Sequence record: NC_106597.1
Direction: 5' to 3' (one strand)
Length of the DNA: 64,000 nucleotides
Source: Escherichia phage BB1
Made by a program: the position numbers and the translations under genes. Each line of letters opens with the position of its first letter. Within the stretch, counting starts at the first letter, position 1. The notes under the pieces were generated by a model. It worked only from the letters and a program-made list of their open reading frames with translations. It was not told the origin of the DNA and did no database searches. This document shows positions 1-64,000 of the stretch, in pieces.

Positions 1-99
1 CCCCACGGCTGACAAAGAAGTTTGCGAGACTTCTCTTAACTGCCAGAATAGACCCGCCGATCTATCGGAACCTACTCAATAAGTAAACTTTATAGTATC

Positions 100-220
100 A
101 TTCTAGACAGGACTCGAACCTGCTATCACTTGTGCGGACTTACGAGAACCATTCTTTCACTCGAATCGAACGAGCTTCTGCCCTAGCCAAGCTGGTTTCC
201 CCATCAACCACGCTAGAATG
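100..220 (-). other. tRNA-like element(s), not foldable into a canonical cloverleaf by hand
   Basis: Two T-arm-like motifs in minus sense (GCAGG-TTCGAGT-CCTGT at 107-123; GCTCG-TTCGATT-CGAGT at 159-175); terminal 7-mers complementary about 120 nt apart; no clean anticodon arm. Confidence 0.25.
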
Positions 221-404
221 TTTGATTGTTTTCAGTGCAAGAGTCCGAGTCTTGGACACGACCGCTTTGCAAGTACATAGGCAGCTTATCATGAGTCAGC
301 ACTTCCGAATTGCTAGCTCCGTGTTCTGCACTGAAATTTTGTTTAAAGAGTCCGGTGTAGCAGTCCGTAAGGGTGCACCTACTGTAGCCTTTACTCTTTA
401 AATT

Positions 405-480
405 TGGTACACCCACTAGGACTTGAACCTAGAACCCTCCGCTTAAGAGGCGGTAGCTCTAACCATTGAGCTATGGATGT
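405..480 (-). tRNA. tRNA-Lys (anticodon CUU)
   Basis: Manual cloverleaf in minus sense: acceptor ACATCCA/TGGGTGT, D-stem GCTC/GAGC, anticodon loop CTCTTAA, T-arm CTAGG-TTCAAGT-CCTAG, encoded CCA. Confidence 0.7.
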
Positions 481-556
481 ATTATTATGCTTTGCAGTGC
501 TCTAAATATAGATACTTCCCACGCGGTGGTTATCTATACCAGCGTCCTGCAAAAAT

Positions 557-633
557 TGGCGCGACCGATGGGATTTGAACCCACATTCCCTCCCGTGACA
601 GGGGAGTACCATTACCAAGCCAGCCCCGGTCGC
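557..633 (-). tRNA. tRNA-Asp (anticodon GUC)
   Basis: Manual fold: perfectly complementary acceptor (rc of gcgaccg/cggtcgc), 5-bp anticodon stem with loop rc of gtgacag, T-loop TTCAAAT, encoded CCA. Confidence 0.75.
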
Positions 634-642
634 ATAATTCAT

Positions 643-828
643 TTACTCAGCTTTGAGTTTTTCAATAGCTGCATTAAGTTCTTTAAGAAACTCTTTTCGT
701 ACATTAAGACGGTTGAGACTTACTAGTATATCATGTTTAAGTTCTTCGATGTATTTCTTCTCAACTTCAATATTGTTGAGAGTGCTATCACGATGAACTT
801 CTAGCTGTGCAATTACATTCTTGGACAT
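643..828 (-). CDS. hypothetical small protein (61 aa, coiled-coil-like)
   Basis: ORF with GAGGAAAC RBS-like motif upstream of ATG; no recognisable domain. Confidence 0.4.
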   Translation of the reverse strand: MSKNVIAQLEVHRDSTLNNIEVEKKYIEELKHDILVSLNRLNVRKEFLKELNAAIEKLKAE

Positions 829-855
829 GCTTGTTTCCTCAGTTATTAATGAAAA

Positions 856-927
856 TGGTATCTGTGGCTGAATTCGATGTCAGCAATGATAGCTGGTTGG
901 CTACCGGTTTACTTAACTCTACACAGA
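856..927 (-). tRNA. tRNA-like element (possible degenerate tRNA)
   Basis: TGG (rc CCA) followed by 6-bp complementary termini (tctgtg/cacaga); T-arm-like gctga-attcgatg-tcagc; anticodon arm not canonical. Confidence 0.3.
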
Positions 928-930
928 ATT

Positions 931-1013
931 TGGCGGGCCGTGTAGGATTCGAACCTACGTTGTCTTTCGACATGGATTAACAGTCCACCGCCAAACCGCT
1001 TGGCTAACGACCC
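931..1013 (-). tRNA. tRNA-Asn (anticodon GUU) with unusually long 13-nt variable arm
   Basis: Manual fold: acceptor GGGTCGT/ACGGCCC, D-arm GCCA-AGCGGTT-TGGC, anticodon arm GTGGA-CTGTTAA-TCCAT, variable GTCGAAAGACAAC (GAAA tetraloop hairpin), T-arm GTAGG-TTCGAAT-CCTAC, CCA encoded. Confidence 0.65.
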
Positions 1014-1165
1014 TGAATTTGTATTGCTGACTAGGATTTTCACCTAGACGGAGTTAGCACCGTAGCGTGTAGCGGCATACCTCTCCAAACCGTGCCTCAT
1101 CTTTCAATTACGGAGACAGTGTTCCTACGCGTGCCTGAATTGATTTAACAATTCTTTCAGCAAAT

Positions 1166-1241
1166 TGGACGACCGCATGAGATTTGAACTCACATAAAAA
1201 GGATTTGCAATCCTTCGCCTAAGCCATTCAGCCAACGGTCG
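1166..1241 (-). tRNA. tRNA-Cys (anticodon GCA)
   Basis: Manual fold: anticodon stem aagga/tcctt with loop rc of tttgcaa, T-loop TTCAAAT, acceptor pairs with one G-U, encoded CCA. Confidence 0.75.
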
Positions 1242-1289
1242 ATTTATCTTGTTCTGTCATGTTGCTTCTCCAGTTCAATTTATGTAATT

Positions 1290-1318
1290 ATTATACAGAA
1301 CTTTTGGAAACTAAGCAA
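1290..1318 (-). promoter_or_regulatory. early promoter, sigma70-like (minus sense TTGCTT-17 bp-TATAAT)
   Basis: Plus-strand attata at 1290-1295 and aagcaa at 1313-1318 with 17-bp spacer; member of the repeated promoter family. Confidence 0.6.
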
Positions 1319-1583
1319 CTACATTTTTTAAGAATTTGATGCCTTTCTTTTTCTTCTTATATTTCCACGTTAATGGATTCTGTCGATTATGAACGCTTGA
1401 GATCTTTGTCTCGTCAAAGTTCTTCAATATCATGTAATCACAAGATAATTGTTCTAATGGAATGTGATCACCGTCAAAAGCATATACATAAGGCTGTTGA
1501 CTAGCACGATAATGATAGACTTTGTTAATTCTACGTTTCAGCGACTTATCCGCGCAGTAAATAAAGAAATTTTCAGGATGCAT
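1311..1583 (-). CDS. hypothetical protein (90 aa)
   Basis: ORF with AAAGGAG RBS before ATG. Confidence 0.5.
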   Translation of the reverse strand: MHPENFFIYCADKSLKRRINKVYHYRASQQPYVYAFDGDHIPLEQLSCDYMILKNFDETKISSVHNRQNPLTWKYKKKKKGIKFLKNVVA

Positions 1584-1600
1584 CAGCAGCTCCTTTAAAT

Positions 1601-1675
1601 TGGTGCACCCCGTTGGTAACGATCCAACCTCTCAAGCTCTTCAGGCAAGCGCTAATCCATCTCAGCTAAAGGTGC
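1601..1675 (-). tRNA. tRNA, tentative anticodon GAA (Phe); non-canonical (U-U mismatches in anticodon stem, T-loop ATCGTTA)
   Basis: Manual fold: acceptor GCACCTT/GGGGTGC, T-stem GGTTG/CCAAC, anticodon loop CTGAAGA; anticodon stem has only 3 of 5 pairs. Confidence 0.45.
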
Positions 1676-1681
1676 AAATTT

Positions 1682-1758
1682 TGGCAAACCTACTAGGACT
1701 CGAACCTAGACCGTACGGTTTTGGAGACCGACATGCTGTCCAGTAACACTCTAGGAAT
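1682..1758 (-). tRNA. tRNA-Trp (anticodon CCA), tentative
   Basis: T-arm CTAGG-TTCGAGT-CCTAG, anticodon loop CTCCAAA, encoded CCA; acceptor and D-arm pair poorly. Confidence 0.5.
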
Positions 1759-1766
1759 GCAGAAAT

Positions 1767-1843
1767 TGGCGTCCTGTGCGGGGATCGAACCCACAAATCC
1801 TACCTTGAAAGGGTAGTGACTTTACCAGTTTGTCTAACAGGAC
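1767..1843 (-). tRNA. tRNA-Glu (anticodon UUC)
   Basis: Manual fold: perfect acceptor (gtcctgt/acaggac), anticodon stem ctacc/ggtag with loop rc of ttgaaag, T-loop TTCGATC, encoded CCA. Confidence 0.75.
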
Positions 1844-2325
1844 TTAAATTGCTTATTGGATAGATTGTTAAACTCGGAAAGTATTTCGTTTACACCTCTG
1901 TCTAACACTACCCATTCATTAAGCCGTTCAGGAAAGCTATTATGAAGCATTTTCTCCGCTTCTCTAGCATTAAACCAAAATGACCAATGTATTAACTTAT
2001 AATCACGTAAAGGAGAATAGGTTTGGTAATTTCCTAATCTTGTTTTAGGATCAGAAGACATACCAATTTTTACATAGTTATCCCAAGCTGGGTTAGTTAT
2101 TGCGTAAATAAAACCACAGCTGGATTTTTCTCCAATACTTTTGTTATACTTGATAAAAGATAGTGCAGATAACTTCAAGCTATATCGACGATTACTATCG
2201 CGACCAAAGTTAGCTGTACCGAATGTGAGGCTTTCTAACATTAGATCTTTGTTTATATCAGCTGGTGAACCCAACTGTATAATACCCCTATTTGCAGCTT
2301 CTTGAATTATCCGATCAATATACAT
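1834..2325 (-). CDS. T5orf172-type GIY-YIG-like domain protein (putative homing-type endonuclease)
   Basis: 163 aa; motif CGFIYAITNPAWDNYVKIGMSSDPKTRL resembles the GIY-YIG/T5orf172 core; AAAGGTAAAGG RBS; stop codon overlaps the 5' end of tRNA-Glu. Confidence 0.55.
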   Translation of the reverse strand: MYIDRIIQEAANRGIIQLGSPADINKDLMLESLTFGTANFGRDSNRRYSLKLSALSFIKYNKSIGEKSSCGFIYAITNPAWDNYVKIGMSSDPKTRLGNYQTYSPLRDYKLIHWSFWFNAREAEKMLHNSFPERLNEWVVLDRGVNEILSEFNNLSNKQFKSC

Positions 2326-2342
2326 ATCCTTTACCTTTAATT

Positions 2343-2430
2343 TGGTGGGCGTTAATGGAGTCGAACCACTCGAGTCGCAATGACCAGGGATTTACAATCC
2401 CCTCCGCTACCACTTACGGAATAAACGCCC
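2343..2430 (-). tRNA. tRNA-Tyr (anticodon GUA), long variable arm
   Basis: Manual fold: acceptor GGGCGTT/AACGCCC, anticodon loop TTGTAAA, long variable region, T-arm AGTGG-TTCGACT-CCATT, CCA encoded. Confidence 0.75.
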
Positions 2431-2558
2431 ATATTTAAAAGTATTCAAATACTAGTTTAAACACTTTTAAATATGTTTCCAAATTAGATAACTATTATAC
2501 CAAGTTTTAAGGCACTGAGCAAGTCAAATTTTAAAGAACTTGCTCAGTGCTGTATTAG

Positions 2559-2834
2559 TTAGTCGAACTTAGGAGTGACAGTTAAGGAGAATGGAAGTTC
2601 GAAGACTTCTTCGCCCTCATCACTAACAGTAATTACACGACCTTTAAGTTCAGACATTGAAATATCAATATCAGCTTTTGCATCTGGAGCCATGCCAGCT
2701 TCAACACATTTAGCTTTAATTTCCGGCAGAAGTTCTACATCGTAGAAATAAAGCCATTCAATCTCACCTTCCCAGCCTTCCCAGGATTTACAGATTGCAC
2801 TTTCAATACCAGTTGCTATAACACGATTTTGCAT
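2559..2834 (-). CDS. hypothetical protein (91 aa)
   Basis: ORF with GAAGGAG RBS. Confidence 0.5.
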   Translation of the reverse strand: MQNRVIATGIESAICKSWEGWEGEIEWLYFYDVELLPEIKAKCVEAGMAPDAKADIDISMSELKGRVITVSDEGEEVFELPFSLTVTPKFD

Positions 2835-2924
2835 TCGTTAACTCCTTCATCAATTTATATAACTATTATACCAGAAATTTAAAGCAAAAGGCAAGTACAT
2901 TTTTAAAAATTCTGTTTGGAGGAG

Positions 2925-3131
2925 CTAAACTCCAGATTCTTCAGCTAAGTCTAGGCTAATAAGAGATATAGCCATAATTGCTGCTCCGTGTTCTCTTTCT
3001 CCTGTCTCTTTAGCTAGGGTTATAATATCAAGAAATTGCTTATGAAAGTCTGCAACCTCTTGAGTCATACCTGCCTCAGCAATCATGCCTTTAAGCATGA
3101 AACGTTGTGCGGTAATTTCGGGATTAGCCAT
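2925..3131 (-). CDS. hypothetical protein (68 aa)
   Basis: ORF with GGAG RBS. Confidence 0.45.
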   Translation of the reverse strand: MANPEITAQRFMLKGMIAEAGMTQEVADFHKQFLDIITLAKETGEREHGAAIMAISLISLDLAEESGV

Positions 3132-3291
3132 GTTGTTTCTCCAGTTTCATGTTTAATAGTCTACAAATAAAATCAATGTCTTCATCTGTGCCTAGATCTC
3201 TATCTTCAAGAGTTGCCTTGAAGTTTTTCGTCAATTCCATGAGGATAACTTCTCTAGAACGACGTGTTGGCGGAGGTGGATGTCTATACAT
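3124..3291 (-). CDS. hypothetical small protein (about 55 aa, proline-rich N-terminus), below ORF-track size cutoff
   Basis: Hand-translated MYRHPPPPTRRSREVIL...; AAGGAAATAAG RBS; stop overlaps start of downstream gene. Confidence 0.4.
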   Translation of the reverse strand: MYRHPPPPTRRSREVILMELTKNFKATLEDRDLGTDEDIDFICRLLNMKLEKQHG

Positions 3292-3305
3292 CTTATTTCC
3301 TTAAG

Positions 3306-3382
3306 TTGGTAGGGGTGGTGGGATTCGAACCCACAAAACCTGAATTTTAAGTCCAGTACCTATGCCAATTCGATTACACCCC
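3306..3382 (-). tRNA. tRNA with anticodon UAA (Leu-type) but short class-I variable loop
   Basis: Manual fold: acceptor GGGGGTG/CACCCCT, anticodon arm CTGGA-CTTAAAA-TTCAG, variable GTTTT, T-arm GTGGG-TTCGAAT-CCCAC, A73, CCA encoded; D-arm does not pair canonically. Confidence 0.55.
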
Positions 3383-3484
3383 CATGTAATCAGTTTATTA
3401 GTTGGTACATATTATAGCCTAGTGAAAATCCTACTACTAGTCCCACAAACCAACCAATATAATAATCTTTTAGTTTCACAGGTA

Positions 3485-3670
3485 TTATCCTCGTTCAATA
3501 TCTAGGGAAATACCGCAGTTAGGATTAATACCTGTACCGTTGCAATTTGAACAAATCCAGATATTGCAAAAAGTATCTCCTGCTTCTGCATCAGAACTTT
3601 CACCAATTCCCCTACATTCAGGGCAGGCACATTCTTCTAGCTCTTGCTTGAGTTCTTGAAACTTAGACAT
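3485..3670 (-). CDS. small Cys-rich zinc-ribbon-like protein (61 aa)
   Basis: CxxC...C...CxxC pattern (CACPECRG...CNIWICSNCNG); AAGGAG RBS. Confidence 0.5.
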   Translation of the reverse strand: MSKFQELKQELEECACPECRGIGESSDAEAGDTFCNIWICSNCNGTGINPNCGISLDIERG

Positions 3671-3679
3671 ATAGTCTCC

Positions 3680-3868
3680 TTAGTCAATTACTTTTGAGGC
3701 TTCAAGGGAGTCGATATAGTATACGTTTTCTACCATAATCATATAATCTGCCACTTTATCCATAGCTTGGGCCTCAGAGGTAGCTCTGGCTAACCTATAT
3801 CCTTTTTTATATTCATCCGGGTATTCTCTATCTTGAATAAACACAACATAAACTATGTATAATTCCAC
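3680..3868 (-). CDS. hypothetical small protein; start uncertain (GTG at 3868 or ATG at 3763)
   Basis: Track ORF 3680-4015 overlaps tRNA 3888-3965, so truncated to the first plausible start after the tRNA with a GGGGA RBS. Confidence 0.3.
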   Translation of the reverse strand: MELYIVYVVFIQDREYPDEYKKGYRLARATSEAQAMDKVADYMIMVENVYYIDSLEASKVID

Positions 3869-3887
3869 TTGTAATCCCCTAATTAAG

Positions 3888-3965
3888 TTGGTGGCTCCCC
3901 GAGGATTCGAACCTACGTACCTTCCGGTTATGAGCCGGGTGCTCATACCATATGAGCTTGAGAAC
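3888..3965 (-). tRNA. tRNA-Met or tRNA-Ile (anticodon CAU)
   Basis: Manual fold: acceptor GGTTCTC/GGGAGCC (with G-U), D-arm GCTC/GAGC, anticodon arm CCGG-CTCATAA-CCGG; T-stem only 3 bp; CCA encoded. Confidence 0.55.
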
Positions 3966-3971
3966 CAAAAT

Positions 3972-4065
3972 CTGGAGGAAGATGCCAGACTCGAACTGGC
4001 ACACCATGTTTCCACAGTTACTGGCTGTTTAGCAAACAGCTCCCTTACCTTTAGGGTTAATCTTC
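3972..4065 (-). tRNA. tRNA-Ser (anticodon GCU)
   Basis: Manual fold: perfect acceptor GGAAGAT/ATCTTCC, 3-bp D-stem, anticodon arm GCTGT-TTGCTAA-ACAGC, long variable arm, T-arm GCCAG-TTCGAGT-CTGGC, CCA encoded. Confidence 0.65.
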
Positions 4066-4087
4066 CGAATTTATAAGATATATTATA

Positions 4088-4609
4088 TTAGAAATTTAGC
4101 TTCATAGCAAGAAAATTTTTCAAGTTTTCGGTAGACATCTCATCTACATCTACAGGAGAAACAAAGCCGTTTAATTTTCTAGCAAATTTTTCACCATCGG
4201 GATCATTGTCTCCAACAGCTACCAATTTAAAAGGTAGTAATTTCAGTTGCTTTAATAACGCTTTTCCTGGAGAAGAACCCAACATTGCTAGGGCTGGATA
4301 ACCAGCGTTATGTAACGCAACTGCCTTAAATACAGATTCAGCAATCAATACTACTTTTTCATCTCCATTGAGAGTTTCTAGTCCCCATACACACTGGGTA
4401 GTAGAATAAGTAAAGTATTTAGCTTCAAAGGGGCACTTACCATGACCTTTTGGAGCAGAAGGATTATAAGTTTGATAGCCCCTCAACATCCCAGAGAAGT
4501 CATACAACGGGACTGTTAGCCATCCTTCTGGACTTAACCAGCAATGATATTTATCTGTATCAAATCCCCTAGATAAGAGGTGCTGTGTTAGCTCATCAAC
4601 ATTCATATT
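4088..4609 (-). CDS. Toprim-domain-like protein (about 173 aa)
   Basis: Conserved-looking E (IAESVF) and DxD (VGDNDPDGEKF) resembling the Toprim fold; start moved to MNVDELTQ with GAGAGGAACC RBS downstream of promoter 4637-4665. Confidence 0.45.
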   Translation of the reverse strand, partial: NMNVDELTQHLLSRGFDTDKYHCWLSPEGWLTVPLYDFSGMLRGYQTYNPSAPKGHGKCPFEAKYFTYSTTQCVWGLETLNGDEKVVLIAESVFKAVALHNAGYPALAMLGSSPGKALLKQLKLLPFKLVAVGDNDPDGEKFARKLNGFVSPVDVDEMSTENLKNFLAMKLNF

Positions 4610-4636
4610 TGGTTCCTCTCTCAAATTTATAGATAT

Positions 4637-4665
4637 ATTATACAGAGAATTTAGCATTCAAGCAA
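4637..4665 (-). promoter_or_regulatory. early promoter (minus sense TTGCTT-17-TATAAT)
   Basis: attata 4637-4642, 17-bp spacer, aagcaa 4660-4665. Confidence 0.6.
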
Positions 4666-4781
4666 TCAAATTTTTTAACTTTTTAGAGGAAAATCATAGG
4701 GCACTTAAGGGTAGCAGATAAGTGGTGAGGACCAAAATTTGTGACCCCACTAAAAATCCGGGGGCAATTTTTAAAGACCCC

Positions 4782-4810
4782 TTGACATTTTCGCTGGGGT
4801 AGTGTAAAGT
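4782..4810 (+). promoter_or_regulatory. sigma70-type promoter (TTGACA-17-TAAAGT) sharing the 13-mer TTGACATTTTCGC with the element at 34512
   Basis: Consensus -35 at 4782-4787; 17-bp spacer; -10-like TAAAGT at 4805-4810. Confidence 0.5.
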
Positions 4811-4872
4811 ATATGTTATGGATGAGTGATCAAAGAGACACACATTTTCTATATACTAGGAGGTGTCAAAAA

Positions 4873-5859
4873 ATGACAGAAGAAGTAGCTAAGAGTCCTG
4901 AGACCGTCGCTAGCGTTGCAGCAGAACTGCACCGTCACGAGGAATCAGATAAGAAAAAGTGGGAGAAGGTCAGAGCCTACGAAGAAAAACATCGTGAACA
5001 CGATGATGAAGAAGATGACGATGATGAACATTGTCATAAATATGGAAAACATAAAATGCAAGAACCAGTAAACGTATTCACTAGTGGCTTCCCTGGCCTA
5101 CTGGGTGGTTACCCAGCAAACGCAGGTGCTTTCGGTGGTGAAGGTATGGGACTATTCGGAGCTATCCTAATCGGTGCTCTATTAACAGGCGGATTCGGTG
5201 GTTTCGGTGGATTCGGTGGACGTGGTGTAGTTGGTGAAGGTACCGCAGTTGATGCGGTACTTCAGAACCAAGATACCGCTAGTATTCTAGCAGCTATTAA
5301 CACTACTCGTACAGAAGCTAATCAGGGTACTGGGGCTGTGTTAAGCGCAGTTAACAATGGTTTTAGCCAGACATCCCAAAACCAGAGCCGTGATACTCAG
5401 TCTGTACTAACTACGATTTATGGTACAGGTGCTAATCTGTCTAATCAGATCTGCCAGGAAACTCGCAACGTTATTCAGGGTCAGTTCGATCTTTCTCGCC
5501 AGATTGATCAATCTTTCGCAGCTAACCAGATAGCTCGTGCACAAGATAAATTTGATTCTGCACAGATCGCTTTCCAGCAGACTTTACAAACTAATAACCA
5601 GTTTGCCGCTGTTCAGGCTCAGATGTGTGCTAACCAGAACTCTCTGGAACGTCAGATCGCTGAATGTTGCTGTGAACTTCAGACTGCGATCGCTGGTGTA
5701 ACTACTGCGCGTATCCAGGATGAGTTAGATGCATGTCGCCTACGTGAGGCAATCGCTGCGGGTAATGGTGCTAACGGTCAGGTAATTAATCAAATCGCTG
5801 TAAGTCTTGGTGCAATCACTCAGACTCTGGCTGGTCTGCAGGCTAAACTGCCGGCTTAA
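4873..5859 (+). CDS. low-complexity protein: acidic/His-rich N-terminus, Gly-zipper hydrophobic segment (GGFGGFGGFGG), Q/N/S/T-rich C-terminal region
   Basis: AGGAGGTG RBS 7 nt before ATG at 4873 (track ORF starts earlier at 4813); by eye GC and codon choice look higher than neighbours. Confidence 0.6.
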   Translation: MTEEVAKSPETVASVAAELHRHEESDKKKWEKVRAYEEKHREHDDEEDDDDEHCHKYGKHKMQEPVNVFTSGFPGLLGGYPANAGAFGGEGMGLFGAILIGALLTGGFGGFGGFGGRGVVGEGTAVDAVLQNQDTASILAAINTTRTEANQGTGAVLSAVNNGFSQTSQNQSRDTQSVLTTIYGTGANLSNQICQETRNVIQGQFDLSRQIDQSFAANQIARAQDKFDSAQIAFQQTLQTNNQFAAVQAQMCANQNSLERQIAECCCELQTAIAGVTTARIQDELDACRLREAIAAGNGANGQVINQIAVSLGAITQTLAGLQAKLPA

Positions 5860-5880
5860 TATTAAGGGGAGGAGCCCATT

Positions 5881-6297
5881 ATGAGTAAATATGGTTTTGT
5901 AAATAACGGACTTAATCAAAGTATGGGCTCCCAGCAGCCCATTCCGGGTCTGGATAACCCCTACTTACAACAGTTGCAACAGCGTTTAGCAGAAGCGCAA
6001 CAGATGCAGCAACAACTCCAGCAAAACCCTGGAAGTGTGAGTCCTATGCAAATGATGCAGCAAATGAGCGGGCAGTCGCAAATGCCTCAACAAATGCAGC
6101 AACAGGTGCCTCAGCAGCAAGTTCAGCAACAAACCCAACAACCGCAGGTTTCTGCGGAAGGACAGGCAGTACTAGCCCTTTTCGAAGACTTCGCAAAGAC
6201 AGAGGATGGGAAACAGCTTGTATCACTTATGGGTAAGTTTAATAGCTTCTGCCAAAGCCAAGTTGCAAAAGCTCAAAATGGGGGTAGTAACTCCTAA
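5881..6297 (+). CDS. glutamine-rich low-complexity protein (138 aa)
   Basis: GGGGAGGAG RBS; long poly-Q/QM stretches. Confidence 0.55.
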   Translation: MSKYGFVNNGLNQSMGSQQPIPGLDNPYLQQLQQRLAEAQQMQQQLQQNPGSVSPMQMMQQMSGQSQMPQQMQQQVPQQQVQQQTQQPQVSAEGQAVLALFEDFAKTEDGKQLVSLMGKFNSFCQSQVAKAQNGGSNS

Positions 6298-6306
6298 GGA
6301 GGAAAT

Positions 6307-6501
6307 ATGTGTTGCAGAAAATCTGTTTCGTGCTGCCCAATGCCTGTAGCACGTTGTTGCTCTCCAGCAATGTTTACACAAATACCGGCGTTCAATCCCT
6401 TTGCCTTTAAGCCTACTCTTATCCTGCCCCCTAGAGTAGATTTTCAGTCAAGATTGGCCTCCCGTATGGGTGGTTGCTGTACACCGAGAGTATGGTTCTA
6501 A
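6307..6501 (+). CDS. small Cys-rich protein (64 aa, four CC dipeptides)
   Basis: TAAGGAGG RBS 5 nt upstream of ATG; followed by intrinsic terminator. Confidence 0.45.
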   Translation: MCCRKSVSCCPMPVARCCSPAMFTQIPAFNPFAFKPTLILPPRVDFQSRLASRMGGCCTPRVWF

Positions 6502-6511
6502 ACCAAAAACA

Positions 6512-6548
6512 AAAGCCCCTGCCGAAAGGTAAGGGGCTTTTTCTTTTG
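6512..6548 (+). terminator. rho-independent terminator
   Basis: Hairpin aaagcccct...aaggggcttt followed by T-run. Confidence 0.65.
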
Positions 6549-6556
6549 CCTTAAAT

Positions 6557-6592
6557 ACAGAAAAGCCCGCGCTCTCGTAGGAAACGCGGGCT
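6557..6592 (-). terminator. rho-independent terminator (minus sense), downstream of SPFH gene
   Basis: GC-rich hairpin gcccgcg...cgcgggc with T-run in minus sense. Confidence 0.55.
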
Positions 6593-6616
6593 TGGTTCGA
6601 AGATTACGTGTAACTA

Positions 6617-7564
6617 TTACTTGTTACGCATATCCATGATCATTTGACCATCGTAGCCAGTACCTACCACAGTCTGAGGTACACCACCTTGATACTTCTG
6701 AGCACGGATCATTTCAACTTCCAATTGCTTCCAACGAATCATCTCAGGAGTAATGGTACGTTGCAATGCGGCGTTAGCTTCAGCTTCTTTCTTAGCTGCG
6801 TACAGTTTAGCATCTGCGTCACGTTCATTAGCAATAGCTTGGTTGTTACGAGCTTCACGATCTGCTTCTGCTTGTTTAACTTTTTGCTGTGCTTCCTGTT
6901 CAACGCGAGCAAGTTCAGCTTTCGCAGCATTAACTTGCTCTTCACGAACTTTGGTATTCTGTACCTGTTCCATGATTACTGGCGGCAAAGTAATATCCTG
7001 AAGGAACACCTGCTTAACTGTGTAACCATATGGGCGTGCATACTCTTCAACTTCCTGTTGAATTGCAGTTTGCAATTGAGCCTGAATTTTAGCATCAAAT
7101 AAATCTTGTGCTTTAGGTACAGACTTACCAAACTCACGAATAGTAGACAGTAATTTTTCAGTTACATACTTGTCTAGTGCCTGATCCTGAGTACCTGCGT
7201 TAATACGGTTAATCGGTGCTTTAGAACCATCAAACTGCAACATAACAGTCAGGTCAACAGTGGATTTAAACTTATCCTGGCTAGGAACCTGAAGTTTATC
7301 TAATTTTACAGCAATATCTTTTGTACTAAAAGTATCGAAAGATGCAAACGGGTTTACAAGATGGAAACCCGGCAATACTGGATTAGGGTCTACTTTACCC
7401 AGGAATGTTTGGGTTTTAACCGTACCATCAGAAACAATAGTATATGAATTAAAAGCTAGGATTAAACCTGCTAAACCAACTACAGCACCAATACCCCAAC
7501 GTTTAATAGTACGAATTACTTTCTGCTCAGAAGTCAGTTCTTTCATATTTTTAGTAGCAAACAT
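6617..7564 (-). CDS. SPFH/band-7 (prohibitin/HflK-HflC-like) membrane protein
   Basis: N-terminal TM helix (IGAVVGLAGLILAF), SPFH-like core, C-terminal Ala/Glu-rich coiled coil; AAAGGAAAT RBS. Confidence 0.75.
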   Translation of the reverse strand: MFATKNMKELTSEQKVIRTIKRWGIGAVVGLAGLILAFNSYTIVSDGTVKTQTFLGKVDPNPVLPGFHLVNPFASFDTFSTKDIAVKLDKLQVPSQDKFKSTVDLTVMLQFDGSKAPINRINAGTQDQALDKYVTEKLLSTIREFGKSVPKAQDLFDAKIQAQLQTAIQQEVEEYARPYGYTVKQVFLQDITLPPVIMEQVQNTKVREEQVNAAKAELARVEQEAQQKVKQAEADREARNNQAIANERDADAKLYAAKKEAEANAALQRTITPEMIRWKQLEVEMIRAQKYQGGVPQTVVGTGYDGQMIMDMRNK

Positions 7565-7598
7565 ATATTTCCTTTGTTTTAGTTACAGTTAATAAAAT

Positions 7599-7673
7599 TG
7601 GCCGAGGTGACAGGATTCGAACCTGCATAAAGGAATTTAGAAGACTCCTGCCTCTCCCTTAGACTACACCCCG
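7599..7673 (-). tRNA. tRNA-Arg (anticodon UCU)
   Basis: Manual fold: T-arm GCAGG-TTCGAAT-CCTGT, anticodon stem with loop rc of ttagaag, acceptor pairs with one G-U, CCA encoded. Confidence 0.7.
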
Positions 7674-8172
7674 TTTAAGTATTTTTAAGAACTCTCGTAA
7701 AAACTCTTAAAAATACAGACGATACCGGGAGAGTCATAAGTCTCACTCATTAAGTATTTCAAGACAAAATACGGTAACGTCTATTATTTTCCAGTTTAAG
7801 TCAGGGTGACTTAGTGGTTATGTCCTGCGGTATATTGAGGACTCGGTTAGGCTTGGGGTCATGACTTCCCGCCTTTTGCTGCTACTCAACAGGAGTTATC
7901 GCGAATTACCTGTGCTATTGTGCACCATTAGTGACATCTCTCATGTCAGCATTTCCCACTTTGTGGATAGCTTGAAAAACTACTCCGATATGGAGAAAGA
8001 ACTTCACTATCCTAGAATACCTTCTAAAGTTCTTCTTTAGCCTGGACATAGTTAAATCGTAATAAAACTATTCAGCAGACTGGTTGGTTAGTCTGGAACC
8101 AACTACCGCGTGGTTTAGGCAGTGCGCAACTAACCTAGGAAGCTTTTACGTTAAAAGCATCAGTTATCCAGT

Positions 8173-8250
8173 TCTTACCGACCGTAGGATTCGAACCTAC
8201 ATCTTCCACCAGTTACGGCTTGATAATACCAATTATACTAGGACGGCAGT
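8173..8250 (-). tRNA. tRNA-like element (possible pseudo-tRNA)
   Basis: Canonical T-arm GTAGG-TTCGAAT-CCTAC but no CCA, mismatched acceptor and no clean anticodon arm. Confidence 0.3.
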
Positions 8251-8470
8251 GTTACTACATAAGTGATTTCCACACCCCACTATTTATAAATCAGAGAAGA
8301 GTTTAGGGGAGAGGTTTCAGACGCCTCATTTTACACGTTCTAGCCACTAACCGGGATTGCCGCCCCCTGTGTACTAGTTTTACAACTAACCCACCGACTC
8401 TATTCAATGCGCTCCGGTTGGGATTCTGCACTCAGCGTAATCGGCTCGCTGTTCCCTAATTTATGAATAT

Positions 8471-8499
8471 ATTATACAGAATTTATAAGCATTTAGCAA
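8471..8499 (-). promoter_or_regulatory. early promoter (minus sense TTGCTA-17-TATAAT)
   Basis: attata 8471-8476, 17-bp spacer, tagcaa 8494-8499; conserved caatttatgaa downstream. Confidence 0.65.
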
Positions 8500-8507
8500 A
8501 TGAATTT

Positions 8508-8942
8508 TTAGAAAAATTCACTAGCAATCAAAGCAGTTGTTTTACCGTCATAACGTCCTGGAAACTCTGCCTTAATGGTTTTCATTAAGAGAGCTTTGGT
8601 AATGCCGGGGTTTAGCTTAACCAGTTCTGCAAAGTATTTACGAATTTCAGTTTCAGTCAGTTGACTTGGCTGATACTCTTGCAGCATGGAATAAAGCAGT
8701 TGCTCATAGTCTACATCAGTAGGGACTTTCGTACCAACTTTAATAGCGCGCTGTTTTGCATTTTCTAGAGCCTTAATCTGAGCTTTCAGATAGGCTACAA
8801 ACTCGGTTCGAGTAACAATGTCTTTATCAATACGTTGCAGGTCGCCAATCATGGTCTGAAGATTAAGTGCCCGCTCTTTATCACCGTGAGTACGTGCTAG
8901 ACTAAGCAGTCCACGAAGGGTCGTTAGGATATTTTCACCCAT
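8508..8942 (-). CDS. hypothetical protein (144 aa)
   Basis: ORF; start overlaps stop of upstream small ORF (TAATG). Confidence 0.5.
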   Translation of the reverse strand: MGENILTTLRGLLSLARTHGDKERALNLQTMIGDLQRIDKDIVTRTEFVAYLKAQIKALENAKQRAIKVGTKVPTDVDYEQLLYSMLQEYQPSQLTETEIRKYFAELVKLNPGITKALLMKTIKAEFPGRYDGKTTALIASEFF

Positions 8943-9112
8943 TATTTCATCCCCAATGCTTGGTTAAAAGATTGTTCTGTCATAACTGCTGAGACTTTGG
9001 CGAAATCAAACTTTTTAGGGTTCGTAGTGATTTCAGCAACGTTAGAAGTTTTAACAGTTTTCGTAGTACGAATACCGCGAGTGTTAACACCAATAATTAC
9101 AACTGATTTCAT
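8942..9112 (-). CDS. hypothetical small protein (about 56 aa), below ORF-track cutoff
   Basis: Hand-translated MKSVVIIGVNTRGIRTTK...; strong RBS AATGAGAGGAAGCGAAAT before ATG. Confidence 0.45.
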   Translation of the reverse strand: MKSVVIIGVNTRGIRTTKTVKTSNVAEITTNPKKFDFAKVSAVMTEQSFNQALGMK

Positions 9113-9143
9113 ATTTCGCTTCCTCTCATTAATTTATGAAAGT

Positions 9144-9172
9144 ATTATACAGAAATTTAAGTATTTAAGCAA
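9144..9172 (-). promoter_or_regulatory. early promoter (minus sense TTGCTT-17-TATAAT)
   Basis: attata 9144-9149, aagcaa 9167-9172. Confidence 0.6.
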
Positions 9173-9180
9173 ATAAATTT

Positions 9181-9648
9181 TTAAGTTTTAGTGACAACAG
9201 GTTTATAAAATGTATGTCCCTTAATCTTAGTTGTTTTCTTAAACTTCTTTGTCCAGTAAGGTTTATCTTTACCGCTATGAAAGTATAACGCTCCATATGT
9301 GGGATCTTGCGGTAAATCAACGTAGTATATCACTCTAGCTAAATTCTTAGCGGTTTGCCAAGCCTCATCAGTTTTATCAACTTTTGGTCTCTTAGATACC
9401 CAAGAGAACTGGTTAGACTGATATACTACTTTACAGTAGGAATCCGGGAATTTACCGGAGTTTACACGGTTTTTAGTAACATGTGCAATCGCCGTCATTC
9501 CCTTTATGCCCTCACCACGACTTTCGAAATAGATATTTTTAGCAATGCAATCTATTTCTTTTGCATCGTGCGATGCCTGACTACTAAAGCTGAAGGTAAG
9601 GGCAGCTACTAAAAGCAAAGCTGCCTTCATTCTTTTTACTCCTGCCAA
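9181..9648 (-). CDS. secreted cell-wall hydrolase, SleB-like
   Basis: N-terminal signal peptide (MKAALLLVAALTFSFSSQA); motif IAKNIYFESRGEG...VYQSNQFSW typical of the SleB/cell-wall hydrolase family. Confidence 0.65.
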   Translation of the reverse strand: MAGVKRMKAALLLVAALTFSFSSQASHDAKEIDCIAKNIYFESRGEGIKGMTAIAHVTKNRVNSGKFPDSYCKVVYQSNQFSWVSKRPKVDKTDEAWQTAKNLARVIYYVDLPQDPTYGALYFHSGKDKPYWTKKFKKTTKIKGHTFYKPVVTKT

Positions 9649-9953
9649 TCATATTCAACACGATTGGGATTTTCTTTATACCCTAAGTCAAGCAAATCAT
9701 TACGCATATTTTGCTTAGCTACTGGGTTCGAGGTTACTAGTACCACTTTCTTTGGTCTCTGCCCAAATTCTAAGAGTAAACGAAGAATTTGATAACCTTC
9801 CATACCATCTACCGCCAAGTCATTATCCATATAAACGAAGTGGCCTGTGGTATCAGTTTTATTCAGAAACTCTACAGCGGCTTCTGGGGTTCGAATGATA
9901 ATGTCCATTCCGTGAAGATTACGCACATCATCAATCAAAATATGAAAAGTCAT
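9636..9953 (-). CDS. stand-alone receiver (REC/CheY-like) domain protein, tentative
   Basis: 105 aa with alternating beta-alpha pattern, acidic pocket (ILIDD...MDNDL) and KKVVLVTS motif; ACGAGG RBS. Confidence 0.4.
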   Translation of the reverse strand: MTFHILIDDVRNLHGMDIIIRTPEAAVEFLNKTDTTGHFVYMDNDLAVDGMEGYQILRLLLEFGQRPKKVVLVTSNPVAKQNMRNDLLDLGYKENPNRVEYDWQE

Positions 9954-9982
9954 AATAGCCTCGTTTCATCAATTTAAAAATA

Positions 9983-10011
9983 TATTATACAGATAACTTA
10001 GTAAATTAGCA
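9983..10011 (-). promoter_or_regulatory. early promoter (minus sense TTGCTA-17-TATAAT)
   Basis: attata 9983-9988, tagcaa 10006-10011. Confidence 0.6.
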
Positions 10012-10395
10012 AATACATTTTTAAATTGTGAAACTAGTAAACCGATAAACAGCCTAGAGGCGCCACAGGCCATATCTTATGAGCCATGTACCTTTGATCT
10101 AGGGTTTGAATCATCAACGAATACTTTGCATCTTTTAGCTTTAGAAGTTTAGAAGTTTGAGTTCTTTAAACTTTTCAGCTTTCATACTTAAATGTTGATC
10201 TTTGAAGTTGTGTCGGTAATATCAACGACGCTTTGTTCTTACGTGTCAGCTTAAAAGGCTGGTGTAATAAACATAATCTCCAATAGATTATACTTTATAG
10301 TATGGTCAGCGGTCTTATTTAACCTCGTATTTCAACCGCTGCTGCGAGGTAAGATGCTTGGGCTTTCGTCTACCGATTTACTAGCTTTTAAATTA

Positions 10396-11034
10396 TTACT
10401 CTACTTCAATGAAGGTAGAGGCGTTAGACTCGGACAGAACAAAGTCAACATTTGTTGCAAAGTCCTGATATTCCTCGTCATGCTGCTTAATCAGCTTTTC
10501 CAGTTCCAGCGGATCAATCAAGAATGGGGTATTCTTGAGTTCTAGCAGGTTGAGCTGCATTTTAACTTCATCTTCGGAAGTTTTCTTATCGCGGGTAGCC
10601 ATGCTATCCTGCAAACGCTCATATTTAGCATCAAACTGTGCTTTCTGCGTATTAAACTTAACCGTAGCGGCATGGAACTGCTTACGCATGTTAGCCAGCA
10701 GTTGGGCTTTAAGTTCCATAGAACGCTTAGCTTCAATTGCTTCCGCAACAGTCATCTTACGAGAGCCAATCTCAACGATTGTTTCCGCATTGCTTTTAAT
10801 CAGAGCAGCTTTGATACGATCACGCTGGGACATCATATCCAGCAGAGACTGGAAATCAGTCTTAATACGAGTAGACAGATCAGCTACTTCGATTGCAGCG
10901 CCAACTACAACCTGGTTTTTATCCTTACCTTCACCAACAGCGATCAGAAGCTGCTGTTCAGTAGCTTTACGGATTTTAGCTTCCAGAGATTTGATAGTTG
11001 CCAGAGCGCGAGTTTTAGAAATACGAGTAGTCAT
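10396..11034 (-). CDS. hypothetical protein (212 aa, coiled-coil-rich)
   Basis: ORF with AAGGAAG RBS. Confidence 0.55.
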   Translation of the reverse strand: MTTRISKTRALATIKSLEAKIRKATEQQLLIAVGEGKDKNQVVVGAAIEVADLSTRIKTDFQSLLDMMSQRDRIKAALIKSNAETIVEIGSRKMTVAEAIEAKRSMELKAQLLANMRKQFHAATVKFNTQKAQFDAKYERLQDSMATRDKKTSEDEVKMQLNLLELKNTPFLIDPLELEKLIKQHDEEYQDFATNVDFVLSESNASTFIEVE

Positions 11035-11087
11035 TATTTGCTTCCTTATATGAAGTTTGAGATTTGAATTTGTTTAAAGTTGGTCTA

Positions 11088-11270
11088 TTACAGACCAATT
11101 GCCAGCAGAGTGCGTAGAACAGTATCGTTACTGTTATCAATTTTAGGATTAGCACGATTTAGCAGATCAAAGATTTTCTGGACACCTGATTGACGTTCAG
11201 CCATACGACGGATACCCAGATTACGAGTAGCTTTCTTACCATTTTTACGAACATTTTTAGATACTGGCAT
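11088..11270 (-). CDS. hypothetical small basic protein (60 aa)
   Basis: ORF with AAAGGAAAA RBS. Confidence 0.45.
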   Translation of the reverse strand: MPVSKNVRKNGKKATRNLGIRRMAERQSGVQKIFDLLNRANPKIDNSNDTVLRTLLAIGL

Positions 11271-11310
11271 ATTTGTTTTCCTTTTATTGTTTTCTCAAAT
11301 TTATGAATAT

Positions 11311-11339
11311 ATTATACAGAATTTTGGAGCCGGAAGCAA
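11311..11339 (-). promoter_or_regulatory. early promoter (minus sense TTGCTT-17-TATAAT)
   Basis: attata 11311-11316, aagcaa 11334-11339. Confidence 0.6.
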
Positions 11340-11340
11340 A

Positions 11341-12042
11341 TCAAATTTTCATTTTTTCGATCATAGCTGCAACACAATAGCTCTCAACTAAGGCATCAAA
11401 TGCTGGGTCGTGCTTAACCGGATAGATCCCATAACGAATGGTGTCCATCTTCTCCATTTTAGCTTTTGCCCAGCTAATACCCTCAGCCTCTAGATCTTTG
11501 TAACTATAACCAGCTTGCATCCAGAGATTACGAAGAGATCTAACATTGCCCAAATTCCAGAATTTCCACGGAACTACCTCTTCATTGGTTCCAGCATGGA
11601 ACGTGTTTGCAGAGTAGATAGTCATATCAAACTCTGGGCCATTGCCATAATACAGAGCATTTTCGCCTAGAGCCAACTCCATAATATTTTGAGCCATAGA
11701 GAAGGCAGCATAGTTTGAGCCAAATTTATTAGTGCAATGATGTTTACCATTTTGGAAGGCAATCAGTTTTGGATTACGCTCCTTCATAGCTTCCATAATG
11801 TGGATAGCAGACGGGCTATTTTTAGCTTGATCCATCCAGAATGCTAGAGTAGATGCTGTAACTTTGGCACCAGAATTAAGCTGATCCTGCACATCCAAAG
11901 TAACAAATACTAAGTCAGGGTCTTTATCAATCCCATGCATAGCCACAAAAGCGAAAGAAGGCATTGCGATATGAGTAGTACCACAATCTCCTGGAGTTCC
12001 CAGAGATTCAATATCTAGCATACCAAATGGTTTTACTTTCAT
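11341..12042 (-). CDS. DEDDh-type 3'-5' exonuclease (DnaQ-like fold)
   Basis: Exo motifs LDIES (D-x-E), FD, and H-x4-D (HDPAFDA); AAAGGATAAG RBS. Confidence 0.65.
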   Translation of the reverse strand: MKVKPFGMLDIESLGTPGDCGTTHIAMPSFAFVAMHGIDKDPDLVFVTLDVQDQLNSGAKVTASTLAFWMDQAKNSPSAIHIMEAMKERNPKLIAFQNGKHHCTNKFGSNYAAFSMAQNIMELALGENALYYGNGPEFDMTIYSANTFHAGTNEEVVPWKFWNLGNVRSLRNLWMQAGYSYKDLEAEGISWAKAKMEKMDTIRYGIYPVKHDPAFDALVESYCVAAMIEKMKI

Positions 12043-12070
12043 AACTTATCCTTTATTGTGTAGAAAACTA

Positions 12071-12307
12071 TTAAAGAGCTGTCTCTTTAATAGACTCCCA
12101 CTTCTTGGGGTCTTTAAAACCAGGAAGCATATCCTCACTGACATCCCAGTTTTCTTCCATAGAGAAGTCGGGCCATTCATTCCAGCTACCTTCCAGCTCT
12201 TCATAACAGGTGTCCATTACCTCATGACTAGAAAGTCGTGTATAATCTCTAGCGGACTTATGTGTGCTAGCACGGTTAAAATTGTTCTTTGCTACAAAAT
12301 TACGCAT
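12071..12307 (-). CDS. hypothetical protein (78 aa)
   Basis: ORF with GGAGAAAC RBS. Confidence 0.5.
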   Translation of the reverse strand: MRNFVAKNNFNRASTHKSARDYTRLSSHEVMDTCYEELEGSWNEWPDFSMEENWDVSEDMLPGFKDPKKWESIKETAL

Positions 12308-12319
12308 AGTTTCTCCAAA

Positions 12320-12341
12320 TAAGAGGGGCTTTCGCCCCCTG
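12320..12341 (-). terminator. intrinsic terminator-like hairpin (minus sense)
   Basis: gaggggc-tttc-gccccct hairpin with T-rich tract in minus sense. Confidence 0.5.
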
Positions 12342-12348
12342 ATTTAAA

Positions 12349-12564
12349 TCACTTGCCCAGCAGTTTAAGGATATTTTCCATAATAGTTTGGGCAGATTTT
12401 TCGCTCTTGTTGGTTTCAGCCAACTTTAAAGCGAGTTCTTCCTGCTGTTTCTGAATATCCGCAGCAATTTTTTGATCAGCCTCAATACGAGCTTGAAGCT
12501 CATCAGTGATAGTGGTAAAGGAAGCAACGATTTCAGTAACGGAACGTGGTTTCTTAGAGAACAT
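12349..12564 (-). CDS. hypothetical protein (71 aa)
   Basis: ORF with AAGGATA RBS. Confidence 0.5.
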   Translation of the reverse strand: MFSKKPRSVTEIVASFTTITDELQARIEADQKIAADIQKQQEELALKLAETNKSEKSAQTIMENILKLLGK

Positions 12565-12627
12565 AAAAGTATCCTTGATTAGTTAGAGAATTAGTAGATT
12601 GTAGGGGCTTCTGCCCCTATTTATCTA

Positions 12628-13143
12628 TTACTTCGCTTTACGCTTGCGAGCTGGTTTAGTAGATTTACGAGCAGAATCACCCGTGAACTTAATGCCTACA
12701 CCGTAACACAGAGCACGAACATTATCTTTACTATACTCTACGCCAAAGATATTTGGCTTAACAGAACCAAACTGTCCACGAGTATCACGCAATACATCTG
12801 CTGTTGGTTTACGCTTCTGGTTAACTGCCTTCTCATAGTCTTTCATAGACATACCATTACGAGAGAACAATTCAGCCCCAGCGTTGAAGCTCAGGGAAAC
12901 TGGGACAGATTTGTGGCCGTAATTTTCTACATACATAACCATTTTGTAGGATTTACGGGTGGCATTTTTAGCTTTAGGCTTCTGACGAATCGGAGCCGGA
13001 TTATTCAGTGCTTGCGCAGCCTGAGCATCGGTAGGATGCTTACGCAAGTGACGTTCCAGACGAGCTTTGCGATTAGCCTCAGTCTTCGGGAAAGTTTTAA
13101 CTGCCGGAGCTGCTTGAGTTTTTGCGTTTTTCTGCTTAGCCAT
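12628..13143 (-). CDS. hypothetical basic protein (171 aa; Lys/Arg-rich termini, possibly nucleic-acid binding)
   Basis: ORF with AAAGGAAAA RBS; composition only. Confidence 0.5.
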   Translation of the reverse strand: MAKQKNAKTQAAPAVKTFPKTEANRKARLERHLRKHPTDAQAAQALNNPAPIRQKPKAKNATRKSYKMVMYVENYGHKSVPVSLSFNAGAELFSRNGMSMKDYEKAVNQKRKPTADVLRDTRGQFGSVKPNIFGVEYSKDNVRALCYGVGIKFTGDSARKSTKPARKRKAK

Positions 13144-13181
13144 TATTTATTTTCCTTTTTGTTTATCAATTTATGAAGTAT

Positions 13182-13210
13182 ATTATACGAGAATTTGAAG
13201 CGTTTAGCAA
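13182..13210 (-). promoter_or_regulatory. early promoter (minus sense TTGCTA-17-TATAAT)
   Basis: attata 13182-13187, tagcaa 13205-13210. Confidence 0.6.
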
Positions 13211-13218
13211 ATGAATTT

Positions 13219-13668
13219 TTAATTTATTAACTGTAAGCTTCTTTTAATTTCAGACCTTACCTGCATCAAAAGAACTCCTAAAGTATTGTCCCCGATGCCT
13301 CGGCAAACACCCCAATATGTATCTCCCCAGGTATTTCCTTCGATCAAAGTTACATTTTTTGTTGCTAACAGTTTGTCTCTCAAATCAGGGATTGCAAACT
13401 TTAACCGTAAAAGCTCTAGCATTACATCATCTTTTACCTTATCCCAGTCAGAGCGTAGAGTTAATTTACGTCCTCTACGTTTGGCAACTCCTGCATTTAG
13501 GGAGCGTAGTACATGAGCTACATCATCTTTTTGGTCGGATTTCATAGCCTGAAAAGCATGTTCTACAGTATCAGCATGCCATATTTCATTTAGATATTCG
13601 AAAGTAATTGGTGATAAGTAAAAGTTAGATAAAAAACTATAAGTACCTTTAAATTCAGTAATCTTCAT
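13219..13668 (-). CDS. NADAR (YbiA-like) family protein
   Basis: Motifs YSFLSNFY and EHAFQAMK characteristic of the NADAR/DUF1768 family. Confidence 0.7.
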   Translation of the reverse strand: MKITEFKGTYSFLSNFYLSPITFEYLNEIWHADTVEHAFQAMKSDQKDDVAHVLRSLNAGVAKRRGRKLTLRSDWDKVKDDVMLELLRLKFAIPDLRDKLLATKNVTLIEGNTWGDTYWGVCRGIGDNTLGVLLMQVRSEIKRSLQLIN

Positions 13669-13949
13669 TTTTTACGCCCCGCATCTTTAGCCTCCTCGGC
13701 TGTATAGATATACTGATAAGCCCCTTTGGAGTAGGCTGGAGCAGTACACATTTTCTTACGCTCAATCTCTTCTTGAGCTTTTCTTTCGCGTTCCGCTAAT
13801 TCTTCGTCCAAATAAACTAAACGTTGTTCTGGAGGGGGTGGAAGACGTGTTTCTGGCTCGCCAATATTAGCCTTTCTTATTTGACGAGGTGATTGTGCAC
13901 GTTTTCTCAATGGTTTAAATCCTAATGAATTTGAGTTATAAATCCGCAT
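13665..13949 (-). CDS. hypothetical protein (94 aa)
   Basis: ORF with GAGGAGGG RBS. Confidence 0.5.
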   Translation of the reverse strand: MRIYNSNSLGFKPLRKRAQSPRQIRKANIGEPETRLPPPPEQRLVYLDEELAERERKAQEEIERKKMCTAPAYSKGAYQYIYTAEEAKDAGRKK

Positions 13950-13976
13950 AAAGCCCTCCTCACTTTCAATACGAAT

Positions 13977-14005
13977 ATTATACTAAATTAGAGGGCTTTA
14001 AGCAA
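13977..14005 (-). promoter_or_regulatory. early promoter (minus sense TTGCTT-17-TATAAT)
   Basis: attata 13977-13982, aagcaa 14000-14005. Confidence 0.6.
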
Positions 14006-14025
14006 GAAAATTTTTAATTTATTTA

Positions 14026-14502
14026 TCACATCTCAGCCATTTCAGCTTCAGTAATAACTGTATTACATAAGGCATCTACAGCTTCATTACCACTAATACC
14101 AGAGTGTCCTTTAACCTTAATAAAGGTAGGGTTAGTATTATGAAAGTTGATATACTGCTGTGTTAATTTAAATGCTTCCTGCCAAAGTTCTAGATTAAGA
14201 GGAACTTCACCATCTGCTTTCTTCCAGCCTTTCCTTTGCCAAGAAAACATCCAACTTTCCATACCATTTTTGCAGTAAGCAGAATCAGTATAGATAGCAA
14301 TTGGTCTATTATCTTTTTTAACAGACCAACGTAGAGCTTCTACAATAGCTGTGAGTTCCATCTCATTATTTGTAGTTTTAGGATTATAGCCAGATTTAGA
14401 ACCTAAACGATCGTCGTTATCATCATAGACAATAAAACCCCAAGCACCTGGACCTGGGTTAGACTTACAAGCACCATCTGTGTAAATGTGGAAAACCGAC
14501 AT
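14026..14502 (-). CDS. rnhA: ribonuclease H
   Basis: RNase H catalytic motifs (YTDGA, EMELTA, YTDSAY, HSG...NE..D); start set at MSVFHIY with GGGAGG RBS. Confidence 0.85.
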   Translation of the reverse strand: MSVFHIYTDGACKSNPGPGAWGFIVYDDNDDRLGSKSGYNPKTTNNEMELTAIVEALRWSVKKDNRPIAIYTDSAYCKNGMESWMFSWQRKGWKKADGEVPLNLELWQEAFKLTQQYINFHNTNPTFIKVKGHSGISGNEAVDALCNTVITEAEMAEM

Positions 14503-14783
14503 TATACCTCCCAACTAATTTTAAGACCCATATCTACAAAGGCGGCTTCTCTGTAGTATTGTGAGAGATGATACCCCTTATCCGATAAGGTTTTTAGTAC
14601 CGATTTAGCGGCTCCTGGCATTTCTCTAGGATTATATAGCCACCTAGCGTAAGGATTATCTCGAATAATTACTTCTGTATTTCCAGACTTAGCAGCTTCT
14701 ACAATCTTTTCTTCTATAAACTTTAGAAATGCGGGTACTTCTGTTAACCCTGCAAGTTCTTGGGCTTCTTTGGCTGAAATCAT
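14502..14783 (-). CDS. hypothetical protein (93 aa)
   Basis: ORF with GGAGGT RBS; stop overlaps rnh start (TAATG). Confidence 0.5.
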   Translation of the reverse strand: MISAKEAQELAGLTEVPAFLKFIEEKIVEAAKSGNTEVIIRDNPYARWLYNPREMPGAAKSVLKTLSDKGYHLSQYYREAAFVDMGLKISWEV

Positions 14784-14808
14784 TATATACCTCCAATTTA
14801 TAAAATAT

Positions 14809-14837
14809 ATTATATTTAAATTTCACTAAATAAGCAA
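14809..14837 (-). promoter_or_regulatory. early promoter (minus sense TTGCTT-17-TATAAT)
   Basis: attata 14809-14814, aagcaa 14832-14837. Confidence 0.55.
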
Positions 14838-14852
14838 ATGAAATTTAAATAT

Positions 14853-14874
14853 AATAGCCCCGAAGGGCTATTTA
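14853..14874 (-). terminator. intrinsic terminator-like hairpin after thyA (minus sense)
   Basis: tagcccc-gaa-ggggcta hairpin followed by T-rich tract in minus sense. Confidence 0.5.
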
Positions 14875-14876
14875 AA

Positions 14877-15731
14877 TTACACAGTGAATGGATATGCAAT
14901 AGCAGGATGGTGTTCGTAACCACGAACAGTAAAATCATCCTTGCTTACCCAGGTCAATACATCCTCCAGAGTTCTGATATTTGGATTGATTTCTAGGGTA
15001 GGAGGTGCAAAAGGTTCACGATCGAATTGCTTATGCTCCATCAAAACATTATACTGATCCTCATAGATATGAAGATTGATAATCTTCTGGCGTGCAATCC
15101 CTGGTTTAAGGCCTGTAATCTGTGCCATTAATGCTAGAAGCGTGTAGCACTGAACCATGTTAAATACTTGGCCTAATAGGAAGTCATTAGATCTCTGGAA
15201 AGAGTTCAGGTATAATGTATCCCCCAAAATAGAGAACTGATGAGTATGCATACATGGACGTAAGCAACCCTTTGAGAACTCTCCCGGATTCCAGAAGGTT
15301 AGAATTTCCCCACGATCATCAATGCCCTTTTTCAGATTATGATAAATCTTGGCTAGTTGGTCAAACATAAGACCATCGGAATTAGTCCACTGACGTCCTT
15401 GAACACCATAGACTCGTCCCATATCATCCTCACCTTTACGGTATGGATTGTCTAACCAAGCTAAGTTTTCATTTGCATTAGCATTCCATGTGTTAACACC
15501 AATAGCGCGGAATTGTGCTGCTGAATCATACCCACGTAGATACCCAATCATTTCCATTATTGCTTGTTTTGCAAACGCCTTACGAGTAGTAATAAGGGGA
15601 AATTCACCTGCACCTACGTTAAAAGTAAAATCTGCGTCAATAATGGTGAGGCAACGAACCCCTGTTCTAGGATTCGTTACCCACTGACCTTCTGATAGAA
15701 TACGTTTTCCAACTTCGATATACTGATCCAT
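14877..15731 (-). CDS. thyA: thymidylate synthase
   Basis: ThyA signatures incl. active-site region ([10 protein letters not shown]) and [12 protein letters not shown]-terminus. Confidence 0.95.
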
Positions 15732-16264
15732 TAATAAGTAACCAATTCCTGTACAAATCGCAGGCTGTTATCACTGTTTGCGCCAGTTGCGTAAACTAAA
15801 CGAGTAGATTCATAGTTGTAATCTAGAATCGTATTATCCAGATGTACATCTGCCTCTAGTTTTTGATTACTAAAGATTGTGGATACGAAAGCACTTTCAA
15901 TATGCCCATGTTGGTACATTTCTAGAAGAAGACTAGCACCACCTAGAACTACTGTTTGCTGATCTTTTAGAAAAGTAGGTAATGTATCACCTATCATTGA
16001 TATGGGAGTGTAAATATCGTGTGTAATATCGTCTGGCAGTGGACGATCAGCACGAATAAATAGGTCAGAAGCTCCAATCATACGTTCTCTAACGGCATAT
16101 GGAAGAGCTAAATAAGTACCTGCTCCAATAATAATATTATCAGGATTTAGTACATCTAATTGTGAATAAAAAGCATCTAGCTCTTCTTTAAAAGAGCCCC
16201 AGGGAAGCTTACCCCGGAGGCCGAACTCCCCATTCGGCCCAACTGCATACATTGCTGTAATCAT
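15731..16264 (-). CDS. folA: dihydrofolate reductase
   Basis: DHFR fold signature ([15 protein letters not shown]...LPW); translationally coupled to thyA and nrdB. Confidence 0.85.
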
Positions 16265-17406
16265 AGGAAATCTCCAAATTCATTGCCCAGATCTTTCAGA
16301 GTATCAGTAGAGGTCTCAGTTACCTGACCTACACGGTAAGCTGCACCAATCTGGATTTCTTGTGGAGCAGGCTGTAGAGAGGTAGTATCCAACCAGTTCA
16401 TAATCCACGGAATAGGGTTTTTGGTAATTACTGGTAAATGACTAGGCCATTCTACACCGATGTGCATAAATGCATTACGCCCCACAAAGTACAGATATTC
16501 TTCTAGAAGTTCTGCATTCAAGCCAATCAGACTACGACCTTTGAAAATGAAATGACCCCATTCAATTTCAGTTTTCAGAGTTTTCAGGAGCTGTGCTGGT
16601 GCTTTAGCCACTGCTTCATCCACCAGGTCTTTGTCAAACTGCTGGAACATAATCTGGATGATTGCTTTAGACATCTGGGTGTGCAGAGCTTCATCTTTAG
16701 CGATTAATTGCAGATTTTTAGCAATACCTTGCAGAATATCGTTCTCTGCTAATGCAAAGGTACATGCAAAGGATGCGTAAAACTGCATTGCTTCCAGACC
16801 ATAGATCGCAAAGTACGCGTCTAATAGTTTAGCCTGAGTTTCACGTTTAACTTCAGGGAACTCAGTTTCTGGATATGTATTGTCGCCACGATGATCGCGT
16901 ACTGCGATGAAATACTGACCTAACTGGTACAGTTCATCGAATAGTTCAACAGAATCAGCGATGCGTGCGAATGCTTCTTGGTTTTTGGTTACAGAATCAA
17001 TAAATTCTGCTGGATCAGTCAGCACATTACGAATAATATTGCTATAAGCACGACTATGTAGGTCTTCAAAATAGCTCCACTGTTTGAGCATACCTTCCAA
17101 TTCTGGACGACTTACAAGCGGCATAATAGCTGCTTCAGGGGCACGACTGATAAAAGAGTCTGTTTGGGTCTGCCATGCTAAGTTCAGGAGTGTGATTTCC
17201 TGAATTTCACGCGGGAGATTAGGCCATTGTTTCTTATCTGCTTCCAGACTGATTTCAGTTTCAGTCCAAAATTGAGAGCGTTGCAGAAGTGCCAGACGTT
17301 CTAGTTCTGGATGTGCTACACGTACATAATCTGCGATACCGAGAGAATCTCCCAGGAAAAGGTCAGCGTTAGTATGGTCCCAATTCAGGTTTAGTAAAGT
17401 AGTCAT
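16261..17406 (-). CDS. nrdB: ribonucleotide reductase class I small (beta) subunit
   Basis: Di-iron/tyrosyl radical protein pattern (E...H, FACTFALAEND); AAGAGGAAAA RBS. Confidence 0.9.
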   Translation of the reverse strand: MTTLLNLNWDHTNADLFLGDSLGIADYVRVAHPELERLALLQRSQFWTETEISLEADKKQWPNLPREIQEITLLNLAWQTQTDSFISRAPEAAIMPLVSRPELEGMLKQWSYFEDLHSRAYSNIIRNVLTDPAEFIDSVTKNQEAFARIADSVELFDELYQLGQYFIAVRDHRGDNTYPETEFPEVKRETQAKLLDAYFAIYGLEAMQFYASFACTFALAENDILQGIAKNLQLIAKDEALHTQMSKAIIQIMFQQFDKDLVDEAVAKAPAQLLKTLKTEIEWGHFIFKGRSLIGLNAELLEEYLYFVGRNAFMHIGVEWPSHLPVITKNPIPWIMNWLDTTSLQPAPQEIQIGAAYRVGQVTETSTDTLKDLGNEFGDFL

Positions 17407-17437
17407 TGATTTTCCTCTTTCTCACTATTTCAGGAAT

Positions 17438-17466
17438 ATTATAACAAATCTGGTAGCGATTAGCAA
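17438..17466 (-). promoter_or_regulatory. early promoter upstream of nrdB (minus sense TTGCTA-17-TATAAT)
   Basis: attata 17438-17443, tagcaa 17461-17466. Confidence 0.6.
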
Positions 17467-17482
17467 GTAAAATTTCAAAGAA

Positions 17483-17508
17483 AAAGGAGACCCGAAGATC
17501 TCCTTATT
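17483..17508 (-). terminator. rho-independent terminator after nrdA (minus sense)
   Basis: Hairpin ggagatcttcgggtctcc followed by TTTTTCTTT in minus sense. Confidence 0.6.
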
Positions 17509-17510
17509 TA

Positions 17511-19844
17511 TTATAATTGGCAACCACCTGATACGCATCCAGCAGCAGCTTCCTCTCCTGCACCTCCACCGTTTGCGGTGTTGAAGTTAGCATAATAGAA
17601 AGTTTTCCACCCGTATTTAACAGCAGTCATGAAATCACGAACTACTACTGGGCCAGGAATAATTTCATTCTCAAACTTGGTGTAGTCATAGTACATATTC
17701 GTACTGATAGACTGACTGAAGAATTTCTGCATAGTTGCTACCCATTTGATCCACTCGATACGATCCACATCATAAGCCAATTTATAGCTCATTAACGTTT
17801 CCCAATCGGTTGCACCTGGAGCAATTGCAATTACTTTATTCACTGCACTACCTTTGATAGATACAATCTTACGAGGCGGTTCAATAGAGTTAGTAACTCC
17901 TAGCAGAACAGAAGAACTTTCTCCCGGCATCTGAGCAGTCAGAACAGAGTTACGCATACCATATTTCAGAATATCTGCACGCAGAGACTCCCAATCCATT
18001 TCTAGACCTACGGATACCAGTTCATCAACAGTTTTCTTATACGTGTCGATTACCAGAGTTCCCTTAGATGGTTTAGTACGATCAAACCACTCACAGGCAC
18101 CCTGCTCTTTAGCCAGGCGTACAGAGGCTTTATGCAGGAAGTAAGACAGTTTTTCAGCCTCACGGTGAATCCAGTTACGGGCTTCAATACCTTCATAAGC
18201 CAGACCTTCTGCTGCCATTGCACCTGCTGCGTTCATTAGGCCAATACCAACATTACGACGTTTCTTAGCCGTATATTCCATAGTTGGGAACGGATAATCC
18301 TGAATTTCAATAATTGTATCAACGAATTTCAGAAGGATGTAGCAAGTTTTTTCCCACTCAGCTAGAGATTCCATGCGTCCAAGTACAACACCACCTAAGT
18401 TACATAGAGATACTTCACCAATATCCTCCGGCTTCATTTGATCAAGCTGCTCTTTTGTCTTATACAGCTCTGTAATATGATGGAACGGGCGTGTAGGCTG
18501 AGTAATTTCAACACAAAGGTTTGTCATACGGATCGGATCAAGGAAGTTACCGTGACGATTAGATTCCCCGATGTGATGAGCATACATACGTCCTGTTTCC
18601 ATTCGGATACGTAGCCAAGTATCTAGGATTTCTTTTGCAGAGACTTTAGGAGCTGCTGGAACTGTTTTTCCTTCATGGTCGATCTTTGTAAGAGATGCCA
18701 CACGTTTCTCCGCTGCCACGTAGATTTCTTCAAATTTAGCCTCGTCATCACTATAAAACGCTTCATGAACTTCTGGAGCATAGAAGTATGACATTAGCGT
18801 AATATCTTCGTTTTTAAGATAACGTTTTAACAAAAGATTGTTAAAGCTCAGAGAATAATCCATCTTATCGATTTTATTCTCATCTGTAGCACGTTGTTGC
18901 TTAACCTGCATCAATTGAATGATTTCAGGGTCGAAGTATGGATAAGACACTGTAGCAGAACCACCACGAGTTTGCTGAGTATTGGCCTTTACTGAGCGGT
19001 CAATGTGTCGATAATATGGCAGTTTTCCGGAATGCGGGAATGCCCCATTTCGCACCGGATCAGCAATTGATCGGCTTTCAAGATGATACCCGATTCCCGC
19101 TCTGGCTGCGACCATTTTGAAGACGATGTGCTCGGCGGTGTCGATTGAATCCAACGTGTCAGTGGAATCCACGAGACAGCAACTAGCAAATCCACGGTCA
19201 CTAGAGCGCAGACCAACCAGTGGCGGCGTAGGAACGTTGATTTTGTGGAGTGACATTGCGTTGTAGAGGTCGATTGCATCTAGAATTGTCCAGTTAGGTT
19301 GAGATAGCATCGCCATTGCCATACCCATGTAGGCAAACTGCGGGGTTTCATAAATTTCACCAGTGGCTATATTACGACGGGAATACTTATCAAAGAACTG
19401 CTTCAGCCCACCACTAGTAAAAAGACGGTCACGATCATGGTCGATAACCTGATTCAGAGCTTCAAATTGCTCATCGGTAATCCATGCACTCATGTCTTCC
19501 CATGCACCTACGCTAACCATGTGGTCATGGAAGAAGCGTAGAGAAGGTGGTTCGAAAGAGTCATAAAGGCGTTTACGCATTTGCGCAAGACGTAATTCCT
19601 TTGCTGGCACATCGTATGCTGGGTTATCTTTGATAAGACTTTCAGCAGCTTTAATTAATGCGTCCATCAGAGTGTCGGAATCTACAACCCCTTTAGGTAG
19701 AGTTTTTTGAGCAGCCATAGTAATGGCGGACCAACTTACATCAACTGTTTTGCAACCATACTCTGCCCAACCATTGAGTTTTTCAGGAGCAAAGTCTTCT
19801 ACAGTACCGTCACGTTTAATTACTTTTTCAATGCGATGGCTCAT
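17511..19844 (-). CDS. nrdA: ribonucleotide reductase class I large (alpha) subunit
   Basis: ATP-cone N-terminus (VIKRDGTVEDF), catalytic core (NLCVEI, CxxxxGxC tail); start moved to MSHRIEKV with AAAAAGGAAAG RBS because a promoter-like element lies inside the longer track ORF. Confidence 0.9.
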   Translation of the reverse strand: MSHRIEKVIKRDGTVEDFAPEKLNGWAEYGCKTVDVSWSAITMAAQKTLPKGVVDSDTLMDALIKAAESLIKDNPAYDVPAKELRLAQMRKRLYDSFEPPSLRFFHDHMVSVGAWEDMSAWITDEQFEALNQVIDHDRDRLFTSGGLKQFFDKYSRRNIATGEIYETPQFAYMGMAMAMLSQPNWTILDAIDLYNAMSLHKINVPTPPLVGLRSSDRGFASCCLVDSTDTLDSIDTAEHIVFKMVAARAGIGYHLESRSIADPVRNGAFPHSGKLPYYRHIDRSVKANTQQTRGGSATVSYPYFDPEIIQLMQVKQQRATDENKIDKMDYSLSFNNLLLKRYLKNEDITLMSYFYAPEVHEAFYSDDEAKFEEIYVAAEKRVASLTKIDHEGKTVPAAPKVSAKEILDTWLRIRMETGRMYAHHIGESNRHGNFLDPIRMTNLCVEITQPTRPFHHITELYKTKEQLDQMKPEDIGEVSLCNLGGVVLGRMESLAEWEKTCYILLKFVDTIIEIQDYPFPTMEYTAKKRRNVGIGLMNAAGAMAAEGLAYEGIEARNWIHREAEKLSYFLHKASVRLAKEQGACEWFDRTKPSKGTLVIDTYKKTVDELVSVGLEMDWESLRADILKYGMRNSVLTAQMPGESSSVLLGVTNSIEPPRKIVSIKGSAVNKVIAIAPGATDWETLMSYKLAYDVDRIEWIKWVATMQKFFSQSISTNMYYDYTKFENEIIPGPVVVRDFMTAVKYGWKTFYYANFNTANGGGAGEEAAAGCVSGGCQL

Positions 19845-19986
19845 TTGGCTTTCCTTTTTATAGTTATCAGGATTTAAGGAATATTCTACTTTATTATCGG
19901 TCATTAGGCAAATAAAATTTTCTGATAGAAAAGGCCCGAGTATTTTCATACCCAGGCCCTGTATATTACCAGTCTAGCTTTTTAGC

Positions 19987-20208
19987 TTATTCAATTACTT
20001 TAGCTCTAGCTACTTCTTTTAATAGAATATCTATGGAGGTGCTCAGCTCGTTATAATTGAATGGTTTATTTGGATTTGAGGTTACAATTTTCCACGCTAG
20101 GGTTGTCTTAGGACTTTCTTCCCCTTCCTTACGTGTAATTATATTAGCAGCACTCAGTGAAGTACGATGTATTTTAGTTTTACGGCTCAGATGAACGACG
20201 TTTCCCAT
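19987..20208 (-). CDS. hypothetical protein (73 aa)
   Basis: Start set at MGNVVHL with GGGGAAGGTG RBS immediately after phoH stop. Confidence 0.45.
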   Translation of the reverse strand: MGNVVHLSRKTKIHRTSLSAANIITRKEGEESPKTTLAWKIVTSNPNKPFNYNELSTSIDILLKEVARAKVIE

Positions 20209-20209
20209 A

Positions 20210-20962
20210 TTACACCTTCCCCATGTCTTTAAAAATGTCATAGAATGCTTTAGACTCAACAGAACGAACGTTATCAATCAATTCGATCATTGAGAATGGA
20301 GCATTTTCATATTTCTCATAAACTTCCATAAGAAGTGCTAGACCTGAGTCACCTTTAATGTCTTTCTGAGCTATATCTCCGCAGATAATTAAACGGCAGT
20401 CTTGTCCTACACGAGTTAGGAGACAAATCATTGCCTCAACGGAAATATTCTGAGCTTCATCGACAATTACATAGGAGTTGTTGAAAGTTCTGCCACGAGC
20501 ATGTTCGATAGCCAAAAATTTAATTTTCTGACGTTCGACATATCCTTTATATGCATGATCGCCGATGGCCCATTTCATACCATCGGCTATTGGCTCCAAC
20601 CAAGGCTCTAGCTTTTCCGCTAGATCACCAGGAAGCATACCAAGAGACTTACCTAGAGGTTCATTAGGACGTACGAGAATCACTTGCTCAATATCTGAGT
20701 GAATGTCTACTAGTTCCTGAGCTGCAAGAACGGACGGAATAAAGGTTTTACCAGTACCTGGCTCACCGATACCCACAGTCACTGTGTTGTTCTTGATCAT
20801 ATTGATATATGATTTTTGCTCGCGGTTTTTACCTACTAGGGATTTAGCAACTGGGTTAGCGTAATCATTAGAAAAATCAGCCTGAATTACGTTATTCTCA
20901 TATTTGTTGCCACGCTTTCTTGAACCATTGCGGTTCTCTCTTTTTTGACGTGCTTTTCCCAT
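20210..20962 (-). CDS. phoH: PhoH-like ATPase
   Basis: Walker A GEPGTGKT, Walker B IVDEAQN; start set at ATG 20962 after AGGAGTG RBS. Confidence 0.9.
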   Translation of the reverse strand: MGKARQKRENRNGSRKRGNKYENNVIQADFSNDYANPVAKSLVGKNREQKSYINMIKNNTVTVGIGEPGTGKTFIPSVLAAQELVDIHSDIEQVILVRPNEPLGKSLGMLPGDLAEKLEPWLEPIADGMKWAIGDHAYKGYVERQKIKFLAIEHARGRTFNNSYVIVDEAQNISVEAMICLLTRVGQDCRLIICGDIAQKDIKGDSGLALLMEVYEKYENAPFSMIELIDNVRSVESKAFYDIFKDMGKV

Positions 20963-21037
20963 AAATAACACTCCTATAGTGTACTTCGCTAACAGAGGAT
21001 CAACAAAAAGATCTTGTTTATCAACTTACAAATATAT

Positions 21038-21066
21038 TATACCAATATATACAGTAAAAAGCAACT
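21038..21066 (-). promoter_or_regulatory. early promoter upstream of phoH (minus sense TTGCTT-17-TATAAT)
   Basis: attata 21038-21043, aagcaa 21061-21066. Confidence 0.6.
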
Positions 21067-21177
21067 ACAATTTTAAATAAGCCTATGATATTGCATTTAA
21101 ATAAAAAATTTGCTTGCTTTTAATGGAAATGTATGGTATTAGATAATCATTTTATACCGCGTACATAGGCGCGTGAT

Positions 21178-21206
21178 TATACTATTTTAAGTACAAAATA
21201 GCAAAT
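21178..21206 (-). promoter_or_regulatory. second early promoter in divergent region (minus sense TTGCTA-17-TATAAT)
   Basis: attata 21178-21183, tagcaa 21201-21206. Confidence 0.55.
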
Positions 21207-21275
21207 AAATTTTTTAACAATTTGCTAACCTTTTAGCACAGATCAAAATACAATATCTAAGAGAAAAATTATATT

Positions 21276-21304
21276 GACATCCGCCCTCGAATGAGTTATA
21301 ATAG
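21276..21304 (+). promoter_or_regulatory. consensus sigma70 promoter (TTGACA-17-TATAAT) upstream of nrdD
   Basis: Perfect -35 and -10 hexamers with 17-bp spacer, about 28 nt upstream of the nrdD start. Confidence 0.7.
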
Positions 21305-21331
21305 TAGTCTTAGTTAGAGAAGGAGGGTGTA

Positions 21332-23206
21332 ATGAATCGTAATGAAGAACTAAAATATAAAGAAATGCAGGCGTTAATTAGAAACTGCAAAGAGATTATC
21401 GAAGGGTCAGCAGACGAAGAACTGCTATTTAATAATGCCAATAAACCCTCAGAACGTTTCCCTACACAAAGGGATATGCTTGCAGGTGAATTGAGTAAGT
21501 ATCTAATTCTAGAAGAAATGCCGATTCAGATTCGAAATGCCCATATGATTGGGGATATTCATTTCCATGATGCTGATTATGCTGCATTAGGTATGACTAA
21601 CTGTTGTCTGGTAGCTCTGGAAGATATGTTGAAGAATGGTATGAAAGTTGGTAATGCTGAAATTAGCACTCCAAACTCTATCACTACTGCGGCGGCTATT
21701 ACTGCTCAGATTATCACTCAAGTTAGCTCCCATCAGTATGGTGGTACTTCTGTAGATCGCCTTGATGAAGTATTAGCCCCTTATGTTCGTAAATCCTATG
21801 ACAAAAATCATGCGTTTGCAAAACGTTGGACTAAGGATGAAGCCAAAGCATCCGTAATGGCTACGGAGATGACTGAGAAAGAAGTCTATGACGCTTGTCA
21901 GGGTTTAGAATATGAAATCAATACCATGTTCAACTCTAATGGTCAGAGTCCATTTATTACCTTTGGTTTTGGTCTAGGAACTTCCTGGGAAGCACGTCTA
22001 GTACAGAAAGCAATACTGAAAGTACGCATGGATGGCTTAGGTATCAATAAACGTACAGCTATCTTCCCGAAACTGGTATTTGTTCTGCGTGATGGCGTAA
22101 ATATGAAACCAGGAGATGTTAATTATGACATCAAGAAGTTAGCTATGAAATGTACTGCTGAACGTATGTATCCAGATTATATCAGCTATGACAAGGTTGT
22201 AGAAGTTACTGGAGACTATAAAGTTTCTATGGGCTGCCGTTCATTCCTAGCTGCTACAGAAGATGGTGAAACTGCTGGTCGTAATAACTTAGGTGTTGTT
22301 TCTGTAAACTTGCCTAGAATTGCTATCGAAGCTGAAGGAAATATTGATCTATTCTTTGATTTGCTTGAGCTACGTGTGGATACAGCGTTAAAAGCATTGG
22401 AGTGGAGAGTTGATCGCTTAAAATACATCCAAGCTAAAGCTGCACCCATCCTCTATATGTCAGGAGCCTTTGGGTTACGCTTGGAGCCTGATGAATATGT
22501 ATTCGATCATTTCTATAACCGTGCTTCTGTATCTCTAGGGTATATTGGTTGCCATGAAATGCTACAGTTCATGTTTGGCAAAGATGTAGACACAATGTCC
22601 GAGACCTGCATCAAGTTTGTTCAGCGTGTATTGCAGTACATGCGAGATAGGGTCGATCAGAAGAAGGAGGAGACTAAGTTAGGTTATAGCCTGTATGCTA
22701 CACCGTCGGAATCCCTATGCGATCGTTTTTGTCGTCTAGACCGTGAATATTTCCCGGAGCATGAAGATATTCTGTCCAAAGGATACTACACTAACTCTCA
22801 CCACCTTGATGTGGAACGTAAAGTTGCTCCCAATGTGAAATTTGATTATGAATCTAACTTTACTCCGATTGCTTCTGGTGGATGTATTTCCTATGTAGAA
22901 CTACCGGATATGAAACGATTCCCAGATGCACTAGAATGGGTTATTAATTATGCTGCTAGTAAAGTTCATTACTTCGGTATTAATACTCCAGTGGATTCTT
23001 GTGGTAAATGTGGATTCTTAGGTGAAACAATAGCATCCGAAGATGGATTTAAGTGCCCTATCTGTGGTAATCATGACCCCGAAACTCTTGAAGTAACTCG
23101 TCGAGTTTGTGGGTATCTTGGAAATCCAGGTGCTCGTCCATTTAACCCAGGCAAACAGCATGAGGTTATGGGCAGGGTGAAACATCAGGATATTCGAGCT
23201 AAATAA
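21332..23206 (+). CDS. nrdD: anaerobic ribonucleoside-triphosphate reductase (class III)
   Basis: C-terminal glycyl-radical motif (RVCGYLG) preceded by Cys cluster (CGKCG...CPICG); AGAAGGAGGGTG RBS. Confidence 0.9.
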   Translation: MNRNEELKYKEMQALIRNCKEIIEGSADEELLFNNANKPSERFPTQRDMLAGELSKYLILEEMPIQIRNAHMIGDIHFHDADYAALGMTNCCLVALEDMLKNGMKVGNAEISTPNSITTAAAITAQIITQVSSHQYGGTSVDRLDEVLAPYVRKSYDKNHAFAKRWTKDEAKASVMATEMTEKEVYDACQGLEYEINTMFNSNGQSPFITFGFGLGTSWEARLVQKAILKVRMDGLGINKRTAIFPKLVFVLRDGVNMKPGDVNYDIKKLAMKCTAERMYPDYISYDKVVEVTGDYKVSMGCRSFLAATEDGETAGRNNLGVVSVNLPRIAIEAEGNIDLFFDLLELRVDTALKALEWRVDRLKYIQAKAAPILYMSGAFGLRLEPDEYVFDHFYNRASVSLGYIGCHEMLQFMFGKDVDTMSETCIKFVQRVLQYMRDRVDQKKEETKLGYSLYATPSESLCDRFCRLDREYFPEHEDILSKGYYTNSHHLDVERKVAPNVKFDYESNFTPIASGGCISYVELPDMKRFPDALEWVINYAASKVHYFGINTPVDSCGKCGFLGETIASEDGFKCPICGNHDPETLEVTRRVCGYLGNPGARPFNPGKQHEVMGRVKHQDIRAK

Positions 23207-23213
23207 GCTAATC

Positions 23214-23246
23214 AGCCAGGTTGCTAGTCGACCTGGCTTTTATTTT
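23214..23246 (+). terminator. rho-independent terminator after nrdD
   Basis: Hairpin agccaggt...acctggct followed by TTTTATTTTATTT. Confidence 0.65.
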
Positions 23247-23248
23247 AT

Positions 23249-23277
23249 TTGCTTTCAGCCAAAAATTTATGTATAAT
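23249..23277 (+). promoter_or_regulatory. early promoter (TTGCTT-17-TATAAT)
   Basis: -35 23249-23254, -10 23272-23277, followed by conserved tttataaatttgagagg leader and RBS. Confidence 0.7.
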
Positions 23278-23305
23278 AGATTTATAAATTTGAGAGGAGA
23301 AAGAT

Positions 23306-23686
23306 ATGGAATTAAAGCCCTATATAGTTGAGTCTACGTGTGGTGGTTTCCATCTTGGTGTAGACGATCTTAGAGAAGCTATTTTTGCATCTACTGGAGA
23401 TTATTCCCATTTAGAGGGTATTGGATATTCATCAATTATTGGTGATTGGGTAGAAACAAATCTAGATGTATCACCGTATAGCTCAGATTGCTTGTTTGAC
23501 GAGGATGAGGATGAAGTAGAACATACTATTGAATTTGTCTATAATAGAGTACTAAAAGTATACCAACGTAGTCCCAAGGGATACGAAGATATTACTAAAG
23601 ATATTAAACAATATCTTAAAGATATATACTCTAGTTTTTCTGACGAAGACCTAGAAACAGTTGCAGTGGAGTTTAATAATGACTAA
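23306..23686 (+). CDS. hypothetical acidic protein (126 aa)
   Basis: ORF with GAGAGGAGAAAG RBS. Confidence 0.55.
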   Translation: MELKPYIVESTCGGFHLGVDDLREAIFASTGDYSHLEGIGYSSIIGDWVETNLDVSPYSSDCLFDEDEDEVEHTIEFVYNRVLKVYQRSPKGYEDITKDIKQYLKDIYSSFSDEDLETVAVEFNND

Positions 23687-23885
23687 GAATGTAAAACACC
23701 TTAAATATCGCTTAATTTACAACGGACGTATGGAAACAGAAGATCTGGCCCAATTAGCTATTAATTCTAATGAGGTTACAGTGCGTGCGCTGGCAATTGA
23801 AAAGTTGCGTGCCTCTTATGAAAATCGTGTTATGGAACTAGAGGAGAAACTTTATGGCATTCTCGAAGCCGATGCTACCAGATAA
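23679..23885 (+). CDS. hypothetical small protein (68 aa)
   Basis: Start set at MTKNVKH with GGAG RBS. Confidence 0.4.
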   Translation: MTKNVKHLKYRLIYNGRMETEDLAQLAINSNEVTVRALAIEKLRASYENRVMELEEKLYGILEADATR

Positions 23886-24075
23886 GGGTTTAAACGCCGC
23901 TTTGGAAAACGCATTAATGCAGCGCTGGGAAACTGGCTATAAGGATGGTGTTGAATCCTGCGCTACTATGCTAGAAGTTATTGCTAATACCTTAAGGGAG
24001 AAAGGCAATAAAGAATTAGCTGAGCTATTAGACAGTATTGGGCAAAACTTCAGAGAACAGGTGAAAAATGCGTAG
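23854..24075 (+). CDS. hypothetical small protein (73 aa)
   Basis: ORF with GAGGAGAAAC RBS. Confidence 0.5.
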   Translation: MAFSKPMLPDKGLNAALENALMQRWETGYKDGVESCATMLEVIANTLREKGNKELAELLDSIGQNFREQVKNA

Positions 24076-24883
24076 ATTAATTATTATTAGCGGTGCAGGT
24101 TTGAGTGTTGAAAGTGGTGTACGAGCTTTTCGTACTGATACTGCTAGTGGTAAAGCATTGTGGGATGATTATGATCTAGAAGAAGTATGTAATATTCATG
24201 CCTTTCGTGGTAATTTTTATCATAAAACCCATATGTTTTACAACAAGCGTCGTGAAGAGCTAAAAACTGTTGAACCCAATCTTGCGCATTTGCGTATTGG
24301 TGAATGGTATAAACAATATCCAGGTCAAGTAGTAAACTTGACTACCAACGTTGATGACCTTATTGAGCGTGCTGGAGTATCAAAAGAAGACATACTCCAT
24401 ATTCATGGGTACCTGAAAGAAATTATAGTAGAGCACGCATTCGACCAGACACGTGATATTATTGATATTGGGTATAGCTCTATTGACCCCGATGACTTTG
24501 ACTGGGTTAAACCTAATGTAATCTTCTTTGGAGAGCATGCTCCAGCGTACAAAACAATGTATGAGATTTTTGATGGCATTACCGGTCAAGATATGATCAT
24601 TGTGGTTGGTTGCTCTAACCAAGTAATTAACTTCTACTGGGAATTATTTCCTGTTCTTAATTTGACTGCTGCGAAACTTATGGTTGTTAACTACTATGAT
24701 AGTGCCCTCGCGGCGGAACCGGGCTATCAAGGTATGACTCGTAGTGAGATGTACCAGCTGGAAGAACGCGGTATACCTTACTGGAGTAAAGGTGCGGTAG
24801 ATGCTTTCAGTGATCCTGATTTTATTGCTCGTGTAGAAGCTCATTTAGAGGGTAGACCCTATGTGTCGGGAAGCAAGAAATAA
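24068..24883 (+). CDS. Sir2 (sirtuin)-family NAD-binding protein, no zinc ribbon
   Basis: Sirtuin motifs GAGLSVESGVRAFR, TTNVDDL, HIHG, PNVIFFGE; no CxxC...CxxC zinc module. Confidence 0.7.
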   Translation: MRRLIIISGAGLSVESGVRAFRTDTASGKALWDDYDLEEVCNIHAFRGNFYHKTHMFYNKRREELKTVEPNLAHLRIGEWYKQYPGQVVNLTTNVDDLIERAGVSKEDILHIHGYLKEIIVEHAFDQTRDIIDIGYSSIDPDDFDWVKPNVIFFGEHAPAYKTMYEIFDGITGQDMIIVVGCSNQVINFYWELFPVLNLTAAKLMVVNYYDSALAAEPGYQGMTRSEMYQLEERGIPYWSKGAVDAFSDPDFIARVEAHLEGRPYVSGSKK

Positions 24884-25036
24884 TGAATGGGATATTTTTA
24901 TAACTGAGTCTGGCACTTGGTGTTATAGGTTTGCCTACAGATTTCCCAGTGTAAGAAAACGGTTGGGATACACGTATAAAATTATCTATACTACTGATAA
25001 TATATGGTTATCATCTGGGGAAGAGGAGAAACAGAT

Positions 25037-25219
25037 ATGTCCATAGTTAAATCTGTGTATACACATCCCGAGGATATATTTGTATGGGCAGATGGTAGTT
25101 GGTGCTATAGATGTGAGTTATGGGAAATGGACTATAAATCTGATGACTATGGTGTCATATATGTTGATACGGTTGAGTATGATACGTTCTTAGAAAGGAA
25201 CAAAAATGGAAATAAGTAA
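25037..25219 (+). CDS. hypothetical small protein (60 aa)
   Basis: Start set at MSIVKSVY with GAAGAGGAGAAAC RBS. Confidence 0.45.
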   Translation: MSIVKSVYTHPEDIFVWADGSWCYRCELWEMDYKSDDYGVIYVDTVEYDTFLERNKNGNK

Positions 25220-25712
25220 TACTCCAATTATTTTTCTAGATATTGATGGGGTGCTCAATTCGAGCATCTCCCACCATCATGCACCTGATGACGAAAAGAT
25301 TTTCTTTGGAAGTGACTGGGTTTTCAAACCGCTTCTCAAGGCTTTTCAGGACTTTATTCGTCCTTCTCCGATAATGATTGTTGGAGTATCCTCATGGTTC
25401 TCTGTCAGGAATGAGATGGAGAACGTTCAGATTATGACCGGATTAGGCCTTATTGATCGTTTTCTTGGTACAACGGATTTTACTGGTGGTGGGCTATCTA
25501 GGGGTAATTCTGTTCTTCGCTTCGTTGAAAAGCACAAGCTCAAACACTGGTGTGTGCTGGATGATGCTGGTGCTATGATGTATCAGTATCCAACAGTTAT
25601 AGTTAATGGTAGAACTGGGATAAATCTTCAAGATTTAAGAGCTGTTAGCTATATGTTAGAATTTAGTCCAGATCTTGAAATGTGTAAAGCCCTACAACAA
25701 TTTAAGGTGTAA
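25206..25712 (+). CDS. HAD-superfamily phosphatase-like protein
   Basis: HAD motif I FLDIDGVLN and downstream VLDD; AAAGGAAC RBS. Confidence 0.65.
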   Translation: MEISNTPIIFLDIDGVLNSSISHHHAPDDEKIFFGSDWVFKPLLKAFQDFIRPSPIMIVGVSSWFSVRNEMENVQIMTGLGLIDRFLGTTDFTGGGLSRGNSVLRFVEKHKLKHWCVLDDAGAMMYQYPTVIVNGRTGINLQDLRAVSYMLEFSPDLEMCKALQQFKV

Positions 25713-25714
25713 AT

Positions 25715-26143
25715 ATGTTCAATAATGTATTTTCTAAAGAAGCTAACCCAATATTGGTTAATTTTTGGCGTACTCTTCCAGCCAACCTGTACAACGAGGC
25801 TATTAATGCTCTGAAAATATGGTGTGAGAATAATGAAATCTCCTTTGCTTTTAAAGGTGAGATTGAAGAGGCTCCCTGTATTGGTTTAATTGTGCAGGTA
25901 GAGGATGGTCTTGAAGAGATTGTCGGCTGGAAAGAGCTAGATGAAATGGGCTTGGTTTTTGCGTTAAACTATAAGCTGTTTATGCCTAATAAACACCGTA
26001 TTGTTGTTAACTATAAAACCAATGAATCTCCTGGTTTTCAAGTTAATGAACATTACGGTTGGTCTTACTCACCGGAAGAGGTAAATGATGGTATCCAGAA
26101 ACTTCGTCGTTTTGGTTATCAGATTCCTGGTTTAACTGCCTAA
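25715..26143 (+). CDS. hypothetical protein, paralog A of a tandem pair
   Basis: Shares pattern PCIG...W.EL.EMGL.FALN..LF.P...Y.PE...L.R.GY.IPGL with 26153-26545. Confidence 0.55.
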   Translation: MFNNVFSKEANPILVNFWRTLPANLYNEAINALKIWCENNEISFAFKGEIEEAPCIGLIVQVEDGLEEIVGWKELDEMGLVFALNYKLFMPNKHRIVVNYKTNESPGFQVNEHYGWSYSPEEVNDGIQKLRRFGYQIPGLTA

Positions 26144-26152
26144 GGGGGCACA

Positions 26153-26545
26153 ATGGAACAAGTATATTGGCGTCAGATTGATCCTAGTTTGGTGAAGCGT
26201 GCGGAGAAGCTGCTACAACGTTGGTTGGGGGTAAGACAAGCCTCCTTCACTTTTCCGGAGCAGCAAATAGACGATCCCTGTATTGGTGTTTTCCTATCAG
26301 GCTACGCTAGGGAATGGGAATTGGATTGGAATGAGTTGTCTGCTATGGGTTTAATTGTTGCACTAAATTTCTCTTTGTTCCATCCACGTGGTTTGGCCAT
26401 ATGTCGTGTGCCTGATGACGGTTGTTCGCCCCATCTTTTACAGGTGGAGGATGATATTTGGGAGTACACTCCAGATATTCTCAAAGAAGCTAAAGAACAG
26501 TTAAACCGTGTTGGGATCTATGTTCCAGGCCTGAATGATGAATGA
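26153..26545 (+). CDS. hypothetical protein, paralog B of a tandem pair
   Basis: Alignable by eye to 25715-26143 over most of its length. Confidence 0.55.
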   Translation: MEQVYWRQIDPSLVKRAEKLLQRWLGVRQASFTFPEQQIDDPCIGVFLSGYAREWELDWNELSAMGLIVALNFSLFHPRGLAICRVPDDGCSPHLLQVEDDIWEYTPDILKEAKEQLNRVGIYVPGLNDE

Positions 26546-26636
26546 TTTTTATTAGCTGAAATTTGTAATCCGGGCTATTAGTGCTCGGATTATTACATAA
26601 TCTTTCCAGTCGATTAACAGTCAAAATAAATTGTCG

Positions 26637-26665
26637 TTGACAATTTGGATGGATTATGTAATAAT
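26637..26665 (+). promoter_or_regulatory. sigma70-type promoter (TTGACA -35) upstream of HNH endonuclease
   Basis: TTGACA 26637-26642, 17-bp spacer, AATAAT -10. Confidence 0.5.
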
Positions 26666-26684
26666 ATATGTATTGGAGGTGAGG

Positions 26685-27137
26685 ATGTCATTCACACAGC
26701 AAGAACTTTTAGATAACTTCCGATATGAAGATGGTAAGTTATTTAGAACTACAGGAAGAAATGCAGGGAAAGAATGTTGTGTTTCTACGGGTAACGGATA
26801 TTATCGTATATCTCTAGGGAATAGGACTATGCTTCGGCATAGAGCAATATTTTTAATGCATCATGGATACTTACCTGATTTAGTAGATCATGTGAACACT
26901 ATAAAAGGTGATGATCGTATTGAAAACCTTAGAGAGCAGACAGTATCTGGTAATCTAAGAAATATCAAATATAAGAAAGGAATGCATGTTTACCCTTCTG
27001 GTAGTAAGAACTGGCAAGTAGTATTTACTATTAACCGTAAACGTATAGTTAAAGGAACATATGACAACTATGAGGTTGCATGTTCTATGGCCAAGATGTT
27101 TAGAGGTCAATTATACGGTAGGGAATCAATCCAGTAA
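26685..27137 (+). CDS. HNH homing endonuclease (HNH_3 + AP2-like DNA-binding domain)
   Basis: HRAIFLMHHGYLP...VDHVNTIKGDDRIENLREQT motif; start set at MSFTQQ after GGAGGTGAGG RBS. Confidence 0.8.
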   Translation: MSFTQQELLDNFRYEDGKLFRTTGRNAGKECCVSTGNGYYRISLGNRTMLRHRAIFLMHHGYLPDLVDHVNTIKGDDRIENLREQTVSGNLRNIKYKKGMHVYPSGSKNWQVVFTINRKRIVKGTYDNYEVACSMAKMFRGQLYGRESIQ

Positions 27138-27145
27138 AATTTCAT

Positions 27146-27175
27146 TTGCAAGGGAGTATTATTTTATAGTATAAT
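27146..27175 (+). promoter_or_regulatory. early-type promoter (TTGCAA-18-TATAAT) without an adjacent ORF
   Basis: -35 27146-27151, -10 27170-27175; followed by degenerate leader and no start codon for about 500 nt. Confidence 0.5.
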
Positions 27176-27672
27176 ATTCCCATAAATGAGAGACATTAGT
27201 AAAAATTGATTTTGCTAATTTTTCTTGTTTACAATCCGCGATACGGAACAGTTAGGCTGCCCCATTAAGGGTTGTTTTAACTGTTACGTGTTAGTTTTTA
27301 AACAAATAGTTAATAGAATACTTAGCGATCTGCGTCCCGTAGGAACCCTGGTAAGGCCTCGAAGCAACCTAGATAGAGGTGGTTGTGAAGTGAGACGGGA
27401 GGAGTGAAAAACTCCGAGACGTGATTCTGTAAGTTATATTGCATCTAGTATGAGCTAGTATATGAAGCATTAGGTGAGCAAATCTGGCTTAGCGGCCATC
27501 CTCAAGGATTTGTGCGGTATAGCAAAGCAGCAGCGCAGCGTGAAAGTGGAAGTTGCCACCCCACTTCAGTATTTGCAATTAATTTGTTGAGAAATTGACA
27601 GTAACAGTTGTTCTATTCTTTCTGAATAGTCCTAAAGAAAACTTATTTCATTTCCAACACAGGAGTATTGTT
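27176..27672 (+). other. long untranslated segment; candidate structured RNA or regulatory leader
   Basis: About 500 nt without a credible RBS+ORF, several GC-rich hairpins (e.g. ggagt-gaaaa-actcc at 27401-27415), GC-richer than typical intergenic DNA here. Confidence 0.3.
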
Positions 27673-30459
27673 GTGTTTTCAATCCTACAAGGTCATGCAG
27701 GATTTCATCGCGATTTAGCCACAGGCAATTGGCGAGAAGTTAAGGCAGAAGATTATCTTTTTGCTAAAAGATTTTCCTCAAAGCATCCTGAAGGTAAACC
27801 AGCTTCAATGCCCTTCAAGTTTGATGTAATTGATGAAGTTGATCCTCAAACCCTAGTAGAAATGCTTCCTCTTATGAGACGTTTAACGTCTGACCCTCAT
27901 ATCGTTGCGGTACGAGGTCGATGTCTTGCACCTAAAAATAATGTGCGACGTAAGAAGGGCAACTTTAATGTATCTAACCCAAGTCATATAATTGCAATGG
28001 ACGTGGATGGTATTGTAGATACAGGTGGTTGTAACAAGTTTGATCTTGTTGGCATGGCTCGACATATTATTAGGATGTTAAATAGTATTAGTGAGGATAT
28101 GTTTCCTCTTGATGCAGGGTTTATTGCTCATGCATCGTCTTCGGCCGGACTAAAACCAGGTATCCGAATGCACTTAATACTAGAATCTAATGTTAAAGTA
28201 ACTCAGGGTCAAATCAAATTCTTATTTACATCTATCAACGAAAGTAGTAGACAAAAGTATGGCTTTGATATTGCCGACTTAGCTTATTACTCTTCTGTAC
28301 AGCTCCATTACTTTGCAGATCCTTTATTTATTGATGGTATAGTTGATCCGTTTAAAGCGGAGGGTGCTTCACGTCTGGTATTTGTTAAAGGCTCAAAAGT
28401 AAATTTACCTAATAATCTAGTTGACTATGAAACAACTAGAGGAGAGTTTAAAGAGGAATTCTACTCCCTACTCGATCAAATTAAAGGTAAAAAAGCTGCC
28501 TCTGATAAAGTAGAAGAAACCATCAGCGAATTAGAAGAAGCTGAGGATGGTGTATATCTACGTATTATTCCTAAACTCTATCACCGAGCACTAGAGGATG
28601 GTGTAGATTTTGGCTGGCTAGAGAAGGAGATCCGCCCAGCTTTATCTGAGTATATTGCAACTAAAGATAATAGTCGTAATATTCAAGATTACTTTAATAA
28701 CGGTCGAAAACAGGCTCTGAAAGCATTTGTTAATAATTCTAAACGTGATATACCTGATGTTTTAAAAGGTATTCCGCTTAAAAAGCTAGAAACTAACTCT
28801 CTAGAAACAGATAATTTCCTGAAATTAAACACTGTACCACCAGAAGGTTACATGACTTTTGTAAAAGCAAGTCTAGGCACAGGTAAAACCACGGCGGTTG
28901 TGCGTTGGTTAGATTCAGGGGTTATTAAAGGTAATTTCTTAGCAATTACCAATACTAGAGCACTGGTATCTTCAAATGCCAAGAAATTTAGTGCAGGACA
29001 ATATGATAAGTCTGTAGATATGCTTAATTTTAAGCGTGGTGCTATTGACCGTATGTCCACAACTATCCACTCTTTACATAAGTTTAAGAGTTTTATTGGC
29101 CAAATTGATGCAATCTTTATCGATGAATGTGATGCAGTAATGAATGACCTATTATTCGCCCCGGTTGTTAAGCAACGTCGCGAGTGTATTCAGGTTCTTC
29201 GGGATATTCTTGCAACTGCGAAAATAATTATATTATCTGATGGGGATATTAGTGCAGAAACAATTGAAGCATATGGTTCTTTGATTGAATTTGATAAACC
29301 GGTCGCATTTTATAATCATCATCGTAAGATGCTGTCAAAAGCTCATGCTTATGAGTTCCCTGATGAATCCAGTATTTGGGTTGCACTCCAGACTTCTCTA
29401 GAGATGGGTGAGAAATCTATTCTAGTATCTGATTGTGGTCCTGATGAGCTGAATGAGAAGGGTATGGCACTGCGTCGTAATACGGGTGCGTTAGTTAAGG
29501 AAATCCATTCAAACTCCACCTCAGATGTGGATATTCGACGTATTCTGGATTATACAACTAATGAGCTAATTGATCAACAAATTGATTGCTTATTATGTAG
29601 TCCATCCGTAACGAGTGGCGTTGACTTTAACTATTTCGATAATGTATTTGTTATTACTAGAACCAGTAATCAAGCGCCAAACATGCGTTTTCAAGCAATC
29701 AGGCGCGACCGTGGTGCTCAGAATATCTATTATTTTATTGATAAATCTACGAGTGGATTCTCCGCAGGTTCTGAACAATATAACATTGATGAAGGTTGGC
29801 TGGAGTTAGCACAGCAATTATACGCACGTCGCAGGGAGCTGGAATCTAGGAACTATACTAGTACTTTACGTTATTACTTGCTTGATCAGGGTGCAACTAT
29901 TGATATTTTCAGCGAAAGCTGGGGAACTATTGAAGGTGCTGGTAAAGAATATACAGAAGAGCGAATCAAAGCTATTCTGCATTCAACTCCAGATTATTGT
30001 GCTCCACGTCATGCGGATGCATATGAAGCTAAACTACTTCTTGTTCGCTATTACCATCTTGAGTCTATTAAAGATGTAACAGTTGAGCATGTTGAACAAT
30101 ATATCAAAGATAAACCAAATGATCGAGCTGCATTCTTCCATAAGATGCACGAGATGTTCTGGGAAGACATTAAGAAGTGTTCAAATGTAACCATTAAACC
30201 ATTCATAGAAGCTCTGAAAGGTAAGAAGAAAGACTTCTTCCTTAAAACAGGTCAGAGTGCTAACCCAAAATATGCTAGAATGTATCTTGGTATGATGGGT
30301 ATTGGTAAGGATATGAACACTGAAAATATCGTAGACTGGTACAGAACCTATTGTAAAATCGAATGTATGCCAATTCCTTTCAAATTCATGACAGAGGAAG
30401 AGAAAGCTATGGCAGAAGAAGTAATGTCCGAACTTGGAGCAACTAATGAAGATGCATAA
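27673..30459 (+). CDS. putative primase-polymerase (AEP-like N-domain) fused to P-loop NTPase/helicase
   Basis: N-terminal IIAMDVDG and SSSAGLKPGIRMHL resemble AEP motifs; Walker A LGTGKTT, Walker B IFIDECD; start set at GTG 27673 7 nt after AGGAG. Confidence 0.6.
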   Translation: MFSILQGHAGFHRDLATGNWREVKAEDYLFAKRFSSKHPEGKPASMPFKFDVIDEVDPQTLVEMLPLMRRLTSDPHIVAVRGRCLAPKNNVRRKKGNFNVSNPSHIIAMDVDGIVDTGGCNKFDLVGMARHIIRMLNSISEDMFPLDAGFIAHASSSAGLKPGIRMHLILESNVKVTQGQIKFLFTSINESSRQKYGFDIADLAYYSSVQLHYFADPLFIDGIVDPFKAEGASRLVFVKGSKVNLPNNLVDYETTRGEFKEEFYSLLDQIKGKKAASDKVEETISELEEAEDGVYLRIIPKLYHRALEDGVDFGWLEKEIRPALSEYIATKDNSRNIQDYFNNGRKQALKAFVNNSKRDIPDVLKGIPLKKLETNSLETDNFLKLNTVPPEGYMTFVKASLGTGKTTAVVRWLDSGVIKGNFLAITNTRALVSSNAKKFSAGQYDKSVDMLNFKRGAIDRMSTTIHSLHKFKSFIGQIDAIFIDECDAVMNDLLFAPVVKQRRECIQVLRDILATAKIIILSDGDISAETIEAYGSLIEFDKPVAFYNHHRKMLSKAHAYEFPDESSIWVALQTSLEMGEKSILVSDCGPDELNEKGMALRRNTGALVKEIHSNSTSDVDIRRILDYTTNELIDQQIDCLLCSPSVTSGVDFNYFDNVFVITRTSNQAPNMRFQAIRRDRGAQNIYYFIDKSTSGFSAGSEQYNIDEGWLELAQQLYARRRELESRNYTSTLRYYLLDQGATIDIFSESWGTIEGAGKEYTEERIKAILHSTPDYCAPRHADAYEAKLLLVRYYHLESIKDVTVEHVEQYIKDKPNDRAAFFHKMHEMFWEDIKKCSNVTIKPFIEALKGKKKDFFLKTGQSANPKYARMYLGMMGIGKDMNTENIVDWYRTYCKIECMPIPFKFMTEEEKAMAEEVMSELGATNEDA

Positions 30460-30964
30460 ACCAATGCCTCCTATGGAATTTATCCTAGAAAAGCTTAGGT
30501 ATGACGAAAGTACTGGGGACTTAATTTGGTTATCTGGCCCAAGGAAGGGAAAGGTAGCGGGCTCCAAAATGAAAACTGGGAGACAGCTAGAGTTTACGAT
30601 AAATGGGGAGCGGACAGCTTACTTAGCCCATAGAATAATCTGGTTTATAAAGACAGGCGAAGATCCTGGAGATAAAACTATCGACCATAAAGACGGTGAT
30701 AGTTTAAACAACTTGTGGGATAATTTACGTAAGGCTACCTATTCCGAAAATGGAAAGAATAAGAAGTGTTCTACTAATTCTACCGGATTCACTGGAGTTG
30801 TAAAACGAGGTAATAGGTATATGGCCTACGCTTACTGCGATGGAAAGCAGCATATTTTTGGTAGACGAGATACCCCGGAAGAAGCCCATCAGCTATACCT
30901 TAGGGGAGTTAAAGAGCTGTTTGGTGAATTTAATCCCTCGGAGAGATATGACAGTGAAGAATAA
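30446..30964 (+). CDS. HNH homing endonuclease (second copy, HNH_3 + AP2-like)
   Basis: AHRIIWFIKTGEDPGDKTIDHKDGDSLNNLWDNLR motif and GFTGV...AY AP2-like region; GGAG RBS; overlaps 3' end of upstream gene. Confidence 0.75.
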   Translation: MKMHKPMPPMEFILEKLRYDESTGDLIWLSGPRKGKVAGSKMKTGRQLEFTINGERTAYLAHRIIWFIKTGEDPGDKTIDHKDGDSLNNLWDNLRKATYSENGKNKKCSTNSTGFTGVVKRGNRYMAYAYCDGKQHIFGRRDTPEEAHQLYLRGVKELFGEFNPSERYDSEE

Positions 30965-31181
30965 AAAATGGGAAACAAGGAAGTTCCCAGTAAAAGAGCG
31001 TAAAGTTCCTGTTTACGACACTTCGGAAAAGCTATGTAGGGTGGTACCACATAGATTAGCTGGCATCCCTAACATATCCGAGTGGTTACTTAAACAACGG
31101 AAAACAAACGTGTCTCTTCGCATCGGCTTTGAATTAGATAAAGTCTATGCTGAACTTGCTTCTTTGCTCAAGGAATCGTAA
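30948..31181 (+). CDS. hypothetical small protein (77 aa)
   Basis: Start set at MTVKNKKW with GGAGAGAT RBS; overlaps HNH 3' end in another frame. Confidence 0.45.
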   Translation: MTVKNKKWETRKFPVKERKVPVYDTSEKLCRVVPHRLAGIPNISEWLLKQRKTNVSLRIGFELDKVYAELASLLKES

Positions 31182-31189
31182 AAATTTAT

Positions 31190-31218
31190 TTGCTTTCAGG
31201 AAAATTTTTCTGTATAAT
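31190..31218 (+). promoter_or_regulatory. early promoter (TTGCTT-17-TATAAT)
   Basis: -35 31190-31195, -10 31213-31218; conserved leader attcataaatttgagagagg. Confidence 0.7.
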
Positions 31219-31249
31219 AGATTCATAAATTTGAGAGAGGAGTTTAAAT

Positions 31250-31951
31250 ATGGCTGGTTCTCGCAGAAAGAAACATATCCATGAAATCCCGGATGAAGTC
31301 TTCAAAAAGGTTATAGAGCATCTAGAGAACGGTGGTACTAAGAAAGCAGCATGTGAAATGCTCGGCGTATCATCCAATCCAACTATGGAAAGGATGATTG
31401 AAGAATGGCAAGACCGCCAGATCCAAGTTGCCGAAATGAAGAAAAAGAAACGTGGCACACTCATTGAAGGCATCGAGTTAGCCAACGTTATTGAACAGTA
31501 TTTATCTGGTGATTCTTTTGAAGAGATTGCCGATCGTAATTATCGCTCTGTAGCAATGGTTAAATCTGTTCTGGAACGCTACGGTGCTCTACTTCGTTTG
31601 AATGATATTGTGGATCCATTGAATCCTCCGATTATTCCTGATGATGCTGTAGCAGAAGAATTTGCAGTTGGTGAGCTTGTTTGGGTTCCTGGATACCAGT
31701 GTATTGGTGAAATCAAAAAAGCAATGGATAACCCTGTTGGTTGTTACCGTGTATGGCTTTTATCAGAAGGCAAACAACAGAACGTTCATTATATGAATTA
31801 CGAGCTGGCTTCTGTTAAACATCTGGAAAAGCTAGGGGTTGATGTAAAATCTCTGGGATACAAGTGGACTCGTGAAGAAGTAATTTCGTTGATTAACGAA
31901 GCTGTTAAGGCTGCCCTGAAACTTGATAAAGAAAAAAGGAAAACGCCGTGA
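31250..31951 (+). CDS. putative DNA-binding protein with N-terminal helix-turn-helix
   Basis: HTH-like segment GGTKKAACEMLGVSSNPTMERMI; no other recognisable domain. Confidence 0.5.
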   Translation: MAGSRRKKHIHEIPDEVFKKVIEHLENGGTKKAACEMLGVSSNPTMERMIEEWQDRQIQVAEMKKKKRGTLIEGIELANVIEQYLSGDSFEEIADRNYRSVAMVKSVLERYGALLRLNDIVDPLNPPIIPDDAVAEEFAVGELVWVPGYQCIGEIKKAMDNPVGCYRVWLLSEGKQQNVHYMNYELASVKHLEKLGVDVKSLGYKWTREEVISLINEAVKAALKLDKEKRKTP

Positions 31952-32193
31952 GTAAACTAACAGATTTACTGAAAGCTGGGGACGTAAAATATCTCCAGCG
32001 AGATTGCTGGAAAAACGATAAAAACTTTATGCTTCTTTTTGAGTTTAATGTTGACAATGATACCATCAAAAGTTTTGCACCATTGCCCACAGGTATTTTT
32101 GAAAATTTTAAACGATCACATAAGCAAGATGTGGAGTTAACTTTAGAAGAAATTCTAGCGGATGATTGGGAGATTGTTGAGCTAGATGTGTAG
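31948..32193 (+). CDS. hypothetical protein (81 aa)
   Basis: ORF overlapping upstream stop (ATGA). Confidence 0.5.
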   Translation: MSKLTDLLKAGDVKYLQRDCWKNDKNFMLLFEFNVDNDTIKSFAPLPTGIFENFKRSHKQDVELTLEEILADDWEIVELDV

Positions 32194-32213
32194 CAATTAC
32201 CGAAAAATTTCAG

Positions 32214-32242
32214 TTGCTTAATCCTATAATTCTTGATATAAT
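32214..32242 (+). promoter_or_regulatory. early promoter (TTGCTT-17-TATAAT)
   Basis: -35 32214-32219, -10 32237-32242. Confidence 0.6.
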
Positions 32243-32299
32243 ATTCTCATAGTTTGAAAGAACTATTCTGTTTAATTCTTAATTAAGGAAATATAAAAT

Positions 32300-32710
32300 A
32301 TGACTACTCCAACTCAGTGGACTGATGAACTGTTCGAAAAAATGTCTTCCGAATACGTTGCTCGTATGGAGCAATTCCCAGAGGATGAACGTCCGGGTGT
32401 TAGCATGGAAATTGTTAGCGAAATTGCTCAGGAAAATGGTGTAACTCCGAACGGTTTTCGTATGAAGTTGACCAAAGCAGGTGTATATATCAAGAAAGCT
32501 GCTGGCTCTGCTTCTAAATCTAGCGCATCTACTGGAGAAAAGGCTTCTGGTGGTTCTCGTACTTCCAAAGCCCAAGCTCATGCCGACCTTCGTTCAGCAT
32601 TCTCTGATGCTGGCTTAGCCCCAGATTTTCTGGATGATGCAATTATCGACAAACTGACCGGTAAAGCGGCTGCTCATCTGGCAGAAGCAATCCGAGCTAT
32701 CACTAAGTAA
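32300..32710 (+). CDS. hypothetical protein (136 aa)
   Basis: ORF with AAGGAAAT RBS. Confidence 0.55.
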   Translation: MTTPTQWTDELFEKMSSEYVARMEQFPEDERPGVSMEIVSEIAQENGVTPNGFRMKLTKAGVYIKKAAGSASKSSASTGEKASGGSRTSKAQAHADLRSAFSDAGLAPDFLDDAIIDKLTGKAAAHLAEAIRAITK

Positions 32711-32746
32711 TTTTAGATAAATCCACCAACAAAAGGAACTACAGTT

Positions 32747-33043
32747 ATGACCAAAGCTGAAATTATCGCACAATGTGAAAAATTTGGTGAGTTTTATCTT
32801 CATTACGAGAAACTTCGTCAGAAAGGAACCACGTACCTTCAGGGTACGATGGAATTTGATCCAGCCCAAGATAAATATCTGGCTGAGCGTATTAAACGTG
32901 AACGTATTCGTAAAGCGAAAGATGATGAGATCCTTGTCTTCTCTCGTACTAATGATAGCTTCCGTTTTATTCCTGTCGAAAAAGTCCGTCGTGTGACTAG
33001 CCTCCAATCAGAGTTAGATCGTGCTTCTCCAGTAGGCCGATAA
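32747..33043 (+). CDS. hypothetical protein (98 aa)
   Basis: ORF with AAAAGGAAC RBS. Confidence 0.5.
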   Translation: MTKAEIIAQCEKFGEFYLHYEKLRQKGTTYLQGTMEFDPAQDKYLAERIKRERIRKAKDDEILVFSRTNDSFRFIPVEKVRRVTSLQSELDRASPVGR

Positions 33044-33053
33044 GAAACCAATT

Positions 33054-33077
33054 AGCCCCTATATGGGGCTTTTTGTG
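33054..33077 (+). terminator. rho-independent terminator
   Basis: agcccct-atat-ggggct hairpin followed by TTTTTGTG. Confidence 0.65.
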
Positions 33078-33093
33078 TATTTGGGATATGTAA

Positions 33094-33402
33094 ATGAGCG
33101 AACAGGTAAATCAAAACTATGAAGGACACGTTGATGACCAGTCCATCATACTTTGGGAGAAGGAGGGAGAACAAGTAAGACTAACAGTATCTGAATTTCG
33201 TGGGAATCTATACATGGGTATTCGTTACTGGCTTCTTGATATTAATGATGAATGGTTTCCAACGAAATCTGGCTTCTCTTTTCCTTACACCCTAGAAACA
33301 ACATCACAGCTTTTCTATGCGTTTACACAGATTCTTAGCGAATCTGAGGTTTTACATGAAGTACAGAAACGAGCTGAAGAACTCAAAGCCAAGAATGCCT
33401 AG
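33094..33402 (+). CDS. PC4-like (transcriptional coactivator p15 fold) ssDNA-binding protein
   Basis: Segment VRLTVSEFRGNLYMGIRYW...FPTKSGFSF matches the PC4/YdbC pattern (...FKGK.LIDIREYW...KGIS). Confidence 0.55.
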   Translation: MSEQVNQNYEGHVDDQSIILWEKEGEQVRLTVSEFRGNLYMGIRYWLLDINDEWFPTKSGFSFPYTLETTSQLFYAFTQILSESEVLHEVQKRAEELKAKNA

Positions 33403-33419
33403 TTCTTGGCTTTTTCTTT
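33388..33419 (+). terminator. rho-independent terminator
   Basis: gccaagaa...ttcttggc hairpin followed by TTTTTCTTT. Confidence 0.65.
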
Positions 33420-33429
33420 ATAAATGTAT

Positions 33430-33458
33430 TTGCTTTCAACTCAGTTTTATTATATAAT
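33430..33458 (+). promoter_or_regulatory. early promoter (TTGCTT-17-TATAAT)
   Basis: -35 33430-33435, -10 33453-33458. Confidence 0.65.
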
Positions 33459-33489
33459 ATTTATATAAATTGATGAGAGATATAAATAA

Positions 33490-34461
33490 ATGACTAATGT
33501 AAAAGACTTTATTAAACGCTGTCAAGAAGCATATTATCAAGGTATGTCTTTAATCTCTGATGAGGAGTATGATTGCCTGGTAAAACGCTTCCCATTAGAA
33601 GAAGAGATCGGACCTAAGGGTGATATTCCACATCTATATCGTATGTATTCTTTACAGAAAGTTTATTATAATCGTGGAGATAAACCCCCATTCAACCCAT
33701 TAGGTCAGGTAGAAACTGATAAGTTAGATGGTTGTGCGATTTCTCTGTTATATATTAATGGAGAATTTGTTCAAGCACTAACTCGTGGCAATGGTATTCT
33801 GGGAAATGATGTCACAAGCAACGTAAGATTGCTGAATATCCCTAAAAAGATTTCCCAAAAAATACCTACTCAAATCACTGGTGAAGTTCTAATTACAAAA
33901 GAAGTAGAAAATAAACGTAACTTTGCCTCTGGTGCTATTAACCTCAAAGATAGCGATGATTTCGTACAGCGTATCGGGGAAGGTGGTTTAATCTTCGTCG
34001 CATATGGCATTCAGTGTTCTGCTGAATCTGTAGGTATTACAGAAGCATATTTAAAAGATATGCTTTGGCTGGAGAATGAGAACTTCTTAACAGTTGTTAA
34101 TGTACGTTCCTTCTTTAAATGGATTCCGACGGACGGTAAAGTTGTTCGTATTAATGACAACAACAAATTCTTCCGTGAAGGCTGGACTAATAAATTCCCT
34201 CGCGGGGCGTTCGCTATTAAAGAGGATGAAGAAGGCGAGATTACAACTCTTACTAAAGTTGAATGGCAGGTAGGGGCTTCTGGTAAAGTAACTCCAGTTG
34301 GTTATTTCGAACCGGTAATTATTGATGATGCTACAATTGTTAAAGCGACTCTTAATAACGTTGATTATATTAACTCTCTCGATCTAGAGATCGGTTGCCA
34401 GATTCGAGTGATTCGTGCTGGTGGTGTAATCCCGTGCATAGTAGAGCGAGTATACGATTAA
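33490..34461 (+). CDS. ligA: NAD-dependent DNA ligase, N-terminal (adenylation/OB) subunit
   Basis: KxDG adenylation motif (ETDKLDGCAISLLY), TRGNGILGNDVT; ends before the zinc-finger/HhH/BRCT part. Confidence 0.8.
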   Translation: MTNVKDFIKRCQEAYYQGMSLISDEEYDCLVKRFPLEEEIGPKGDIPHLYRMYSLQKVYYNRGDKPPFNPLGQVETDKLDGCAISLLYINGEFVQALTRGNGILGNDVTSNVRLLNIPKKISQKIPTQITGEVLITKEVENKRNFASGAINLKDSDDFVQRIGEGGLIFVAYGIQCSAESVGITEAYLKDMLWLENENFLTVVNVRSFFKWIPTDGKVVRINDNNKFFREGWTNKFPRGAFAIKEDEEGEITTLTKVEWQVGASGKVTPVGYFEPVIIDDATIVKATLNNVDYINSLDLEIGCQIRVIRAGGVIPCIVERVYD

Positions 34462-34511
34462 TACATAACCCTTTGCTACCCATCTACCATATCGGAATTA
34501 TAAAGTGGTTA

Positions 34512-34540
34512 TTGACATTTTCGCCGCTTAGGTATATACT
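34512..34540 (+). promoter_or_regulatory. sigma70-type promoter (TTGACA-17-TATACT) within the ligase split
   Basis: -35 34512-34517, -10 34535-34540; shares TTGACATTTTCGC with 4782-4794. Confidence 0.5.
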
Positions 34541-34604
34541 ATTATCATTCAGTTGAGGGATAGAAAGTTATGGCGAGGGTAAGCAAAGTTAGTTAAAATT
34601 GTAG

Positions 34605-34633
34605 TTGCTAAATGCTTAAATACTTGCTATAAT
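34605..34633 (+). promoter_or_regulatory. early promoter (TTGCTA-17-TATAAT) upstream of ligase C-terminal subunit
   Basis: -35 34605-34610, -10 34628-34633. Confidence 0.65.
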
Positions 34634-34660
34634 ATTTATATAAATTGATAAGGAAGAAAT

Positions 34661-35443
34661 TTGATGAAAATCGAAATTCCAACACAATGTCCCTCTTGTG
34701 GTTCTAAGCTAGATCTTGTCAACGGACAATTATTCTGTCGGAATAAGTCCAACTGTCCAGCGCAATCAAGCAAGTTAATTGAGAACTTCTGTTCAAAAAT
34801 GAAGTTAAAGGGCTTTGGCCCAAAAACTATTGAGAAGCTGGAGCTGACGAAGATTTCAGAACTATTTTACCTAACCGAAGAAGATTTGGTTAGAGCCGTG
34901 GGTAGCAAGGTTGCCGCTAAGTTAATTAGCGAATTAAATACTAAAGTTCGCGGAGACATTGACTTTGGTTCAGTTCTCGGTTCTTTAGGAATCCCTCTAA
35001 TTGGAGAGGTTGCAGCAAAGAAATTATCCCAAAATTGCACTAGCTTCCATGATGTGAAGGCTGACGGCAAGGCTGGAGAAAATTATAAAGCCTGGCTAAA
35101 TTCCCCACAAGGCAAGGATGTTATCGAATTACCGTGGAAATTTTCAACTGGTATTAAGGGCACTAAAGCTGACGTCATCATTACAGATGAATTAGTTGCC
35201 CAGCCAAATGGAATCGCGGTATGTATTACCGGATCTTTGCAAGATTTTGCAAATCGAACGGATGCAACAAACTATTTAGAAAGTCTAGGGTATACGGTTA
35301 AGAAATCCGTTACCAAAGACGTCAAATACCTAATCTGTGAGGATGAATCGAAGCGTTCTTCCTCATCTTATAAGAAAGCCGAAACGAATGGGATAGAAAT
35401 CCTGTCGATTAAAGAACTATTGGAGAAAAATAATAATGTCTAA
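34661..35443 (+). CDS. ligB: NAD-dependent DNA ligase, C-terminal (Zn-finger/HhH/BRCT) subunit
   Basis: Cys4 zinc finger (CPSCGSKL...CRNKSNCPAQ), HhH-like GIPLIGEVAAKKL, BRCT-like C-terminus. Confidence 0.8.
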   Translation: MMKIEIPTQCPSCGSKLDLVNGQLFCRNKSNCPAQSSKLIENFCSKMKLKGFGPKTIEKLELTKISELFYLTEEDLVRAVGSKVAAKLISELNTKVRGDIDFGSVLGSLGIPLIGEVAAKKLSQNCTSFHDVKADGKAGENYKAWLNSPQGKDVIELPWKFSTGIKGTKADVIITDELVAQPNGIAVCITGSLQDFANRTDATNYLESLGYTVKKSVTKDVKYLICEDESKRSSSSYKKAETNGIEILSIKELLEKNNNV

Positions 35444-36203
35444 ACTGAACTGGAACGTAGAAGGTGTAACCGAGTCTCTGAAAGCAAAAGCCACTGCTCT
35501 GGGTGTTTCTGTAATCTCTCAAGAACAAGTAGCTGCTATCGCTACTGAACTGGCTGCTGAAACTGGCAAAGATGTTACTGCTCGCTCTGTTGGCTCTAAA
35601 CTGCGTAAAGAAGGTTTTGAAGTACAGAAAGCTAACGAAGTACAGAAATCCCCGTGGACTCCTGAGCAGGAAGCTGAACTGGTTGATTTCCTGAACGCTC
35701 ATGCTGGTCAGTATACCTATGCTGAAATCGCTGCTGCTGTAGCTGGTGGTCAGTTCGGTGCTAAACAGGTACAGGGTAAGATCCTGAGTCTGGAAATGAC
35801 TGCTTCTGTTAAACCAACTGAAAAAGCTGCTGCTGTTCGTTCCTTTACTCCGGATGAAGAAACTGATTTTGTTAATCAGGTTGTTGCTGGTGCTACTATT
35901 GAAGCTATCGCTGCTCACTTCGGTCGTAATATCAAGCAGATCCGTGGTAAAGCTCTGAGCCTGCTTCGTGAAGGTCGTATCGCTGCTATGCCGGTACAGG
36001 AAACCTCAAGTGCTAAAACTCGTGAAGATCTGTTAGAAGGTCTGGATCTGGCTAACATGACTGTTGCTGAGATCGCTGAGAAAACTGGTAAATCTGAGCG
36101 CGGTGTTAAATCTATGCTGTCTCGTCGTGGTCTGGTTGCTAAGGACTATGATGGTGCCGCTAAGCGTGCTAAACTGGATGCAAAAGCTGCGGCTGCTGAA
36201 TAA
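35436..36203 (+). CDS. Ala-rich protein with four internal HTH-like repeats; putative abundant DNA-binding protein
   Basis: Four repeats of about 30 aa (e.g. YTYAEIAAAVAGGQFGAKQVQGKILSLE / ATIEAIAAHFGRNIKQIRGKALSLL); by eye codon choice resembles highly expressed genes. Confidence 0.55.
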   Translation: MSKLNWNVEGVTESLKAKATALGVSVISQEQVAAIATELAAETGKDVTARSVGSKLRKEGFEVQKANEVQKSPWTPEQEAELVDFLNAHAGQYTYAEIAAAVAGGQFGAKQVQGKILSLEMTASVKPTEKAAAVRSFTPDEETDFVNQVVAGATIEAIAAHFGRNIKQIRGKALSLLREGRIAAMPVQETSSAKTREDLLEGLDLANMTVAEIAEKTGKSERGVKSMLSRRGLVAKDYDGAAKRAKLDAKAAAAE

Positions 36204-36220
36204 TCTGGTAAATTAAACCT

Positions 36221-36253
36221 AAGGGGAGGGGGCTATGCTCCTTCCCCTTTTTG
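36221..36253 (+). terminator. rho-independent terminator
   Basis: aaggggaggggg...ccttcccctt hairpin followed by TTTTG; overlaps the first track-ORF start at 36235. Confidence 0.6.
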
Positions 36254-36285
36254 CATTTAGAAGGCACGAAAGCGTGCAAAGGAGA

Positions 36286-37758
36286 ATGACCTTGTTTAAC
36301 GTGCAAGCTGTAGTGTTGAAGATGCTTCTAGCTTCTGAACAGAAGCAAATAGCATTGGAAACATTCTCAAAACTGCATAAAGATCATTTTAATGACGCTT
36401 TCTCCTCAATTTACCAAGCCGTCCAGAATTATTATAAAAAATATAACACAATGCCGTCCATTGATGCACTGATGCTTGAGGCTAATAGGAACGCCCGCCT
36501 TTCTCAAGCTCTAGTCGTCTTAGCTAACACTCAAATTCCAGAAGTGAGCATGGAACAGGCACTTGAAGTCCTAGAGGCCGAATATACACAGGATTTATTC
36601 CTGAAGCTTCTAGAAACAGACGTGCTTCAAGATTTAACAATGCTGGATCAGGGAGAAATTCTCAACCGAGTTGCCTCCCTTCACTTAAAATTAGAAGAGA
36701 AAGTAACGAATACTGGAAAAGTATTCAACGCAGATAACATGCGTATTTTCCAGAGAGAAGAAGATACCAAACTGAACCTAATCGCTCTTGGTATTTGTAA
36801 TGAGTTCGACGCTCAAATTGGTTTAGCTCGCACAGAAACGTTACTGCTTGGTGGTTGGCGTGGTACTGGTAAATCCATTATCTGTTCAAACATACAGGTT
36901 CAGCAATATTTGAATGGAGATATTGCTCCATACTTCTCAATTGAGATGAAAGAACATGAAGTATTTAGACGTAATCTAGCCATGTTAGCTGGTGTATCAG
37001 CATTAGCAATGCGTAATAATACTCTAGAAGGTGCAGCTCTGTTGAGATTGGCCAGAACTAGAGCTAGAATGTTTAATGGGGGTGAAGAGCTTTTTGATAA
37101 CTTCGTTAAACAGTACACAATGGCTAAGATGAGTGATTTCTACGATATGGAGAGTAAGCTAATAGAGGGATATGAACTACATACTCCCATGATTATTGTT
37201 TATGATCCTGAACTGTCCATTACAACAGTTGACGTAGAATTAAATAAATTAGTTGCTAGATACGGAGATAAAGTTACAGTAGCTTTACTGGACTATATTA
37301 ACCAAACCCGACTTCCAGACTCTAAAACCATTGATATGTATGACTGGAAAGAACAGATGGTTGTTAGCTCGTCTTTCAAATCTATCTGCCAGAAACATAA
37401 CGTGGCTGGCGTAGCTCCTTACCAGATCGATCAAGATGGTAGAACACGTATGTCAAAGGGGATTCTTGATTCTGCAGACATGGCTGCTAATCTTAATGCT
37501 GCAAAAGCTGATAATGGTCAAGGTGCTATTATGTTTGACTTCGTTAAGACTCGTTCTTCTGATAGCGTGAAGTTTATGCCTAAAATGAACTGGGAAACCC
37601 TGCGGATGGATAACACTACCAACCTAGCAATGGAAGATATATCTCAAATGGAAGCTGAGTTCGTTATCCCTATTGAGAAGGATAAGCCGGCTCAACCTAA
37701 ACGTGCTAAGAAAGACAAAGCTGAAAATTCAACAGGTGAACAGGCCAGCGATATATGA
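36286..37758 (+). CDS. replicative helicase-like P-loop ATPase (DnaB/RecA-fold), tentative
   Basis: Walker A GGWRGTGKS, Walker B-like region; start moved to MTLFNV (AAAGGAG RBS) downstream of terminator. Confidence 0.6.
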   Translation: MTLFNVQAVVLKMLLASEQKQIALETFSKLHKDHFNDAFSSIYQAVQNYYKKYNTMPSIDALMLEANRNARLSQALVVLANTQIPEVSMEQALEVLEAEYTQDLFLKLLETDVLQDLTMLDQGEILNRVASLHLKLEEKVTNTGKVFNADNMRIFQREEDTKLNLIALGICNEFDAQIGLARTETLLLGGWRGTGKSIICSNIQVQQYLNGDIAPYFSIEMKEHEVFRRNLAMLAGVSALAMRNNTLEGAALLRLARTRARMFNGGEELFDNFVKQYTMAKMSDFYDMESKLIEGYELHTPMIIVYDPELSITTVDVELNKLVARYGDKVTVALLDYINQTRLPDSKTIDMYDWKEQMVVSSSFKSICQKHNVAGVAPYQIDQDGRTRMSKGILDSADMAANLNAAKADNGQGAIMFDFVKTRSSDSVKFMPKMNWETLRMDNTTNLAMEDISQMEAEFVIPIEKDKPAQPKRAKKDKAENSTGEQASDI

Positions 37759-38645
37759 GTAGAATAACAGAACTACTTGATCTGAAAGGCATTGAATATA
37801 AAGACACAGGTGGGGACATCCTCATCTGTTGTCTCAATCCAGATCATGACGATAAACACCCAAGTTTGCGTATTGATCCTGAAACAGGTATTATGCACTG
37901 CTTGAGTTGTGGCTTCGGTAAAGGTATACCGAGCATTTACCATTATTTTAATGAGACTCAGTACCGACAGTCCCCAAGACTATCACAGGTACGTAAAAAG
38001 ATTTCAGAGATTAGGAATGGATCTACGAATCTTGCAATTCCTGAATCTGCTTACCTTTTCGAAGGTGATTTCCGAGGTATAAGTTCTAAGACCTTGAAGA
38101 AATATTTTGCTTTCCAACACCAAGCAGACTGGGAAGGCAGAATTGTATTCCCAATCACAGATGCTGTTGGACGCAATATCCTATTTTTGGGTCGTTCTAT
38201 AAACAGTTCTGCCCCTCCTAAATACCTAGTAAAACCAAAACAAGTTTCACCGCCAATTTTTCCTGTACGATATAATACTCCAGTTCTTATTCTAGTTGAA
38301 GGTATCTTTGATATGCTGAATCTAGAGGATAATGGTATAGACTATGCTTCTTGTTGCTTTGGTACACATCAGTTTACTTCAGACAACATTGCAGATAAGT
38401 TCAGTCCGTATATTATTGCTGGTGTTAAAGTTGTTGTTATCTTACTAGATAATGATGCTTCTGGTAATAAAGCTGCACAAGCACTGGCTAAGCTAATTCG
38501 TACAAAAACGCGTTTAACACCTGTAGTTGCTAACTTTCTTCTGCCTGAAGGTAAAGACCCAGGTGACTTAAATAAAGAAGAAATTGATATGTTAGCAAAA
38601 CGTATTGAAATTTTAGTTGCTGAATCGCTTAAAGATTTGGTATAA
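37755..38645 (+). CDS. DNA primase (DnaG-type: zinc-binding + Toprim)
   Basis: Zinc ribbon CCLNPDHDDKHPSLRIDPETGIMHCLSCG; Toprim motifs LVEGIFDMLNL and ILLDNDASG. Confidence 0.8.
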   Translation: MSRITELLDLKGIEYKDTGGDILICCLNPDHDDKHPSLRIDPETGIMHCLSCGFGKGIPSIYHYFNETQYRQSPRLSQVRKKISEIRNGSTNLAIPESAYLFEGDFRGISSKTLKKYFAFQHQADWEGRIVFPITDAVGRNILFLGRSINSSAPPKYLVKPKQVSPPIFPVRYNTPVLILVEGIFDMLNLEDNGIDYASCCFGTHQFTSDNIADKFSPYIIAGVKVVVILLDNDASGNKAAQALAKLIRTKTRLTPVVANFLLPEGKDPGDLNKEEIDMLAKRIEILVAESLKDLV

Positions 38646-38671
38646 TAGTCCTAAATAACTGAGGAGCTACT

Positions 38672-39001
38672 ATGGAATATGTATATATTTATGCGGATGT
38701 TCCAGTGTATGATAGTATAACACACAAAGAGGTTAAACTAGAGCGGTTTACAACACTGGAGTCCCTTAATAAACGAAAGAATTTCCATTTATTTGGTGAT
38801 CCTAAATTACCTGCATCTTATATTTACTTTAAAGTAAAAGATACAGGTCAAGAGGTATACCTAACATATGATTGGGCTGTTGTAGAAAATACTGAGCAAT
38901 CTATGAAAGCGCTAGATGCTTTTCTGCGTATAGATGAAGAATTTCGGGTACTAGAAAAGCAGCGCAATGAAATGCGTAAATTACTTCACACCTATAAATA
39001 G
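38672..39001 (+). CDS. hypothetical protein (109 aa)
   Basis: ORF with GAGGAG RBS. Confidence 0.5.
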   Translation: MEYVYIYADVPVYDSITHKEVKLERFTTLESLNKRKNFHLFGDPKLPASYIYFKVKDTGQEVYLTYDWAVVENTEQSMKALDAFLRIDEEFRVLEKQRNEMRKLLHTYK

Positions 39002-39004
39002 TAT

Positions 39005-39033
39005 TTGCTATTATCCCAATATTTTGATATAAT
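39005..39033 (+). promoter_or_regulatory. early promoter (TTGCTA-17-TATAAT) upstream of DNA polymerase
   Basis: -35 39005-39010, -10 39028-39033; leader contains inverted repeat ggtaagt...acttacc. Confidence 0.65.
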
Positions 39034-39094
39034 ATATTGGTAAGTTAGAGAAGAAACACTGAAGTTATACTTACTTACCAAGAGGAGATTAAAT

Positions 39095-41662
39095 TTGAAA
39101 ATCGCAGTAGTTGATAAAGCTCTAAACAACACTCGTTATGATAAACATTTCCAGCTATACGGCGAGGAAGTTGATGTATTCCATATGTGTAACGAGAAGT
39201 TATCTGGTCGTTTGCTTAAAAAGCACATTACTATTGGAACACCAGAAAACCCATTTGATCCTAATGATTATGATTTTGTTATACTAGTAGGTGCCGAACC
39301 TTTCCTGTACTTTGCAGGTAAGAAAGGTATTGGTGATTATACCGGTAAACGTGTAGAGTATAATGGATATGCTAACTGGATTGCGAGTATCAGCCCAGCC
39401 CAGTTACATTTTAAACCTGAAATGAAACCAGTTTTTGATGCAACAGTAGAGAATATCCACGATATTATCAATGGTCGTGAGAAGATTGCAAAAGCTGGTG
39501 ATTACCGTCCTATTACTGACCCTGATGAGGCGGAAGAATATATCAAGATGGTGTATAATATGGTTATCGGACCTGTCGCATTCGACTCCGAAACCTCAGC
39601 ACTATACTGTCGAGATGGTTATCTGCTTGGTGTTTCTATGTCTCACCAAGAATATCAGGGTGTATATATCGATTCTGATTGTCTCACAGAGGTTGCAGTA
39701 TATTATCTCCAGAAAATTCTGGATAGTGAAAACCACACTATTGTTTTTCACAACTTGAAGTTTGATATGCACTTTTATAAGTACCATCTGGGACTTGCTT
39801 TTGATAAAGCGCATAAAGAACGCAGGCTCCATGATACCATGTTGCAGCACTATGTTCTAGATGAACGTCGTGGTACTCATGGCTTGAAATCTCTAGCGAT
39901 GAAGTACACCGATATGGGTGACTATGACTTCGAACTAGATAAGTTCAAAGATGATTACTGCAAAGCACATAAAATCAAGAAAGAAGATTTCACCTATGAT
40001 TTAATTCCGTTTGATATTATGTGGCCTTACGCTGCGAAAGATACAGATGCTACCATACGTTTGCACAACTTCTTCTTACCAAAAATTGAGAAGAATGAAA
40101 AACTTTGCAGTCTGTATTACGATGTTCTAATGCCTGGTTGTGTATTCCTACAGCGTGTTGAAGATCGTGGTGTACCTATTTCTGTTGATCGTTTAAAAGA
40201 AGCTCAGTATCAGTTAACCCATAATCTGAATAAAGCCCGTGAGAAACTGTATACTTATCCAGAAGTCGTTCAGCTAGAAAAAGACCAGAACGAAGCATTT
40301 AACCCAAACTCTGTTAAGCAGCTACGTGTTCTTCTGTTTGATTATGTTGGTTTAACTCCAACAGGTAAACTGACGGATACTGGAGCAGATTCTACGGATG
40401 CAGAAGCTCTGAATGAACTGGCTACGCAGCATCCAATTGCTAAAACTCTGCTAGAGATTCGTAAGCTGACTAAGCTAATTTCTACTTATGTTGAGAAAAT
40501 TCTTCTGAGTATTGATGCAGATGGTTGCATTCGTACTGGTTTCCACGAACATATGACTACTTCTGGTCGTCTGAGTTCTTCTGGTAAACTGAACCTGCAA
40601 CAGTTACCTCGTGATGAATCTATTATCAAGGGTTGTGTAGTAGCTCCTCCTGGGTACCGTGTAATCGCGTGGGACTTAACAACTGCGGAAGTTTACTATG
40701 CTGCTGTTCTATCTGGTGATAGAAATATGCAACAGGTATTTATCAACATGAGAAATGAACCTGATAAATACCCTGACTTCCACTCTAACATCGCACACAT
40801 GGTATTTAAGCTCCAATGCGAGCCTCGTGATGTTAAAAAGTTATTCCCAGCTCTGCGTCAGGCTGCTAAGGCAATTACCTTCGGTATTTTGTATGGTTCT
40901 GGTCCGGCTAAAGTAGCTCATTCTGTTAACGAAGCTCTTCTGGAACAGGCTGCTAAGACAGGAGAACCGTTTGTTGAGTGTACTGTTGCTGATGCGAAGG
41001 ACTATATCGAAACTTACTTCGGTCAGTTCCCGCAGCTTAAGCGTTGGATTGATAAGTGCCACGATCAGATCAAGAATCATGGATTTATCTATAGTCACTT
41101 TGGTCGTAAACGTCGTCTGCATAATATCCATTCAGAAGACCGTGGCGTTCAGGGTGAAGAAATTCGTTCTGGGTTTAACGCAATCATTCAGTCTGCTTCT
41201 TCTGATAGCCTACTTTTAGGTGCTGTAGATGCAGATAATGAGATCATTTCTCTTGGCCTAGAACAAGAGATGAAGATTGTTATGCTGGTTCACGACTCCG
41301 TAGTTGCTATTGTTCGTGAGGATTTGATCGACCAATACAATGAAATCCTGATTCGTAATATTCAGAAAGACCGTGGTATTAGTATTCCTGGCTGTCCGAT
41401 TGGTATTGATTCAGATTCTGAAGCTGGAGGTTCTCGTGACTACTCTTGTGGTAAGATGAAGAAACAGCACCCATCAATCGCTTGTATTGATGATGATGAA
41501 TATACTCGTTATGTCAAGGGTGTATTACTTGATGCAGAGTTCGAGTATAAGAAACTAGCTGCAATGGATAAAGAGCATCCAGATCATAGCAAATACAAGG
41601 ATGATAAGTTTATTGCTGTATGTAAAGATTTGGATAACGTGAGAAGGATTCTCGGTGCTTAA
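39095..41662 (+). CDS. DNA polymerase, family A (Pol I-like, with 3'-5' exonuclease domain)
   Basis: Motif B RQAAKAITFGILYG, motif C VHDS, exonuclease FDSET; apparent TTG start 8 nt after AGAGGAG. Confidence 0.95.
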   Translation: MKIAVVDKALNNTRYDKHFQLYGEEVDVFHMCNEKLSGRLLKKHITIGTPENPFDPNDYDFVILVGAEPFLYFAGKKGIGDYTGKRVEYNGYANWIASISPAQLHFKPEMKPVFDATVENIHDIINGREKIAKAGDYRPITDPDEAEEYIKMVYNMVIGPVAFDSETSALYCRDGYLLGVSMSHQEYQGVYIDSDCLTEVAVYYLQKILDSENHTIVFHNLKFDMHFYKYHLGLAFDKAHKERRLHDTMLQHYVLDERRGTHGLKSLAMKYTDMGDYDFELDKFKDDYCKAHKIKKEDFTYDLIPFDIMWPYAAKDTDATIRLHNFFLPKIEKNEKLCSLYYDVLMPGCVFLQRVEDRGVPISVDRLKEAQYQLTHNLNKAREKLYTYPEVVQLEKDQNEAFNPNSVKQLRVLLFDYVGLTPTGKLTDTGADSTDAEALNELATQHPIAKTLLEIRKLTKLISTYVEKILLSIDADGCIRTGFHEHMTTSGRLSSSGKLNLQQLPRDESIIKGCVVAPPGYRVIAWDLTTAEVYYAAVLSGDRNMQQVFINMRNEPDKYPDFHSNIAHMVFKLQCEPRDVKKLFPALRQAAKAITFGILYGSGPAKVAHSVNEALLEQAAKTGEPFVECTVADAKDYIETYFGQFPQLKRWIDKCHDQIKNHGFIYSHFGRKRRLHNIHSEDRGVQGEEIRSGFNAIIQSASSDSLLLGAVDADNEIISLGLEQEMKIVMLVHDSVVAIVREDLIDQYNEILIRNIQKDRGISIPGCPIGIDSDSEAGGSRDYSCGKMKKQHPSIACIDDDEYTRYVKGVLLDAEFEYKKLAAMDKEHPDHSKYKDDKFIAVCKDLDNVRRILGA

Positions 41663-42152
41663 TTTCAAATTGCCCGTATATGCTTTACGGGCGTTTGTAT
41701 CAATTGAGCAAGAAGGTGATTATTCCGTAATTACAACAAGATATAATAAATATGTGCTAGATAATAGGAAGTTGCCTGGCACATTTTCTCAACGTAGGCT
41801 TATTCTATTTGAGAAACGGAAAGAATTACCATACAAGCTCTATCCTATTAGAGGTAGAATATCAATGTTGTCCCAATTAGTTGGGTCAAAGCGTAGCCAA
41901 TTTATAGATTCTGATGGAAATCTTATTAACTGGAAGAAAACTACGTTCTATGATGTTGTCACCTCTAAAGTTTTGCATTCAGCTAGAATCTATAACGGAA
42001 AATACCAATGCTATGTAGCTAAAGTTCCATATCCATTTGTATTATCCTATGTTCCAGCTTATATAAGCTATATTCTGGTAAATAATAGCCCTGTTATTTA
42101 TCAAGTCCATCAAGAGGAGCCTGAAATTCCTAGACTTAGAATAAAATTATGA
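41655..42152 (+). CDS. hypothetical protein (165 aa)
   Basis: ORF overlapping polymerase stop. Confidence 0.5.
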   Translation: MLNFKLPVYALRAFVSIEQEGDYSVITTRYNKYVLDNRKLPGTFSQRRLILFEKRKELPYKLYPIRGRISMLSQLVGSKRSQFIDSDGNLINWKKTTFYDVVTSKVLHSARIYNGKYQCYVAKVPYPFVLSYVPAYISYILVNNSPVIYQVHQEEPEIPRLRIKL

Positions 42153-43501
42153 AGGTTGTTATATCTAATAAAGCCTATTTCAAGCCCGATGATGAACTTT
42201 GGGATTACTGTAGTAAGCAAACCACTTATCACATAGAGACAATGACTAGTAAATACCCTATTATGTATAAGAATAGTGGTGTTGTTGCCAAAGAGATTAA
42301 GTGGATTCCTATTACGCGTCTGGACTTACTAGATGCTAAAGGAGTAAAATACGAATTAGTCGATAAACGCACATTAGCTCCAGTAGATATACCAAAACCT
42401 AAGTTCAAGCTGCGTGAAGAAGACCAGCTCCCAATATATGAAGAGTGCGATGATACCTGTATTATTAATGGTAAGCCTGGATTTGGCAAAACTATCCTAG
42501 CTCTTGCACTTGCATATAAATTTGGCCAGAAAACTTTGGTAATTTGTACCAACACATCTATTCGTGAAATGTGGGCGGCAGAAGTTCGTAAATGGTTTGG
42601 GTTTGAACCAGGTATCATAGGTTCTGGGAAATACAATATTGATCCACCAATTGTGGTCAGTAATATTCAAACAGTGAATAAACATGCGAATAATCTTTCT
42701 AAAGTATTCGGTACTGTTATAGTTGATGAAGTTCACCATTGTGTGGCTACAACTTTCACTAACTTCCTAGAAATATCATGTGCCCGCTATAAGATTGGAC
42801 TATCCGGTACATTAAAACGAAAAGATGGTCTACAAGTTATGTTCAAAGATTTCTTTGGATATAAGATCTTTAGTCCGCCGGTTAATAATACTGTTGCACC
42901 TACAATCCATAGGTACTCCGTGCCTGTTGAGTTATCGGGTAACCAAAACGTACCATGGGCATTACGTGCTAATGATGTGTATAATCATCCTGAATATCGA
43001 GAGACTATTATAAACCTGGCGCATTTATATGTGAATATGGGGCATAAAGTGCTCATTGTAAGTGACAGAACAGAGTTGATCCAAACAGTACTAGAAGCTC
43101 TTGCACAGCGTGGTGTTACAACATACGAAATTATAGGGGCAACCCACTTGGATGACCGATTAAAAATTCAGGAAGATATAGCAAAAGGTGGACCTTGTGT
43201 ACTTGCAGCAGCTCAAAGTATCTTCTCTGAAGGTATTTCCCTTAATGAGCTGTCTTGTTTAATAATGGGAAGTCTCATTAATAATGAATCTCTAATCGAA
43301 CAGCTTGCAGGACGTGTTCAACGTATTGTCGATGGTAAACTCGACCCTATTGTTGTAGATCTAATTATGAAAGGTGGCACTGGACTAAGACAGGCTTCCG
43401 GACGTATGGCAGTATATCGTAACAACGGGTGGAAAACTATTACCATGACTCCGGAAAAAGCAGTTCAATTAGCTAAAATTGCATTTGGCAACAGCTCATA
43501 A
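42149..43501 (+). CDS. SF2 (DEAH-type) helicase
   Basis: Walker A GKPGFGKT, Walker B VIVDEVHH, C-terminal helicase motifs. Confidence 0.85.
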   Translation: MKVVISNKAYFKPDDELWDYCSKQTTYHIETMTSKYPIMYKNSGVVAKEIKWIPITRLDLLDAKGVKYELVDKRTLAPVDIPKPKFKLREEDQLPIYEECDDTCIINGKPGFGKTILALALAYKFGQKTLVICTNTSIREMWAAEVRKWFGFEPGIIGSGKYNIDPPIVVSNIQTVNKHANNLSKVFGTVIVDEVHHCVATTFTNFLEISCARYKIGLSGTLKRKDGLQVMFKDFFGYKIFSPPVNNTVAPTIHRYSVPVELSGNQNVPWALRANDVYNHPEYRETIINLAHLYVNMGHKVLIVSDRTELIQTVLEALAQRGVTTYEIIGATHLDDRLKIQEDIAKGGPCVLAAAQSIFSEGISLNELSCLIMGSLINNESLIEQLAGRVQRIVDGKLDPIVVDLIMKGGTGLRQASGRMAVYRNNGWKTITMTPEKAVQLAKIAFGNSS

Positions 43502-43513
43502 ATGATGTATAAT
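43485..43513 (+). promoter_or_regulatory. early promoter (TTGGCA-17-TATAAT) at 3' end of helicase gene
   Basis: -35 43485-43490, -10 43508-43513, followed by conserved ataaatttgagagag leader. Confidence 0.55.
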
Positions 43514-43584
43514 ATATACATAAATTTGAGAGAGAAAGTTTCGGATTGATAAGAAAGTCCGAAGCAGAAAAATAAAAATTTTAG

Positions 43585-43614
43585 TTGCTAAATTCTCTCG
43601 AAATCTAGTATAAT
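43585..43614 (+). promoter_or_regulatory. early promoter (TTGCTA-18-TATAAT)
   Basis: -35 43585-43590, -10 43609-43614. Confidence 0.6.
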
Positions 43615-43998
43615 ATATACATAAATTCGAGGAGAAAACAAAAATTAAATTCTTCGATTATGAAAAGCTATACTTACTAGCTAGAGGAAATTCCGACCTA
43701 ATTATTAAGCTATTCAAAAGAATGCTTACAGAGCCTGATGCTCACCAATTATTGGTCGGTTCTTCATTCATTTTGAATGAATCAACAATAGTTGATAATC
43801 CAAATAAATTGTCTAATAGACAACTGGCAGAATATCTAGGAATTTTAAGTCTACGAAATTATGCCGAATACAAGTTTACAAACGATCCTAGTTTGGACAT
43901 ACAATATGTTCCAGTATGGATACCACGTTTAGTAATCGACACTAACCCACTAATCGCAATTAACAAATCGAAATTAATCTTTAAAGAGGAAATAAAAT

Positions 43999-44772
43999 AT
44001 GGCTAAGTCTTGGGGCGAAACTACTGGCGGTTCTAATGATAAAATCGAATTCCTGAAGTTCAACAACGGTATCACTCGTGTTCGTATCGTTTCTGGTGTT
44101 CTTCCACGTTATGTCTATTGGCTGACTAATAAAGAGGGTAGCGTAGCTCCTTTCGAATGTCTCCGTTTTAACCGTGACAAAGAGAGCTTTGTTCGTGGTA
44201 AAGCCGATCCGGTTCATGAGATGGGCTTCTTCGAGAAAGAGCTGGATAAAGATGGTAATCGTGTTCCGCTGAAACCGAAGAAAAACTATATCGCTTTTGT
44301 TATCGACCGTTCTGATAACAAACTGAAAGTAATGGAAGTCAAGGCTACTATTCTGAAAGGCATCCAGTCTATCATGAAGCAGTTGAATCTGGCAACCCCA
44401 TTTGATATTGATATTTCTATCGAGAAAAAAGGTAAAGGTTTCGATACTGAGTATGACGTACAGCAGATTGCTGCTATGCAGTTCCAGATTAAGCTGCAAG
44501 ATCCTAACAGTGCAGAATCTAAGCAATATGCTGCAGACGTAGATCTAATCGGTGAAGCTATGTGTGACGAAGATGGCGACATCATTAAGTTCGAAAAAGT
44601 TCCTTCTCTGGAACAAACCTATCCGGTTCCTACCTATGAAGAGCAGAAAGAAGCGATTCAAGCCTTCATGGAAGGTCGTGAGAATAAAGATGATGATGCC
44701 AAATCTGGTAATAGCAATGCGGGCTCCCAGAAAGGTATTGACTCAGAAGCTGCAAGCGATCTGGACGACTAA
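43999..44772 (+). CDS. hypothetical protein with acidic C-terminal tail (SSB-like feature); function uncertain
   Basis: 257 aa, AAAGAGGAAAT RBS, C-terminus DSEAASDLDD; by eye codon choice resembles highly expressed genes. Confidence 0.45.
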   Translation: MAKSWGETTGGSNDKIEFLKFNNGITRVRIVSGVLPRYVYWLTNKEGSVAPFECLRFNRDKESFVRGKADPVHEMGFFEKELDKDGNRVPLKPKKNYIAFVIDRSDNKLKVMEVKATILKGIQSIMKQLNLATPFDIDISIEKKGKGFDTEYDVQQIAAMQFQIKLQDPNSAESKQYAADVDLIGEAMCDEDGDIIKFEKVPSLEQTYPVPTYEEQKEAIQAFMEGRENKDDDAKSGNSNAGSQKGIDSEAASDLDD

Positions 44773-44778
44773 TAAATA

Positions 44779-44805
44779 GAGGGGCTTCGGCCCCTTTCTT
44801 TTTAA
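44779..44805 (+). terminator. rho-independent terminator
   Basis: gaggggc-ttcg-gcccct hairpin followed by TTCTTTTT. Confidence 0.65.
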
Positions 44806-44808
44806 CCA

Positions 44809-45786
44809 ATGAGAATATTATTTAGTGCTGATCATCATATCAAACTAGGACAAGATAAAGTTCCAAAGGAATGGCAGAAGCGTCGCTTCCTGATGCTAGG
44901 AGAACGGTTAAATGATATATTCCATAATCATAACTGTGATCTTCATATTGCTGGTGGTGATATACTTGATGTTGCCGACCCGTCGTCAGAAGAAATAGAG
45001 CTGCTTGAACAGTTCATGTCAAGACTCGACCATCCAGGCAAAATCTTTACTGGAAATCATGAAATGTTAACTAAAACCATTTCATGTCTATATCACTATG
45101 CAGGAGTTATTAATAAAGTAACTAGTGGAAAGTGGGAAGTAATTACCAAACCATATCGTTCTCCTGAATTTGATATTGTTCCGTATGATGAGATCCATAA
45201 ATCTAAGTGGAAACCATCTGAATCAAAACTATGTTTCACGCATGTTCGCGGTGAAATCCCTCCGCATGTAAAACCAGAAATTGATCTAACTAAGTACAAC
45301 TGTTATGATACTGTAATTGCTGGCGATTTACATTCTTATACTAATAGCCAGACTATCGGATCTACTAGACTCCTCTACCCAGGGTCTCCATTAACTACAT
45401 CGTTCCATAGAGAACGCACAAAAGGTACAAATGGTTGCTTTATCATTGATACCGACACATTAAAAGTAGAATGGATTGAACTCGGTGATTTACCACAACT
45501 GATTCGTAAAACAATCGGAGCTGGTGAAGAGATGGAACCTAGTGATTATGATCGTGTAGTCTATGAAGTTACTGGTGACGTTGTTCAATTAAAGTCTATC
45601 AAAGACTCTGATTTATTAGATAAGAAGATTAACCATCGAGTTACTAAAGACGCTAAGTTAAATCTTGTTGATCTTGATATGTTAGGCGAACTTGAACTTT
45701 ACTTCCGTGAAGTCGAGAAGCTATCTCAAGGCGACATTGATAGAATCTTGGCTAGAGCTGCGAAATATGTCAAAGATTACAATTAA
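44809..45786 (+). CDS. SbcD/Mre11-like nuclease (calcineurin-like phosphoesterase)
   Basis: Metallophosphatase motifs SADHH, GGDILD, GNHE. Confidence 0.8.
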   Translation: MRILFSADHHIKLGQDKVPKEWQKRRFLMLGERLNDIFHNHNCDLHIAGGDILDVADPSSEEIELLEQFMSRLDHPGKIFTGNHEMLTKTISCLYHYAGVINKVTSGKWEVITKPYRSPEFDIVPYDEIHKSKWKPSESKLCFTHVRGEIPPHVKPEIDLTKYNCYDTVIAGDLHSYTNSQTIGSTRLLYPGSPLTTSFHRERTKGTNGCFIIDTDTLKVEWIELGDLPQLIRKTIGAGEEMEPSDYDRVVYEVTGDVVQLKSIKDSDLLDKKINHRVTKDAKLNLVDLDMLGELELYFREVEKLSQGDIDRILARAAKYVKDYN

Positions 45787-47605
45787 GACACTAAAATTTA
45801 GTAACGTTATGTCTTACGGTAAGGACATCGTAATTCATTTCGATAAGAATCCAGTTACTCAACTAATTGGTGGCAATGGGCTAGGGAAATCCACCATTGC
45901 TACTGTTATTGAAGAACTATTTTATAATAAGAACTCACGCGGTATTAAGAAAGATGCTCTGTTCTCTTGGTCTTCTCCGAAAAAAGAGTATGATATGCAC
46001 GCTTATTTCTCGAAAGATGAAGATGAGTATGAACTGCATAAAGTAGTTAAGTCAACTGCTAAAGTAACTCTTATTAAGAATGGGGAAGATATTAGTGGAC
46101 ACACGGCAACCCAAACATACAAGATGATTGAAGAGATTATGGGTGGTGACTTCCAAACATTCACCAAACTAATTTATCAATCAGTGGGTTCCAATCTAGA
46201 CTTTCTAAAAGCAACAGATGCAACACGTAAGGCTTTTCTTGTTAACTTGTTCAATCAAGAACAGTACAAAGAAATGTCAGAAACTATTAAGGCTGACCGT
46301 AAAGAAATAGCAAATACCTTAAATAATTTGCAGGGCCAAATGGCTGTAATTACGAAAATCCTTAATGGAAAGAATAACTTGGGAACCTTACAAGAACCAG
46401 TCGAAGTGCCGGAGTTTGATGAAGAGCCATTAGCACAAGAACTTACTGAATCGAAAATTAAGGCGGCATTAGCCAAGTCTCAAGAGGCTAATATTACTAA
46501 ATTGCGTAATTTGGACAAAGCTGTACAAGTTGCCGAACAATCTTTCGAGCCTTTTAAAAATTTGCCTGCGCCCACTGACCAAAACGAAGAGATCTCAAGT
46601 GTTACGCGTGACCTAACGATTGTGACCTCACGTGCGGGCGAAGTTAAGAAACGTTATCAGAAGTTCAAGCAAGAGGCTTCAAATACTGAATGCCCTACCT
46701 GTGGTACTCATCTAGATACAACTGCTGCTCAAAAAGCAATGGATATGGCTAGAACAGAATATGATCCTCTGTTCAAAGAGAAGCAATCTCTTGAAGCTAA
46801 GCTAGAACAGTTGAAGAAAGAACAACTTGAGTATGTTGCGTATACTAGAGCAAAGGATGCTTTGGATAAAGCAGTGGTAGCTAGAGACGAGTTCAAAAAT
46901 TCAATGAGTGATGCTTCTTTTGAAGAACTCAATGTGCAAATCCTACAGGTGCAAATCCGACAATTAGAACAGGAAATCGCTGATGGGCGTTCTAAGGTTG
47001 CAATTGCTAAAGAACATAATGCAAATGTTGAGTTAGCCAATGCAAAATATAAAGCGAAACTAGAGCAGATTGAGAAAGCTGAAGCAGAAATGTCCGAGAT
47101 TACTTCTAAACTGGATGGAGTATCCGAAGCTGTTGCTGATCTCGATATTCTGATTGCTGCATTAAAGAATCTAGTAGGGTATAAACTAGAGCATAGTGTG
47201 AAAGTATTTGAAGAGCTAATTAATAAATACCTTTCAATTATGACTGGTGGTAAATTCGCACTTGGATTTGAACTTGATGAAACAAAATTACAAGTAGTAA
47301 TCTTCAATGATGGAAACCGTACCAGTATGGAGAACTGCTCTACTGGTCAGCAAAGTCGAATTAATCTAGCAACCCTGTTAGCTATTCGGATGCTGTTAAC
47401 ATCTATTAGTAAAGTTAATATTAATCTTCTATTCCTTGATGAAGTAATTAGCTTTATTGATACAAAAGGACTTGATACTCTCGTTGAACTATTAAATGAG
47501 GAAGAGAGTCTAAATTCTATCATTGTTTCTCATGGGCATACGCATCCACTAGCTCATAAGATTACTGTCAAAAAAGATGCAGAAGGATTTTCCTACTTAG
47601 AATAA
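45767..47605 (+). CDS. SbcC/Rad50-like ATPase
   Basis: Walker A GGNGLGKST, long coiled coil with CPTCG zinc hook, C-terminal LLFLDEV Walker B; start set at MSKITIK. Confidence 0.8.
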   Translation: MSKITIKTLKFSNVMSYGKDIVIHFDKNPVTQLIGGNGLGKSTIATVIEELFYNKNSRGIKKDALFSWSSPKKEYDMHAYFSKDEDEYELHKVVKSTAKVTLIKNGEDISGHTATQTYKMIEEIMGGDFQTFTKLIYQSVGSNLDFLKATDATRKAFLVNLFNQEQYKEMSETIKADRKEIANTLNNLQGQMAVITKILNGKNNLGTLQEPVEVPEFDEEPLAQELTESKIKAALAKSQEANITKLRNLDKAVQVAEQSFEPFKNLPAPTDQNEEISSVTRDLTIVTSRAGEVKKRYQKFKQEASNTECPTCGTHLDTTAAQKAMDMARTEYDPLFKEKQSLEAKLEQLKKEQLEYVAYTRAKDALDKAVVARDEFKNSMSDASFEELNVQILQVQIRQLEQEIADGRSKVAIAKEHNANVELANAKYKAKLEQIEKAEAEMSEITSKLDGVSEAVADLDILIAALKNLVGYKLEHSVKVFEELINKYLSIMTGGKFALGFELDETKLQVVIFNDGNRTSMENCSTGQQSRINLATLLAIRMLLTSISKVNINLLFLDEVISFIDTKGLDTLVELLNEEESLNSIIVSHGHTHPLAHKITVKKDAEGFSYLE

Positions 47606-47608
47606 AAC

Positions 47609-48091
47609 ATGGCTGTAGATAGTAGAGAGAAAGGTAAACGTGGCGAATATCAGGTAAGAGATATTTTACGTGAACGTACAGGTCTTGAGTGGGAACGTGT
47701 TCCTGGTTCTGGTGCTTTTGGCCAGAGCCACGGACTGAAAGGTGACATCTACCTTCCACCACAAAGCGGGCACATTAGTAAATACTGCTTCGAAGTTAAG
47801 TGGTATAAAGATGATAATATATCAAGTAATTTATTTAATGTTGGTGAATCCACTCTAGAGAAATGGTGGCAGCAGTGCTCACGTGAAGGTGAGCAGATGA
47901 ACTCCAAGCCTGCATTAATATTCAAAAAAGACAGAGGACAGTGGTTAATAGCTTTGGATAGCTCAGACCCGATGGTTGACAACTTAATGAGTCGTACCCA
48001 TATGGTGTTAAATAAGAAAGACATGGAAATCGTAATTGGCTTATTTGAACCGTGGCTACATCATGCATCTGTTGAGGACTTAATTAAATAA
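47609..48091 (+). CDS. putative PD-(D/E)xK nuclease, Holliday-junction-resolvase-like (tentative)
   Basis: Pattern KGKRGEYQVRDIL...SG...GDI...EVK resembles Hjc-type resolvases. Confidence 0.4.
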   Translation: MAVDSREKGKRGEYQVRDILRERTGLEWERVPGSGAFGQSHGLKGDIYLPPQSGHISKYCFEVKWYKDDNISSNLFNVGESTLEKWWQQCSREGEQMNSKPALIFKKDRGQWLIALDSSDPMVDNLMSRTHMVLNKKDMEIVIGLFEPWLHHASVEDLIK

Positions 48092-48966
48092 TGAGTAAAT
48101 CCTGGGGAAAATTTATTGAAGAAGAGGAAGCTGAAATGGCTTCCCGTCGTAACCTAATGATTGTCGATGGAACTAACTTAGGCTTTCGCTTCAAGCATAA
48201 CAATAGTAAAAAACCATTTGCCTCAAGTTATGTTTCCACTATTCAGTCTCTTGCAAAATCTTATTCTGCTAGAACTACAATAGTTTTAGGAGATAAAGGG
48301 AAGTCTGCATTCCGCTTAGAGCATCTTCCCGAGTATAAAGGGAATCGAGATGAGAAATACTCACAGCGTACGGAAGAGGAGAAAGCATTAGATGAGCAGT
48401 TCTTCGAGTATTTGAAAGATGCTTTCGAATTATGTGAAACTACATTCCCAACTTTCACTATTCGTGGTGTAGAAGCAGATGATATGGCAGCTTATATTGT
48501 TAAGTTGATCGGACATCTATATGATCACGTTTGGCTGATTTCTACTGACGGTGACTGGGATACTTTATTAACTGATAAAGTATCTCGCTTCTCTTTCACA
48601 ACACGTCGTGAATATCATCTTCGTGATATGTATGAGCATCATAATGTTGACGATGTAGAGCAGTTTATCTCTCTAAAAGCAATTATGGGTGATTTAGGGG
48701 ATAATATCCGTGGTGTTGAAGGTATTGGGGCAAAACGCGGGTATAACATTATTCGTGAATTTGGTAACGTTCTGGATATTATTGATCAGCTTCCACTGCC
48801 TGGAAAACAGAAATATATACAGAATTTAAATGCTTCGGAAGAATTGCTTTATCGAAACCTAATTCTGGTTGATTTACCTACCTACTGTGTGGATGCTATT
48901 GCTGCAGTGGGTCAAGACGTATTAGATAAGTTTACAAAAGATATTTTGGAGATTGCAGGACAATGA
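48091..48966 (+). CDS. 5'-3' exonuclease / flap endonuclease (FEN family)
   Basis: FEN motifs LMIVDGTNLGFRF, STDGDWDTL, helix-3-turn-helix GIGAKRG. Confidence 0.9.
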   Translation: MSKSWGKFIEEEEAEMASRRNLMIVDGTNLGFRFKHNNSKKPFASSYVSTIQSLAKSYSARTTIVLGDKGKSAFRLEHLPEYKGNRDEKYSQRTEEEKALDEQFFEYLKDAFELCETTFPTFTIRGVEADDMAAYIVKLIGHLYDHVWLISTDGDWDTLLTDKVSRFSFTTRREYHLRDMYEHHNVDDVEQFISLKAIMGDLGDNIRGVEGIGAKRGYNIIREFGNVLDIIDQLPLPGKQKYIQNLNASEELLYRNLILVDLPTYCVDAIAAVGQDVLDKFTKDILEIAGQ

Positions 48967-49409
48967 TTAAAATTAAATTAACCCATCCAGATTGTATGCC
49001 TAAGATTGGCTCCGAAGATGCCGCAGGTATGGATCTGCGAGCGTTCTTTGGTACTAACCCTGCTGCAGATTTACGTGCTATTGCACCAGGCAAATCTCTT
49101 ATGATTGACACCGGTGTCGCGGTAGAAATTCCGCGAGGTTGGTTCGGTTTGGTGGTCCCTCGTAGCTCCTTAGGTAAACGTCATCTGATGATTGCAAACA
49201 CCGCAGGAGTGATTGACTCAGACTATCGTGGAACTATTAAGATGAACCTTTATAACTATGGTTCTGAAATTCAAACTCTGGAAAATTTTGAAAGACTTTG
49301 TCAGCTAGTAGTAGTACCGCACTACTCAACTCATAATTTTGAAATCGTTGACGAACTAGGGGAGACTGGTCGTGGGGAAGGCGGATTTGGAAGTTCAGGA
49401 AGCAAATAA
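48963..49409 (+). CDS. dut: dUTP pyrophosphatase
   Basis: dUTPase motifs AAGMDLRA, GVIDSDYRG, GRGEGGFGSSG. Confidence 0.9.
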   Translation: MIKIKLTHPDCMPKIGSEDAAGMDLRAFFGTNPAADLRAIAPGKSLMIDTGVAVEIPRGWFGLVVPRSSLGKRHLMIANTAGVIDSDYRGTIKMNLYNYGSEIQTLENFERLCQLVVVPHYSTHNFEIVDELGETGRGEGGFGSSGSK

Positions 49410-49638
49410 TTTTACCGATCCTAATATGGTAGGTATTAATACTAATACGTCAACTTATCAGATTAAAACTACTGAACCAGAAACGGTTGTACTAAAAACA
49501 GATAAAGAAGGTAATGTTATTTTCTGGGATCCTGAAGGTTTTGTAGAGCTTTGTACTAATACGGATAATGAGCAGTTAAAAATATTATTAACTATTTATA
49601 ATCTTGGTATTATAGAAGGTTGTAGAAGTGAATAATAG

Positions 49639-49678
49639 AAAACCCCAGTGGATTTTGTCCACTGGGGTTTCTTTTTAG
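49639..49678. terminator. bidirectional rho-independent terminator between convergent early (+) and late (-) units
   Basis: Hairpin aaaaccccagtgga...tccactggggttt flanked by A-run upstream and T-run downstream. Confidence 0.7.
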
Positions 49679-49681
49679 CTA

Positions 49682-52600
49682 TTATCTATTCGCTAGTAGA
49701 GAGTTAACTACTATGGTTAGATCTGCAATTTGCTTTTTAAGATCAGATACTTCTGATTCTAGAGCTGTGATCCTGCTATCAGATTCTCTGCTTACCTGTA
49801 CTAACAACCCGGTAATGGCCCCATAATCTACCGAATAGAATCGTTCCTCTCCAACGAGAGGCTCACCGTTTAGGGTGGCACCTGCGAGATCTGTATATTT
49901 TGTAAATCCACTTACAGCCTCCGGTAGCGCTTCCATCACTTCCTGGGCTATAACTCCCGCGTACGGCATACCGTTTTCTTTAAGGGTATATGTATATCCT
50001 TTCATTTTACGGAGAGATTCTGTAGCATTGGGTATCTCTACTATGTTATCTTTTAGATCCCTATCAGAAGCTTGGTTAAATGCGATTGCTTGAGCAGCCC
50101 CATTTACTTGGAGAACACGAGATCCATCAGTATTTTGTTGCGCATAAAATAAGTATCCATCAGTTAATTTACACTCAATAACAGAAGGTCTTCCAGTAGT
50201 ATTACCCCATAATTGAAGTATAGCATCTTTAGCTGCATTTGATGTATTTTCAATTCTAAACTGTCGATTATTTGAACGACGTACAACTATAGCAGTACTA
50301 TCTGCAAAAACTCCACCACCATAATTAGGGGTCCTTATTGAAGTATTACCATCCTCCCCTAAACTTAATGAACTGCCCATCATCTCATTAGCTATAACAA
50401 CAGATTTTCCAGCTCCGGTTTTACCAAAATACCACATTCTAGTATTATTAGCTGTTCTACCTGCTAAATAACCACTTTCAGAAGTATCATCAACACTAGA
50501 TTTTAGGGTTAATGCCTCTCCATTTTTATTTATAAAAAGAGGGACTTTAAAATCAGCATATTGATCCGTAATTATACGATTCCATGCACCTATAGTGCCA
50601 GATTCAATACTTCTCAGATAATATTTATTACCCCTACCGGCTAGTTGAGTAGCATAGTTACCACTAAAACCTATATGTACCCCACCATATACAACATTGT
50701 TTTCAGGACTATTAACTTGACCAGCAATACCATAAAACTTATTGATAGTGTTATGTTGTGTATTCCAGTCTACACCAGTAGAAGATAACATACCTGAAGG
50801 AGCTGAGAAGGTCCCATCCTTATTAAAATTAAAGAATTTATGACTAGCAGAACTAGTCATATCCCTAACAATAATCTGTCCAGCTTCTTCTGTTGCCCTA
50901 AACTCACTTTGTCCTAATATGGTATCAGCACTATTTACTAACTGAGATGTGTATGTATTTTTTGTTACAGCATCGCCTCTAGCAGAAAAACTATTAGCAC
51001 CAACAACACTACCATTAAAAGTAAAAGAAGGTGCAGTAGCAGAAAAGGCGTTACCAGAGTTAAGATTATTAGTTAAAGCAAAATTAGGAGATAATCCCTG
51101 ACGGAAAGGATGATTAGAGTAAAAGCCAGAACCGCCACCAGTAAAGTTCAAGAGGTTGCTAACATTACCCTCAGCATTTCCATCACCCGCATCTGTTACT
51201 CCAAATTTAAATTTAACCCCGTTAGTTCCTAATACATAGTCTTCCGTTGGAACATTTATAACAACCTTTGGGTCTGTCATAATGTTCACAGGAAATGCTT
51301 TATAGTGCACATAAACTGCTATGTGTTGAGCATAGTCCTTGTTACTTCCTTTTATGCATAGAATACCCAACTCATTGGGGTCATACGTTGTGAATACTCC
51401 ATATGCTATACTAGGGCTATCGCTCCAGCCACCACAAGTTACGTAGCCAGAAAAAACATTATTATTCATCTCATGGCCGGCCGATCTACCAGGAGTACGA
51501 ATAGATATAGGTACTGGCATAACCCCATTACCATTAACACCTCCAGTATAAAATATAACTGGATAGTATTTCCCATCAACAGCACCTGAAGGCGCATTAA
51601 TAGTTTGGTAAGTACCTATAAATCCTGTAGTAGGTATACCTAAATTTTGTTGAGTTACAGTAAGATTCCTAACAGCTATAGTATCCGTATTAATCTCATT
51701 TGGTACGAATAGTTGACCATTATGTTTAAAATGGAATGTTTTATAAGATGGGCCAGTATCTTCTCCCATAATCTGCAGAGTTGCAGCAGCAGTACCATCA
51801 GAAAGTTTTTCAGGGTATAAGCGCATACGCGCTCTTTGAGTACCATTCACAGCTCTTAAGTAACTATTAATAATACCTCCAGCAGCTGCCGTACTATCAC
51901 TATATCCAGTTAATGATAGACCAGCAAATAATGGTGCATGCTGGGAACCTAGCTCAATAAGCTGTCTACAGTAGCTAGGATCGTAACTATTAAGGATAGA
52001 TCCCCAGGCAGACCATGTTGAGGTACCTGGGTTATAACTACGTTCGTATATCCTATTAGTACTAAAGGTAATGTATATCTGACAACATCCAGCAACCCCA
52101 TTAGCACTATTTTGTAGTACCATTAAGTTTCCCGCTTCTTGAATAGGATAATTACGGGCTATAGTTGCATTAGCAGATAGATTCTGGTAATAGAAACCTG
52201 CAGACTCACCCGTAAGATCATTCAAGTTCTGATCTGTTAAGGTAGAAAATCTACGATACATTACTTCCAGATTTCTACGTGCGTCAGAAGTATTAAGAGC
52301 ACCAGTGCCGCCCTGAGCTATTGCGAGAGGTTGCCACCTACTAGTTGTAGGATTAAATGCTCCCCACTGACCACCAGCATCAACCTGTAAGTAACAGCCA
52401 TCCGACTGAATATCTGTTGAACAAACGATGGTTCTTGTATCACTGGAACGTTGGAAGCGGTTTAGCTGTAGATTAGTTCTCGCTTCAGCAGCTGATCTAC
52501 CTCCGGTACCACCCTGTCCTACTGCAAGAGGTATGTATGTCCTATTCTCTATATCATAAGCTCCCCAGAGTTTATTGGAAGTAATAATTATTTTTGCACC

Positions 52601-53584
52601 TTCATTAGGGTTTAATAGTTGAGTTTCAGAATTTAGTTGGACGAGCTTATCAACCTCATTCTTACGTGCATGACGTGTCCACTGCGGGCCAGTAGATGTA
52701 CTCCAACGATAGGTGTATAATGAGCGAGACGCCCATCCTTGGAAAACACCAGTGTACGCTGGACTACCATCCACTTGACTAATAAACCCTGTAAGACTAC
52801 TCTCACCAGAGGCTATTGATGGGAAGCCTACTGCATTACTCATGATACGCATAAAGCCAATATACGCAGAAGGATTACCAGAAATATCAGGACAATCACG
52901 AGGGGCATTACCTAAACCTATAGAGGCTTTCATGCCGGAAGCTACATTTTCAGCTTTAGTAGCTGAAGCAGCCGCATTAGTTTCCGAAGTTTTAGCATTA
53001 GTTTCTGATACTTTAGCAGCATTAGCACTGTTAGCAGCAGCAGTTTTACTACTATTAGCGTTAGTTTCAGAAGTTTTAGCGGCAGAAGCAGATGCAGCAG
53101 CATTAGTTTCTGAGGTTTTTGCTGCGGAAGCAGATGCAGCAGCAGCAGTTTTGCTACTATTAGCATTGGTCTCAGAAGTTTTAGCCGCTGTTTCACTAGC
53201 TTTTGCATTGGTTTCTGAAGTTTTTGCAGCCGTCTCACTAGCTTTTGCGTTAGTCTCAGAAGTCTTAGCAGCTTTAGCGCTATTAGCAGAAGTAGTAGCA
53301 GAAGAGGCAGACTGAGTTGCAGATTGCTGGGAAGATGCTGCGGAAATTTCTGCTTCATTCTCAGAGTCTTTAGCGTTTAGCTCTGACTGTTTAGCATTAA
53401 TCTCTGATTGTTTAGCTGCTGCAGCAGAAGCTTTAGAGGATTCTATAGCAGTAGTTAGTTCTCCTGCCGTAATAGAGCTAATGGAATTAGAAAGCACAAC
53501 TGTATACTTAGGATACTTACTTGCAGTTATGCTATTCTGGTCCATAATGACCATTTGCTGTAAAATTATTTTAGTTATAGCCAT
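49682..53584 (-). CDS. ltf: L-shaped tail fibre protein with C-terminal intramolecular chaperone domain
   Basis: 1300 aa; N-terminal AKTSETNA repeats; C-terminal SDRDLKDNIVEI...GYTYTLKENG chaperone-type domain. Confidence 0.85.
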   Translation of the reverse strand: MAITKIILQQMVIMDQNSITASKYPKYTVVLSNSISSITAGELTTAIESSKASAAAAKQSEINAKQSELNAKDSENEAEISAASSQQSATQSASSATTSANSAKAAKTSETNAKASETAAKTSETNAKASETAAKTSETNANSSKTAAAASASAAKTSETNAAASASAAKTSETNANSSKTAAANSANAAKVSETNAKTSETNAAASATKAENVASGMKASIGLGNAPRDCPDISGNPSAYIGFMRIMSNAVGFPSIASGESSLTGFISQVDGSPAYTGVFQGWASRSLYTYRWSTSTGPQWTRHARKNEVDKLVQLNSETQLLNPNEGAKIIITSNKLWGAYDIENRTYIPLAVGQGGTGGRSAAEARTNLQLNRFQRSSDTRTIVCSTDIQSDGCYLQVDAGGQWGAFNPTTSRWQPLAIAQGGTGALNTSDARRNLEVMYRRFSTLTDQNLNDLTGESAGFYYQNLSANATIARNYPIQEAGNLMVLQNSANGVAGCCQIYITFSTNRIYERSYNPGTSTWSAWGSILNSYDPSYCRQLIELGSQHAPLFAGLSLTGYSDSTAAAGGIINSYLRAVNGTQRARMRLYPEKLSDGTAAATLQIMGEDTGPSYKTFHFKHNGQLFVPNEINTDTIAVRNLTVTQQNLGIPTTGFIGTYQTINAPSGAVDGKYYPVIFYTGGVNGNGVMPVPISIRTPGRSAGHEMNNNVFSGYVTCGGWSDSPSIAYGVFTTYDPNELGILCIKGSNKDYAQHIAVYVHYKAFPVNIMTDPKVVINVPTEDYVLGTNGVKFKFGVTDAGDGNAEGNVSNLLNFTGGGSGFYSNHPFRQGLSPNFALTNNLNSGNAFSATAPSFTFNGSVVGANSFSARGDAVTKNTYTSQLVNSADTILGQSEFRATEEAGQIIVRDMTSSASHKFFNFNKDGTFSAPSGMLSSTGVDWNTQHNTINKFYGIAGQVNSPENNVVYGGVHIGFSGNYATQLAGRGNKYYLRSIESGTIGAWNRIITDQYADFKVPLFINKNGEALTLKSSVDDTSESGYLAGRTANNTRMWYFGKTGAGKSVVIANEMMGSSLSLGEDGNTSIRTPNYGGGVFADSTAIVVRRSNNRQFRIENTSNAAKDAILQLWGNTTGRPSVIECKLTDGYLFYAQQNTDGSRVLQVNGAAQAIAFNQASDRDLKDNIVEIPNATESLRKMKGYTYTLKENGMPYAGVIAQEVMEALPEAVSGFTKYTDLAGATLNGEPLVGEERFYSVDYGAITGLLVQVSRESDSRITALESEVSDLKKQIADLTIVVNSLLANR
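52940..53305 (-). repeat. in-frame tandem repeats inside the tail-fibre gene (AKTSETNA/AKASETAA heptad-like units)
   Basis: Repeated tttctgaagtttt/agcagcattag DNA units; produces spurious antisense ORFs 52842-53315 and 52942-53358. Confidence 0.75.
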
Positions 53585-54006
53585 TATTGAGTTACCCCAT
53601 CGCTAATATAAACTTTGCCTTCCATAATACGGAAAGAGCTAGCAGCGCTACCAACAGCTGTTCTAGTAATTATAACATCGTAGTATCCAGCTAACCTTTG
53701 TCTAGGATTATACCTATCTCTTTCTTTAGATGCTTTAGATGCAATAGTAGTTACAGCATTAACAGGTAAACTTATAGATGCTACACCTTGTTTAGCATCT
53801 ATAATAGAAGTGGTAAAGGATGCTAAATTTTCAGCCCCATCCTCTAAACTACTCTTAATACTTCCTCTAAGAGAGAAGCCAGTAAGATCTACTGGCTTAG
53901 ATGTAGCAGGATAAACACTATCATCTACATCCATAAATTGCATAAGTAAACCATAAGGTACGTTTTCGTCTACTACTAAATCAATAACTCTATTTTCTGT
54001 ACTCAT
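53584..54006 (-). CDS. tail collar protein (p132-like), by size and synteny
   Basis: 140 aa, directly upstream of ltf in a T5-like tail cluster; no domain confirmed. Confidence 0.5.
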
Positions 54007-54011
54007 TATTT

Positions 54012-56150
54012 TTACCTTATATGGATATACCCGTTTTGCAGGTCTATCTTCATTTTGTAAGATCCCTCTGGATTAGAGGATAGTGCGGCTGCACGATCAT
54101 ATATAATATTTACACCAATTTGTGATAAGAAAGCGTTATTAGCAACAATTTTACTAGCAGTTACCGTACCATTAACTATCATATCACCATGTAAAACCAT
54201 TGCAGGGCTAGCCCATGCTGAACCATTCCACTGCCTAGTGAATGCTGTTCCTGGTGCCCCACTTTTATACTCGGTTAATACATCATATTTAACAGGACCA
54301 GTACCAAAATTAGATGTAAAAAACGAATTAGCCTGAGAATCATTCCATGCCGTTAAGTTAGCAATAGCAAGAGAATACATTCCAGGACCACGTTGTCCGT
54401 CTGCTCCTGGCCGCCCATCAGCACCTGGTTTTCCATCGGCACCTGGTTTTCCATCAGCACCTGGTAGTCCATCAGCTCCCGGCTTACCATCTACCCCTTC
54501 TGTACCGCTCCATTGAACTACATCTGACCAACTAGTTCCGGATACTAATTGATTAGTAACAGGGTCCAGAGTACCCGTAGAACAGTAAATATTCTGAGTA
54601 TTAGATATTCTATTCGGCGGAGTTTTAGACCAACCAGAAGGTGGGTATGCAGGGCTTGTTGGTTTAGCAGGTAATGAAGTACCTAGAATATAAATAAATA
54701 CTGTTTGCTTACCTTGTATACCTGTTTCTATATCAATATCGCCATTAGGTGTACCAATTACAACTCCACTAGAAATTCTTAATGTATCACCATCGAAACG
54801 AATATATTGCGTAGCATTACCAATATCTACTTTTGGCTTCGCAGTAGCATTATCCATGCCCATCCAAATACCAGATTTTGTATCTCCCCAAGTTTTACCT
54901 TGAGTATAAATTGCTGGGTTGTCTTGACCAGTTAAGTTAGTCATTACAAAGTTCGCAGCATTAATGGTTTTAGTTATTACACTTCCATCAACGTTAATTA
55001 TCTTTTTAATAGGGTCAAAAGATATTGGTGCTTTTCCTTCTGCATCTAGAAGACCTATATTAATAGCACCTGTAGCAGCATCTATTAGGAAGGTTTGTTT
55101 CCAGGTAGATCCATCTTTGATCTTACCCTTAATGTACGCGTAATTTACTTCGATACCAGTTTCATTAACAAAACTATTATCTAATGGAGTACTCTCATTT
55201 AATATAAATGTCTGTACTGCGGAATCAGTAACATCTTGAGCATCTGGTCCCCAGGCAATAGATGACACTTTAAATTTATGCTCTACTTTCCATGGAAATG
55301 ATATAATTGTTGCTGACTGAGCAGCACCCACGTTGATTTTTTGTGCCTTAGTCCATCCAGTTCTAGCAAATTCTGCTGAATCTATATATGATAGAACGAA
55401 TTCACGAACGTTGGCGCCTGTCCCTCTATTCCAATCCCATTGCACACGTAAATCATAGCGTTCTTTACCATCCGCTATACGCGCAGCTTTAAACACAATA
55501 TTAACAGGAGCTGTAGGAGGTACAAAGTTATATCTAACTTCAAAGACAGTAGGATACTCATAGTATCCAGATGAATCAATAGTTACTCCGTCTGGCAGGG
55601 ATACTTGTCCAGAAATTCTTACCTTATAGGATCCGATTGGCACACCACCAAACATAATAGTTGGCATCAACGCACCAACATAATATTTAACCCACGGATT
55701 ATTAGCATTAGAATTATTTTTTAATTCTATAGTACAATAATCAGCTTCTCCTGTAGTATCTATATAAACTATTGGCGCTCCAACACCTACGTCTACAGGC
55801 TCTGATTCACATCTAACACCTGTAATTCTAGGTGCTGACTTCATTTTAAAAGTTTGTTTATCAGATAGATTAATACCTATCTGAGCATTAAGTAGTTCAG
55901 AGTCTATTATAGAATCATAAAATGCACCCTGAACTTCATAAGTTGTTGTAGGTTTTAAGTTATTAATAGTTACAGAAAAGGTATCAACTCCAGTAAAATC
56001 TCTACGAGTAACGTTGCTACCTTCTTTAAGCCAAAAAGATCTACCTATAACGTCATAATCAGAATAGATAGAATGCTGGATATACGCCAACGTATATCCA
56101 GTTAAGACGCTATTTAGAACCATTTTAGCTGGTGCATTATTTGAAATCAT
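54012..56150 (-). CDS. baseplate/central-fibre protein (pb4-like) with collagen-like repeat
   Basis: 712 aa; GKPGADG x5 Gly-X-Y tract; position between hub and collar genes. Confidence 0.6.
54380..54490 (-). repeat. collagen-like Gly-X-Y repeat ([31 protein letters not shown]) coding tract
   Basis: Repeated 15-18-nt DNA unit ccatc(a/g)gcacctggtt. Confidence 0.7.
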
Positions 56151-59000
56151 TTAAATAGTAGCCCAACCAACAGATTGCTCACCATTTTCCCCTTCTGCTC
56201 TAATCCTGAATCGTAGTTTACGATTAATTCCTAAAGCACCAGAGTTTAATAGTGCAAAATCCGCCTTATTATATGTTAATAGATAGTCATAGGTATAGGC
56301 ATCCTCTATCCTAATACTACGAAGCATTCTATCCTGAGAATCATGTATTTCTAGAGTATAATAAATTTCTGGAATTATTTCTTCCTCGGGTATCTTATCC
56401 CAAGCAAGTTTCACGTCTGGTCCAACAAATTCAGTCACGTCTCCAGAAGCTGTATTAGTTACTCTAAAGTTACTAACTACACTTAAGTTTCTAGCAGAGT
56501 TAAGATCCACGGAAAGGGTAACAGGAGAACTACGTCTACCATTAATATCAACAGCACGTAACTCAAAAATAGCTAAACCAGCAGGCTCACCTATAATCTC
56601 CTGAACCATCCTTTCATTAGGATTATTCTCTAATTGCTGAATTATGTAAGGATCTACATGACCTGAATGAGCTATAGAATAATATACTACGTTATTAGTA
56701 AGACTAGGTAGCCAAGATAGTTCCCCATTTTTACCTATAGCACCTATCATACCACCAGGAGTTGGTGTATACTTAAAGTCCCTAGGAGGAAGTACATTAT
56801 TACTAATATCTGGAATATCATTACCACTGTTATCCACTTGATCAGAGTTGATAAATACATCTTCACCATACTCTTGTAGTGTTAAGTTAATCTTACCATC
56901 ACGAGTATTTTCTACTTCATCTACTAGGAAGAACTTATCCTTCCACCCATAACGCTCATAAGTAAAAGCAATCGGATCATTTGGCTCTATACCAATAAAC
57001 TTATAAGGTACTGAGAAGCTAAGTGTACGTGAGTATCTAGATTTTTTAAGTTCCCTATCTGCATAACTACGAGCAGTGTAGTAGTTAGTAATATTTGCAA
57101 AAGATAGCTGAAGTTTTTTATCCAAACCCTTATCTTGTTCTTTAAACTTAGAGTTATAGAATGTAATAGAGTTTGTTTTCCAACTTAGCGCAGGATCTAC
57201 TAGGGATGCTTGTACTGAGTTAAACTTATTTCTACCAGTAGTATCAGATAAGTCTAAGTCCCCGTAAGTATCTAGAAAACCTATCTTCAAAGGAGTTGTA
57301 GAATGCTTCTCTACAGTTATTCTATACTCACCAGATAAGTTATTTATAGCTCCGCCAAAAGAATCCAGTACTCCTTGAACATTTTTAAATACTGATTCGG
57401 AGGTATCTAATATAGTGTTTAACTGAACTACTTGGCGATGTTCAGAAATAGAATCACTCCAACCAACATATCTCCAATAGGGTTGCCAGCTAATCTGATA
57501 AGATTCATCAATTATATCTAGAATTTTTGCTTCTGATATAATCTTTTGTAGCGGGAACTGATCCAGAGTTATATTAGCCCCATAACGTTCAGAGGTTAGA
57601 TAGTCCATGAGCTGCCAGATACCGTTAAGGCTAGTTTTATCAGCTTTAACAGACCCATCAGAGCTATATACTTTGACTTTCTTACCTTGTACTTCAGCAC
57701 TAATTTCTGGAATTTCAGTTCTATTCTCATTAATAGTAAATCTAACTACAGCGTAGGCTGTGTCTAAGAGCTTATAACGAGAATCCCAGTATTCTGGGCC
57801 ATTGCCATTTTGATTTTGTAAATAGAAACCCTTTCTTTTAGCGATATCCACTAATACTTGAGCTGCTGTCTGATCTGGTTTGCCATGAAAAGTCCATATT
57901 CTTATGTCACCATTACCATCATTATACTTATACTCCTGACCATGAACAGAAGGTTGAGAAGTGCTTGTACCAGCAGCTAGTCTATGCATTGTATCACCTA
58001 CTAGTTTCTTACGACCGAAGCAGGTTCTAGTATTGGAATCTGCTTCATCGAAACAGATCATTGGGCTGTCCCCAATATAGAAATCTAGGAATCCATCAAT
58101 TTCTCCTTCCGAAAAAGCATAGACTACATACACTATATTAGGGTTATTTAGCTCAGTATCTGCAAAAATAGGGATACCAGGGATTTTCTGAACCCCATAT
58201 ACAACAGGTATAAATTTAGCAGCTAAGTTAAAGTCTAAATCAACTTCTTTAGTTACAGTCTCATAATACTTTTTAAGACTGTAACTTCTTGATAGCCCAA
58301 AAAGTTTCTTCTTGGACTGAAGTTTATAACGCTCTTCTTTTACTTGATATTTAGCTAATATAGTGGTACTTTTATTAGAGTGGAAGAAGCCATAGTCTTC
58401 TTGGTACTCAGGACGTTTAGCACCATTAGAAGGTTGTAATTGTCCATTAACAACTTCAAGCCCTCGGTGGGAAGCATCATCGGTATAACGACCGTTCACT
58501 CTATCAAAATCATAGAACTGATTAGAACAGTTCCATGTTATAACAGAGGTTCCTATACCGGAAGTACTAACGTTGTCCTTTATTCCGCCGCCAGTAATTT
58601 TACCACGAAAGAATAGTAAAGGTCCATTAGTATCAGGATCTACAGGAAGAATATTACCTTCTTCATCAATTATAGCTTGATGTATAGTGATAGTTCTATC
58701 TAAGAAAGATACTCCATTTTGAACTAGTTTTAATACTTCATCTTCTGCTGTACCAGTTATGGTAAAAGATAGACTACCAATAGATAGTTCACGGTTTTGC
58801 TTATGGGAGCCGATACTTTTTACTTTACCAGATCTATATAAGATTCCATTATAGGTAACATCTCTAAAGTAGTCAGTTAAATAAACATAAGTAGCAGCAG
58901 AGCCTGATGAACTAGGAAGCTCTAAAGCTATAAGACAAGCTGTTTTTAGCTTGTCATGAGTATTAAGATATGTTTTAGCACTATCGAGTATCTGCTTCAT
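56151..59000 (-). CDS. baseplate hub / tail tip protein (pb3-like)
   Basis: 949 aa protein between Dit and pb4-like genes; assignment by size and synteny. Confidence 0.6.
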   Translation of the reverse strand: MKQILDSAKTYLNTHDKLKTACLIALELPSSSGSAATYVYLTDYFRDVTYNGILYRSGKVKSIGSHKQNRELSIGSLSFTITGTAEDEVLKLVQNGVSFLDRTITIHQAIIDEEGNILPVDPDTNGPLLFFRGKITGGGIKDNVSTSGIGTSVITWNCSNQFYDFDRVNGRYTDDASHRGLEVVNGQLQPSNGAKRPEYQEDYGFFHSNKSTTILAKYQVKEERYKLQSKKKLFGLSRSYSLKKYYETVTKEVDLDFNLAAKFIPVVYGVQKIPGIPIFADTELNNPNIVYVVYAFSEGEIDGFLDFYIGDSPMICFDEADSNTRTCFGRKKLVGDTMHRLAAGTSTSQPSVHGQEYKYNDGNGDIRIWTFHGKPDQTAAQVLVDIAKRKGFYLQNQNGNGPEYWDSRYKLLDTAYAVVRFTINENRTEIPEISAEVQGKKVKVYSSDGSVKADKTSLNGIWQLMDYLTSERYGANITLDQFPLQKIISEAKILDIIDESYQISWQPYWRYVGWSDSISEHRQVVQLNTILDTSESVFKNVQGVLDSFGGAINNLSGEYRITVEKHSTTPLKIGFLDTYGDLDLSDTTGRNKFNSVQASLVDPALSWKTNSITFYNSKFKEQDKGLDKKLQLSFANITNYYTARSYADRELKKSRYSRTLSFSVPYKFIGIEPNDPIAFTYERYGWKDKFFLVDEVENTRDGKINLTLQEYGEDVFINSDQVDNSGNDIPDISNNVLPPRDFKYTPTPGGMIGAIGKNGELSWLPSLTNNVVYYSIAHSGHVDPYIIQQLENNPNERMVQEIIGEPAGLAIFELRAVDINGRRSSPVTLSVDLNSARNLSVVSNFRVTNTASGDVTEFVGPDVKLAWDKIPEEEIIPEIYYTLEIHDSQDRMLRSIRIEDAYTYDYLLTYNKADFALLNSGALGINRKLRFRIRAEGENGEQSVGWATI

Positions 59001-59611
59001 AGACTTTCCCTCAAGGAAAGTGAAATACCAGAGTAAGTACCATTGTTATTTAATGTAGAACCAAAAGAATCAGCATTCATTAGCTTAGTTCTAAATAAGA
59101 TACCATTAAAAACTGGTTTTTCACTACCCGTAGTAGTAATAAATAGGTCAGGGTATAAGGATAAGTTCCATACATTTCCTGAGCTAGTAAAATTTGTTAT
59201 TTTATAGACTTTTGGGTGATTGGATAATTTAAATAGATCTCCAGCTTTTGGTAGTCCTGTCAAAGTTCCATTAGTATTTAGTATAATCTGAGAACCTTTC
59301 TGGCCTGCTGGTATAGTAACACTTTTAGTATCACCACGTACTCTAAATGCTTCATACTGAGGTAGAAGTACTTCTAGATAATCTCCAGTTCTTTTATATT
59401 CTAAAATTTTAGAATCTAGGAATGCATATTCATCTGGGAAAAGTTCCGGGTATGAGATATTAATTCCCCAGTATTGAGCAGATATTTTAACCTCTTTGAC
59501 TTTACCATTAGGTAATTCATCACGAATCATAGGGTCATTATCTACTACGTTGACGCTTTCAAAACCTAACCCTGGGTACTCTGGGTTCGTGTATGGATCT
59601 GGTAGTCTCAT
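58997..59611 (-). CDS. distal tail protein (Dit, pb9-like)
   Basis: 204 aa, immediately downstream of tape measure gene; synteny-based. Confidence 0.6.
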   Translation of the reverse strand: MRLPDPYTNPEYPGLGFESVNVVDNDPMIRDELPNGKVKEVKISAQYWGINISYPELFPDEYAFLDSKILEYKRTGDYLEVLLPQYEAFRVRGDTKSVTIPAGQKGSQIILNTNGTLTGLPKAGDLFKLSNHPKVYKITNFTSSGNVWNLSLYPDLFITTTGSEKPVFNGILFRTKLMNADSFGSTLNNNGTYSGISLSLRESL

Positions 59612-59689
59612 AGTTAATTTCTCCTCTTTAATAACAATATTATAATAGTATTGGAAAATTTTATCAAGAAATTTTTATTTTTCCATAAA

Positions 59690-59716
59690 GAAAAGGAGGA
59701 CATAAAGTCCTCCTCC
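59690..59716 (-). terminator. intrinsic terminator-like hairpin between tape-measure and Dit genes (minus sense)
   Basis: ggaggac-tttat-gtcctcc hairpin followed by TTTTCTTTATGG in minus sense. Confidence 0.45.
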
Positions 59717-59720
59717 AATA

Positions 59721-62700
59721 TTACATATTACCAAGAGATTTAAGGGTGGATCCATTCTCATTAAGAGCCAGTTCCACGGCATCTCTTAAAGCAGTGCTGT
59801 TATTCGATGCAAAATCTCTAAAGCTAGCAGCATCCATTGTGCTAATATTCAGAATGATTGGTCTTCCAGAGGTAGTCTTTGATCCATCAGAAAGCTGATC
59901 ATTAGGTGTGGCTTTCATAGGAACCATAGGAGTTACTACTTCGGTACCATGCTCACCCATTTGATAACTAACCCCAGGGTACATCATACCACCTTCAGCA
60001 CGAGGAACAAATGAGTTGGCATTACCAATACCTTTATCACCACGTAGGTAGGATAATTCTCCTGAGCTAGCTTGCATAGATACATCAACGTTCTTCTGTC
60101 GCTCACCTAGGGTTAGGTACTGAGTAGTATCTGCTCCAGAATCTGCAATAGAAGACATACCAGATGCAGAAGATGCTTGAGCAAGAGCTAAGGCACCTGC
60201 TAAACCTGCCGCCACCATCAAAGGAATAGAGAACGGGTATGGTACAGCTGTTGCTGCCTGCATTACTGCCACTGCTGTCTGGATAATAATTTGTTTCTTT
60301 GCTGCGTCTTGCTGGATTTTTAACTTTTCAGCTTCTAACTTTTTCAGTTTAGCTTTAGATGCTTCAGATTTACCATCTCGTTTCTGTTCTGCTGCAATAG
60401 CCTGATCAATTGCACTAACCTGTTGACTAGTACTATATTGAATCATAGAGGCCACAGTCTGCATACCAGAAGCAATCATAGACGTAGTATCTAGAGATCC
60501 CTGTGAGAATTGAATCATAGAGTTAGTTAAATTACCCATGCTTTGAGCTACAGCAGTTGCTTCGGAATTTAACTCAGATAGTTTAGAGATTGCCTGATCA
60601 TATGAAGACATCCTATTCTGCATATCAGCAAAATCTTTATCTGCTCCAGATAGACCAGTTGTAGGAGTATAAGTAGCTCCAACAGAAGAACCTACCTGTT
60701 GCTGCATCTGAGCATTACGTTGTGCTGTTAAAGCTGACATCTGGGCCCTTGTCTTGGCTATTTCGGCATTCCAGCGCATTTGCTCGTTAGCATTACCTTT
60801 GGTAAGTTCTTTCATCTGAGTATAAAAATCTAACTGCATTTCCATTTTTTGCATTTCCCCTGCCAGAGGGAACATGGAAGTTAGAGTATTTTCAAAGGCT
60901 TCTTGCCTTTTACTGGTCATTTCAGCTTGCTGATCCTGACGGAATTTCCATATTTCACGTTCAATTTGGGCTTGAGAACGTCTAGACTGTTCAGCCTCTT
61001 TCTGTTTATCAGCTTGTTTTGTATACCATTCGTACTTCTCTTTTTCAATGGTCAATTCAAGATTTAACTGTGCTAGACGATACTGAGTATCTGTCATAGT
61101 ACGGTTATTTAAGAGAGCTATCTCACGATCTACACCAAGAATTTTATCTGTGTAATCCTTGACCTTCTTCTGAGCTTCCATACCATGATTGGTAAGTTTA
61201 AGTTTCTCCAGCTGAATTTTTTCAATTTCTTTCTCAACAGCTTTATTTCCCTGGTTTGTTTGAAGAACACGGCGTAAAGCAGTTTCTTGCTCTTCTAACT
61301 GTTGCAACTCTAAACGTCTACCAGCTTCCTGAGCTTTTTCCTTATCCTTAGTTTGATTATACACATCAGCTATTTTCTGTTGAACTGCTAACTGATTTTT
61401 AGTTTCATTACCCGTTAGTTTAACGTACTCGGATAAGGCTTGGGAAGCAGTTTTCATCTCAGATAGGGTGTTAAACCCTAAGTTGAGACTTTTAACATAC
61501 TCATCCGCACTCTTACCAGTTCCTGCGGAGAGAGATTCTACATTTCTAATTACCTCTTCAAAAGTTGCACTAGTTTTAGCAGCGGTATCTGTACTACTAG
61601 CTATATTTTGAAAGTCATTAGCTAAATCACTAGCCGTTTTCTTAGTCTGATTATATGCTTTTTGTTGTTCTGTCAGGCTCTTTAGAGCAGCAGAATTAAA
61701 GTCGTATACAGCATCTGGGTCATACACATCTTTCTGTAGATTAATCTGTTTCTGGAACTCTGGATTAGCTTTTGCAGCAGCAGCTCCAGCAGCTTGATAA
61801 GCCGATTTCCAAGCATTGAGGTTCTCTGTAGAATCCTCTACTTCCTTACCAAGTCTAGTTACTTGTAGACCCATAGCCGCTGTTTCTTCTACAAACTTTT
61901 TATTAGCTTCGGAAGCGCCCGCGGCTGCAATACCAACAGGAATACCTTCACCAACTTGACGTATAGCTAGTTTTGTATAGAAATCTGCTTGTTCCATTCG
62001 TTTATCGAACTCAGATTTTAGCTTATTACGCTTATCAAGAGATTCCTTATACATATCTAGAGCTTTATTATAGCCTTCTTCAGAAGCGGCCAAACTTAAA
62101 GCAACAGCACCAACGTTGGTAGGATCTATCTGTCTATTAGTTTTTTCTTGAGCTCTAGCTGCTTCAGCAGATACAGAAGCCTGAGAAGTATAAAATACTG
62201 TGTTGATAGCATCAATTACTGGCCCTAAGTACTTAGCAGCAGCTTGTTGTATTGTTCTTAGTGCAGCATCTGCGTTAGCAGCAAATTGCTCCCACGGAGT
62301 AGCACGTAAAACTTCATCTAAGTAACCAAAACGTTTAGTAGATTCTGCTATAACAGCATTAGCATACGCTTGCTGTTTCTGGAAGGTAGTAAGGCTATTA
62401 ATATTATATGTTATACCCGTGTTTGCAGCATTTAACTGTTTAACGTAATCAGCATAAGCATCGTTAAGACGAATAGTAACACCAAGTTCATCCAGAAGTT
62501 CGATTTCTTGTTTAGATACACCCTTAATTACACGGTTAAGTGCGTCAGTCATATCAACGCCAAGAACAGCAGCAGCACGACGAGCTACTAGACCAAACTT
62601 ATTAAGTTGTTCAGCATCAAATCCATAAGCGGACGCTGAGGATGCTTGTCTCATAGCTTCTTCAAAAGAGATTGCATAGCCAGCTGCCTCTTGCAGTGAT

Positions 62701-63404
62701 CTAGCAAGGGACTGAACAGGAGTACCTGTCTGAGTACCTACTATAACACCAAATTTTTCTAGACGATTTAGCTGATCACCTAGTTTAAGTTGTTCGAATG
62801 CAGATTGCAAAACGAAGATGTTGGAAGCAAGAGCTGCGTACATAATAGGTAAACTACCACCTATCTTAGCCATTGCTGCAAAATCACGAGTTGCACCGCG
62901 TGCTGAACCAGAAGTATTACCAATAGCTCTAGAAGCTCTACCAGCAGCACCAGCAGTATCATTAAAACCTCTAGCTGTACCGCCTAAAACTCTATTGGTA
63001 TCATACAATCTATCTTGAACTTTCTCTGTTGCAGCTGCAACATCATTACCCATTGCTTTAACAGATCTAGAAACTCCATCGAATCCAATTTCTAGTTTAT
63101 CTGTTACTTCAATAAGTTGGATAGCCAGGTAATCTAGCTTATCACCAATACCATCAATGGATTTAGTGATACCAGCCATACCCCTACTAGCTTGCATTTT
63201 AGTAAGACTTTTTGCTGCTCTATCTGCTGCCCTCTCAATGGAGTATAGAGTTCTGGGCATTTTACCTAACTGTTCATTTGTTAGTTCAGAAGCAGCAGCA
63301 GCGTTCTCTAATGCATCAGCTACGTTTTCAATAGACTTTGCAGTACGAGTTGCCCCCTTCTGTTTAACGTCTATTAGTAATTCTCGTATTAGCTTATCAG
63401 TCAT
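59721..63404 (-). CDS. tail tape measure protein (pb2-like)
   Basis: 1227 aa, long coiled coil, hydrophobic TM-like segment near the C-terminus (IIIQTAVAVMQAATAV...LAGALALAQA). Confidence 0.85.
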   Translation of the reverse strand: MTDKLIRELLIDVKQKGATRTAKSIENVADALENAAAASELTNEQLGKMPRTLYSIERAADRAAKSLTKMQASRGMAGITKSIDGIGDKLDYLAIQLIEVTDKLEIGFDGVSRSVKAMGNDVAAATEKVQDRLYDTNRVLGGTARGFNDTAGAAGRASRAIGNTSGSARGATRDFAAMAKIGGSLPIMYAALASNIFVLQSAFEQLKLGDQLNRLEKFGVIVGTQTGTPVQSLARSLQEAAGYAISFEEAMRQASSASAYGFDAEQLNKFGLVARRAAAVLGVDMTDALNRVIKGVSKQEIELLDELGVTIRLNDAYADYVKQLNAANTGITYNINSLTTFQKQQAYANAVIAESTKRFGYLDEVLRATPWEQFAANADAALRTIQQAAAKYLGPVIDAINTVFYTSQASVSAEAARAQEKTNRQIDPTNVGAVALSLAASEEGYNKALDMYKESLDKRNKLKSEFDKRMEQADFYTKLAIRQVGEGIPVGIAAAGASEANKKFVEETAAMGLQVTRLGKEVEDSTENLNAWKSAYQAAGAAAAKANPEFQKQINLQKDVYDPDAVYDFNSAALKSLTEQQKAYNQTKKTASDLANDFQNIASSTDTAAKTSATFEEVIRNVESLSAGTGKSADEYVKSLNLGFNTLSEMKTASQALSEYVKLTGNETKNQLAVQQKIADVYNQTKDKEKAQEAGRRLELQQLEEQETALRRVLQTNQGNKAVEKEIEKIQLEKLKLTNHGMEAQKKVKDYTDKILGVDREIALLNNRTMTDTQYRLAQLNLELTIEKEKYEWYTKQADKQKEAEQSRRSQAQIEREIWKFRQDQQAEMTSKRQEAFENTLTSMFPLAGEMQKMEMQLDFYTQMKELTKGNANEQMRWNAEIAKTRAQMSALTAQRNAQMQQQVGSSVGATYTPTTGLSGADKDFADMQNRMSSYDQAISKLSELNSEATAVAQSMGNLTNSMIQFSQGSLDTTSMIASGMQTVASMIQYSTSQQVSAIDQAIAAEQKRDGKSEASKAKLKKLEAEKLKIQQDAAKKQIIIQTAVAVMQAATAVPYPFSIPLMVAAGLAGALALAQASSASGMSSIADSGADTTQYLTLGERQKNVDVSMQASSGELSYLRGDKGIGNANSFVPRAEGGMMYPGVSYQMGEHGTEVVTPMVPMKATPNDQLSDGSKTTSGRPIILNISTMDAASFRDFASNNSTALRDAVELALNENGSTLKSLGNM

Positions 63405-63423
63405 ATTTTATTTTTCCCAATAA

Positions 63424-63455
63424 AAAAGGCTCTGGGCAAATCACCCAGAGCCAAG
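63424..63455 (-). terminator. intrinsic terminator-like hairpin (minus sense)
   Basis: ggctctggg-tgatttg-cccagagcc followed by TTTTTT in minus sense. Confidence 0.5.
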
Positions 63456-63487
63456 CCTCATCGTGGAACGCCCATTGGAGGAAACTT

Positions 63488-63856
63488 TTACCGTGCACGA
63501 GATCTAGCATGTGGCTTAACGTTAGGAATCCTTCCGTTTTGCGGTTTATGCTTCTCGGCACGTTTACGTGCAGCATCTACAGCTTTAGCATCAAATATAT
63601 TGATAATGTGTAGAACAAATTCTTTTTCTATAGGATCAGTAATCCCATAAATATCAAATAAAACACCTAAAGCAGCTTTGTCTTTACCTATAAAAATAGG
63701 AAAGTCACCAGGTATGAAACAGTCAATTAGACTATTATAAATATTCATACTAATAGCTACAATAGGTGGAAAGTCTTCAAGTTCAACAGGCATAGCCTTA
63801 GGATCAGGCTCTATACCCATTGATTCACAAAGTATTAAATATTGTTGTTTAGTCAT
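63488..63856 (-). CDS. putative tail assembly chaperone (synteny with tape measure)
   Basis: 122 aa ORF immediately upstream of tape measure gene. Confidence 0.45.
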   Translation of the reverse strand: MTKQQYLILCESMGIEPDPKAMPVELEDFPPIVAISMNIYNSLIDCFIPGDFPIFIGKDKAALGVLFDIYGITDPIEKEFVLHIINIFDAKAVDAARKRAEKHKPQNGRIPNVKPHARSRAR

Positions 63857-63917
63857 TTTAGATGCTGAGCTTTTAATACACTTATCTGCAAAATCAGCAA
63901 CAGCATCTAGTAATTCT

Positions 63918-64000
63918 TTACGCTTTTGAGCTACGAAAAGTGTCTAAGTGGAACACTGTCTGGTTGATCCAAGAATCAAACGCGGCGGAGTTCTGCATAA
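63918..64000 (-). CDS. 3' end of a minus-strand gene continuing beyond the window (likely tail component)
   Basis: Open frame from window edge to TAA (minus sense ...FDSWINQTVFHLDTFRSSKA*); partial. Confidence 0.4.
   Translation of the reverse strand, partial: MQNSAAFDSWINQTVFHLDTFRSSKA

Follow-up and report, generated by a model that had tools for sequence, protein, structure and literature searches.

Bacillus SleB requires muramic-δ-lactam cortex peptidoglycan. Its activity as a lytic transglycosylase depends on a catalytic Glu (PMC12331253). In the Vequintavirinae, lysis has been linked to a SleB-like protein with a signal peptide whose expression is toxic to E. coli (PMC7344957). The characterized endolysin of phage T5 is an M15 peptidase (mentioned in PMC7344957 and PMC11180984). 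The cREC domain (cyclic-phosphate-processing receiver domain) was defined by the Aravind group, and its phosphoesterase activity is a prediction of the defining papers; PMC7824862 and PMC9503650 report that its members are never found with histidine kinases.

The window analysed here is a stretch of 64,000 nucleotides from Escherichia phage BB1 (NC_106597.1). It belongs to a T5-like phage and shares 98.8% DNA identity with Salmonella phage FGS009 (a Tequintavirus). Two minus-strand open reading frames, at the positions given in the initial annotation, are homologues of the phage T5 genes T5.084 and T5.083. The first is a cREC gene at 9636..9953 (105 aa; Pfam PF20274, phrog_1479) and the second is a SleB-like (Hydrolase_2) gene at 9181..9630 (149-aa precursor; Pfam PF07486); the ORF and domain matches are far beyond chance. 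The longest ORF for the SleB-like gene spans 9181..9648, and translation probably begins at the ATG at 9630 and yields a 149-residue protein that opens with MKAALLL. A Shine–Dalgarno sequence (AGGAG) was read from the sequence at 9639..9643 on the minus strand, within the final cREC codons; inspection of the sequence ahead of the alternative TTG start at 9648 revealed no such element. The cREC stop codon (9636..9638) and the ATG at 9630 are separated by a gap of five bases.

A consensus scan located a σ70 early-type promoter at 9984..10012 on the minus strand (TTGCTA, 17 nt, TATAAT; 10 of 12 matches), and the T5 annotation places a promoter at the same site (record positions 43067–43141). This predicted promoter drives a two-gene unit made up of the cREC and SleB-like genes. 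The next promoter, equivalent to T5 'P-D/E 33', was placed from the sequence and the T5 annotation at 9113..9180 on the minus strand (TTGCTT, 17 nt, TATAAT). Transcription of the adjoining unit, with DUF7616 and a YqeY-like gene, begins from it, and it bounds the cREC–SleB-like unit on the 3' side. No intrinsic terminator was predicted within 8400..11200. Both genes are already known as annotated, conserved accessory genes of T5-like phages and are present in hundreds of genomes; a search by gene name in the literature library used found no relevant paper naming T5.083 or T5.084. In our preferred reading, to which we assign a probability of roughly 0.6, a single σ70 promoter would serve an early T5.084–T5.083 unit of two unrelated accessory genes, one encoding a cREC phosphoesterase and the other an exported auxiliary SleB-like enzyme, and the two would be neighbours by synteny only.

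The T5.083 homologue is a single-domain SleB/Hydrolase_2 protein. It was matched to Pfam Hydrolase_2 (PF07486) over the entire profile (positions 1–100 of 100) with 89 bits (cutoff 27, E = 3.4e-25), and profile matches to PDB entries 4f55 and 4fet were obtained at ~1e-20 with 28–31% identity. The AF2 model (pLDDT 91.5) was superposed by Foldseek on the catalytic domains of 4f55 and 4fet with a probability of 1.00 and TM scores of 0.71–0.79 (normalized to the target). The catalytic Glu, E36 in the motif YFESRGE, is invariant in 30 homologues and occupies the place of the first ESRGE Glu of 4f55 and 4fet; by residue count along chain 4fet_B it corresponds to Glu151 of B. anthracis SleB. The C-terminal H-x-F-Y motif is also kept. 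The protein differs from SleB proper in having no N-terminal peptidoglycan-binding domain and in its score against the spore_SleB equivalog TIGR02869 (50.4 bits, below the cutoff of 236.5), of which only the C-terminal half (79–201) was matched. By homology, it is predicted to be a lytic transglycosylase, and it is assumed to cut the ordinary peptidoglycan of Gram-negative bacteria. With a pI of 9.7, the mature protein is basic. A Cys28/Cys66 pair is conserved in its clade, with Leu/Ser at those positions in Bacillus SleB; such conservation fits a putative periplasmic disulfide.

The N-terminus of the T5.083 homologue was analysed by sequence rules for a Sec signal peptide: a positively charged n-region, an h-region of 7–15 residues, small residues at −3 and −1 and no lipobox. 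Residues 1–19 (MKAALLLVAALTFSFSSQA; 9574..9630, minus strand) were predicted to form such a peptide, with cleavage between A19 and S20. Met-Lys is followed by 15 uncharged residues (A3–S17), and S17-Q18-A19 immediately precede the predicted cut before S20 (SQA/SH). The n-region carries a charge of +1, the mean hydropathy is 2.69 over ten residues, and Ser and Ala occupy positions −3 and −1, respectively. There is no lipobox because the first Cys is residue 28 and is preceded by E-I-D. A SAR endolysin is marked by an uncleaved, weakly hydrophobic N-terminal TM segment of about 18–22 residues that is rich in Gly, Ala and Ser; by sequence rules, the present protein is probably not of this kind, having a core of 13–15 residues, rich in Leu, Val and Phe, followed by a conserved A-x-A-type site. 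The signal-peptide pattern is likewise found in about 27 of the 30 homologues. The initial annotation had described the enzyme as SleB-like, with a signal peptide that looks cleavable and is unusual for a canonical endolysin. The enzyme type and the signal are supported, and the protein is not the canonical endolysin: in the nearest relative a holin/M15 endolysin/spanin cassette is found about 20 kb away, at 20–23 kb, outside this window. Its suggestion of a role at entry is not supported, as the protein would be synthesized in the infected cell under an early promoter and exported from the inside, and so would not be virion-borne. For its other suggestion, a superinfection factor, nothing in this analysis gives a pointer.

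As an exported auxiliary enzyme, the T5.083 precursor would leave the cytoplasm via Sec without the need of a holin, signal peptidase I would cut after Ala19 and the mature protein would attack peptidoglycan in the periplasm. It would thus act as a second wall-cutting enzyme alongside the holin/M15-peptidase/spanin cassette, and it would most likely contribute to lysis by weakening or remodelling the wall in the course of infection. Export of an active wall-cutting enzyme from an early promoter ought to risk premature lysis, which counts against this explanation.

It is unlikely that the protein is itself a real holin-independent endolysin, or a SAR endolysin tethered until depolarization, and as such sets the timing of lysis. 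Its hydrophobic N-terminus would suit this role, as would the 'endolysin' label of its PHROG family and the link of the Vequintavirinae protein to lysis and toxicity. T5-like genomes, however, have a complete lysis cassette elsewhere, in which the M15 peptidase is already the characterized endolysin (mentioned in PMC7344957 and PMC11180984). A short Leu-rich core with a conserved small-x-Ala site behind it, as here, is what cleaved signal peptides typically show, unlike SAR anchors, and the gene is part of an early-type promoter unit distant from the holin: the genes around it are cREC, DUF7616 and the YqeY-like gene, with no holin or spanin adjoining.

Quite unlikely, in our estimate, is a function of the exported hydrolase in superinfection exclusion or envelope remodelling (for example disabling the entry or envelope-spanning machines of rivals) and not in lysis. 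Such a function would accord with the early-type promoter and holin-independent export, and other large phage contigs repeatedly carry small SleB-like genes with a signal peptide in their early or nucleotide-metabolism regions, outside lysis cassettes. Nevertheless, no mechanism connects glycan-strand cleavage with exclusion, and the T5 receptor is already blocked by the phage's own Llp lipoprotein.

The T5.084 homologue is 96% identical to T5.084 and is a cREC protein: it scores 56.8 bits against Pfam cREC_REC (PF20274; cutoff 27, E = 3.8e-15), and the precomputed PF20274 assignment is present in all 32 of its 32 close homologues. The family spans phages with widely differing hosts, and most of its members are stand-alone proteins of about 100 aa. 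D8, D9, R21, D43, D45, G53 and N76 are invariant in the family, the aspartates having been checked across 49 diverse members. The invariance of the residues that the family has beyond those of receivers (R11, D17, R21, D45 and N76) suggests an enzyme active site. In line with the published prediction for the family, T5.084 would be a cytoplasmic stand-alone cREC in which a trimmed receiver fold with an acidic triad most likely forms a small phosphoesterase. Its candidate substrates, purely as a prediction, are 2',3'-cyclic RNA ends or ADP-ribose-derived cyclic phosphates, and the protein would then belong to phage RNA repair or counter-defence.

Distant cREC loci were found with a 12-sequence cREC alignment, and their gene neighbourhoods were compared with that of the window. 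One run of genes (locus L042) consists of Tad3, one further gene, cREC, an AAA_33 kinase, an Rnl1-type RNA ligase and two phosphoesterases; in locus L008 cREC sits between two Sequestin (3'cADPR sponge) genes, and tRNA genes adjoin it in KVP40-like phages and in locus L053. Within the window, a NADAR gene lies 3.3 kb from cREC. Outside T5-like phages, the products of genes adjoining cREC mostly lack a recognizable domain. The RNA-repair and NAD contexts come from a few other lineages, and in T5-like phages cREC has no neighbouring RNA ligase or sirtuin. A Sequestin gene or remnant was also sought in the gap upstream of the cREC gene of the window, where tblastn returned chance hits only.

Directly upstream of the cREC gene, at 10031..10387 on the minus strand, is a structured RNA of about 360 nt that carries no annotation and shows strong covariation. 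It always follows a gene of the T5.085 family and occurs in several unrelated phage families; the alignment comprised 485 columns. The copy in the window matched no Rfam family at E values up to 10, no match was found in E. coli genomes, and pattern scans of viral and metagenome collections recovered close T5-like copies and nothing else. A reduced RNase P RNA, an idea that arose from the stretch GGYUCAUAAGRUAYGGCC, was considered and rejected: the 21-nt match in a local alignment to E. coli M1 RNA scores 22 and shuffled sequences reach up to 25. This RNA is probably a more useful lead than the two genes beside it.

A different grouping would place cREC in an RNA-end-processing or counter-defence unit with the upstream RNA and the T5.085 homologue, and would leave the SleB-like gene as a passenger. 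The T5.085 protein and a Y-RNA-like RNA would then form an RNA–protein particle comparable to Rsr–YrlA–RtcB, and cREC would resolve cyclic-phosphate ends. We give this grouping little credence. Linkage of cREC to the T5.085 family was not found outside Demerecviridae, and no YrlA was detected in the vicinity of cREC at the eight loci checked outside that family, of which two are KVP40-like.

Receivers insert helix α1 into the DHp domain of the kinase for docking. The AF2 model of the T5.084 homologue (pLDDT 91) has a receiver-like fold and no output domain. DSSP assigned strands at residues 4–7, 18–20, 39–42, 69–72, 92–94 and 100–103 and helices at residues 23–32, 53–62 and 77–90; there is no helix between β1 and β2 (α1 is absent), and a strand takes the place of α5. 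Against Response_reg (PF00072) the sequence scored 12.5 bits (E = 0.17), below the cutoff of 30.2, and hhalign of cREC to CheY gave a probability of 1.5%. In the profile alignment D43, T74 and N95 correspond to D57, T87 and K109 of CheY, respectively, and D8/D9 fall at the site of the DD pair. Thr74 is present in the T5.084 homologue and is not invariant in the family, while the position of the Lys is variable across the family; of the receiver quintet, the Asp triad is present and the conserved Lys is absent. No histidine kinase was found near cREC in any locus examined.

We consider it very unlikely that the 105-aa protein functions as a single-domain receiver of the CheY type, taking phosphate from host histidine kinases or serving as a phosphate sink or decoy for them. 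The receiver-type fold, the invariance of the acidic triad D8/D9/D43 and the alignment of T74 with CheY T87 would be expected of such a protein, and phosphorylation from small-molecule donors would likewise fit the triad. The Response_reg score far below its cutoff, the lack of the kinase-docking helix α1 and of α5, the lack of a conserved Lys at the K109 position and the additional invariants R11, D17, R21, D45 and N76, which are not receiver features, argue against it. So do the reported separation of the family from histidine kinases and its spread, mostly as small stand-alone proteins, over phages of very different hosts. The initial annotation had proposed a CheY-type receiver without an output domain that might titrate or mimic host phosphorelay components, and had named conservation of the phospho-acceptor Asp as a check. 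The receiver-like fold without an output domain stands and the Asp is conserved (D43, aligned with D57), but the family is PF20274 and not PF00072, and titration or mimicry is not supported, given a family reported to occur without histidine kinases, the missing α1 and α5 and a non-conserved Asn at the K109 site. The features of T5.084 seem to fit neither a phospho-switch nor a kinase decoy.

In Demerecviridae, cREC is immediately followed by the SleB-like gene at 30 of 33 loci. A gene is inserted between the two in loci L008 (Sequestin) and L014 (HNH), they lie 2.8 kb apart in My1, and Sugarlandvirus and DU_PP_V carry the SleB-like gene without an adjacent cREC. Outside Demerecviridae, 18 cREC loci were examined and no SleB-like gene lies within 4 kb in any of them, and the distributions of the two families are largely different (492 phage records for cREC versus 1375 for SleB-like proteins). 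The adjacency is lineage-specific synteny and not a functional pairing. That the two genes form one functional module, with cREC for instance regulating, modifying or chaperoning the exported hydrolase, is hardly credible: the shared promoter, the Shine–Dalgarno sequence of the second gene inside the first with its 5-nt gap and the frequent adjacency in Demerecviridae would favour a module, but one protein would be cytoplasmic and the other exported, the arrangement tolerates intervening mobile or accessory genes, and the pair is separated in My1, reduced to the SleB-like gene in Sugarlandvirus and DU_PP_V, absent from the more distant cREC loci and drawn from families with differing distributions.

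As posed, the finding matters little, as it concerns conserved and already annotated genes, and the pattern of an exported SleB-like enzyme has been noted in other coliphage groups. T5 is nevertheless a tractable model with a stand-alone cREC and would be convenient for a first biochemical test of the cyclic-phosphate hypothesis; its cREC could show whether the gene counters tRNA-cleaving or ADP-ribose-signalling defences. The locus also raises the question of why, in many large virulent phages, early or metabolic regions should encode a small exported lytic enzyme separate from the lysis cassette.

Bacillus SleB and CwlJ (PDB entries 4F55 and 4FET) share with T5.083 the catalytic-domain family and fold, the Glu of E-S-R-G-E and the H-x-F-Y motif. 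Unlike Bacillus SleB, the phage protein has neither the N-terminal peptidoglycan-binding domain nor a YpeB partner, and the Cys pair conserved in its clade is absent from the Bacillus enzyme. The substrate of T5.083 must differ from that of Bacillus SleB because the host has no spores and no muramic-lactam cortex. The SleB-like proteins of the Vequintavirinae (for example Pectobacterium phage CB7 gp83 and Cronobacter phage CR3 gp87) resemble T5.083 in their small domain, predicted signal peptide and Gram-negative host, with about 40% identity in the domain; the toxicity in E. coli (PMC7344957) concerns the CB7 protein. The Vequintavirinae proteins are discussed as lysis enzymes and have an adjoining candidate holin, whereas T5.083 is a second enzyme encoded far from a complete cassette. 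The T5 endolysin T5.040 (an M15 L-alanyl-D-glutamate peptidase) acts in the same phage on the same polymer, but it has another fold, cuts another bond, carries no signal peptide, depends on a holin and is encoded beside it.

In comparison with CheY-type receivers (PF00072), T5.084 lacks α1, α5, the Lys at the K109 position and a kinase partner, and has extra invariant Arg, Asp and Asn residues. Some relatives within the cREC family have RNA-repair or NAD/ADPr counter-defence neighbours, whereas the cREC of T5-like phages adjoins a cell-wall hydrolase and, compared with the described cREC contexts, has no Nudix fusion and no RNA ligase or sirtuin beside it. With the cREC domains (PF20274) T5.084 shares a score above the cutoff, the conserved aspartates and the stand-alone form found in phages.

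The two genes seen by the initial annotation at 9181-9953 are both present as minus-strand open reading frames, the cREC gene (T5.084 homologue) at 9636..9953 with a 105-residue product and the SleB-like gene (T5.083 homologue) at 9181..9648 in its longest form. For the latter, ATG 9630 was taken as the likely start (149-residue product) because inspection of the sequence placed AGGAG at 9639..9643 in front of it, within the final codons of the cREC gene, whereas the other possible start, TTG 9648, has no AGGAG-type site before it. The surrounding 2.7 kb stretch shares 98.8% identity with Salmonella phage FGS009 (Demerecviridae, Tequintavirus) and is matched by 445 phage records. Phage T5 has T5.084 annotated as hypothetical and T5.083 as endolysin, and promoters are annotated on both sides of the unit, one just upstream of T5.084 and one just downstream of T5.083. 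The counterpart of the upstream one of these promoters lies before the cREC gene at 10012..9984 (minus strand; TTGCTA, 17 nt, TATAAT); no intrinsic terminator was predicted near the two genes. The T5 annotation and this promoter thus define a unit of two genes under an early-type promoter, in a well known phage group, and the finding of the genes is itself already known, both being annotated in hundreds of genomes.

The 105-residue protein scored 56.8 bits against Pfam cREC_REC (PF20274; cut-off 27) and 12.5 bits against the classical Response_reg family (cut-off 30.2). In its modelled fold α1 is absent, with no helix separating strands 1 and 2, and strands replace α5 at the C-terminus. Among 1.84 billion proteins an exhaustive cREC profile search found 433 cluster representatives, the majority of them stand-alone proteins of ∼100 residues; in the few that are longer, the additional part is an HNH domain or matches no recognisable domain. 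Among 49 diverse members D8, D9, R21, D43, D45, G53 and N76 are invariant and R11, D17, G47 and P67 are close to invariant. Profile alignment with CheY, which is statistically weak and consistent with the fold match, paired D43 with D57, T74 with T87, Y92 with Y106 and N95 with K109; the Lys conserved in true receivers is not conserved in the cREC family. The proposal of a CheY-type receiver thus holds for the receiver-like fold and the phospho-acceptor Asp (D43), and fails on the Response_reg score, the two helices and the Lys. Titration or mimicry of host phosphorelays was not borne out: the kinase-docking helix and the Lys are absent and the family avoids kinases, so that a kinase decoy is unlikely. 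The Aravind group defined cREC as a 'cyclic-phosphate processing Rec', reported that it never occurs together with histidine kinases, listed associations with RNA ligases, Nudix, sirtuin and other NAD/ADP-ribose enzymes, and described it as experimentally uncharacterized (PMC7824862, PMC9503650). No structure has been solved for any family member. The additional conserved Arg, Asp and Asn residues suggest a substrate-binding active site, and the 105-residue protein is regarded as a candidate cREC enzyme.

The SleB-like protein matched Pfam Hydrolase_2 (PF07486) over the entire model with 89 bits (cut-off 27) and was assigned to PHROG family 938, labelled 'endolysin'. A PDB profile search with 30 homologues gave SleB catalytic domains (4f55 and 4fet; E ∼1e-20) as its sole matches, with YFESRGE of the phage protein aligned opposite YGESRGE; the AlphaFold model (pLDDT 91.5) superposed on the same entries with TM 0.71-0.79. 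E36 is invariant in the 30 homologues. [quoted passage not shown] The protein is not an orthologue of spore SleB: it lacks the N-terminal peptidoglycan-binding domain and reaches 50 bits with the equivalog model (cut-off 236.5). A rule-based check of the N-terminus found M-K, 15 uncharged residues and then S-Q-A|S-H, with no lipobox; the Ala at −1 of the predicted cleavage site is conserved in T5-like homologues and a comparable signal-like N-terminus is present in ∼27 of the 30 homologues. The description as a SleB-like enzyme with a cleavable-looking signal peptide was thereby upheld. Cys28 and Cys66 are conserved in the clade, where Bacillus SleB has Leu and Ser; on sequence grounds this would fit an oxidizing compartment. 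The predicted mature protein is basic (pI 9.7).

A role at entry, as had been suggested for this enzyme, was not supported, because the protein is made inside the infected cell. The closest relative has its holin, M15-type endolysin and two spanins clustered at 20-23 kb, ∼11 kb past the left end of the window, and the SleB-like protein is therefore a second wall-cutting enzyme. A 'lysozyme, holin and cell wall hydrolase SleB' appear in the published description of AKFV33 (PMC3326045), a 2024 survey noted that T5-like Salmonella phages have two endolysin ORFs, of which the SleB-type lies well away from the holin (PMC11180984), and signal-peptide SleB-like proteins have been described in Vequintavirinae, the protein being toxic in E. 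coli (PMC7344957). The domain is present in 1375 of 50 697 phage records, and distant small homologues with signal-like N-termini were found on phage-like contigs amid nucleotide-metabolism genes, outside lysis cassettes.

The SleB-like gene immediately follows cREC in 30 of the 33 Demerecviridae loci examined. Sequestin (PF21825, anti-Thoeris) is a 3'cADPR sponge (bioRxiv 10.1101/2025.07.12.664507). In a metagenomic T5-like phage (L008) two Sequestin genes (4763-4993 and 5331-5546) flank cREC, one preceding it and the second separating it from the hydrolase; a single Sequestin gene lies between the pair in Enterobacter phage KKP_3711 (L082, 1897-2154), and none is present in the window. An HNH endonuclease gene is inserted between them in another phage locus (L014:4324-4788), 2.8 kb separates them in Pectobacterium phage My1, and in Sugarlandvirus FZ41 and DU_PP_V the hydrolase gene lacks a neighbouring cREC. 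No SleB-like gene was found within 4 kb of cREC in any of 18 loci from other phage groups. It was concluded that the pairing is synteny inside Markadamsvirinae and no functional module. Homing-endonuclease traffic was seen at this locus (L014 and L049/L050), the latter with a 273-residue ORF (3491-4312, protein P0111) in which an in-frame fusion joins HNH_3 to a divergent cREC (∼51% identity).

The neighbours of cREC outside T5-like phages were mostly uninformative. The clearest RNA-repair/counter-defence setting is a run on a viral contig (L042:2840-7010) that starts with Tad3, which inhibits Thoeris, and an unknown gene and continues with cREC, an AAA_33 kinase, an Rnl1-type RNA ligase and two calcineurin-like phosphoesterases (Metallophos_2, then Metallophos). 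In KVP40-like phages cREC adjoins tRNA clusters, with a DUF2828/DUF7788 'RNA-binding protein' ∼1 kb away. The window carries a NADAR-domain gene (13219..13668, minus strand, 77.7 bits) between the RNase H and DUF7022 genes, 3.3 kb from cREC; T5 lacks it at the corresponding position, where T5.090 is followed directly by T5.089, and it is a variable accessory gene of the early region of cREC. These contexts, together with the Sequestin genes of L008 and the Rv2179c-like exoribonuclease and YqeY-like genes near cREC in the window, agree with, and do not prove, a role in RNA-end or ADP-ribose-signal processing.

RNA-related genes were abundant around the locus. Minus-strand neighbours are an Rv2179c-like 3'-5' exoribonuclease (11341..12042, annotated 'exonuclease'), a YqeY/GatB-like protein (8508..8942, 'tRNA amidotransferase'), an SPFH/Band_7 protein (6617..7564, 'lipoprotein') and a T5orf172/MUG113 protein (1834..2325). 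An Rfam tRNA match at 8176..8247 (minus strand; 35.5 bits, gathering 29), not called by ARAGORN, sits in the counterpart of T5 'RNAX', a 719-nt stable RNA of unknown function. On the viral contig L042 a sub-threshold group I intron match (637-954; 36.1 bits, gathering 50; E 1.5e-5) precedes the operon of cREC and the RNA ligase.

Between the stop codon of the T5.085 homologue (which ends at 10396) and the cREC promoter lies a 380-nt stretch (10013..10395) holding an unannotated structured RNA candidate of ∼360 nt (10031..10387, minus strand). It contains no ORF of at least 40 residues on the gene strand and is bare of annotation in most listed records, a few having small hypothetical ORFs. The stretch was found in 450 phage records, with stronger conservation than in the flanking 2.7 kb; further copies lie in T5 (NC_005859, ∼43122..43504) and in the phage loci L082:1196-1579, L046:6721-7116, L083:1192-1586 and L084:485-880. 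The gene-strand RNA folded with −98.2 kcal mol−1 (z −4.5 versus shuffles), and RNAalifold predicted 48 pairs from eight copies of five lineages. In an independent count over these pairs 95.8% of cells were paired, versus 33-44% with partners slid by 1-3 columns, and both sides had changed in 30 of the 48 pairs, versus 3-7 in the slid controls; none of 500 shuffles reached these values. The ∼28-bp closing helix exists in at least five different, covarying sequence versions, including that of the unrelated Vequintavirinae phage 4MG. G-U pairs, which arise on the gene strand only, number 3-8 per copy, two of them invariant, and A-C mismatches are nearly absent, a pattern that indicates a gene-strand RNA rather than a DNA element. 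No Rfam family matched the T5 copy.

The candidate is invariably found immediately 3' of a T5.085-family gene, whatever gene comes next: cREC in T5, Sequestin in L008, SleB-like in My1 and DU_PP_V, and tRNA-Thr in 4MG, whose protein is 40% identical to T5.085. In several phages the ribosome-binding site of the next gene is 10-15 nt past the helix, which makes an RNase III-type intercistronic processing element the rival explanation. The T5.085-family gene of the window (10396..11034, minus strand; phrog_1491, with distant relatives L085-L088) is often labelled 'tail fiber protein' but is located amid early genes, and its product matched no Pfam or NCBIfam family. The family occurs in 738 phage records, with hosts that include E. 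coli, Pseudomonas, Erwinia, Vibrio, Bacillus, Lactococcus and Clostridioides. In every case examined, four distant examples among them, an unannotated gap of 380-560 nt follows the gene; in those four it adjoins tRNA clusters or an RNA ligase gene. This suggests a conserved protein-plus-RNA module.

All homologous gaps, those of Gram-positive phages included, share an array of U[CUA]AA[AC]G motifs at their centre, repeated every 7 nt (∼10164..10205, minus strand, in the window; for example UCAAAGA UCAACAU UUAAGUA UGAAAGC UGAAAAG UUUAAAG). Most copies have 5-7 motifs, and My1 and KB57 have three, versus 1.4-2.0 expected; the array could hold putative repeated protein-binding sites. The window showed no Ro60/TROVE gene. 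The gap of Erwinia jumbo phage Deimos-Minion (L087:1653-1716) gave a sub-threshold Rfam match to YrlA, the bacterial Y RNA (44.5 bits, gathering 69; E 3e-7). A GNCGAAN0-1G motif has been reported close to the 5' end in bacterial Y RNAs (PMC4201824), and GACGAAAG of the T5-type RNA, at 10363..10370 (minus strand) on the 5' strand at the apical end of the long helix, fits this motif. The favoured reading is a new structured RNA candidate, perhaps of Y-RNA type, whose dedicated partner would be the T5.085 protein.

Follow-up and report, generated by a model that had tools for sequence, protein, structure and literature searches.

The window analyzed here is a 64,000-nt stretch of Escherichia phage BB1 (NC_106597.1), to which all coordinates refer. 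An adfN-type gene occupies positions 13219..13668 on the minus strand, running from an ATG to a TAA stop codon (13219-13221) and encoding a protein of 149 aa, hereafter designated BB1 NADAR. The initial annotation had recognized a NADAR/YbiA signature in this product, and the ORF with exactly these limits indeed carries both motifs quoted then, YSFLSNFY at residues 10-17 and EHAFQAMK at residues 36-43. The reading frame is intact and the catalytic residues are all kept. The G+C content of the gene is 36.0%, against 39.2% for the 64-kb window, a value that is uninformative as to a foreign origin by composition.

The ATG of the NADAR gene overlaps by 4 nt (ATGA) the TGA of an upstream gene of 94 aa located at 13665..13949 on the minus strand. 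This upstream gene, which matches phrog_4593 at 183 bits, is the ortholog of T5.090. Owing to the ATGA overlap, both genes are read as forming one transcription unit, and the sequence indicates that they are probably translationally coupled. A putative sigma-70 promoter of this unit lies at 13977..14005 on the minus strand, with a -35 box TTGCTT (14005-14000) separated by a 17-nt spacer from a -10 box TATAAT (13982-13977). Its layout is aaattaaaaattttc-TTGCTT-17 nt-TATAAT, with an A/T-rich tract upstream, and the region is identical at 82 of 83 bases to the promoter that the T5 reference places between rnh and T5.090. A generic promoter scan missed it because TTGCTT fits TTGACA at only three of six positions; it was recovered by inspection of the sequence and its alignment with the promoters annotated in T5.

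A second promoter, at 13182..13210 on the minus strand, begins 9 nt past the NADAR stop codon. It consists of TTGCTA, 17 nt and TATAAT (10/12 in the promoter scan) and is nearly identical to "promoter P-H 207" as annotated in T5, between T5.090 and T5.089. P-H207 counts among the classical strong early promoters of T5. As far as the sequence allows it to be placed, the BB1 ortholog of P-H207 is the promoter driving the following DUF7022 gene and delimits the NADAR cassette on its 3' side. The hairpin scan returned no terminator-like site 3' of the NADAR gene. The latter is predicted to be the second cistron of the two-gene early unit served by the rnh-proximal promoter, inserted just before P-H207. 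The description "between early promoters" given in the initial annotation was therefore apt, as the two-gene unit is flanked by near-identical copies of two promoters annotated in T5, one of which is P-H207.

The DUF7022 gene (12628-13143, minus strand; phrog_4516) encodes a full-length DUF7022 protein (256.6 bits); its product is lysine/arginine-rich at both ends and is conserved in every T5-like phage examined. Two other neighbors that had been named from the sequence were confirmed by profile matches, i.e., an RNase H gene (rnh) at 14026-14514 (PF00075, 112 bits) and a gene for an Rv2179c-like DEDDh-type 3'-5' exonuclease at 11341-12042 (PF16473), the T5 counterpart of which is labelled "exonuclease". 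The wider neighborhood includes genes for RNase H, thymidylate synthase and DHFR (rnh/thy/frd/nrdB), along with genes of unknown function. A 71-aa ORF (12349-12564) is flanked by two terminator-like G+C-rich hairpins, at 12324-12339 on the minus strand and at 12601-12620 on the plus strand, which are the sole strong ones in an otherwise promoter-dense stretch. The 94-aa gene was considered as a NADAR-specific partner and rejected in this role, since it also occurs in T5, chee24, Bas31 and saus176N, all of which are devoid of NADAR.

The assignment of BB1 NADAR to its family was borne out by a profile search. Residues 9-142 match the Pfam NADAR profile PF08719 (DUF1768), spanning profile positions 9-163 of 163, with an E-value of 1.6e-21 and a score of 77.7 bits; compared with the gathering cutoff of 35.1, this score places the match far beyond chance. 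The AlphaFold2 model, built from a 45-homolog alignment, reaches a pLDDT of 97.2 and a pTM of 0.91. When this model was compared with the PDB using Foldseek, just two structures were retrieved with an E-value below 0.001, namely 2b3w (E. coli YbiA, TM 0.82) and 8bau (Phytophthora nicotianae NADAR in complex with ADP-ribose, TM 0.78). The predicted structure displays the YbiA-like fold, in which an alpha-helical core is associated with small flanking sheets.

The active site of the family has been delineated in the Phytophthora enzyme (PnNADAR), in which K50, R79, W89, R93, W133, and D130 contact the pyrophosphate of ADP-ribose while E43 and E125 contact the distal ribose (Schuller et al. 2023, PMC11543638). 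Among these ADP-ribose contacts, E43, K50, E125, D130, and W133 are required for catalysis, and mutants of the E. coli C7 antitoxin at E88, K95, or D171 have their function abolished (PMC11543638). In a HMMER alignment, corrected for the two-residue numbering offset of the PDB chain, the PnNADAR residues K50, R79, W89, R93, W133, D130, E43, and E125 correspond to K43, R67, W75, K79, W119, D116, E36, and E110 of BB1 NADAR, respectively. The Glu and Lys that are conserved in NADAR catalytic sites (E43/K50 in Phytophthora, E88/K95 in E. coli C7, E36/K43 in T4) are thus found as E36 and K43 in the BB1 protein. Three residues, E36, K43, and D116, are common to BB1 NADAR, its Bas32 counterpart, YbiA, T4 gp30.3, and PnNADAR in a nine-sequence alignment, and the invariant columns of the 45-homolog alignment include L13, S14, N15, E36, K43, E110, N112, W114, D116, and W119. 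The loss of catalytic residues, named in the initial annotation as a way in which its proposal could fail, is not observed, E36, K43, E110, D116, and W119 being all present.

One position defines NADAR subfamilies, as it is occupied by Glu in the YbiA and "NADAR" families, by Asp in DarG1 (BC4488), and by His in the T4-type proteins (PMC11543638, PMC11125620). This residue is a Glu (E110) in BB1 NADAR and a His in T4 gp30.3. From its sequence, the BB1 protein is classified as a Glu-type NADAR and is set apart from both DarG1 (Asp) and T4 AdfN (His).

Comparison with known NADARs locates the BB1 protein more precisely. E. coli YbiA (2B3W; "swarming motility protein") is its closest solved structure, with 35-40% identity, and both proteins are made of the bare YbiA core without extensions and with a Glu-type active site. 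They differ in their genetic setting, the ybiA gene belonging to a LexA-controlled host operon (PMC11125620) whereas the BB1 gene is part of a phage early unit. PnNADAR, with the same fold, shares 26% identity with BB1 NADAR; it carries N-terminal and internal extensions, and its R93 is replaced by K79 in BB1, whereas its E43, K50, R79, W89, E125, D130, and W133 align with identical residues.

DarG1 proteins (BC4488 family; E. coli C7, Geobacter lovleyi) hydrolyze guanine-N2-ADP-ribose on DNA (PMC11543638). They share with BB1 NADAR the Glu and Lys residues (E88 and K95 in C7) and what would be a type-IV logic, in which the modification is reversed rather than the toxin bound. Nevertheless, DarG1 proteins are about 230 aa long with an N-terminal extension of the YbiA fold, whereas BB1 NADAR has 149 aa and a domain starting at residue 9 or earlier; likewise, the catalytic Asp of DarG1 (D171 in C7) is replaced by Glu110, as in YbiA and PnNADAR. 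No ART or DarT gene lies beside the BB1 gene, the neighbors of which are the phrog_4593 and DUF7022 genes, and the PADLOC DarG models do not match the protein. Membership of the DarG1 family was rejected on these four grounds, namely the Glu in place of Asp, the missing N-terminal extension, the lack of a neighboring DarT, and the negative PADLOC search for DarG. By analogy, BB1 NADAR is considered to work like DarG1 without belonging to its family.

The T4 protein AdfN-T4 (gp30.3), an anti-DarTG1 factor resembling an orphan antitoxin, is specific for guanine-ADPr and has no effect on DarTG2 (PMC11825919). It shares with BB1 NADAR the NADAR fold and the Glu and Lys residues, even at the same numbering (E36, K43), but the two sequences are 24% identical, and AdfN-T4 displays a His ("LKH") in place of E110 as well as an insertion before the equivalent of W75. 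BB1 NADAR was consequently not retained as a member of the gp30.3 family, given its Glu instead of His and the 24% identity. The published phylogeny indicates that T4-type and Bas32-type NADARs were acquired independently, with several acquisitions by phages, and DELTA-BLAST was needed to link both groups (PMC11825919). They also differ in behavior, as AdfN-T4 is fully effective only during infection by T-even phages, and DarT1 is detoxified in uninfected cells by the Bas32-type protein but not by AdfN-T4 (PMC11825919).

Models built on the defense side gave sub-threshold matches. The sole PADLOC match of BB1 NADAR is a weak one to PDC-M42C (26.6 bits), and for NCBIfam NF053876, "DS32_2 NADAR family anti-phage protein", the cutoff is 240 and the score only 44.5 bits, so that BB1 NADAR is not a member of it. 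NADAR domains are evidently in use by hosts and phages alike.

The closest characterized relative was found by a tblastn search of BB1 NADAR against 50,697 phage records. At least 95% protein identity was obtained for 94 phage records, including Escherichia phage IrisVonRoten at 98%. The locus tags of IrisVonRoten read bas32_00xx, which identifies it as the BASEL phage Bas32. Its counterpart of BB1 NADAR, bas32_0066 (YP_013435443.1), is a 149-aa protein annotated "hypothetical protein" that aligns with BB1 NADAR without gaps and with 146 of 149 identical residues. The BB1 protein has T9 instead of A, K104 instead of E, and V106 instead of A, all three in variable columns of the 45-homolog alignment, none of which is invariant or nearly so. 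The NADAR of Bas33 is identical to that of Bas32. Both host phages, BB1 and Bas32, belong to the subfamily Markadamsvirinae and share the same gene order, with rnh, the 94-aa gene, NADAR, a P-H207-type promoter, and DUF7022; the alignment is base for base across the genes on either side and across the two bordering promoters. Judging from identity and context, BB1 NADAR is the gene of Bas32 in a sister phage, a case of orthology and not of paralogy.

The protein bas32_0066 has been named AdfN-Bas32 by Johannesman et al. 2025 (Nat Commun, PMC11825919). Expressed from a plasmid, it neutralizes DarT1 toxicity in uninfected E. coli and allows the DarTG1-sensitive phages RB69, T5, and Bas25 to regain full-titre plaquing on DarTG1 cells, while the plaquing of T5 on DarTG2 cells is unchanged (PMC11825919). 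The same study groups AdfN-Bas32 with archaeal-type NADARs, outside the housekeeping YbiA clade. A deletion in Bas32, the native resistance of Bas32 and Bas33 to DarTG1, and a purified Bas32 enzyme are absent from the main text of both versions of this article, and no deletion of an adfN-Bas32-type gene in a T5-like phage is reported in the main texts. A later preprint and a 2026 paper take phage NADARs as established anti-DarTG1 factors. Identity and synteny with AdfN-Bas32 thus make BB1 NADAR the ortholog of an experimentally characterized anti-DarTG1 factor.

The initial annotation had proposed an anti-DarTG role through the reversal of DarT-type guanine ADP-ribosylation. This proposal holds for DarTG1, which targets guanine, by way of the syntenic and 146/149-identical AdfN-Bas32, and not for DarTG2, which targets thymidine and on which AdfN-Bas32 has no effect; "anti-DarTG" should consequently read "anti-DarTG1". 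The idea of a counter-defense is not new, as it was published in 2024-2025 for the very ortholog group of BB1 NADAR.

BB1 NADAR, as the ortholog of AdfN-Bas32, very probably reverses the guanine ADP-ribosylation of phage DNA by DarT1 and serves as a counter-defense against DarTG1. The protein would be an orphan-antitoxin-like NADAR whose gene, the second cistron after that of 94 aa, is read from a strong promoter of the T5 type. Upon infection of a DarTG1 host, DarT1 would attach ADP-ribose to the N2 amino group of guanine in phage DNA and replication would be blocked. NADAR would then bind the ADP-ribose moiety and hydrolyze the ribose-guanine bond, giving back unmodified DNA on which replication could go on. 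From the residue mapping, the pyrophosphate is predicted to be contacted by K43, R67, W75, K79, W119, and D116, and the distal ribose to be flanked by E36 and E110. As the enzyme acts on the product and not on the toxin, neither a contact with DarT1 nor other phage factors would be needed. Thymidine modification by DarTG2 would be left untouched.

The BB1 allele, with T9, K104, and V106, is expected to behave like AdfN-Bas32, and the chemistry of AdfN-type proteins should be the guanine-N2 de-ADP-ribosylation measured for other NADARs. BB1 would need its NADAR gene on DarTG1 hosts. Activity in vitro is not a guarantee of protection in vivo. Indeed, E. coli YbiA and T4 gp30.3 both hydrolyze G-ADPr yet do not relieve the toxicity of DarT1 in uninfected cells (PMC11125620), and YbiA differs in this respect from the Bas32 ortholog (PMC11825919). 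For this reason, what is proposed for BB1 relies on the 98%-identical ortholog and not on the fold alone.

The NADAR gene is irregularly distributed among the relatives of BB1. Both the 2.1-kb locus and the initial 25 kb of the window are 97-98% identical at the nucleotide level to Escherichia and Salmonella T5-like phages, i.e., Demerecviridae of the subfamily Markadamsvirinae, mostly Tequintavirus, with no identical record. The locus is matched by about 440 phage records, about 90-94 of which include NADAR; in another class of records, the alignment is split in two and spans about 1,475 nt rather than 1,921 nt. In chee24, Bas31 (DaisyDussoix), saus176N, and T5, a 92-aa gene is directly followed by P-H207 and DUF7022, without NADAR. 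The NADAR gene is accordingly described, from these alignments, as a presence/absence cassette among T5-like phages. Since it is kept by only about one fifth of them, it appears dispensable on most hosts. The T5 reference genome is devoid of it, and T5 is reported to be strongly restricted by DarTG1, which fits the anti-DarTG1 assignment.

The homology with NADAR-less phages breaks at the NADAR stop (about 13220) and resumes at about 13735, within the 3' end of the upstream gene. The product of the latter has 94 aa in BB1 and 92 aa in NADAR-less phages; 85 of 92 residues are identical between BB1 and chee24, all seven differences falling within the last 19 residues. This break and this clustering of differences indicate that the variable unit consists of the NADAR ORF together with the 3' tail of the upstream gene in a variant form. 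A recombinational exchange between lineages would fit such a cassette better than a simple insertion.

A related arrangement occurs in the Salmonella phage vB_SenS_UTK0009 (Epseptimavirus, NC_111487.1), which encodes a 149-aa NADAR 59% identical to that of BB1. Its gene (2489-2938 in the extracted locus) occupies the slot delimited by rnh and the 92-aa phrog_4593 gene; this slot corresponds to positions 13950-14025 of BB1 and is located one slot upstream of the NADAR of BB1 and Bas32. This organization suggests a second, independent insertion in this early-gene neighborhood. Two short records of "Listeria phage LM 4-14-1" (OR848833.1 and OR848534.1, 3.5 and 5.3 kb) are about 95% identical to the locus at the nucleotide level; these contigs probably stem from mis-assignment or contamination and not from a genuine Listeria phage.

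Other functions have to be weighed against the reversal of DarT1 modification. The main target might be another ADP-ribose-linked defense, either cytidine-ADPr or RNA-ADPr deposited by other ARTs (ScARP/pierisin-like, YarT) or an NADase effector (Retron-Eco1) countered by non-catalytic binding of ADP-ribose, the anti-DarTG1 effect being then one facet or a side activity. Retron-Eco1 is a defense that restricts T5. The inhibition of Retron-Eco1 by a phage NADAR is ascribed to Carabias et al. 2024, as cited by Johannesman et al. (PMC11825919). All Glu-type NADARs tested, from the NADAR and YbiA families, remove both G-ADPr and C-ADPr, on DNA and on RNA, the activity of the enzymes with Asp (DarG1) or His (T4) being limited to G-ADPr (PMC12945103), and BB1 NADAR is of the Glu type (E110). 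Moreover, a YbiA-type NADAR is the antitoxin of YarT, an ART distinct from DarT (PMC11125620). However, the ortholog restores full-titre plaquing on DarTG1 cells without the help of other phage factors, in keeping with a primary function, and another main target is deemed improbable.

A housekeeping role is still harder to sustain and is judged very improbable. According to it, BB1 NADAR would be an N-glycosidase of the YbiA kind that destroys reactive intermediates of riboflavin biosynthesis, carried by the phage as an auxiliary metabolic gene. The public names "N-glycosidase", "GTP cyclohydrolase II", and "ribA/ribD-fused protein" refer to this activity. It draws on E. coli YbiA being the best match among solved structures (35-40% identity), on the presence in BB1 NADAR of the Glu that defines the YbiA subfamily, on a match to TIGR02464 with an E-value of 4.9e-18, and on the riboflavin-related names borne by several metagenome homologs and phage records. 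The same TIGR02464 model, an equivalog for YbiA/COG3236, nevertheless gives 65.9 bits, under the curated NCBI cutoff of 73.7, and neither ribA/ribD nor any other riboflavin gene is fused or adjacent to the gene, the product of which is a stand-alone protein of 149 aa. A riboflavin N-glycosidase identity was rejected on these two points. Furthermore, the 98%-identical ortholog shows an anti-DarTG1 phenotype and is placed with archaeal-type NADARs and not in the YbiA clade (PMC11825919), and a fast lytic phage would have no evident need to police riboflavin intermediates. Finally, a decaying or inert passenger without current function in BB1, as the absence of the gene from about four fifths of T5-like genomes, T5 included, might evoke, has next to no likelihood in view of the intact frame, the complete catalytic residues, the coupling to an upstream gene behind a strong promoter, the 94 phage records with a protein at least 95% identical, the 235-member cluster of homologs, and the activity of the ortholog AdfN-Bas32 (PMC11825919).

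Beyond the reversal of DarT1 modification, the AdfN of T5-like phages could be a counter-measure against several defenses, although this extension is tentative and thought rather unlikely. As AdfN is of the Glu type, in contrast to DarG1 (Asp) and T4 AdfN (His), it may be a broader eraser, by analogy also removing cytidine-linked and RNA-linked ADP-ribose, and perhaps, through ADP-ribose binding, an inhibitor of an NADase defense such as Retron-Eco1. If so, the NADAR insertions in two adjacent slots, in BB1 and UTK0009, would mark an anti-defense hot spot.

Public annotations across the 11341-14514 block are inconsistent and mostly inherited. Thus, the 94-aa gene is labelled "DksA C4-type domain-containing protein", the DUF7022 gene "virion structural protein", the 71-aa ORF "tail length tape-measure protein", and the DEDDh exonuclease "metallopeptidase". 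NADARs themselves appear as "swarming motility protein" (YbiA), "GTP cyclohydrolase II", "DUF1768", "hypothetical", "glycosylase", "N-glycosidase", or "ribA/ribD-fused protein", which are inherited names and not evidence. Such mislabelled records merit re-annotation as AdfN / NADAR ADP-ribosylglycohydrolase.

The ortholog group of BB1 NADAR has been named and tested in earlier work, and what remains is incremental. The recognition of a genuine counter-defense gene from the raw sequence agrees with the experimental paper of 2025. For the phage itself, the gene predicts that BB1, unlike T5, would form plaques on Escherichia or Salmonella hosts carrying DarTG1, a prediction of modest practical value that bears on the host range of therapeutic T5-like phages.

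Follow-up and report, generated by a model that had tools for sequence, protein, structure and literature searches.

A zinc-less CobB-like sirtuin in a conserved early gene cluster of a T5-like Escherichia phage, with a possible role at RNA phosphates

We have analysed a cluster of small genes in 64,000 nucleotides of Escherichia phage BB1 (NC_106597.1), a stretch that we refer to as the window and that belongs to a T5-like phage (Tequintavirus). By comparison with the T5 annotation, the cluster has the gene order T5.100-T5.107 and is the early accessory operon of the T5-like phages, which is well conserved. Its DNA is 93% identical to that of phage SP15, and 445 phage records match the region. 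The cluster encodes a phage-specific sirtuin which, to judge from its alignments, is derived from class III (CobB-like) sirtuins and has lost the four zinc cysteines while keeping the NAD+ pocket. As the best explanation, held only tentatively and at less than even confidence, we consider that the sirtuin may act with a neighbouring SAK-type HAD phosphatase on RNA phosphates, as a conditional defence against RNA-cleaving systems. The gene neighbourhood and the predicted RNA-repair role are already known from the literature, and the window adds no example beyond those described for T5 and SP15.

The sirtuin gene is located at 24068-24883 on the + strand and encodes a protein of 271 amino acids, the ortholog of T5.102. 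All four Sir2 core motifs named in an earlier sequence-only reading of this DNA (GAGLSVESGVRAFR, TTNVDDL, HIHG, and FFGE) are present in the translation. Pfam SIR2 (PF02146) matches residues 9-186 with an E-value of 2.3e-23 (83.5 bits against a cut-off of 24), and phrog_2162 matches the protein over its full length (residues 1-267, E 1.3e-116). In 45 members of the clade, the motif GAGxS (here GAGLS), F21-R22, N94, D96, H113-G114, and F153-F154-x-E156 are invariant, and the alignment shows that the catalytic His is retained. The class III anion-binding motif Y-x-x-R is also clade-invariant, with Y58 and R61 aligned by HMMER to Y92 and R95 of CobB. On the one hand, the phage sirtuin has GAGxS, the F-R loop, the N and D residues, the His, the FGE loop, and Y-x-x-R in common with E. 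coli CobB, SIRT5, Sir2-Af1, and Sir2-Af2. On the other hand, it differs from CobB and the class III sirtuins in lacking the zinc cysteines, in having Thr in place of the Gln of TQNID, in an altered V-x-P substrate-staple motif, which reads V-I-N-F, in scoring well under the CobB family cut-offs, and in belonging to a clade that is restricted to phages.

The sequence-only reading had also stated that the CxxC...CxxC zinc module is absent, and this was borne out. The protein contains only two cysteines and no CxxC, and CxxC occurs in none of 120 homologs, so that the zinc ligands have been lost throughout the clade. The AlphaFold2 model of the sirtuin (pLDDT 90.6) shows the Rossmann core, and the three-stranded module that holds zinc in typical sirtuins is still predicted, without its cysteines. 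The zinc-less sirtuin is carried by more than 1,000 sequenced genomes of T5-like, rV5-like, phAPEC8-like, KVP40-like, and jumbo phages, and shows 86-98% amino-acid identity with its counterparts in many T5-like phages. The zinc-less state of phage sirtuins has been on record since 2016.

All further features of the cluster lie on the + strand. Its upstream boundary is an intrinsic terminator after nrdD at 23214-23238, a strong one with a 10-bp stem containing 6 GC pairs, followed by TTTATTTTAT. A perfect consensus promoter at 21274-21302 is that of nrdD; since this terminator intervenes, the cluster more likely begins at a probable sigma-70 promoter at 23249-23277 (TTGCTT-17-TATAAT), which was read by eye and whose -35 hexamer matches at 3 of 6 bases, so that it does not appear in the promoter-scanner list. 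The same promoter appears to drive three small ORFs (23306-24075) upstream of the sirtuin gene. The first encodes an acidic protein of 126 aa (23306-23686, phrog_11748, ortholog of T5.100). The second encodes 68 aa (23679-23885, phrog_5236, ortholog of T5.101), its start codon having been picked by comparison with SP15 gp122. The third encodes 73 aa (23854-24075, phrog_5827), overlaps the sirtuin start by 8 nt, and has a counterpart in SP15 (gp121). This ORF is absent from the T5 annotation and is the one extra small ORF of BB1, which otherwise shows no substantive difference from T5. The genes had been placed in the sequence-only reading behind one early promoter; the call of a single transcription unit was correct, whereas the three upstream ORFs, which appear to belong to it, were missed. 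T5 gene numbers were taken from supplement file 8 of PMC11879866.

Downstream of the sirtuin gene there are two phrog_5116 ORFs, copy 1 of 61 aa (24861-25046, E 5e-24, ortholog of T5.103) and copy 2 of 60 aa (25037-25219, E 1.7e-29, ortholog of T5.104). They are followed by the HAD_SAK_2 phosphatase gene (25206-25712, 168 aa, ortholog of T5.105) and the genes of two DUF7415 proteins, a (25715-26143, 142 aa, ortholog of T5.106) and b (26153-26545, 130 aa, ortholog of T5.107). The HAD phosphatase had been recognised correctly, but not its position immediately after the sirtuin gene: it starts 323 nt 3' of it, and the two intervening ORFs had escaped notice. An 11-bp hairpin at 26565-26593 is the probable 3' end of the unit and appears to be a terminator with a weak U-tract; the RNA fold of 26540-26640 has an energy of -24.7 kcal/mol (z -3.0). 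A further promoter at 26637-26665, downstream of the hairpin, precedes an HNH endonuclease gene. No Rfam RNA elements were found in 21000-28000.

The HAD protein matches PF18143 (HAD_SAK_2) with an E-value of 4e-20 and 73 bits against a cut-off of 27.5, and its catalytic motifs I (D12-x-D14) and IV (D119-D120) were found. The family is named for Swiss-Army-Knife RNA repair proteins and has been tied to RNA 3'-end healing. Like the HAD domain of T4 Pnkp, the protein is a small, cap-less HAD phosphatase with a DxDG motif I; unlike it, it stands alone, fused to neither kinase nor ligase. No solved relative could be detected by sequence, and the distant homologs in T4-like Proteus and Aeromonas phages had an uninformative gene context. 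The two genes described earlier as diverged duplicates are indeed paralogs: both products match DUF7415 (PF24187; E 3e-32 for a and 1e-31 for b), each contains the 53-aa domain twice, and they are 31% identical (E 1e-19). The domain calls of that reading were correct, and a small module centred on NAD or nucleotides, as it put it, describes the cluster fairly. It called the purpose unknown; a prediction has already been published for the 93%-identical phage SP15 (PMC9503650).

That prediction comes from Iyer, Burroughs, Anantharaman, and Aravind (2022, Viruses 14:1977; PMC9503650), who described the SP15 sirtuin with its SAK-type HAD neighbourhood and proposed that the sirtuin removes an RNA 2'-phosphate in a KptA-like manner. 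T5.102 and the SP15 gp120 'Sir2-like protein' (PHROG 2162) are orthologs of the BB1 protein with the same gene order, including the SAK-type HAD neighbour, and within the phage sirtuin clade of these authors the BB1 locus has the type 3 configuration, in which this neighbour is conserved. The likeness to KptA/Tpt1 concerns the proposed chemistry alone, in which NAD+ is consumed and ADP-ribose is passed to an RNA phosphate, together with a genomic tie of both enzymes to RNA-end-healing enzymes (PMC9503650). The fold of KptA/Tpt1, of the ADP-ribosyltransferase superfamily, is unrelated to that of sirtuins, and no sequence similarity between them and the phage sirtuin was found. Our literature search found no experimental work on a phage sirtuin.

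Gene contexts in other phages bear on this proposal in both directions. In Raoultella phage Ro1, which has the rV5-like context, a metallophosphoesterase gene is followed at some distance by genes for RNA ligase, cREC, P-loop kinase, Sir2, and ATP-dependent DNA ligase, and in the jumbo phage PBECO4 Sir2 is followed by a Nudt16-like Nudix, cREC, and then PIN-PhoH. Within 8 kb of the sirtuin gene in 62 IMG/VR loci, we found an RNA ligase in 11, a kinase in 12, and a HAD gene in 28, the last being present at 28 of the 31 Demerecviridae-type loci. These neighbourhoods, the SAK family membership of the HAD protein, and the SP15 prediction argue for RNA repair. Against it, the HAD and RNA ligase contexts never occur jointly (0/62), and the sirtuin neighbours in phage 7-11, the phAPEC8-like phages, and the KVP40-like phages carry no RNA-repair signal. 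In addition, a tblastn search of the whole SP15 genome and the window (E<=0.01), with a check of the SP15 annotation, found no RNA ligase, polynucleotide kinase, cREC, Nudix, or MazG, which also speaks against RNA repair in T5-like genomes. The clade is acidic (median pI 5.17), unlike typical RNA-end enzymes, which is weak evidence in the same direction, and adjacency within densely packed early regions can be coincidental.

In the mechanism that we tentatively favour, the sirtuin would cleave nicotinamide from NAD+ and pass the ADP-ribose to an anionic oxygen of a macromolecule. According to the model of Iyer et al. (2022), this acceptor would be a 2'-phosphate on RNA, chiefly tRNA, arising after a host RNase has made a cut that leaves a cyclic-phosphate end. 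The adjacent SAK-type HAD protein would take off a terminal phosphate that is left over, or would act as a phosphatase on the ADP-ribose by-product. Because T5-like phages have no RNA ligase or kinase, sealing of the RNA would need a host enzyme. The module may be useful conditionally, against RNA-cleaving defences, and dispensable on the laboratory host. The phage carries a bank of tRNA genes, 10 of them within the window, which fits a conflict over tRNA integrity. In a published CRISPRi-ART knockdown screen of T5, knockdown of T5.102 and T5.105 caused no fitness defect on laboratory E. coli, which fits a conditional role, and T5.107 was scored 'Fit' as the sole fitness gene of the cluster. 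The screen also missed the D2 replication gene, and a 'Not Fit' result is therefore weak evidence.

A bolder form of this proposal, which we regard as possible and rather less probable than the general one, is that this is the first sirtuin acting on a nucleic-acid phosphate. On cleaved tRNA it would transfer ADP-ribose to a terminal phosphate or a 2'-phosphate, which would thereby be removed or capped; sirtuin, phosphatase, and host ligase would form a minimal counter-defence of T5-like phages against RNA-cleaving immunity; and the DUF7415 pair, which includes the fitness gene T5.107, would act as a partner or regulator with a new fold. What would be new, if this is true, is a host-ligase requirement specific to T5 and a part played by DUF7415, the chemistry itself having been published as a prediction. 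NAD+-based RNA-end repair would extend sirtuin chemistry to nucleic acids and add a counter-defence against tRNA-cleaving immunity in phages widely used for therapy and biocontrol.

To our knowledge, no sirtuin using a phosphate as the nucleophile has been demonstrated, which counts against RNA repair, and the sequence and the predicted model are equally compatible with an ordinary lysine deacylase. We consider it possible, at a level still on the doubtful side, that the protein is a zinc-free NAD+-dependent lysine deacylase (deacetylase or desuccinylase), which would take acyl groups off host or phage proteins early in infection and might, for instance, bring acetylated enzymes back into activity or undo inhibition by an acetyltransferase; the HAD gene and the other genes would then be unrelated neighbours. 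In the PDB, the sequence is matched best by CobB (E 7e-18), Sir2-Af2, and SIRT5, the only NCBIfam models listed for it are of CobB-type deacylases, and a deacylase has been put forward for the orthologs in Vibrio phages (PMC5107563). The invariant catalytic His, F-R cofactor loop, FGE loop, and Y-x-x-R, and the three-stranded small domain still predicted in the model, are in agreement with such an enzyme. However, every NCBIfam score is far under its family cut-off (at best 97.6 bits against 243), the zinc ligands are missing clade-wide, and the TQNID and V-x-P positions are changed. A deacylase also leaves unexplained why, in three separate phage lineages, the sirtuin gene is repeatedly linked to genes for RNA ligase, cREC, kinase, Nudix, and SAK-type HAD. 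If the protein is a plain deacylase, the zinc module would be shown to be dispensable.

The sequence-only reading had preferred an NADase or ADP-ribosyltransferase activity, and had proposed structure prediction and comparison with Sir2 domains of ThsA or DSR type. When this was done, CobB and Sir2-Af1 were the top fold matches of the model, and the defence SIR2 structures (ThsA, DSR, Sir2-HerA, SPARSA, Avs) were not among the closest folds. The solved proteins nearest in sequence and fold are E. coli CobB, the Archaeoglobus proteins Sir2-Af1 and Sir2-Af2, and SIRT5. A free NADase, or a protein or DNA ADP-ribosyltransferase for host takeover or superinfection exclusion, would work as the SIR2 effectors do in Thoeris, DSR, and Sir2-HerA, or as SirTM does, and seems improbable to us. 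ADP-ribosylation is within the capability of sirtuins, an early-type promoter drives the gene, and a NADAR domain protein, a possible remover of ADP-ribose, is encoded about 10 kb away (13219-13668). The defence NADases (ThsA, DSR1/2, Sir2-HerA, Avs-SIR2) share the Sir2 Rossmann core and likewise have no canonical zinc ribbon. On the other hand, the phage protein matches no PADLOC family at E<=0.01 and, in Pfam, canonical PF02146 only and not SIR2_2; it stands alone, neighboured by phrog_5116, HAD, and DUF7415 genes, and no sensor or partner (SLOG, HerA, pAgo, STAND) is fused to it or encoded next to it. The retained Y-x-x-R anion pocket of class III, the retained catalytic His, and the three-stranded module still predicted in the model likewise speak against the NADase or defence reading, and the comparison with ThsA/DSR-type NADases failed in every test applied. 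Depletion of NAD+ would also harm the phage, because it encodes its own split NAD+-dependent DNA ligase (33490-35443). SirTM is likewise a sirtuin that may transfer ADP-ribose instead of deacylating; its operonic macrodomain partner is absent from all ORFs of the cluster (Macro domain in 0), which ruled out a SirTM-like toxin-antitoxin pair. Less probable still, the sirtuin and the HAD protein could act on small molecules, by CobT/CobB-like phosphoribosyl transfer followed by dephosphorylation or by recycling of NMN or ADP-ribose, with the DUF7415 proteins serving the enzymes of dNTP synthesis as accessory subunits or adaptors. The cluster is surrounded by a nucleotide-metabolism block (td, frd, nrdAB, phoH, nrdD) and directly follows nrdD in 32 of the 62 IMG/VR loci; in Jiaodavirus T4-like phages, nrdD and nrdG are separated by the gene of a single-domain DUF7415 relative, and one representative protein is a fusion of DUF7415 with thymidylate kinase. 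CobB itself first came to light by way of a phosphoribosyltransferase-like function (cited in PMC9503650), but class III sirtuins have no established small-molecule activity beyond that genetic observation. Against this reading, the fusion is a single case, the positions lie in gene-dense early regions, and the Pfam assignment of the HAD gene argues for RNA ends. A pathway of NAD+ reconstitution was also considered and set aside: the PnuC/NadR-like genes treated in the NARP3 paper are those of phage Bas30 and not the sirtuin cluster, and the SP15 annotation contains none of this kind.

The two phrog_5116 ORFs form a second tandem paralog pair with the common motif DIF-x3-G-x-WCYR, and a GAGGG ribosome-binding site precedes copy 1. 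The family is found 3' of the sirtuin gene in T5-like phages, Sugarland, and phage 7-11. As an obligate partner of the sirtuin it was ruled out, since it also occurs without a sirtuin, beside the DNA polymerase gene, in Ounavirinae. The DUF7415 and phrog_5116 pairs are transcribed together with the sirtuin and HAD genes, and may lie outside their pathway.

The ORF at 24068-24883 (+) encodes a 271-aa protein that carries all four Sir2 core motifs quoted in the sequence-only reading and matches Pfam SIR2 with an E-value of 2.3e-23. The reported absence of the zinc-module CxxC is upheld, since this sirtuin has two cysteines and no CxxC, and the motif was found in 0 of 120 sirtuin homologs. An AlphaFold2 model built from 45 members of the clade of phage homologs was confident (pLDDT 90.6, pTM 0.88), and it keeps a three-stranded sheet (114-122, 129-133, 147-151) at the position of the zinc ribbon of other sirtuins. 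Throughout the clade, GAGxS, F21-R22, N94, D96, H113-G114 and F153-F154-x-E156 are invariant.

The nearest solved proteins by sequence were E. coli CobB (E 7e-18), Archaeoglobus Sir2-Af2 and SIRT5, and the top Foldseek match of the model was again CobB (E 6e-17, target TM 0.84). Compared with known structures, the model scored 21.3 against Sir2-Af1, 18.9-17.8 against PfSir2A, SIRT1, SIRT4 and SIRT2, 14.8 against SirTM, 14.4 against SIRT6, 12.6 against Sir2-HerA, 12.3 against ThsA and 9.5-9.7 against Avs-type SIR2. The PADLOC defence models gave no match to the sirtuin, and in NCBIfam CobB-type deacylase models alone matched, every one far under its cut-off. Y58 and R61 align with Y92 and R95 of CobB, the class III motif for an acidic acyl group (numbering checked against mutant names in PDB entry titles), whereas the Gln of the CobB TQNID is Thr and the V-x-P staple is V-I-N-F in the phage protein. 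Considering the CobB-like matches, the class III motif and the lack of a PADLOC match, we consider that this protein, judged by sequence and model, is a diverged zinc-free class III-type sirtuin and not a defence-type SIR2. The observation made by the sequence-only reading is correct, far beyond chance; its interpretation was partly right on the parts and wrong in the analogy with the ThsA/DSR family.

For near-identical phages, published work already covers this feature. Absence of the zinc site from sirtuins of KVP40-like Vibrio phages was noted by Skliros et al. 2016 (PMC5107563), who named T5 among the carriers and proposed a deacetylase role. Literature searches found no experimental study of a phage sirtuin enzyme, and the sole functional dataset is a CRISPRi-ART knockdown screen of T5 (PMC11879866). 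In this screen, T5.102 (sirtuin), T5.103/104, T5.105 (HAD phosphatase) and T5.106 were "Not Fit", and T5.107, the second DUF7415 gene, was among 17 "Fit" genes (score -2.90, p 0.0215). These negatives are weak evidence because the D2 gene also scored Not Fit.

The sirtuin gene likely belongs to a transcription unit of nine ORFs (23249-26593), as indicated by the placement of a probable promoter, the terminator before it and a hairpin at the other end. Upstream, nrdD looks like its own unit, since it is bracketed by a perfect consensus promoter (TTGACA-17-TATAAT, 21274-21302) and a strong terminator with a 10-bp stem (23214-23238). A probable promoter read by eye (TTGCTT-17-TATAAT, 23249-23277) lies between this terminator and the ORF at 23306, and a stable hairpin (26565-26593) follows the last DUF7415 gene. 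Accordingly, the single early promoter proposed from the sequence agrees with one likely unit, but the unit more likely starts at 23249-23277 and three further ORFs (23306-23686, 23679-23885, 23854-24075) precede the sirtuin. The last of these, a 73-aa ORF (phrog_5827) that SP15 also has, overlaps the sirtuin start codon by 8 nt; the T5 annotation lacks it and shows no more than a 55-nt gap in its place. The nine ORFs correspond to T5.100-T5.107 of the T5 re-annotation plus one ORF without a T5 counterpart. An HNH endonuclease gene (26637-27137, HNH_3 E 3e-11) is an insertion that separates the cluster from the D2 helicase gene; it comes with its own promoter (TTGACA-17-AATAAT, 26637-26665), a GGAGG ribosome-binding site and a probable ATG at 26686. 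Some relatives lack this gene, and their matches to the region end at about 26560.

The phosphatase had been placed directly downstream of the sirtuin. Its family was confirmed, as 25206-25712 matches HAD_SAK_2 ("HAD domain in Swiss Army Knife RNA repair proteins", E 4e-20) and has both catalytic motifs, DxD and DD, but two small ORFs (24861-25046, 25037-25219) intervene. Both match phrog_5116 and thus form a second tandem paralog pair (T5.103/T5.104), with proteins of about 60 aa and the motif DIF-x3-G-x-WCYR. A phrog_5116 copy also lies 3' of the sirtuin in Sugarland and in the unrelated phage 7-11 (E 5.8e-17), and the family occurs without a sirtuin, adjoining a DNA polymerase gene, in Ounavirinae. 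The HAD gene is mislabelled "Sir2 (NAD-dependent deacetylase)" in RefSeq and PHROG-based annotations (e.g. NC_048627.1 gp118), because phrog_18062, a family spanning the C-terminal 92 aa of its product, bears the Sir2 name; this is also why many T5-like records list "Sir2 x2".

The two diverged duplicates noticed downstream (25715-26143, 26153-26545) are indeed paralogs: both are DUF7415 proteins with a 53-aa domain twice in each and 31% mutual identity. Among 1.84 billion representative proteins, a profile search returned 128 DUF7415 clusters, about 22 of them full-length, and most share just the C-terminal core of about 55 aa. In Jiaodavirus T4-like phages, this core forms a 77-aa protein of its own, encoded between nrdD and nrdG (3980-4213 in locus L008), and in one case (protein P0206) it is fused to thymidylate kinase. 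Together with the T5.107 "Fit" score, these contexts give thin hints of a link to nucleotide-metabolism enzymes rather than to the sirtuin.

Neighbourhoods were counted in 62 IMG/VR sirtuin loci, with features within 8 kb of the sirtuin. nrdD was upstream in 32 loci, DUF7415 was near in 31 and HAD in 28; DUF7415 occurred without HAD in 3 and HAD without DUF7415 in 0. Klebsiella phage Sugarland has nrdD followed by Sir2, phrog_5116 and two DUF7415 genes ahead of a terminator, and HAD is absent. An RNA ligase was near in 11 loci, a kinase in 12 and cREC in 8, and no locus combined an RNA ligase with HAD; 5 loci had none of the tested partners, and no clear partner was seen among the neighbours in KVP40. 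Raoultella phage Ro1 has the order metallophosphoesterase, HNH, ..., RNA ligase, cREC_REC, P-loop kinase, Sir2, ATP-dependent DNA ligase, and the jumbo phage PBECO4 has Sir2, Nudt16-like Nudix, cREC_REC, membrane protein, PIN-PhoH. RNA ligase, kinase, cREC, Nudix and MazG were not detectable in the complete SP15 genome and the window. A phrog_757 "DNA methyltransferase" gene precedes the sirtuin in phage 7-11 and in phAPEC8-like phages. In the IMG/VR set, it was seen at a distance of 0-2.7 kb in 11/62 loci, from phAPEC8-like and 7-11-like phages (L048-L053, L058, L062, L063, L066, L069, L070; L006 4304-5008); its product has neither a Pfam match nor a solved relative.

As for the activity, we tentatively rank RNA-phosphate ADP-ribosyl transfer first. 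Iyer et al. 2022 (PMC9503650), who described the sirtuin and its SAK-type HAD neighbour in SP15, proposed that the sirtuin works like KptA, taking off RNA 2'-phosphates. In the rV5-like lineage and jumbo phages, the context of RNA-end healing is solid; for T5-like phages it is only suggestive, because the single pointer is the HAD family assignment, and RNA ligation would there be left to the host. With a median pI of 5.17 the clade is acidic, which counts mildly against direct RNA binding. A plain deacylase comes next and is only slightly less probable. The retained Y-x-x-R pocket would suit any anionic group, and sequence and model fail to separate a phosphate from an acyl-lysine acceptor, since NAD+ would be activated by one set of residues in either case.

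An NADase or protein ADP-ribosyltransferase, as the ThsA/DSR analogy had implied, is improbable. We consider a small-molecule or nucleotide-metabolism role more improbable still.

The 3.9 kb around the cluster match 445 phage records and show 93% identity over the full length to Escherichia phage SP15 (Tequintavirus, Demerecviridae). The HAD and second DUF7415 proteins have counterparts with 100% identity in Salmonella phage vB_Si_CECAV_FGS029, and the sirtuin shares 98.5% identity with its counterpart in Salmonella phage PS3-1. The gene content around the cluster is typical of the T5 early region: td, frd, nrdB, nrdA, phoH and nrdD lie upstream, and downstream come the D2 origin-binding helicase and an NAD-dependent DNA ligase in split form. 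This region also has part of a T5-type tRNA bank, with ten tRNA genes in the window (Lys, Asp, Asn, Cys, Trp, Glu, Tyr, Leu, Ser, Arg; 405-7673, minus strand); a T5orf172/GIY-YIG-like ORF lies among them at 1834-2325. The ligase consists of two ORFs, 33490-34461 (adenylation and OB) and 34661-35443 (HhH and BRCT), and phage replication needs NAD+ because the phage encodes this enzyme itself. A 149-aa NADAR domain protein (13219-13668 (-), PF08719 E 1.6e-21) is another member of the NAD/ADP-ribose network; its gene lies on the opposite strand to the sirtuin, at a distance of about 10 kb.
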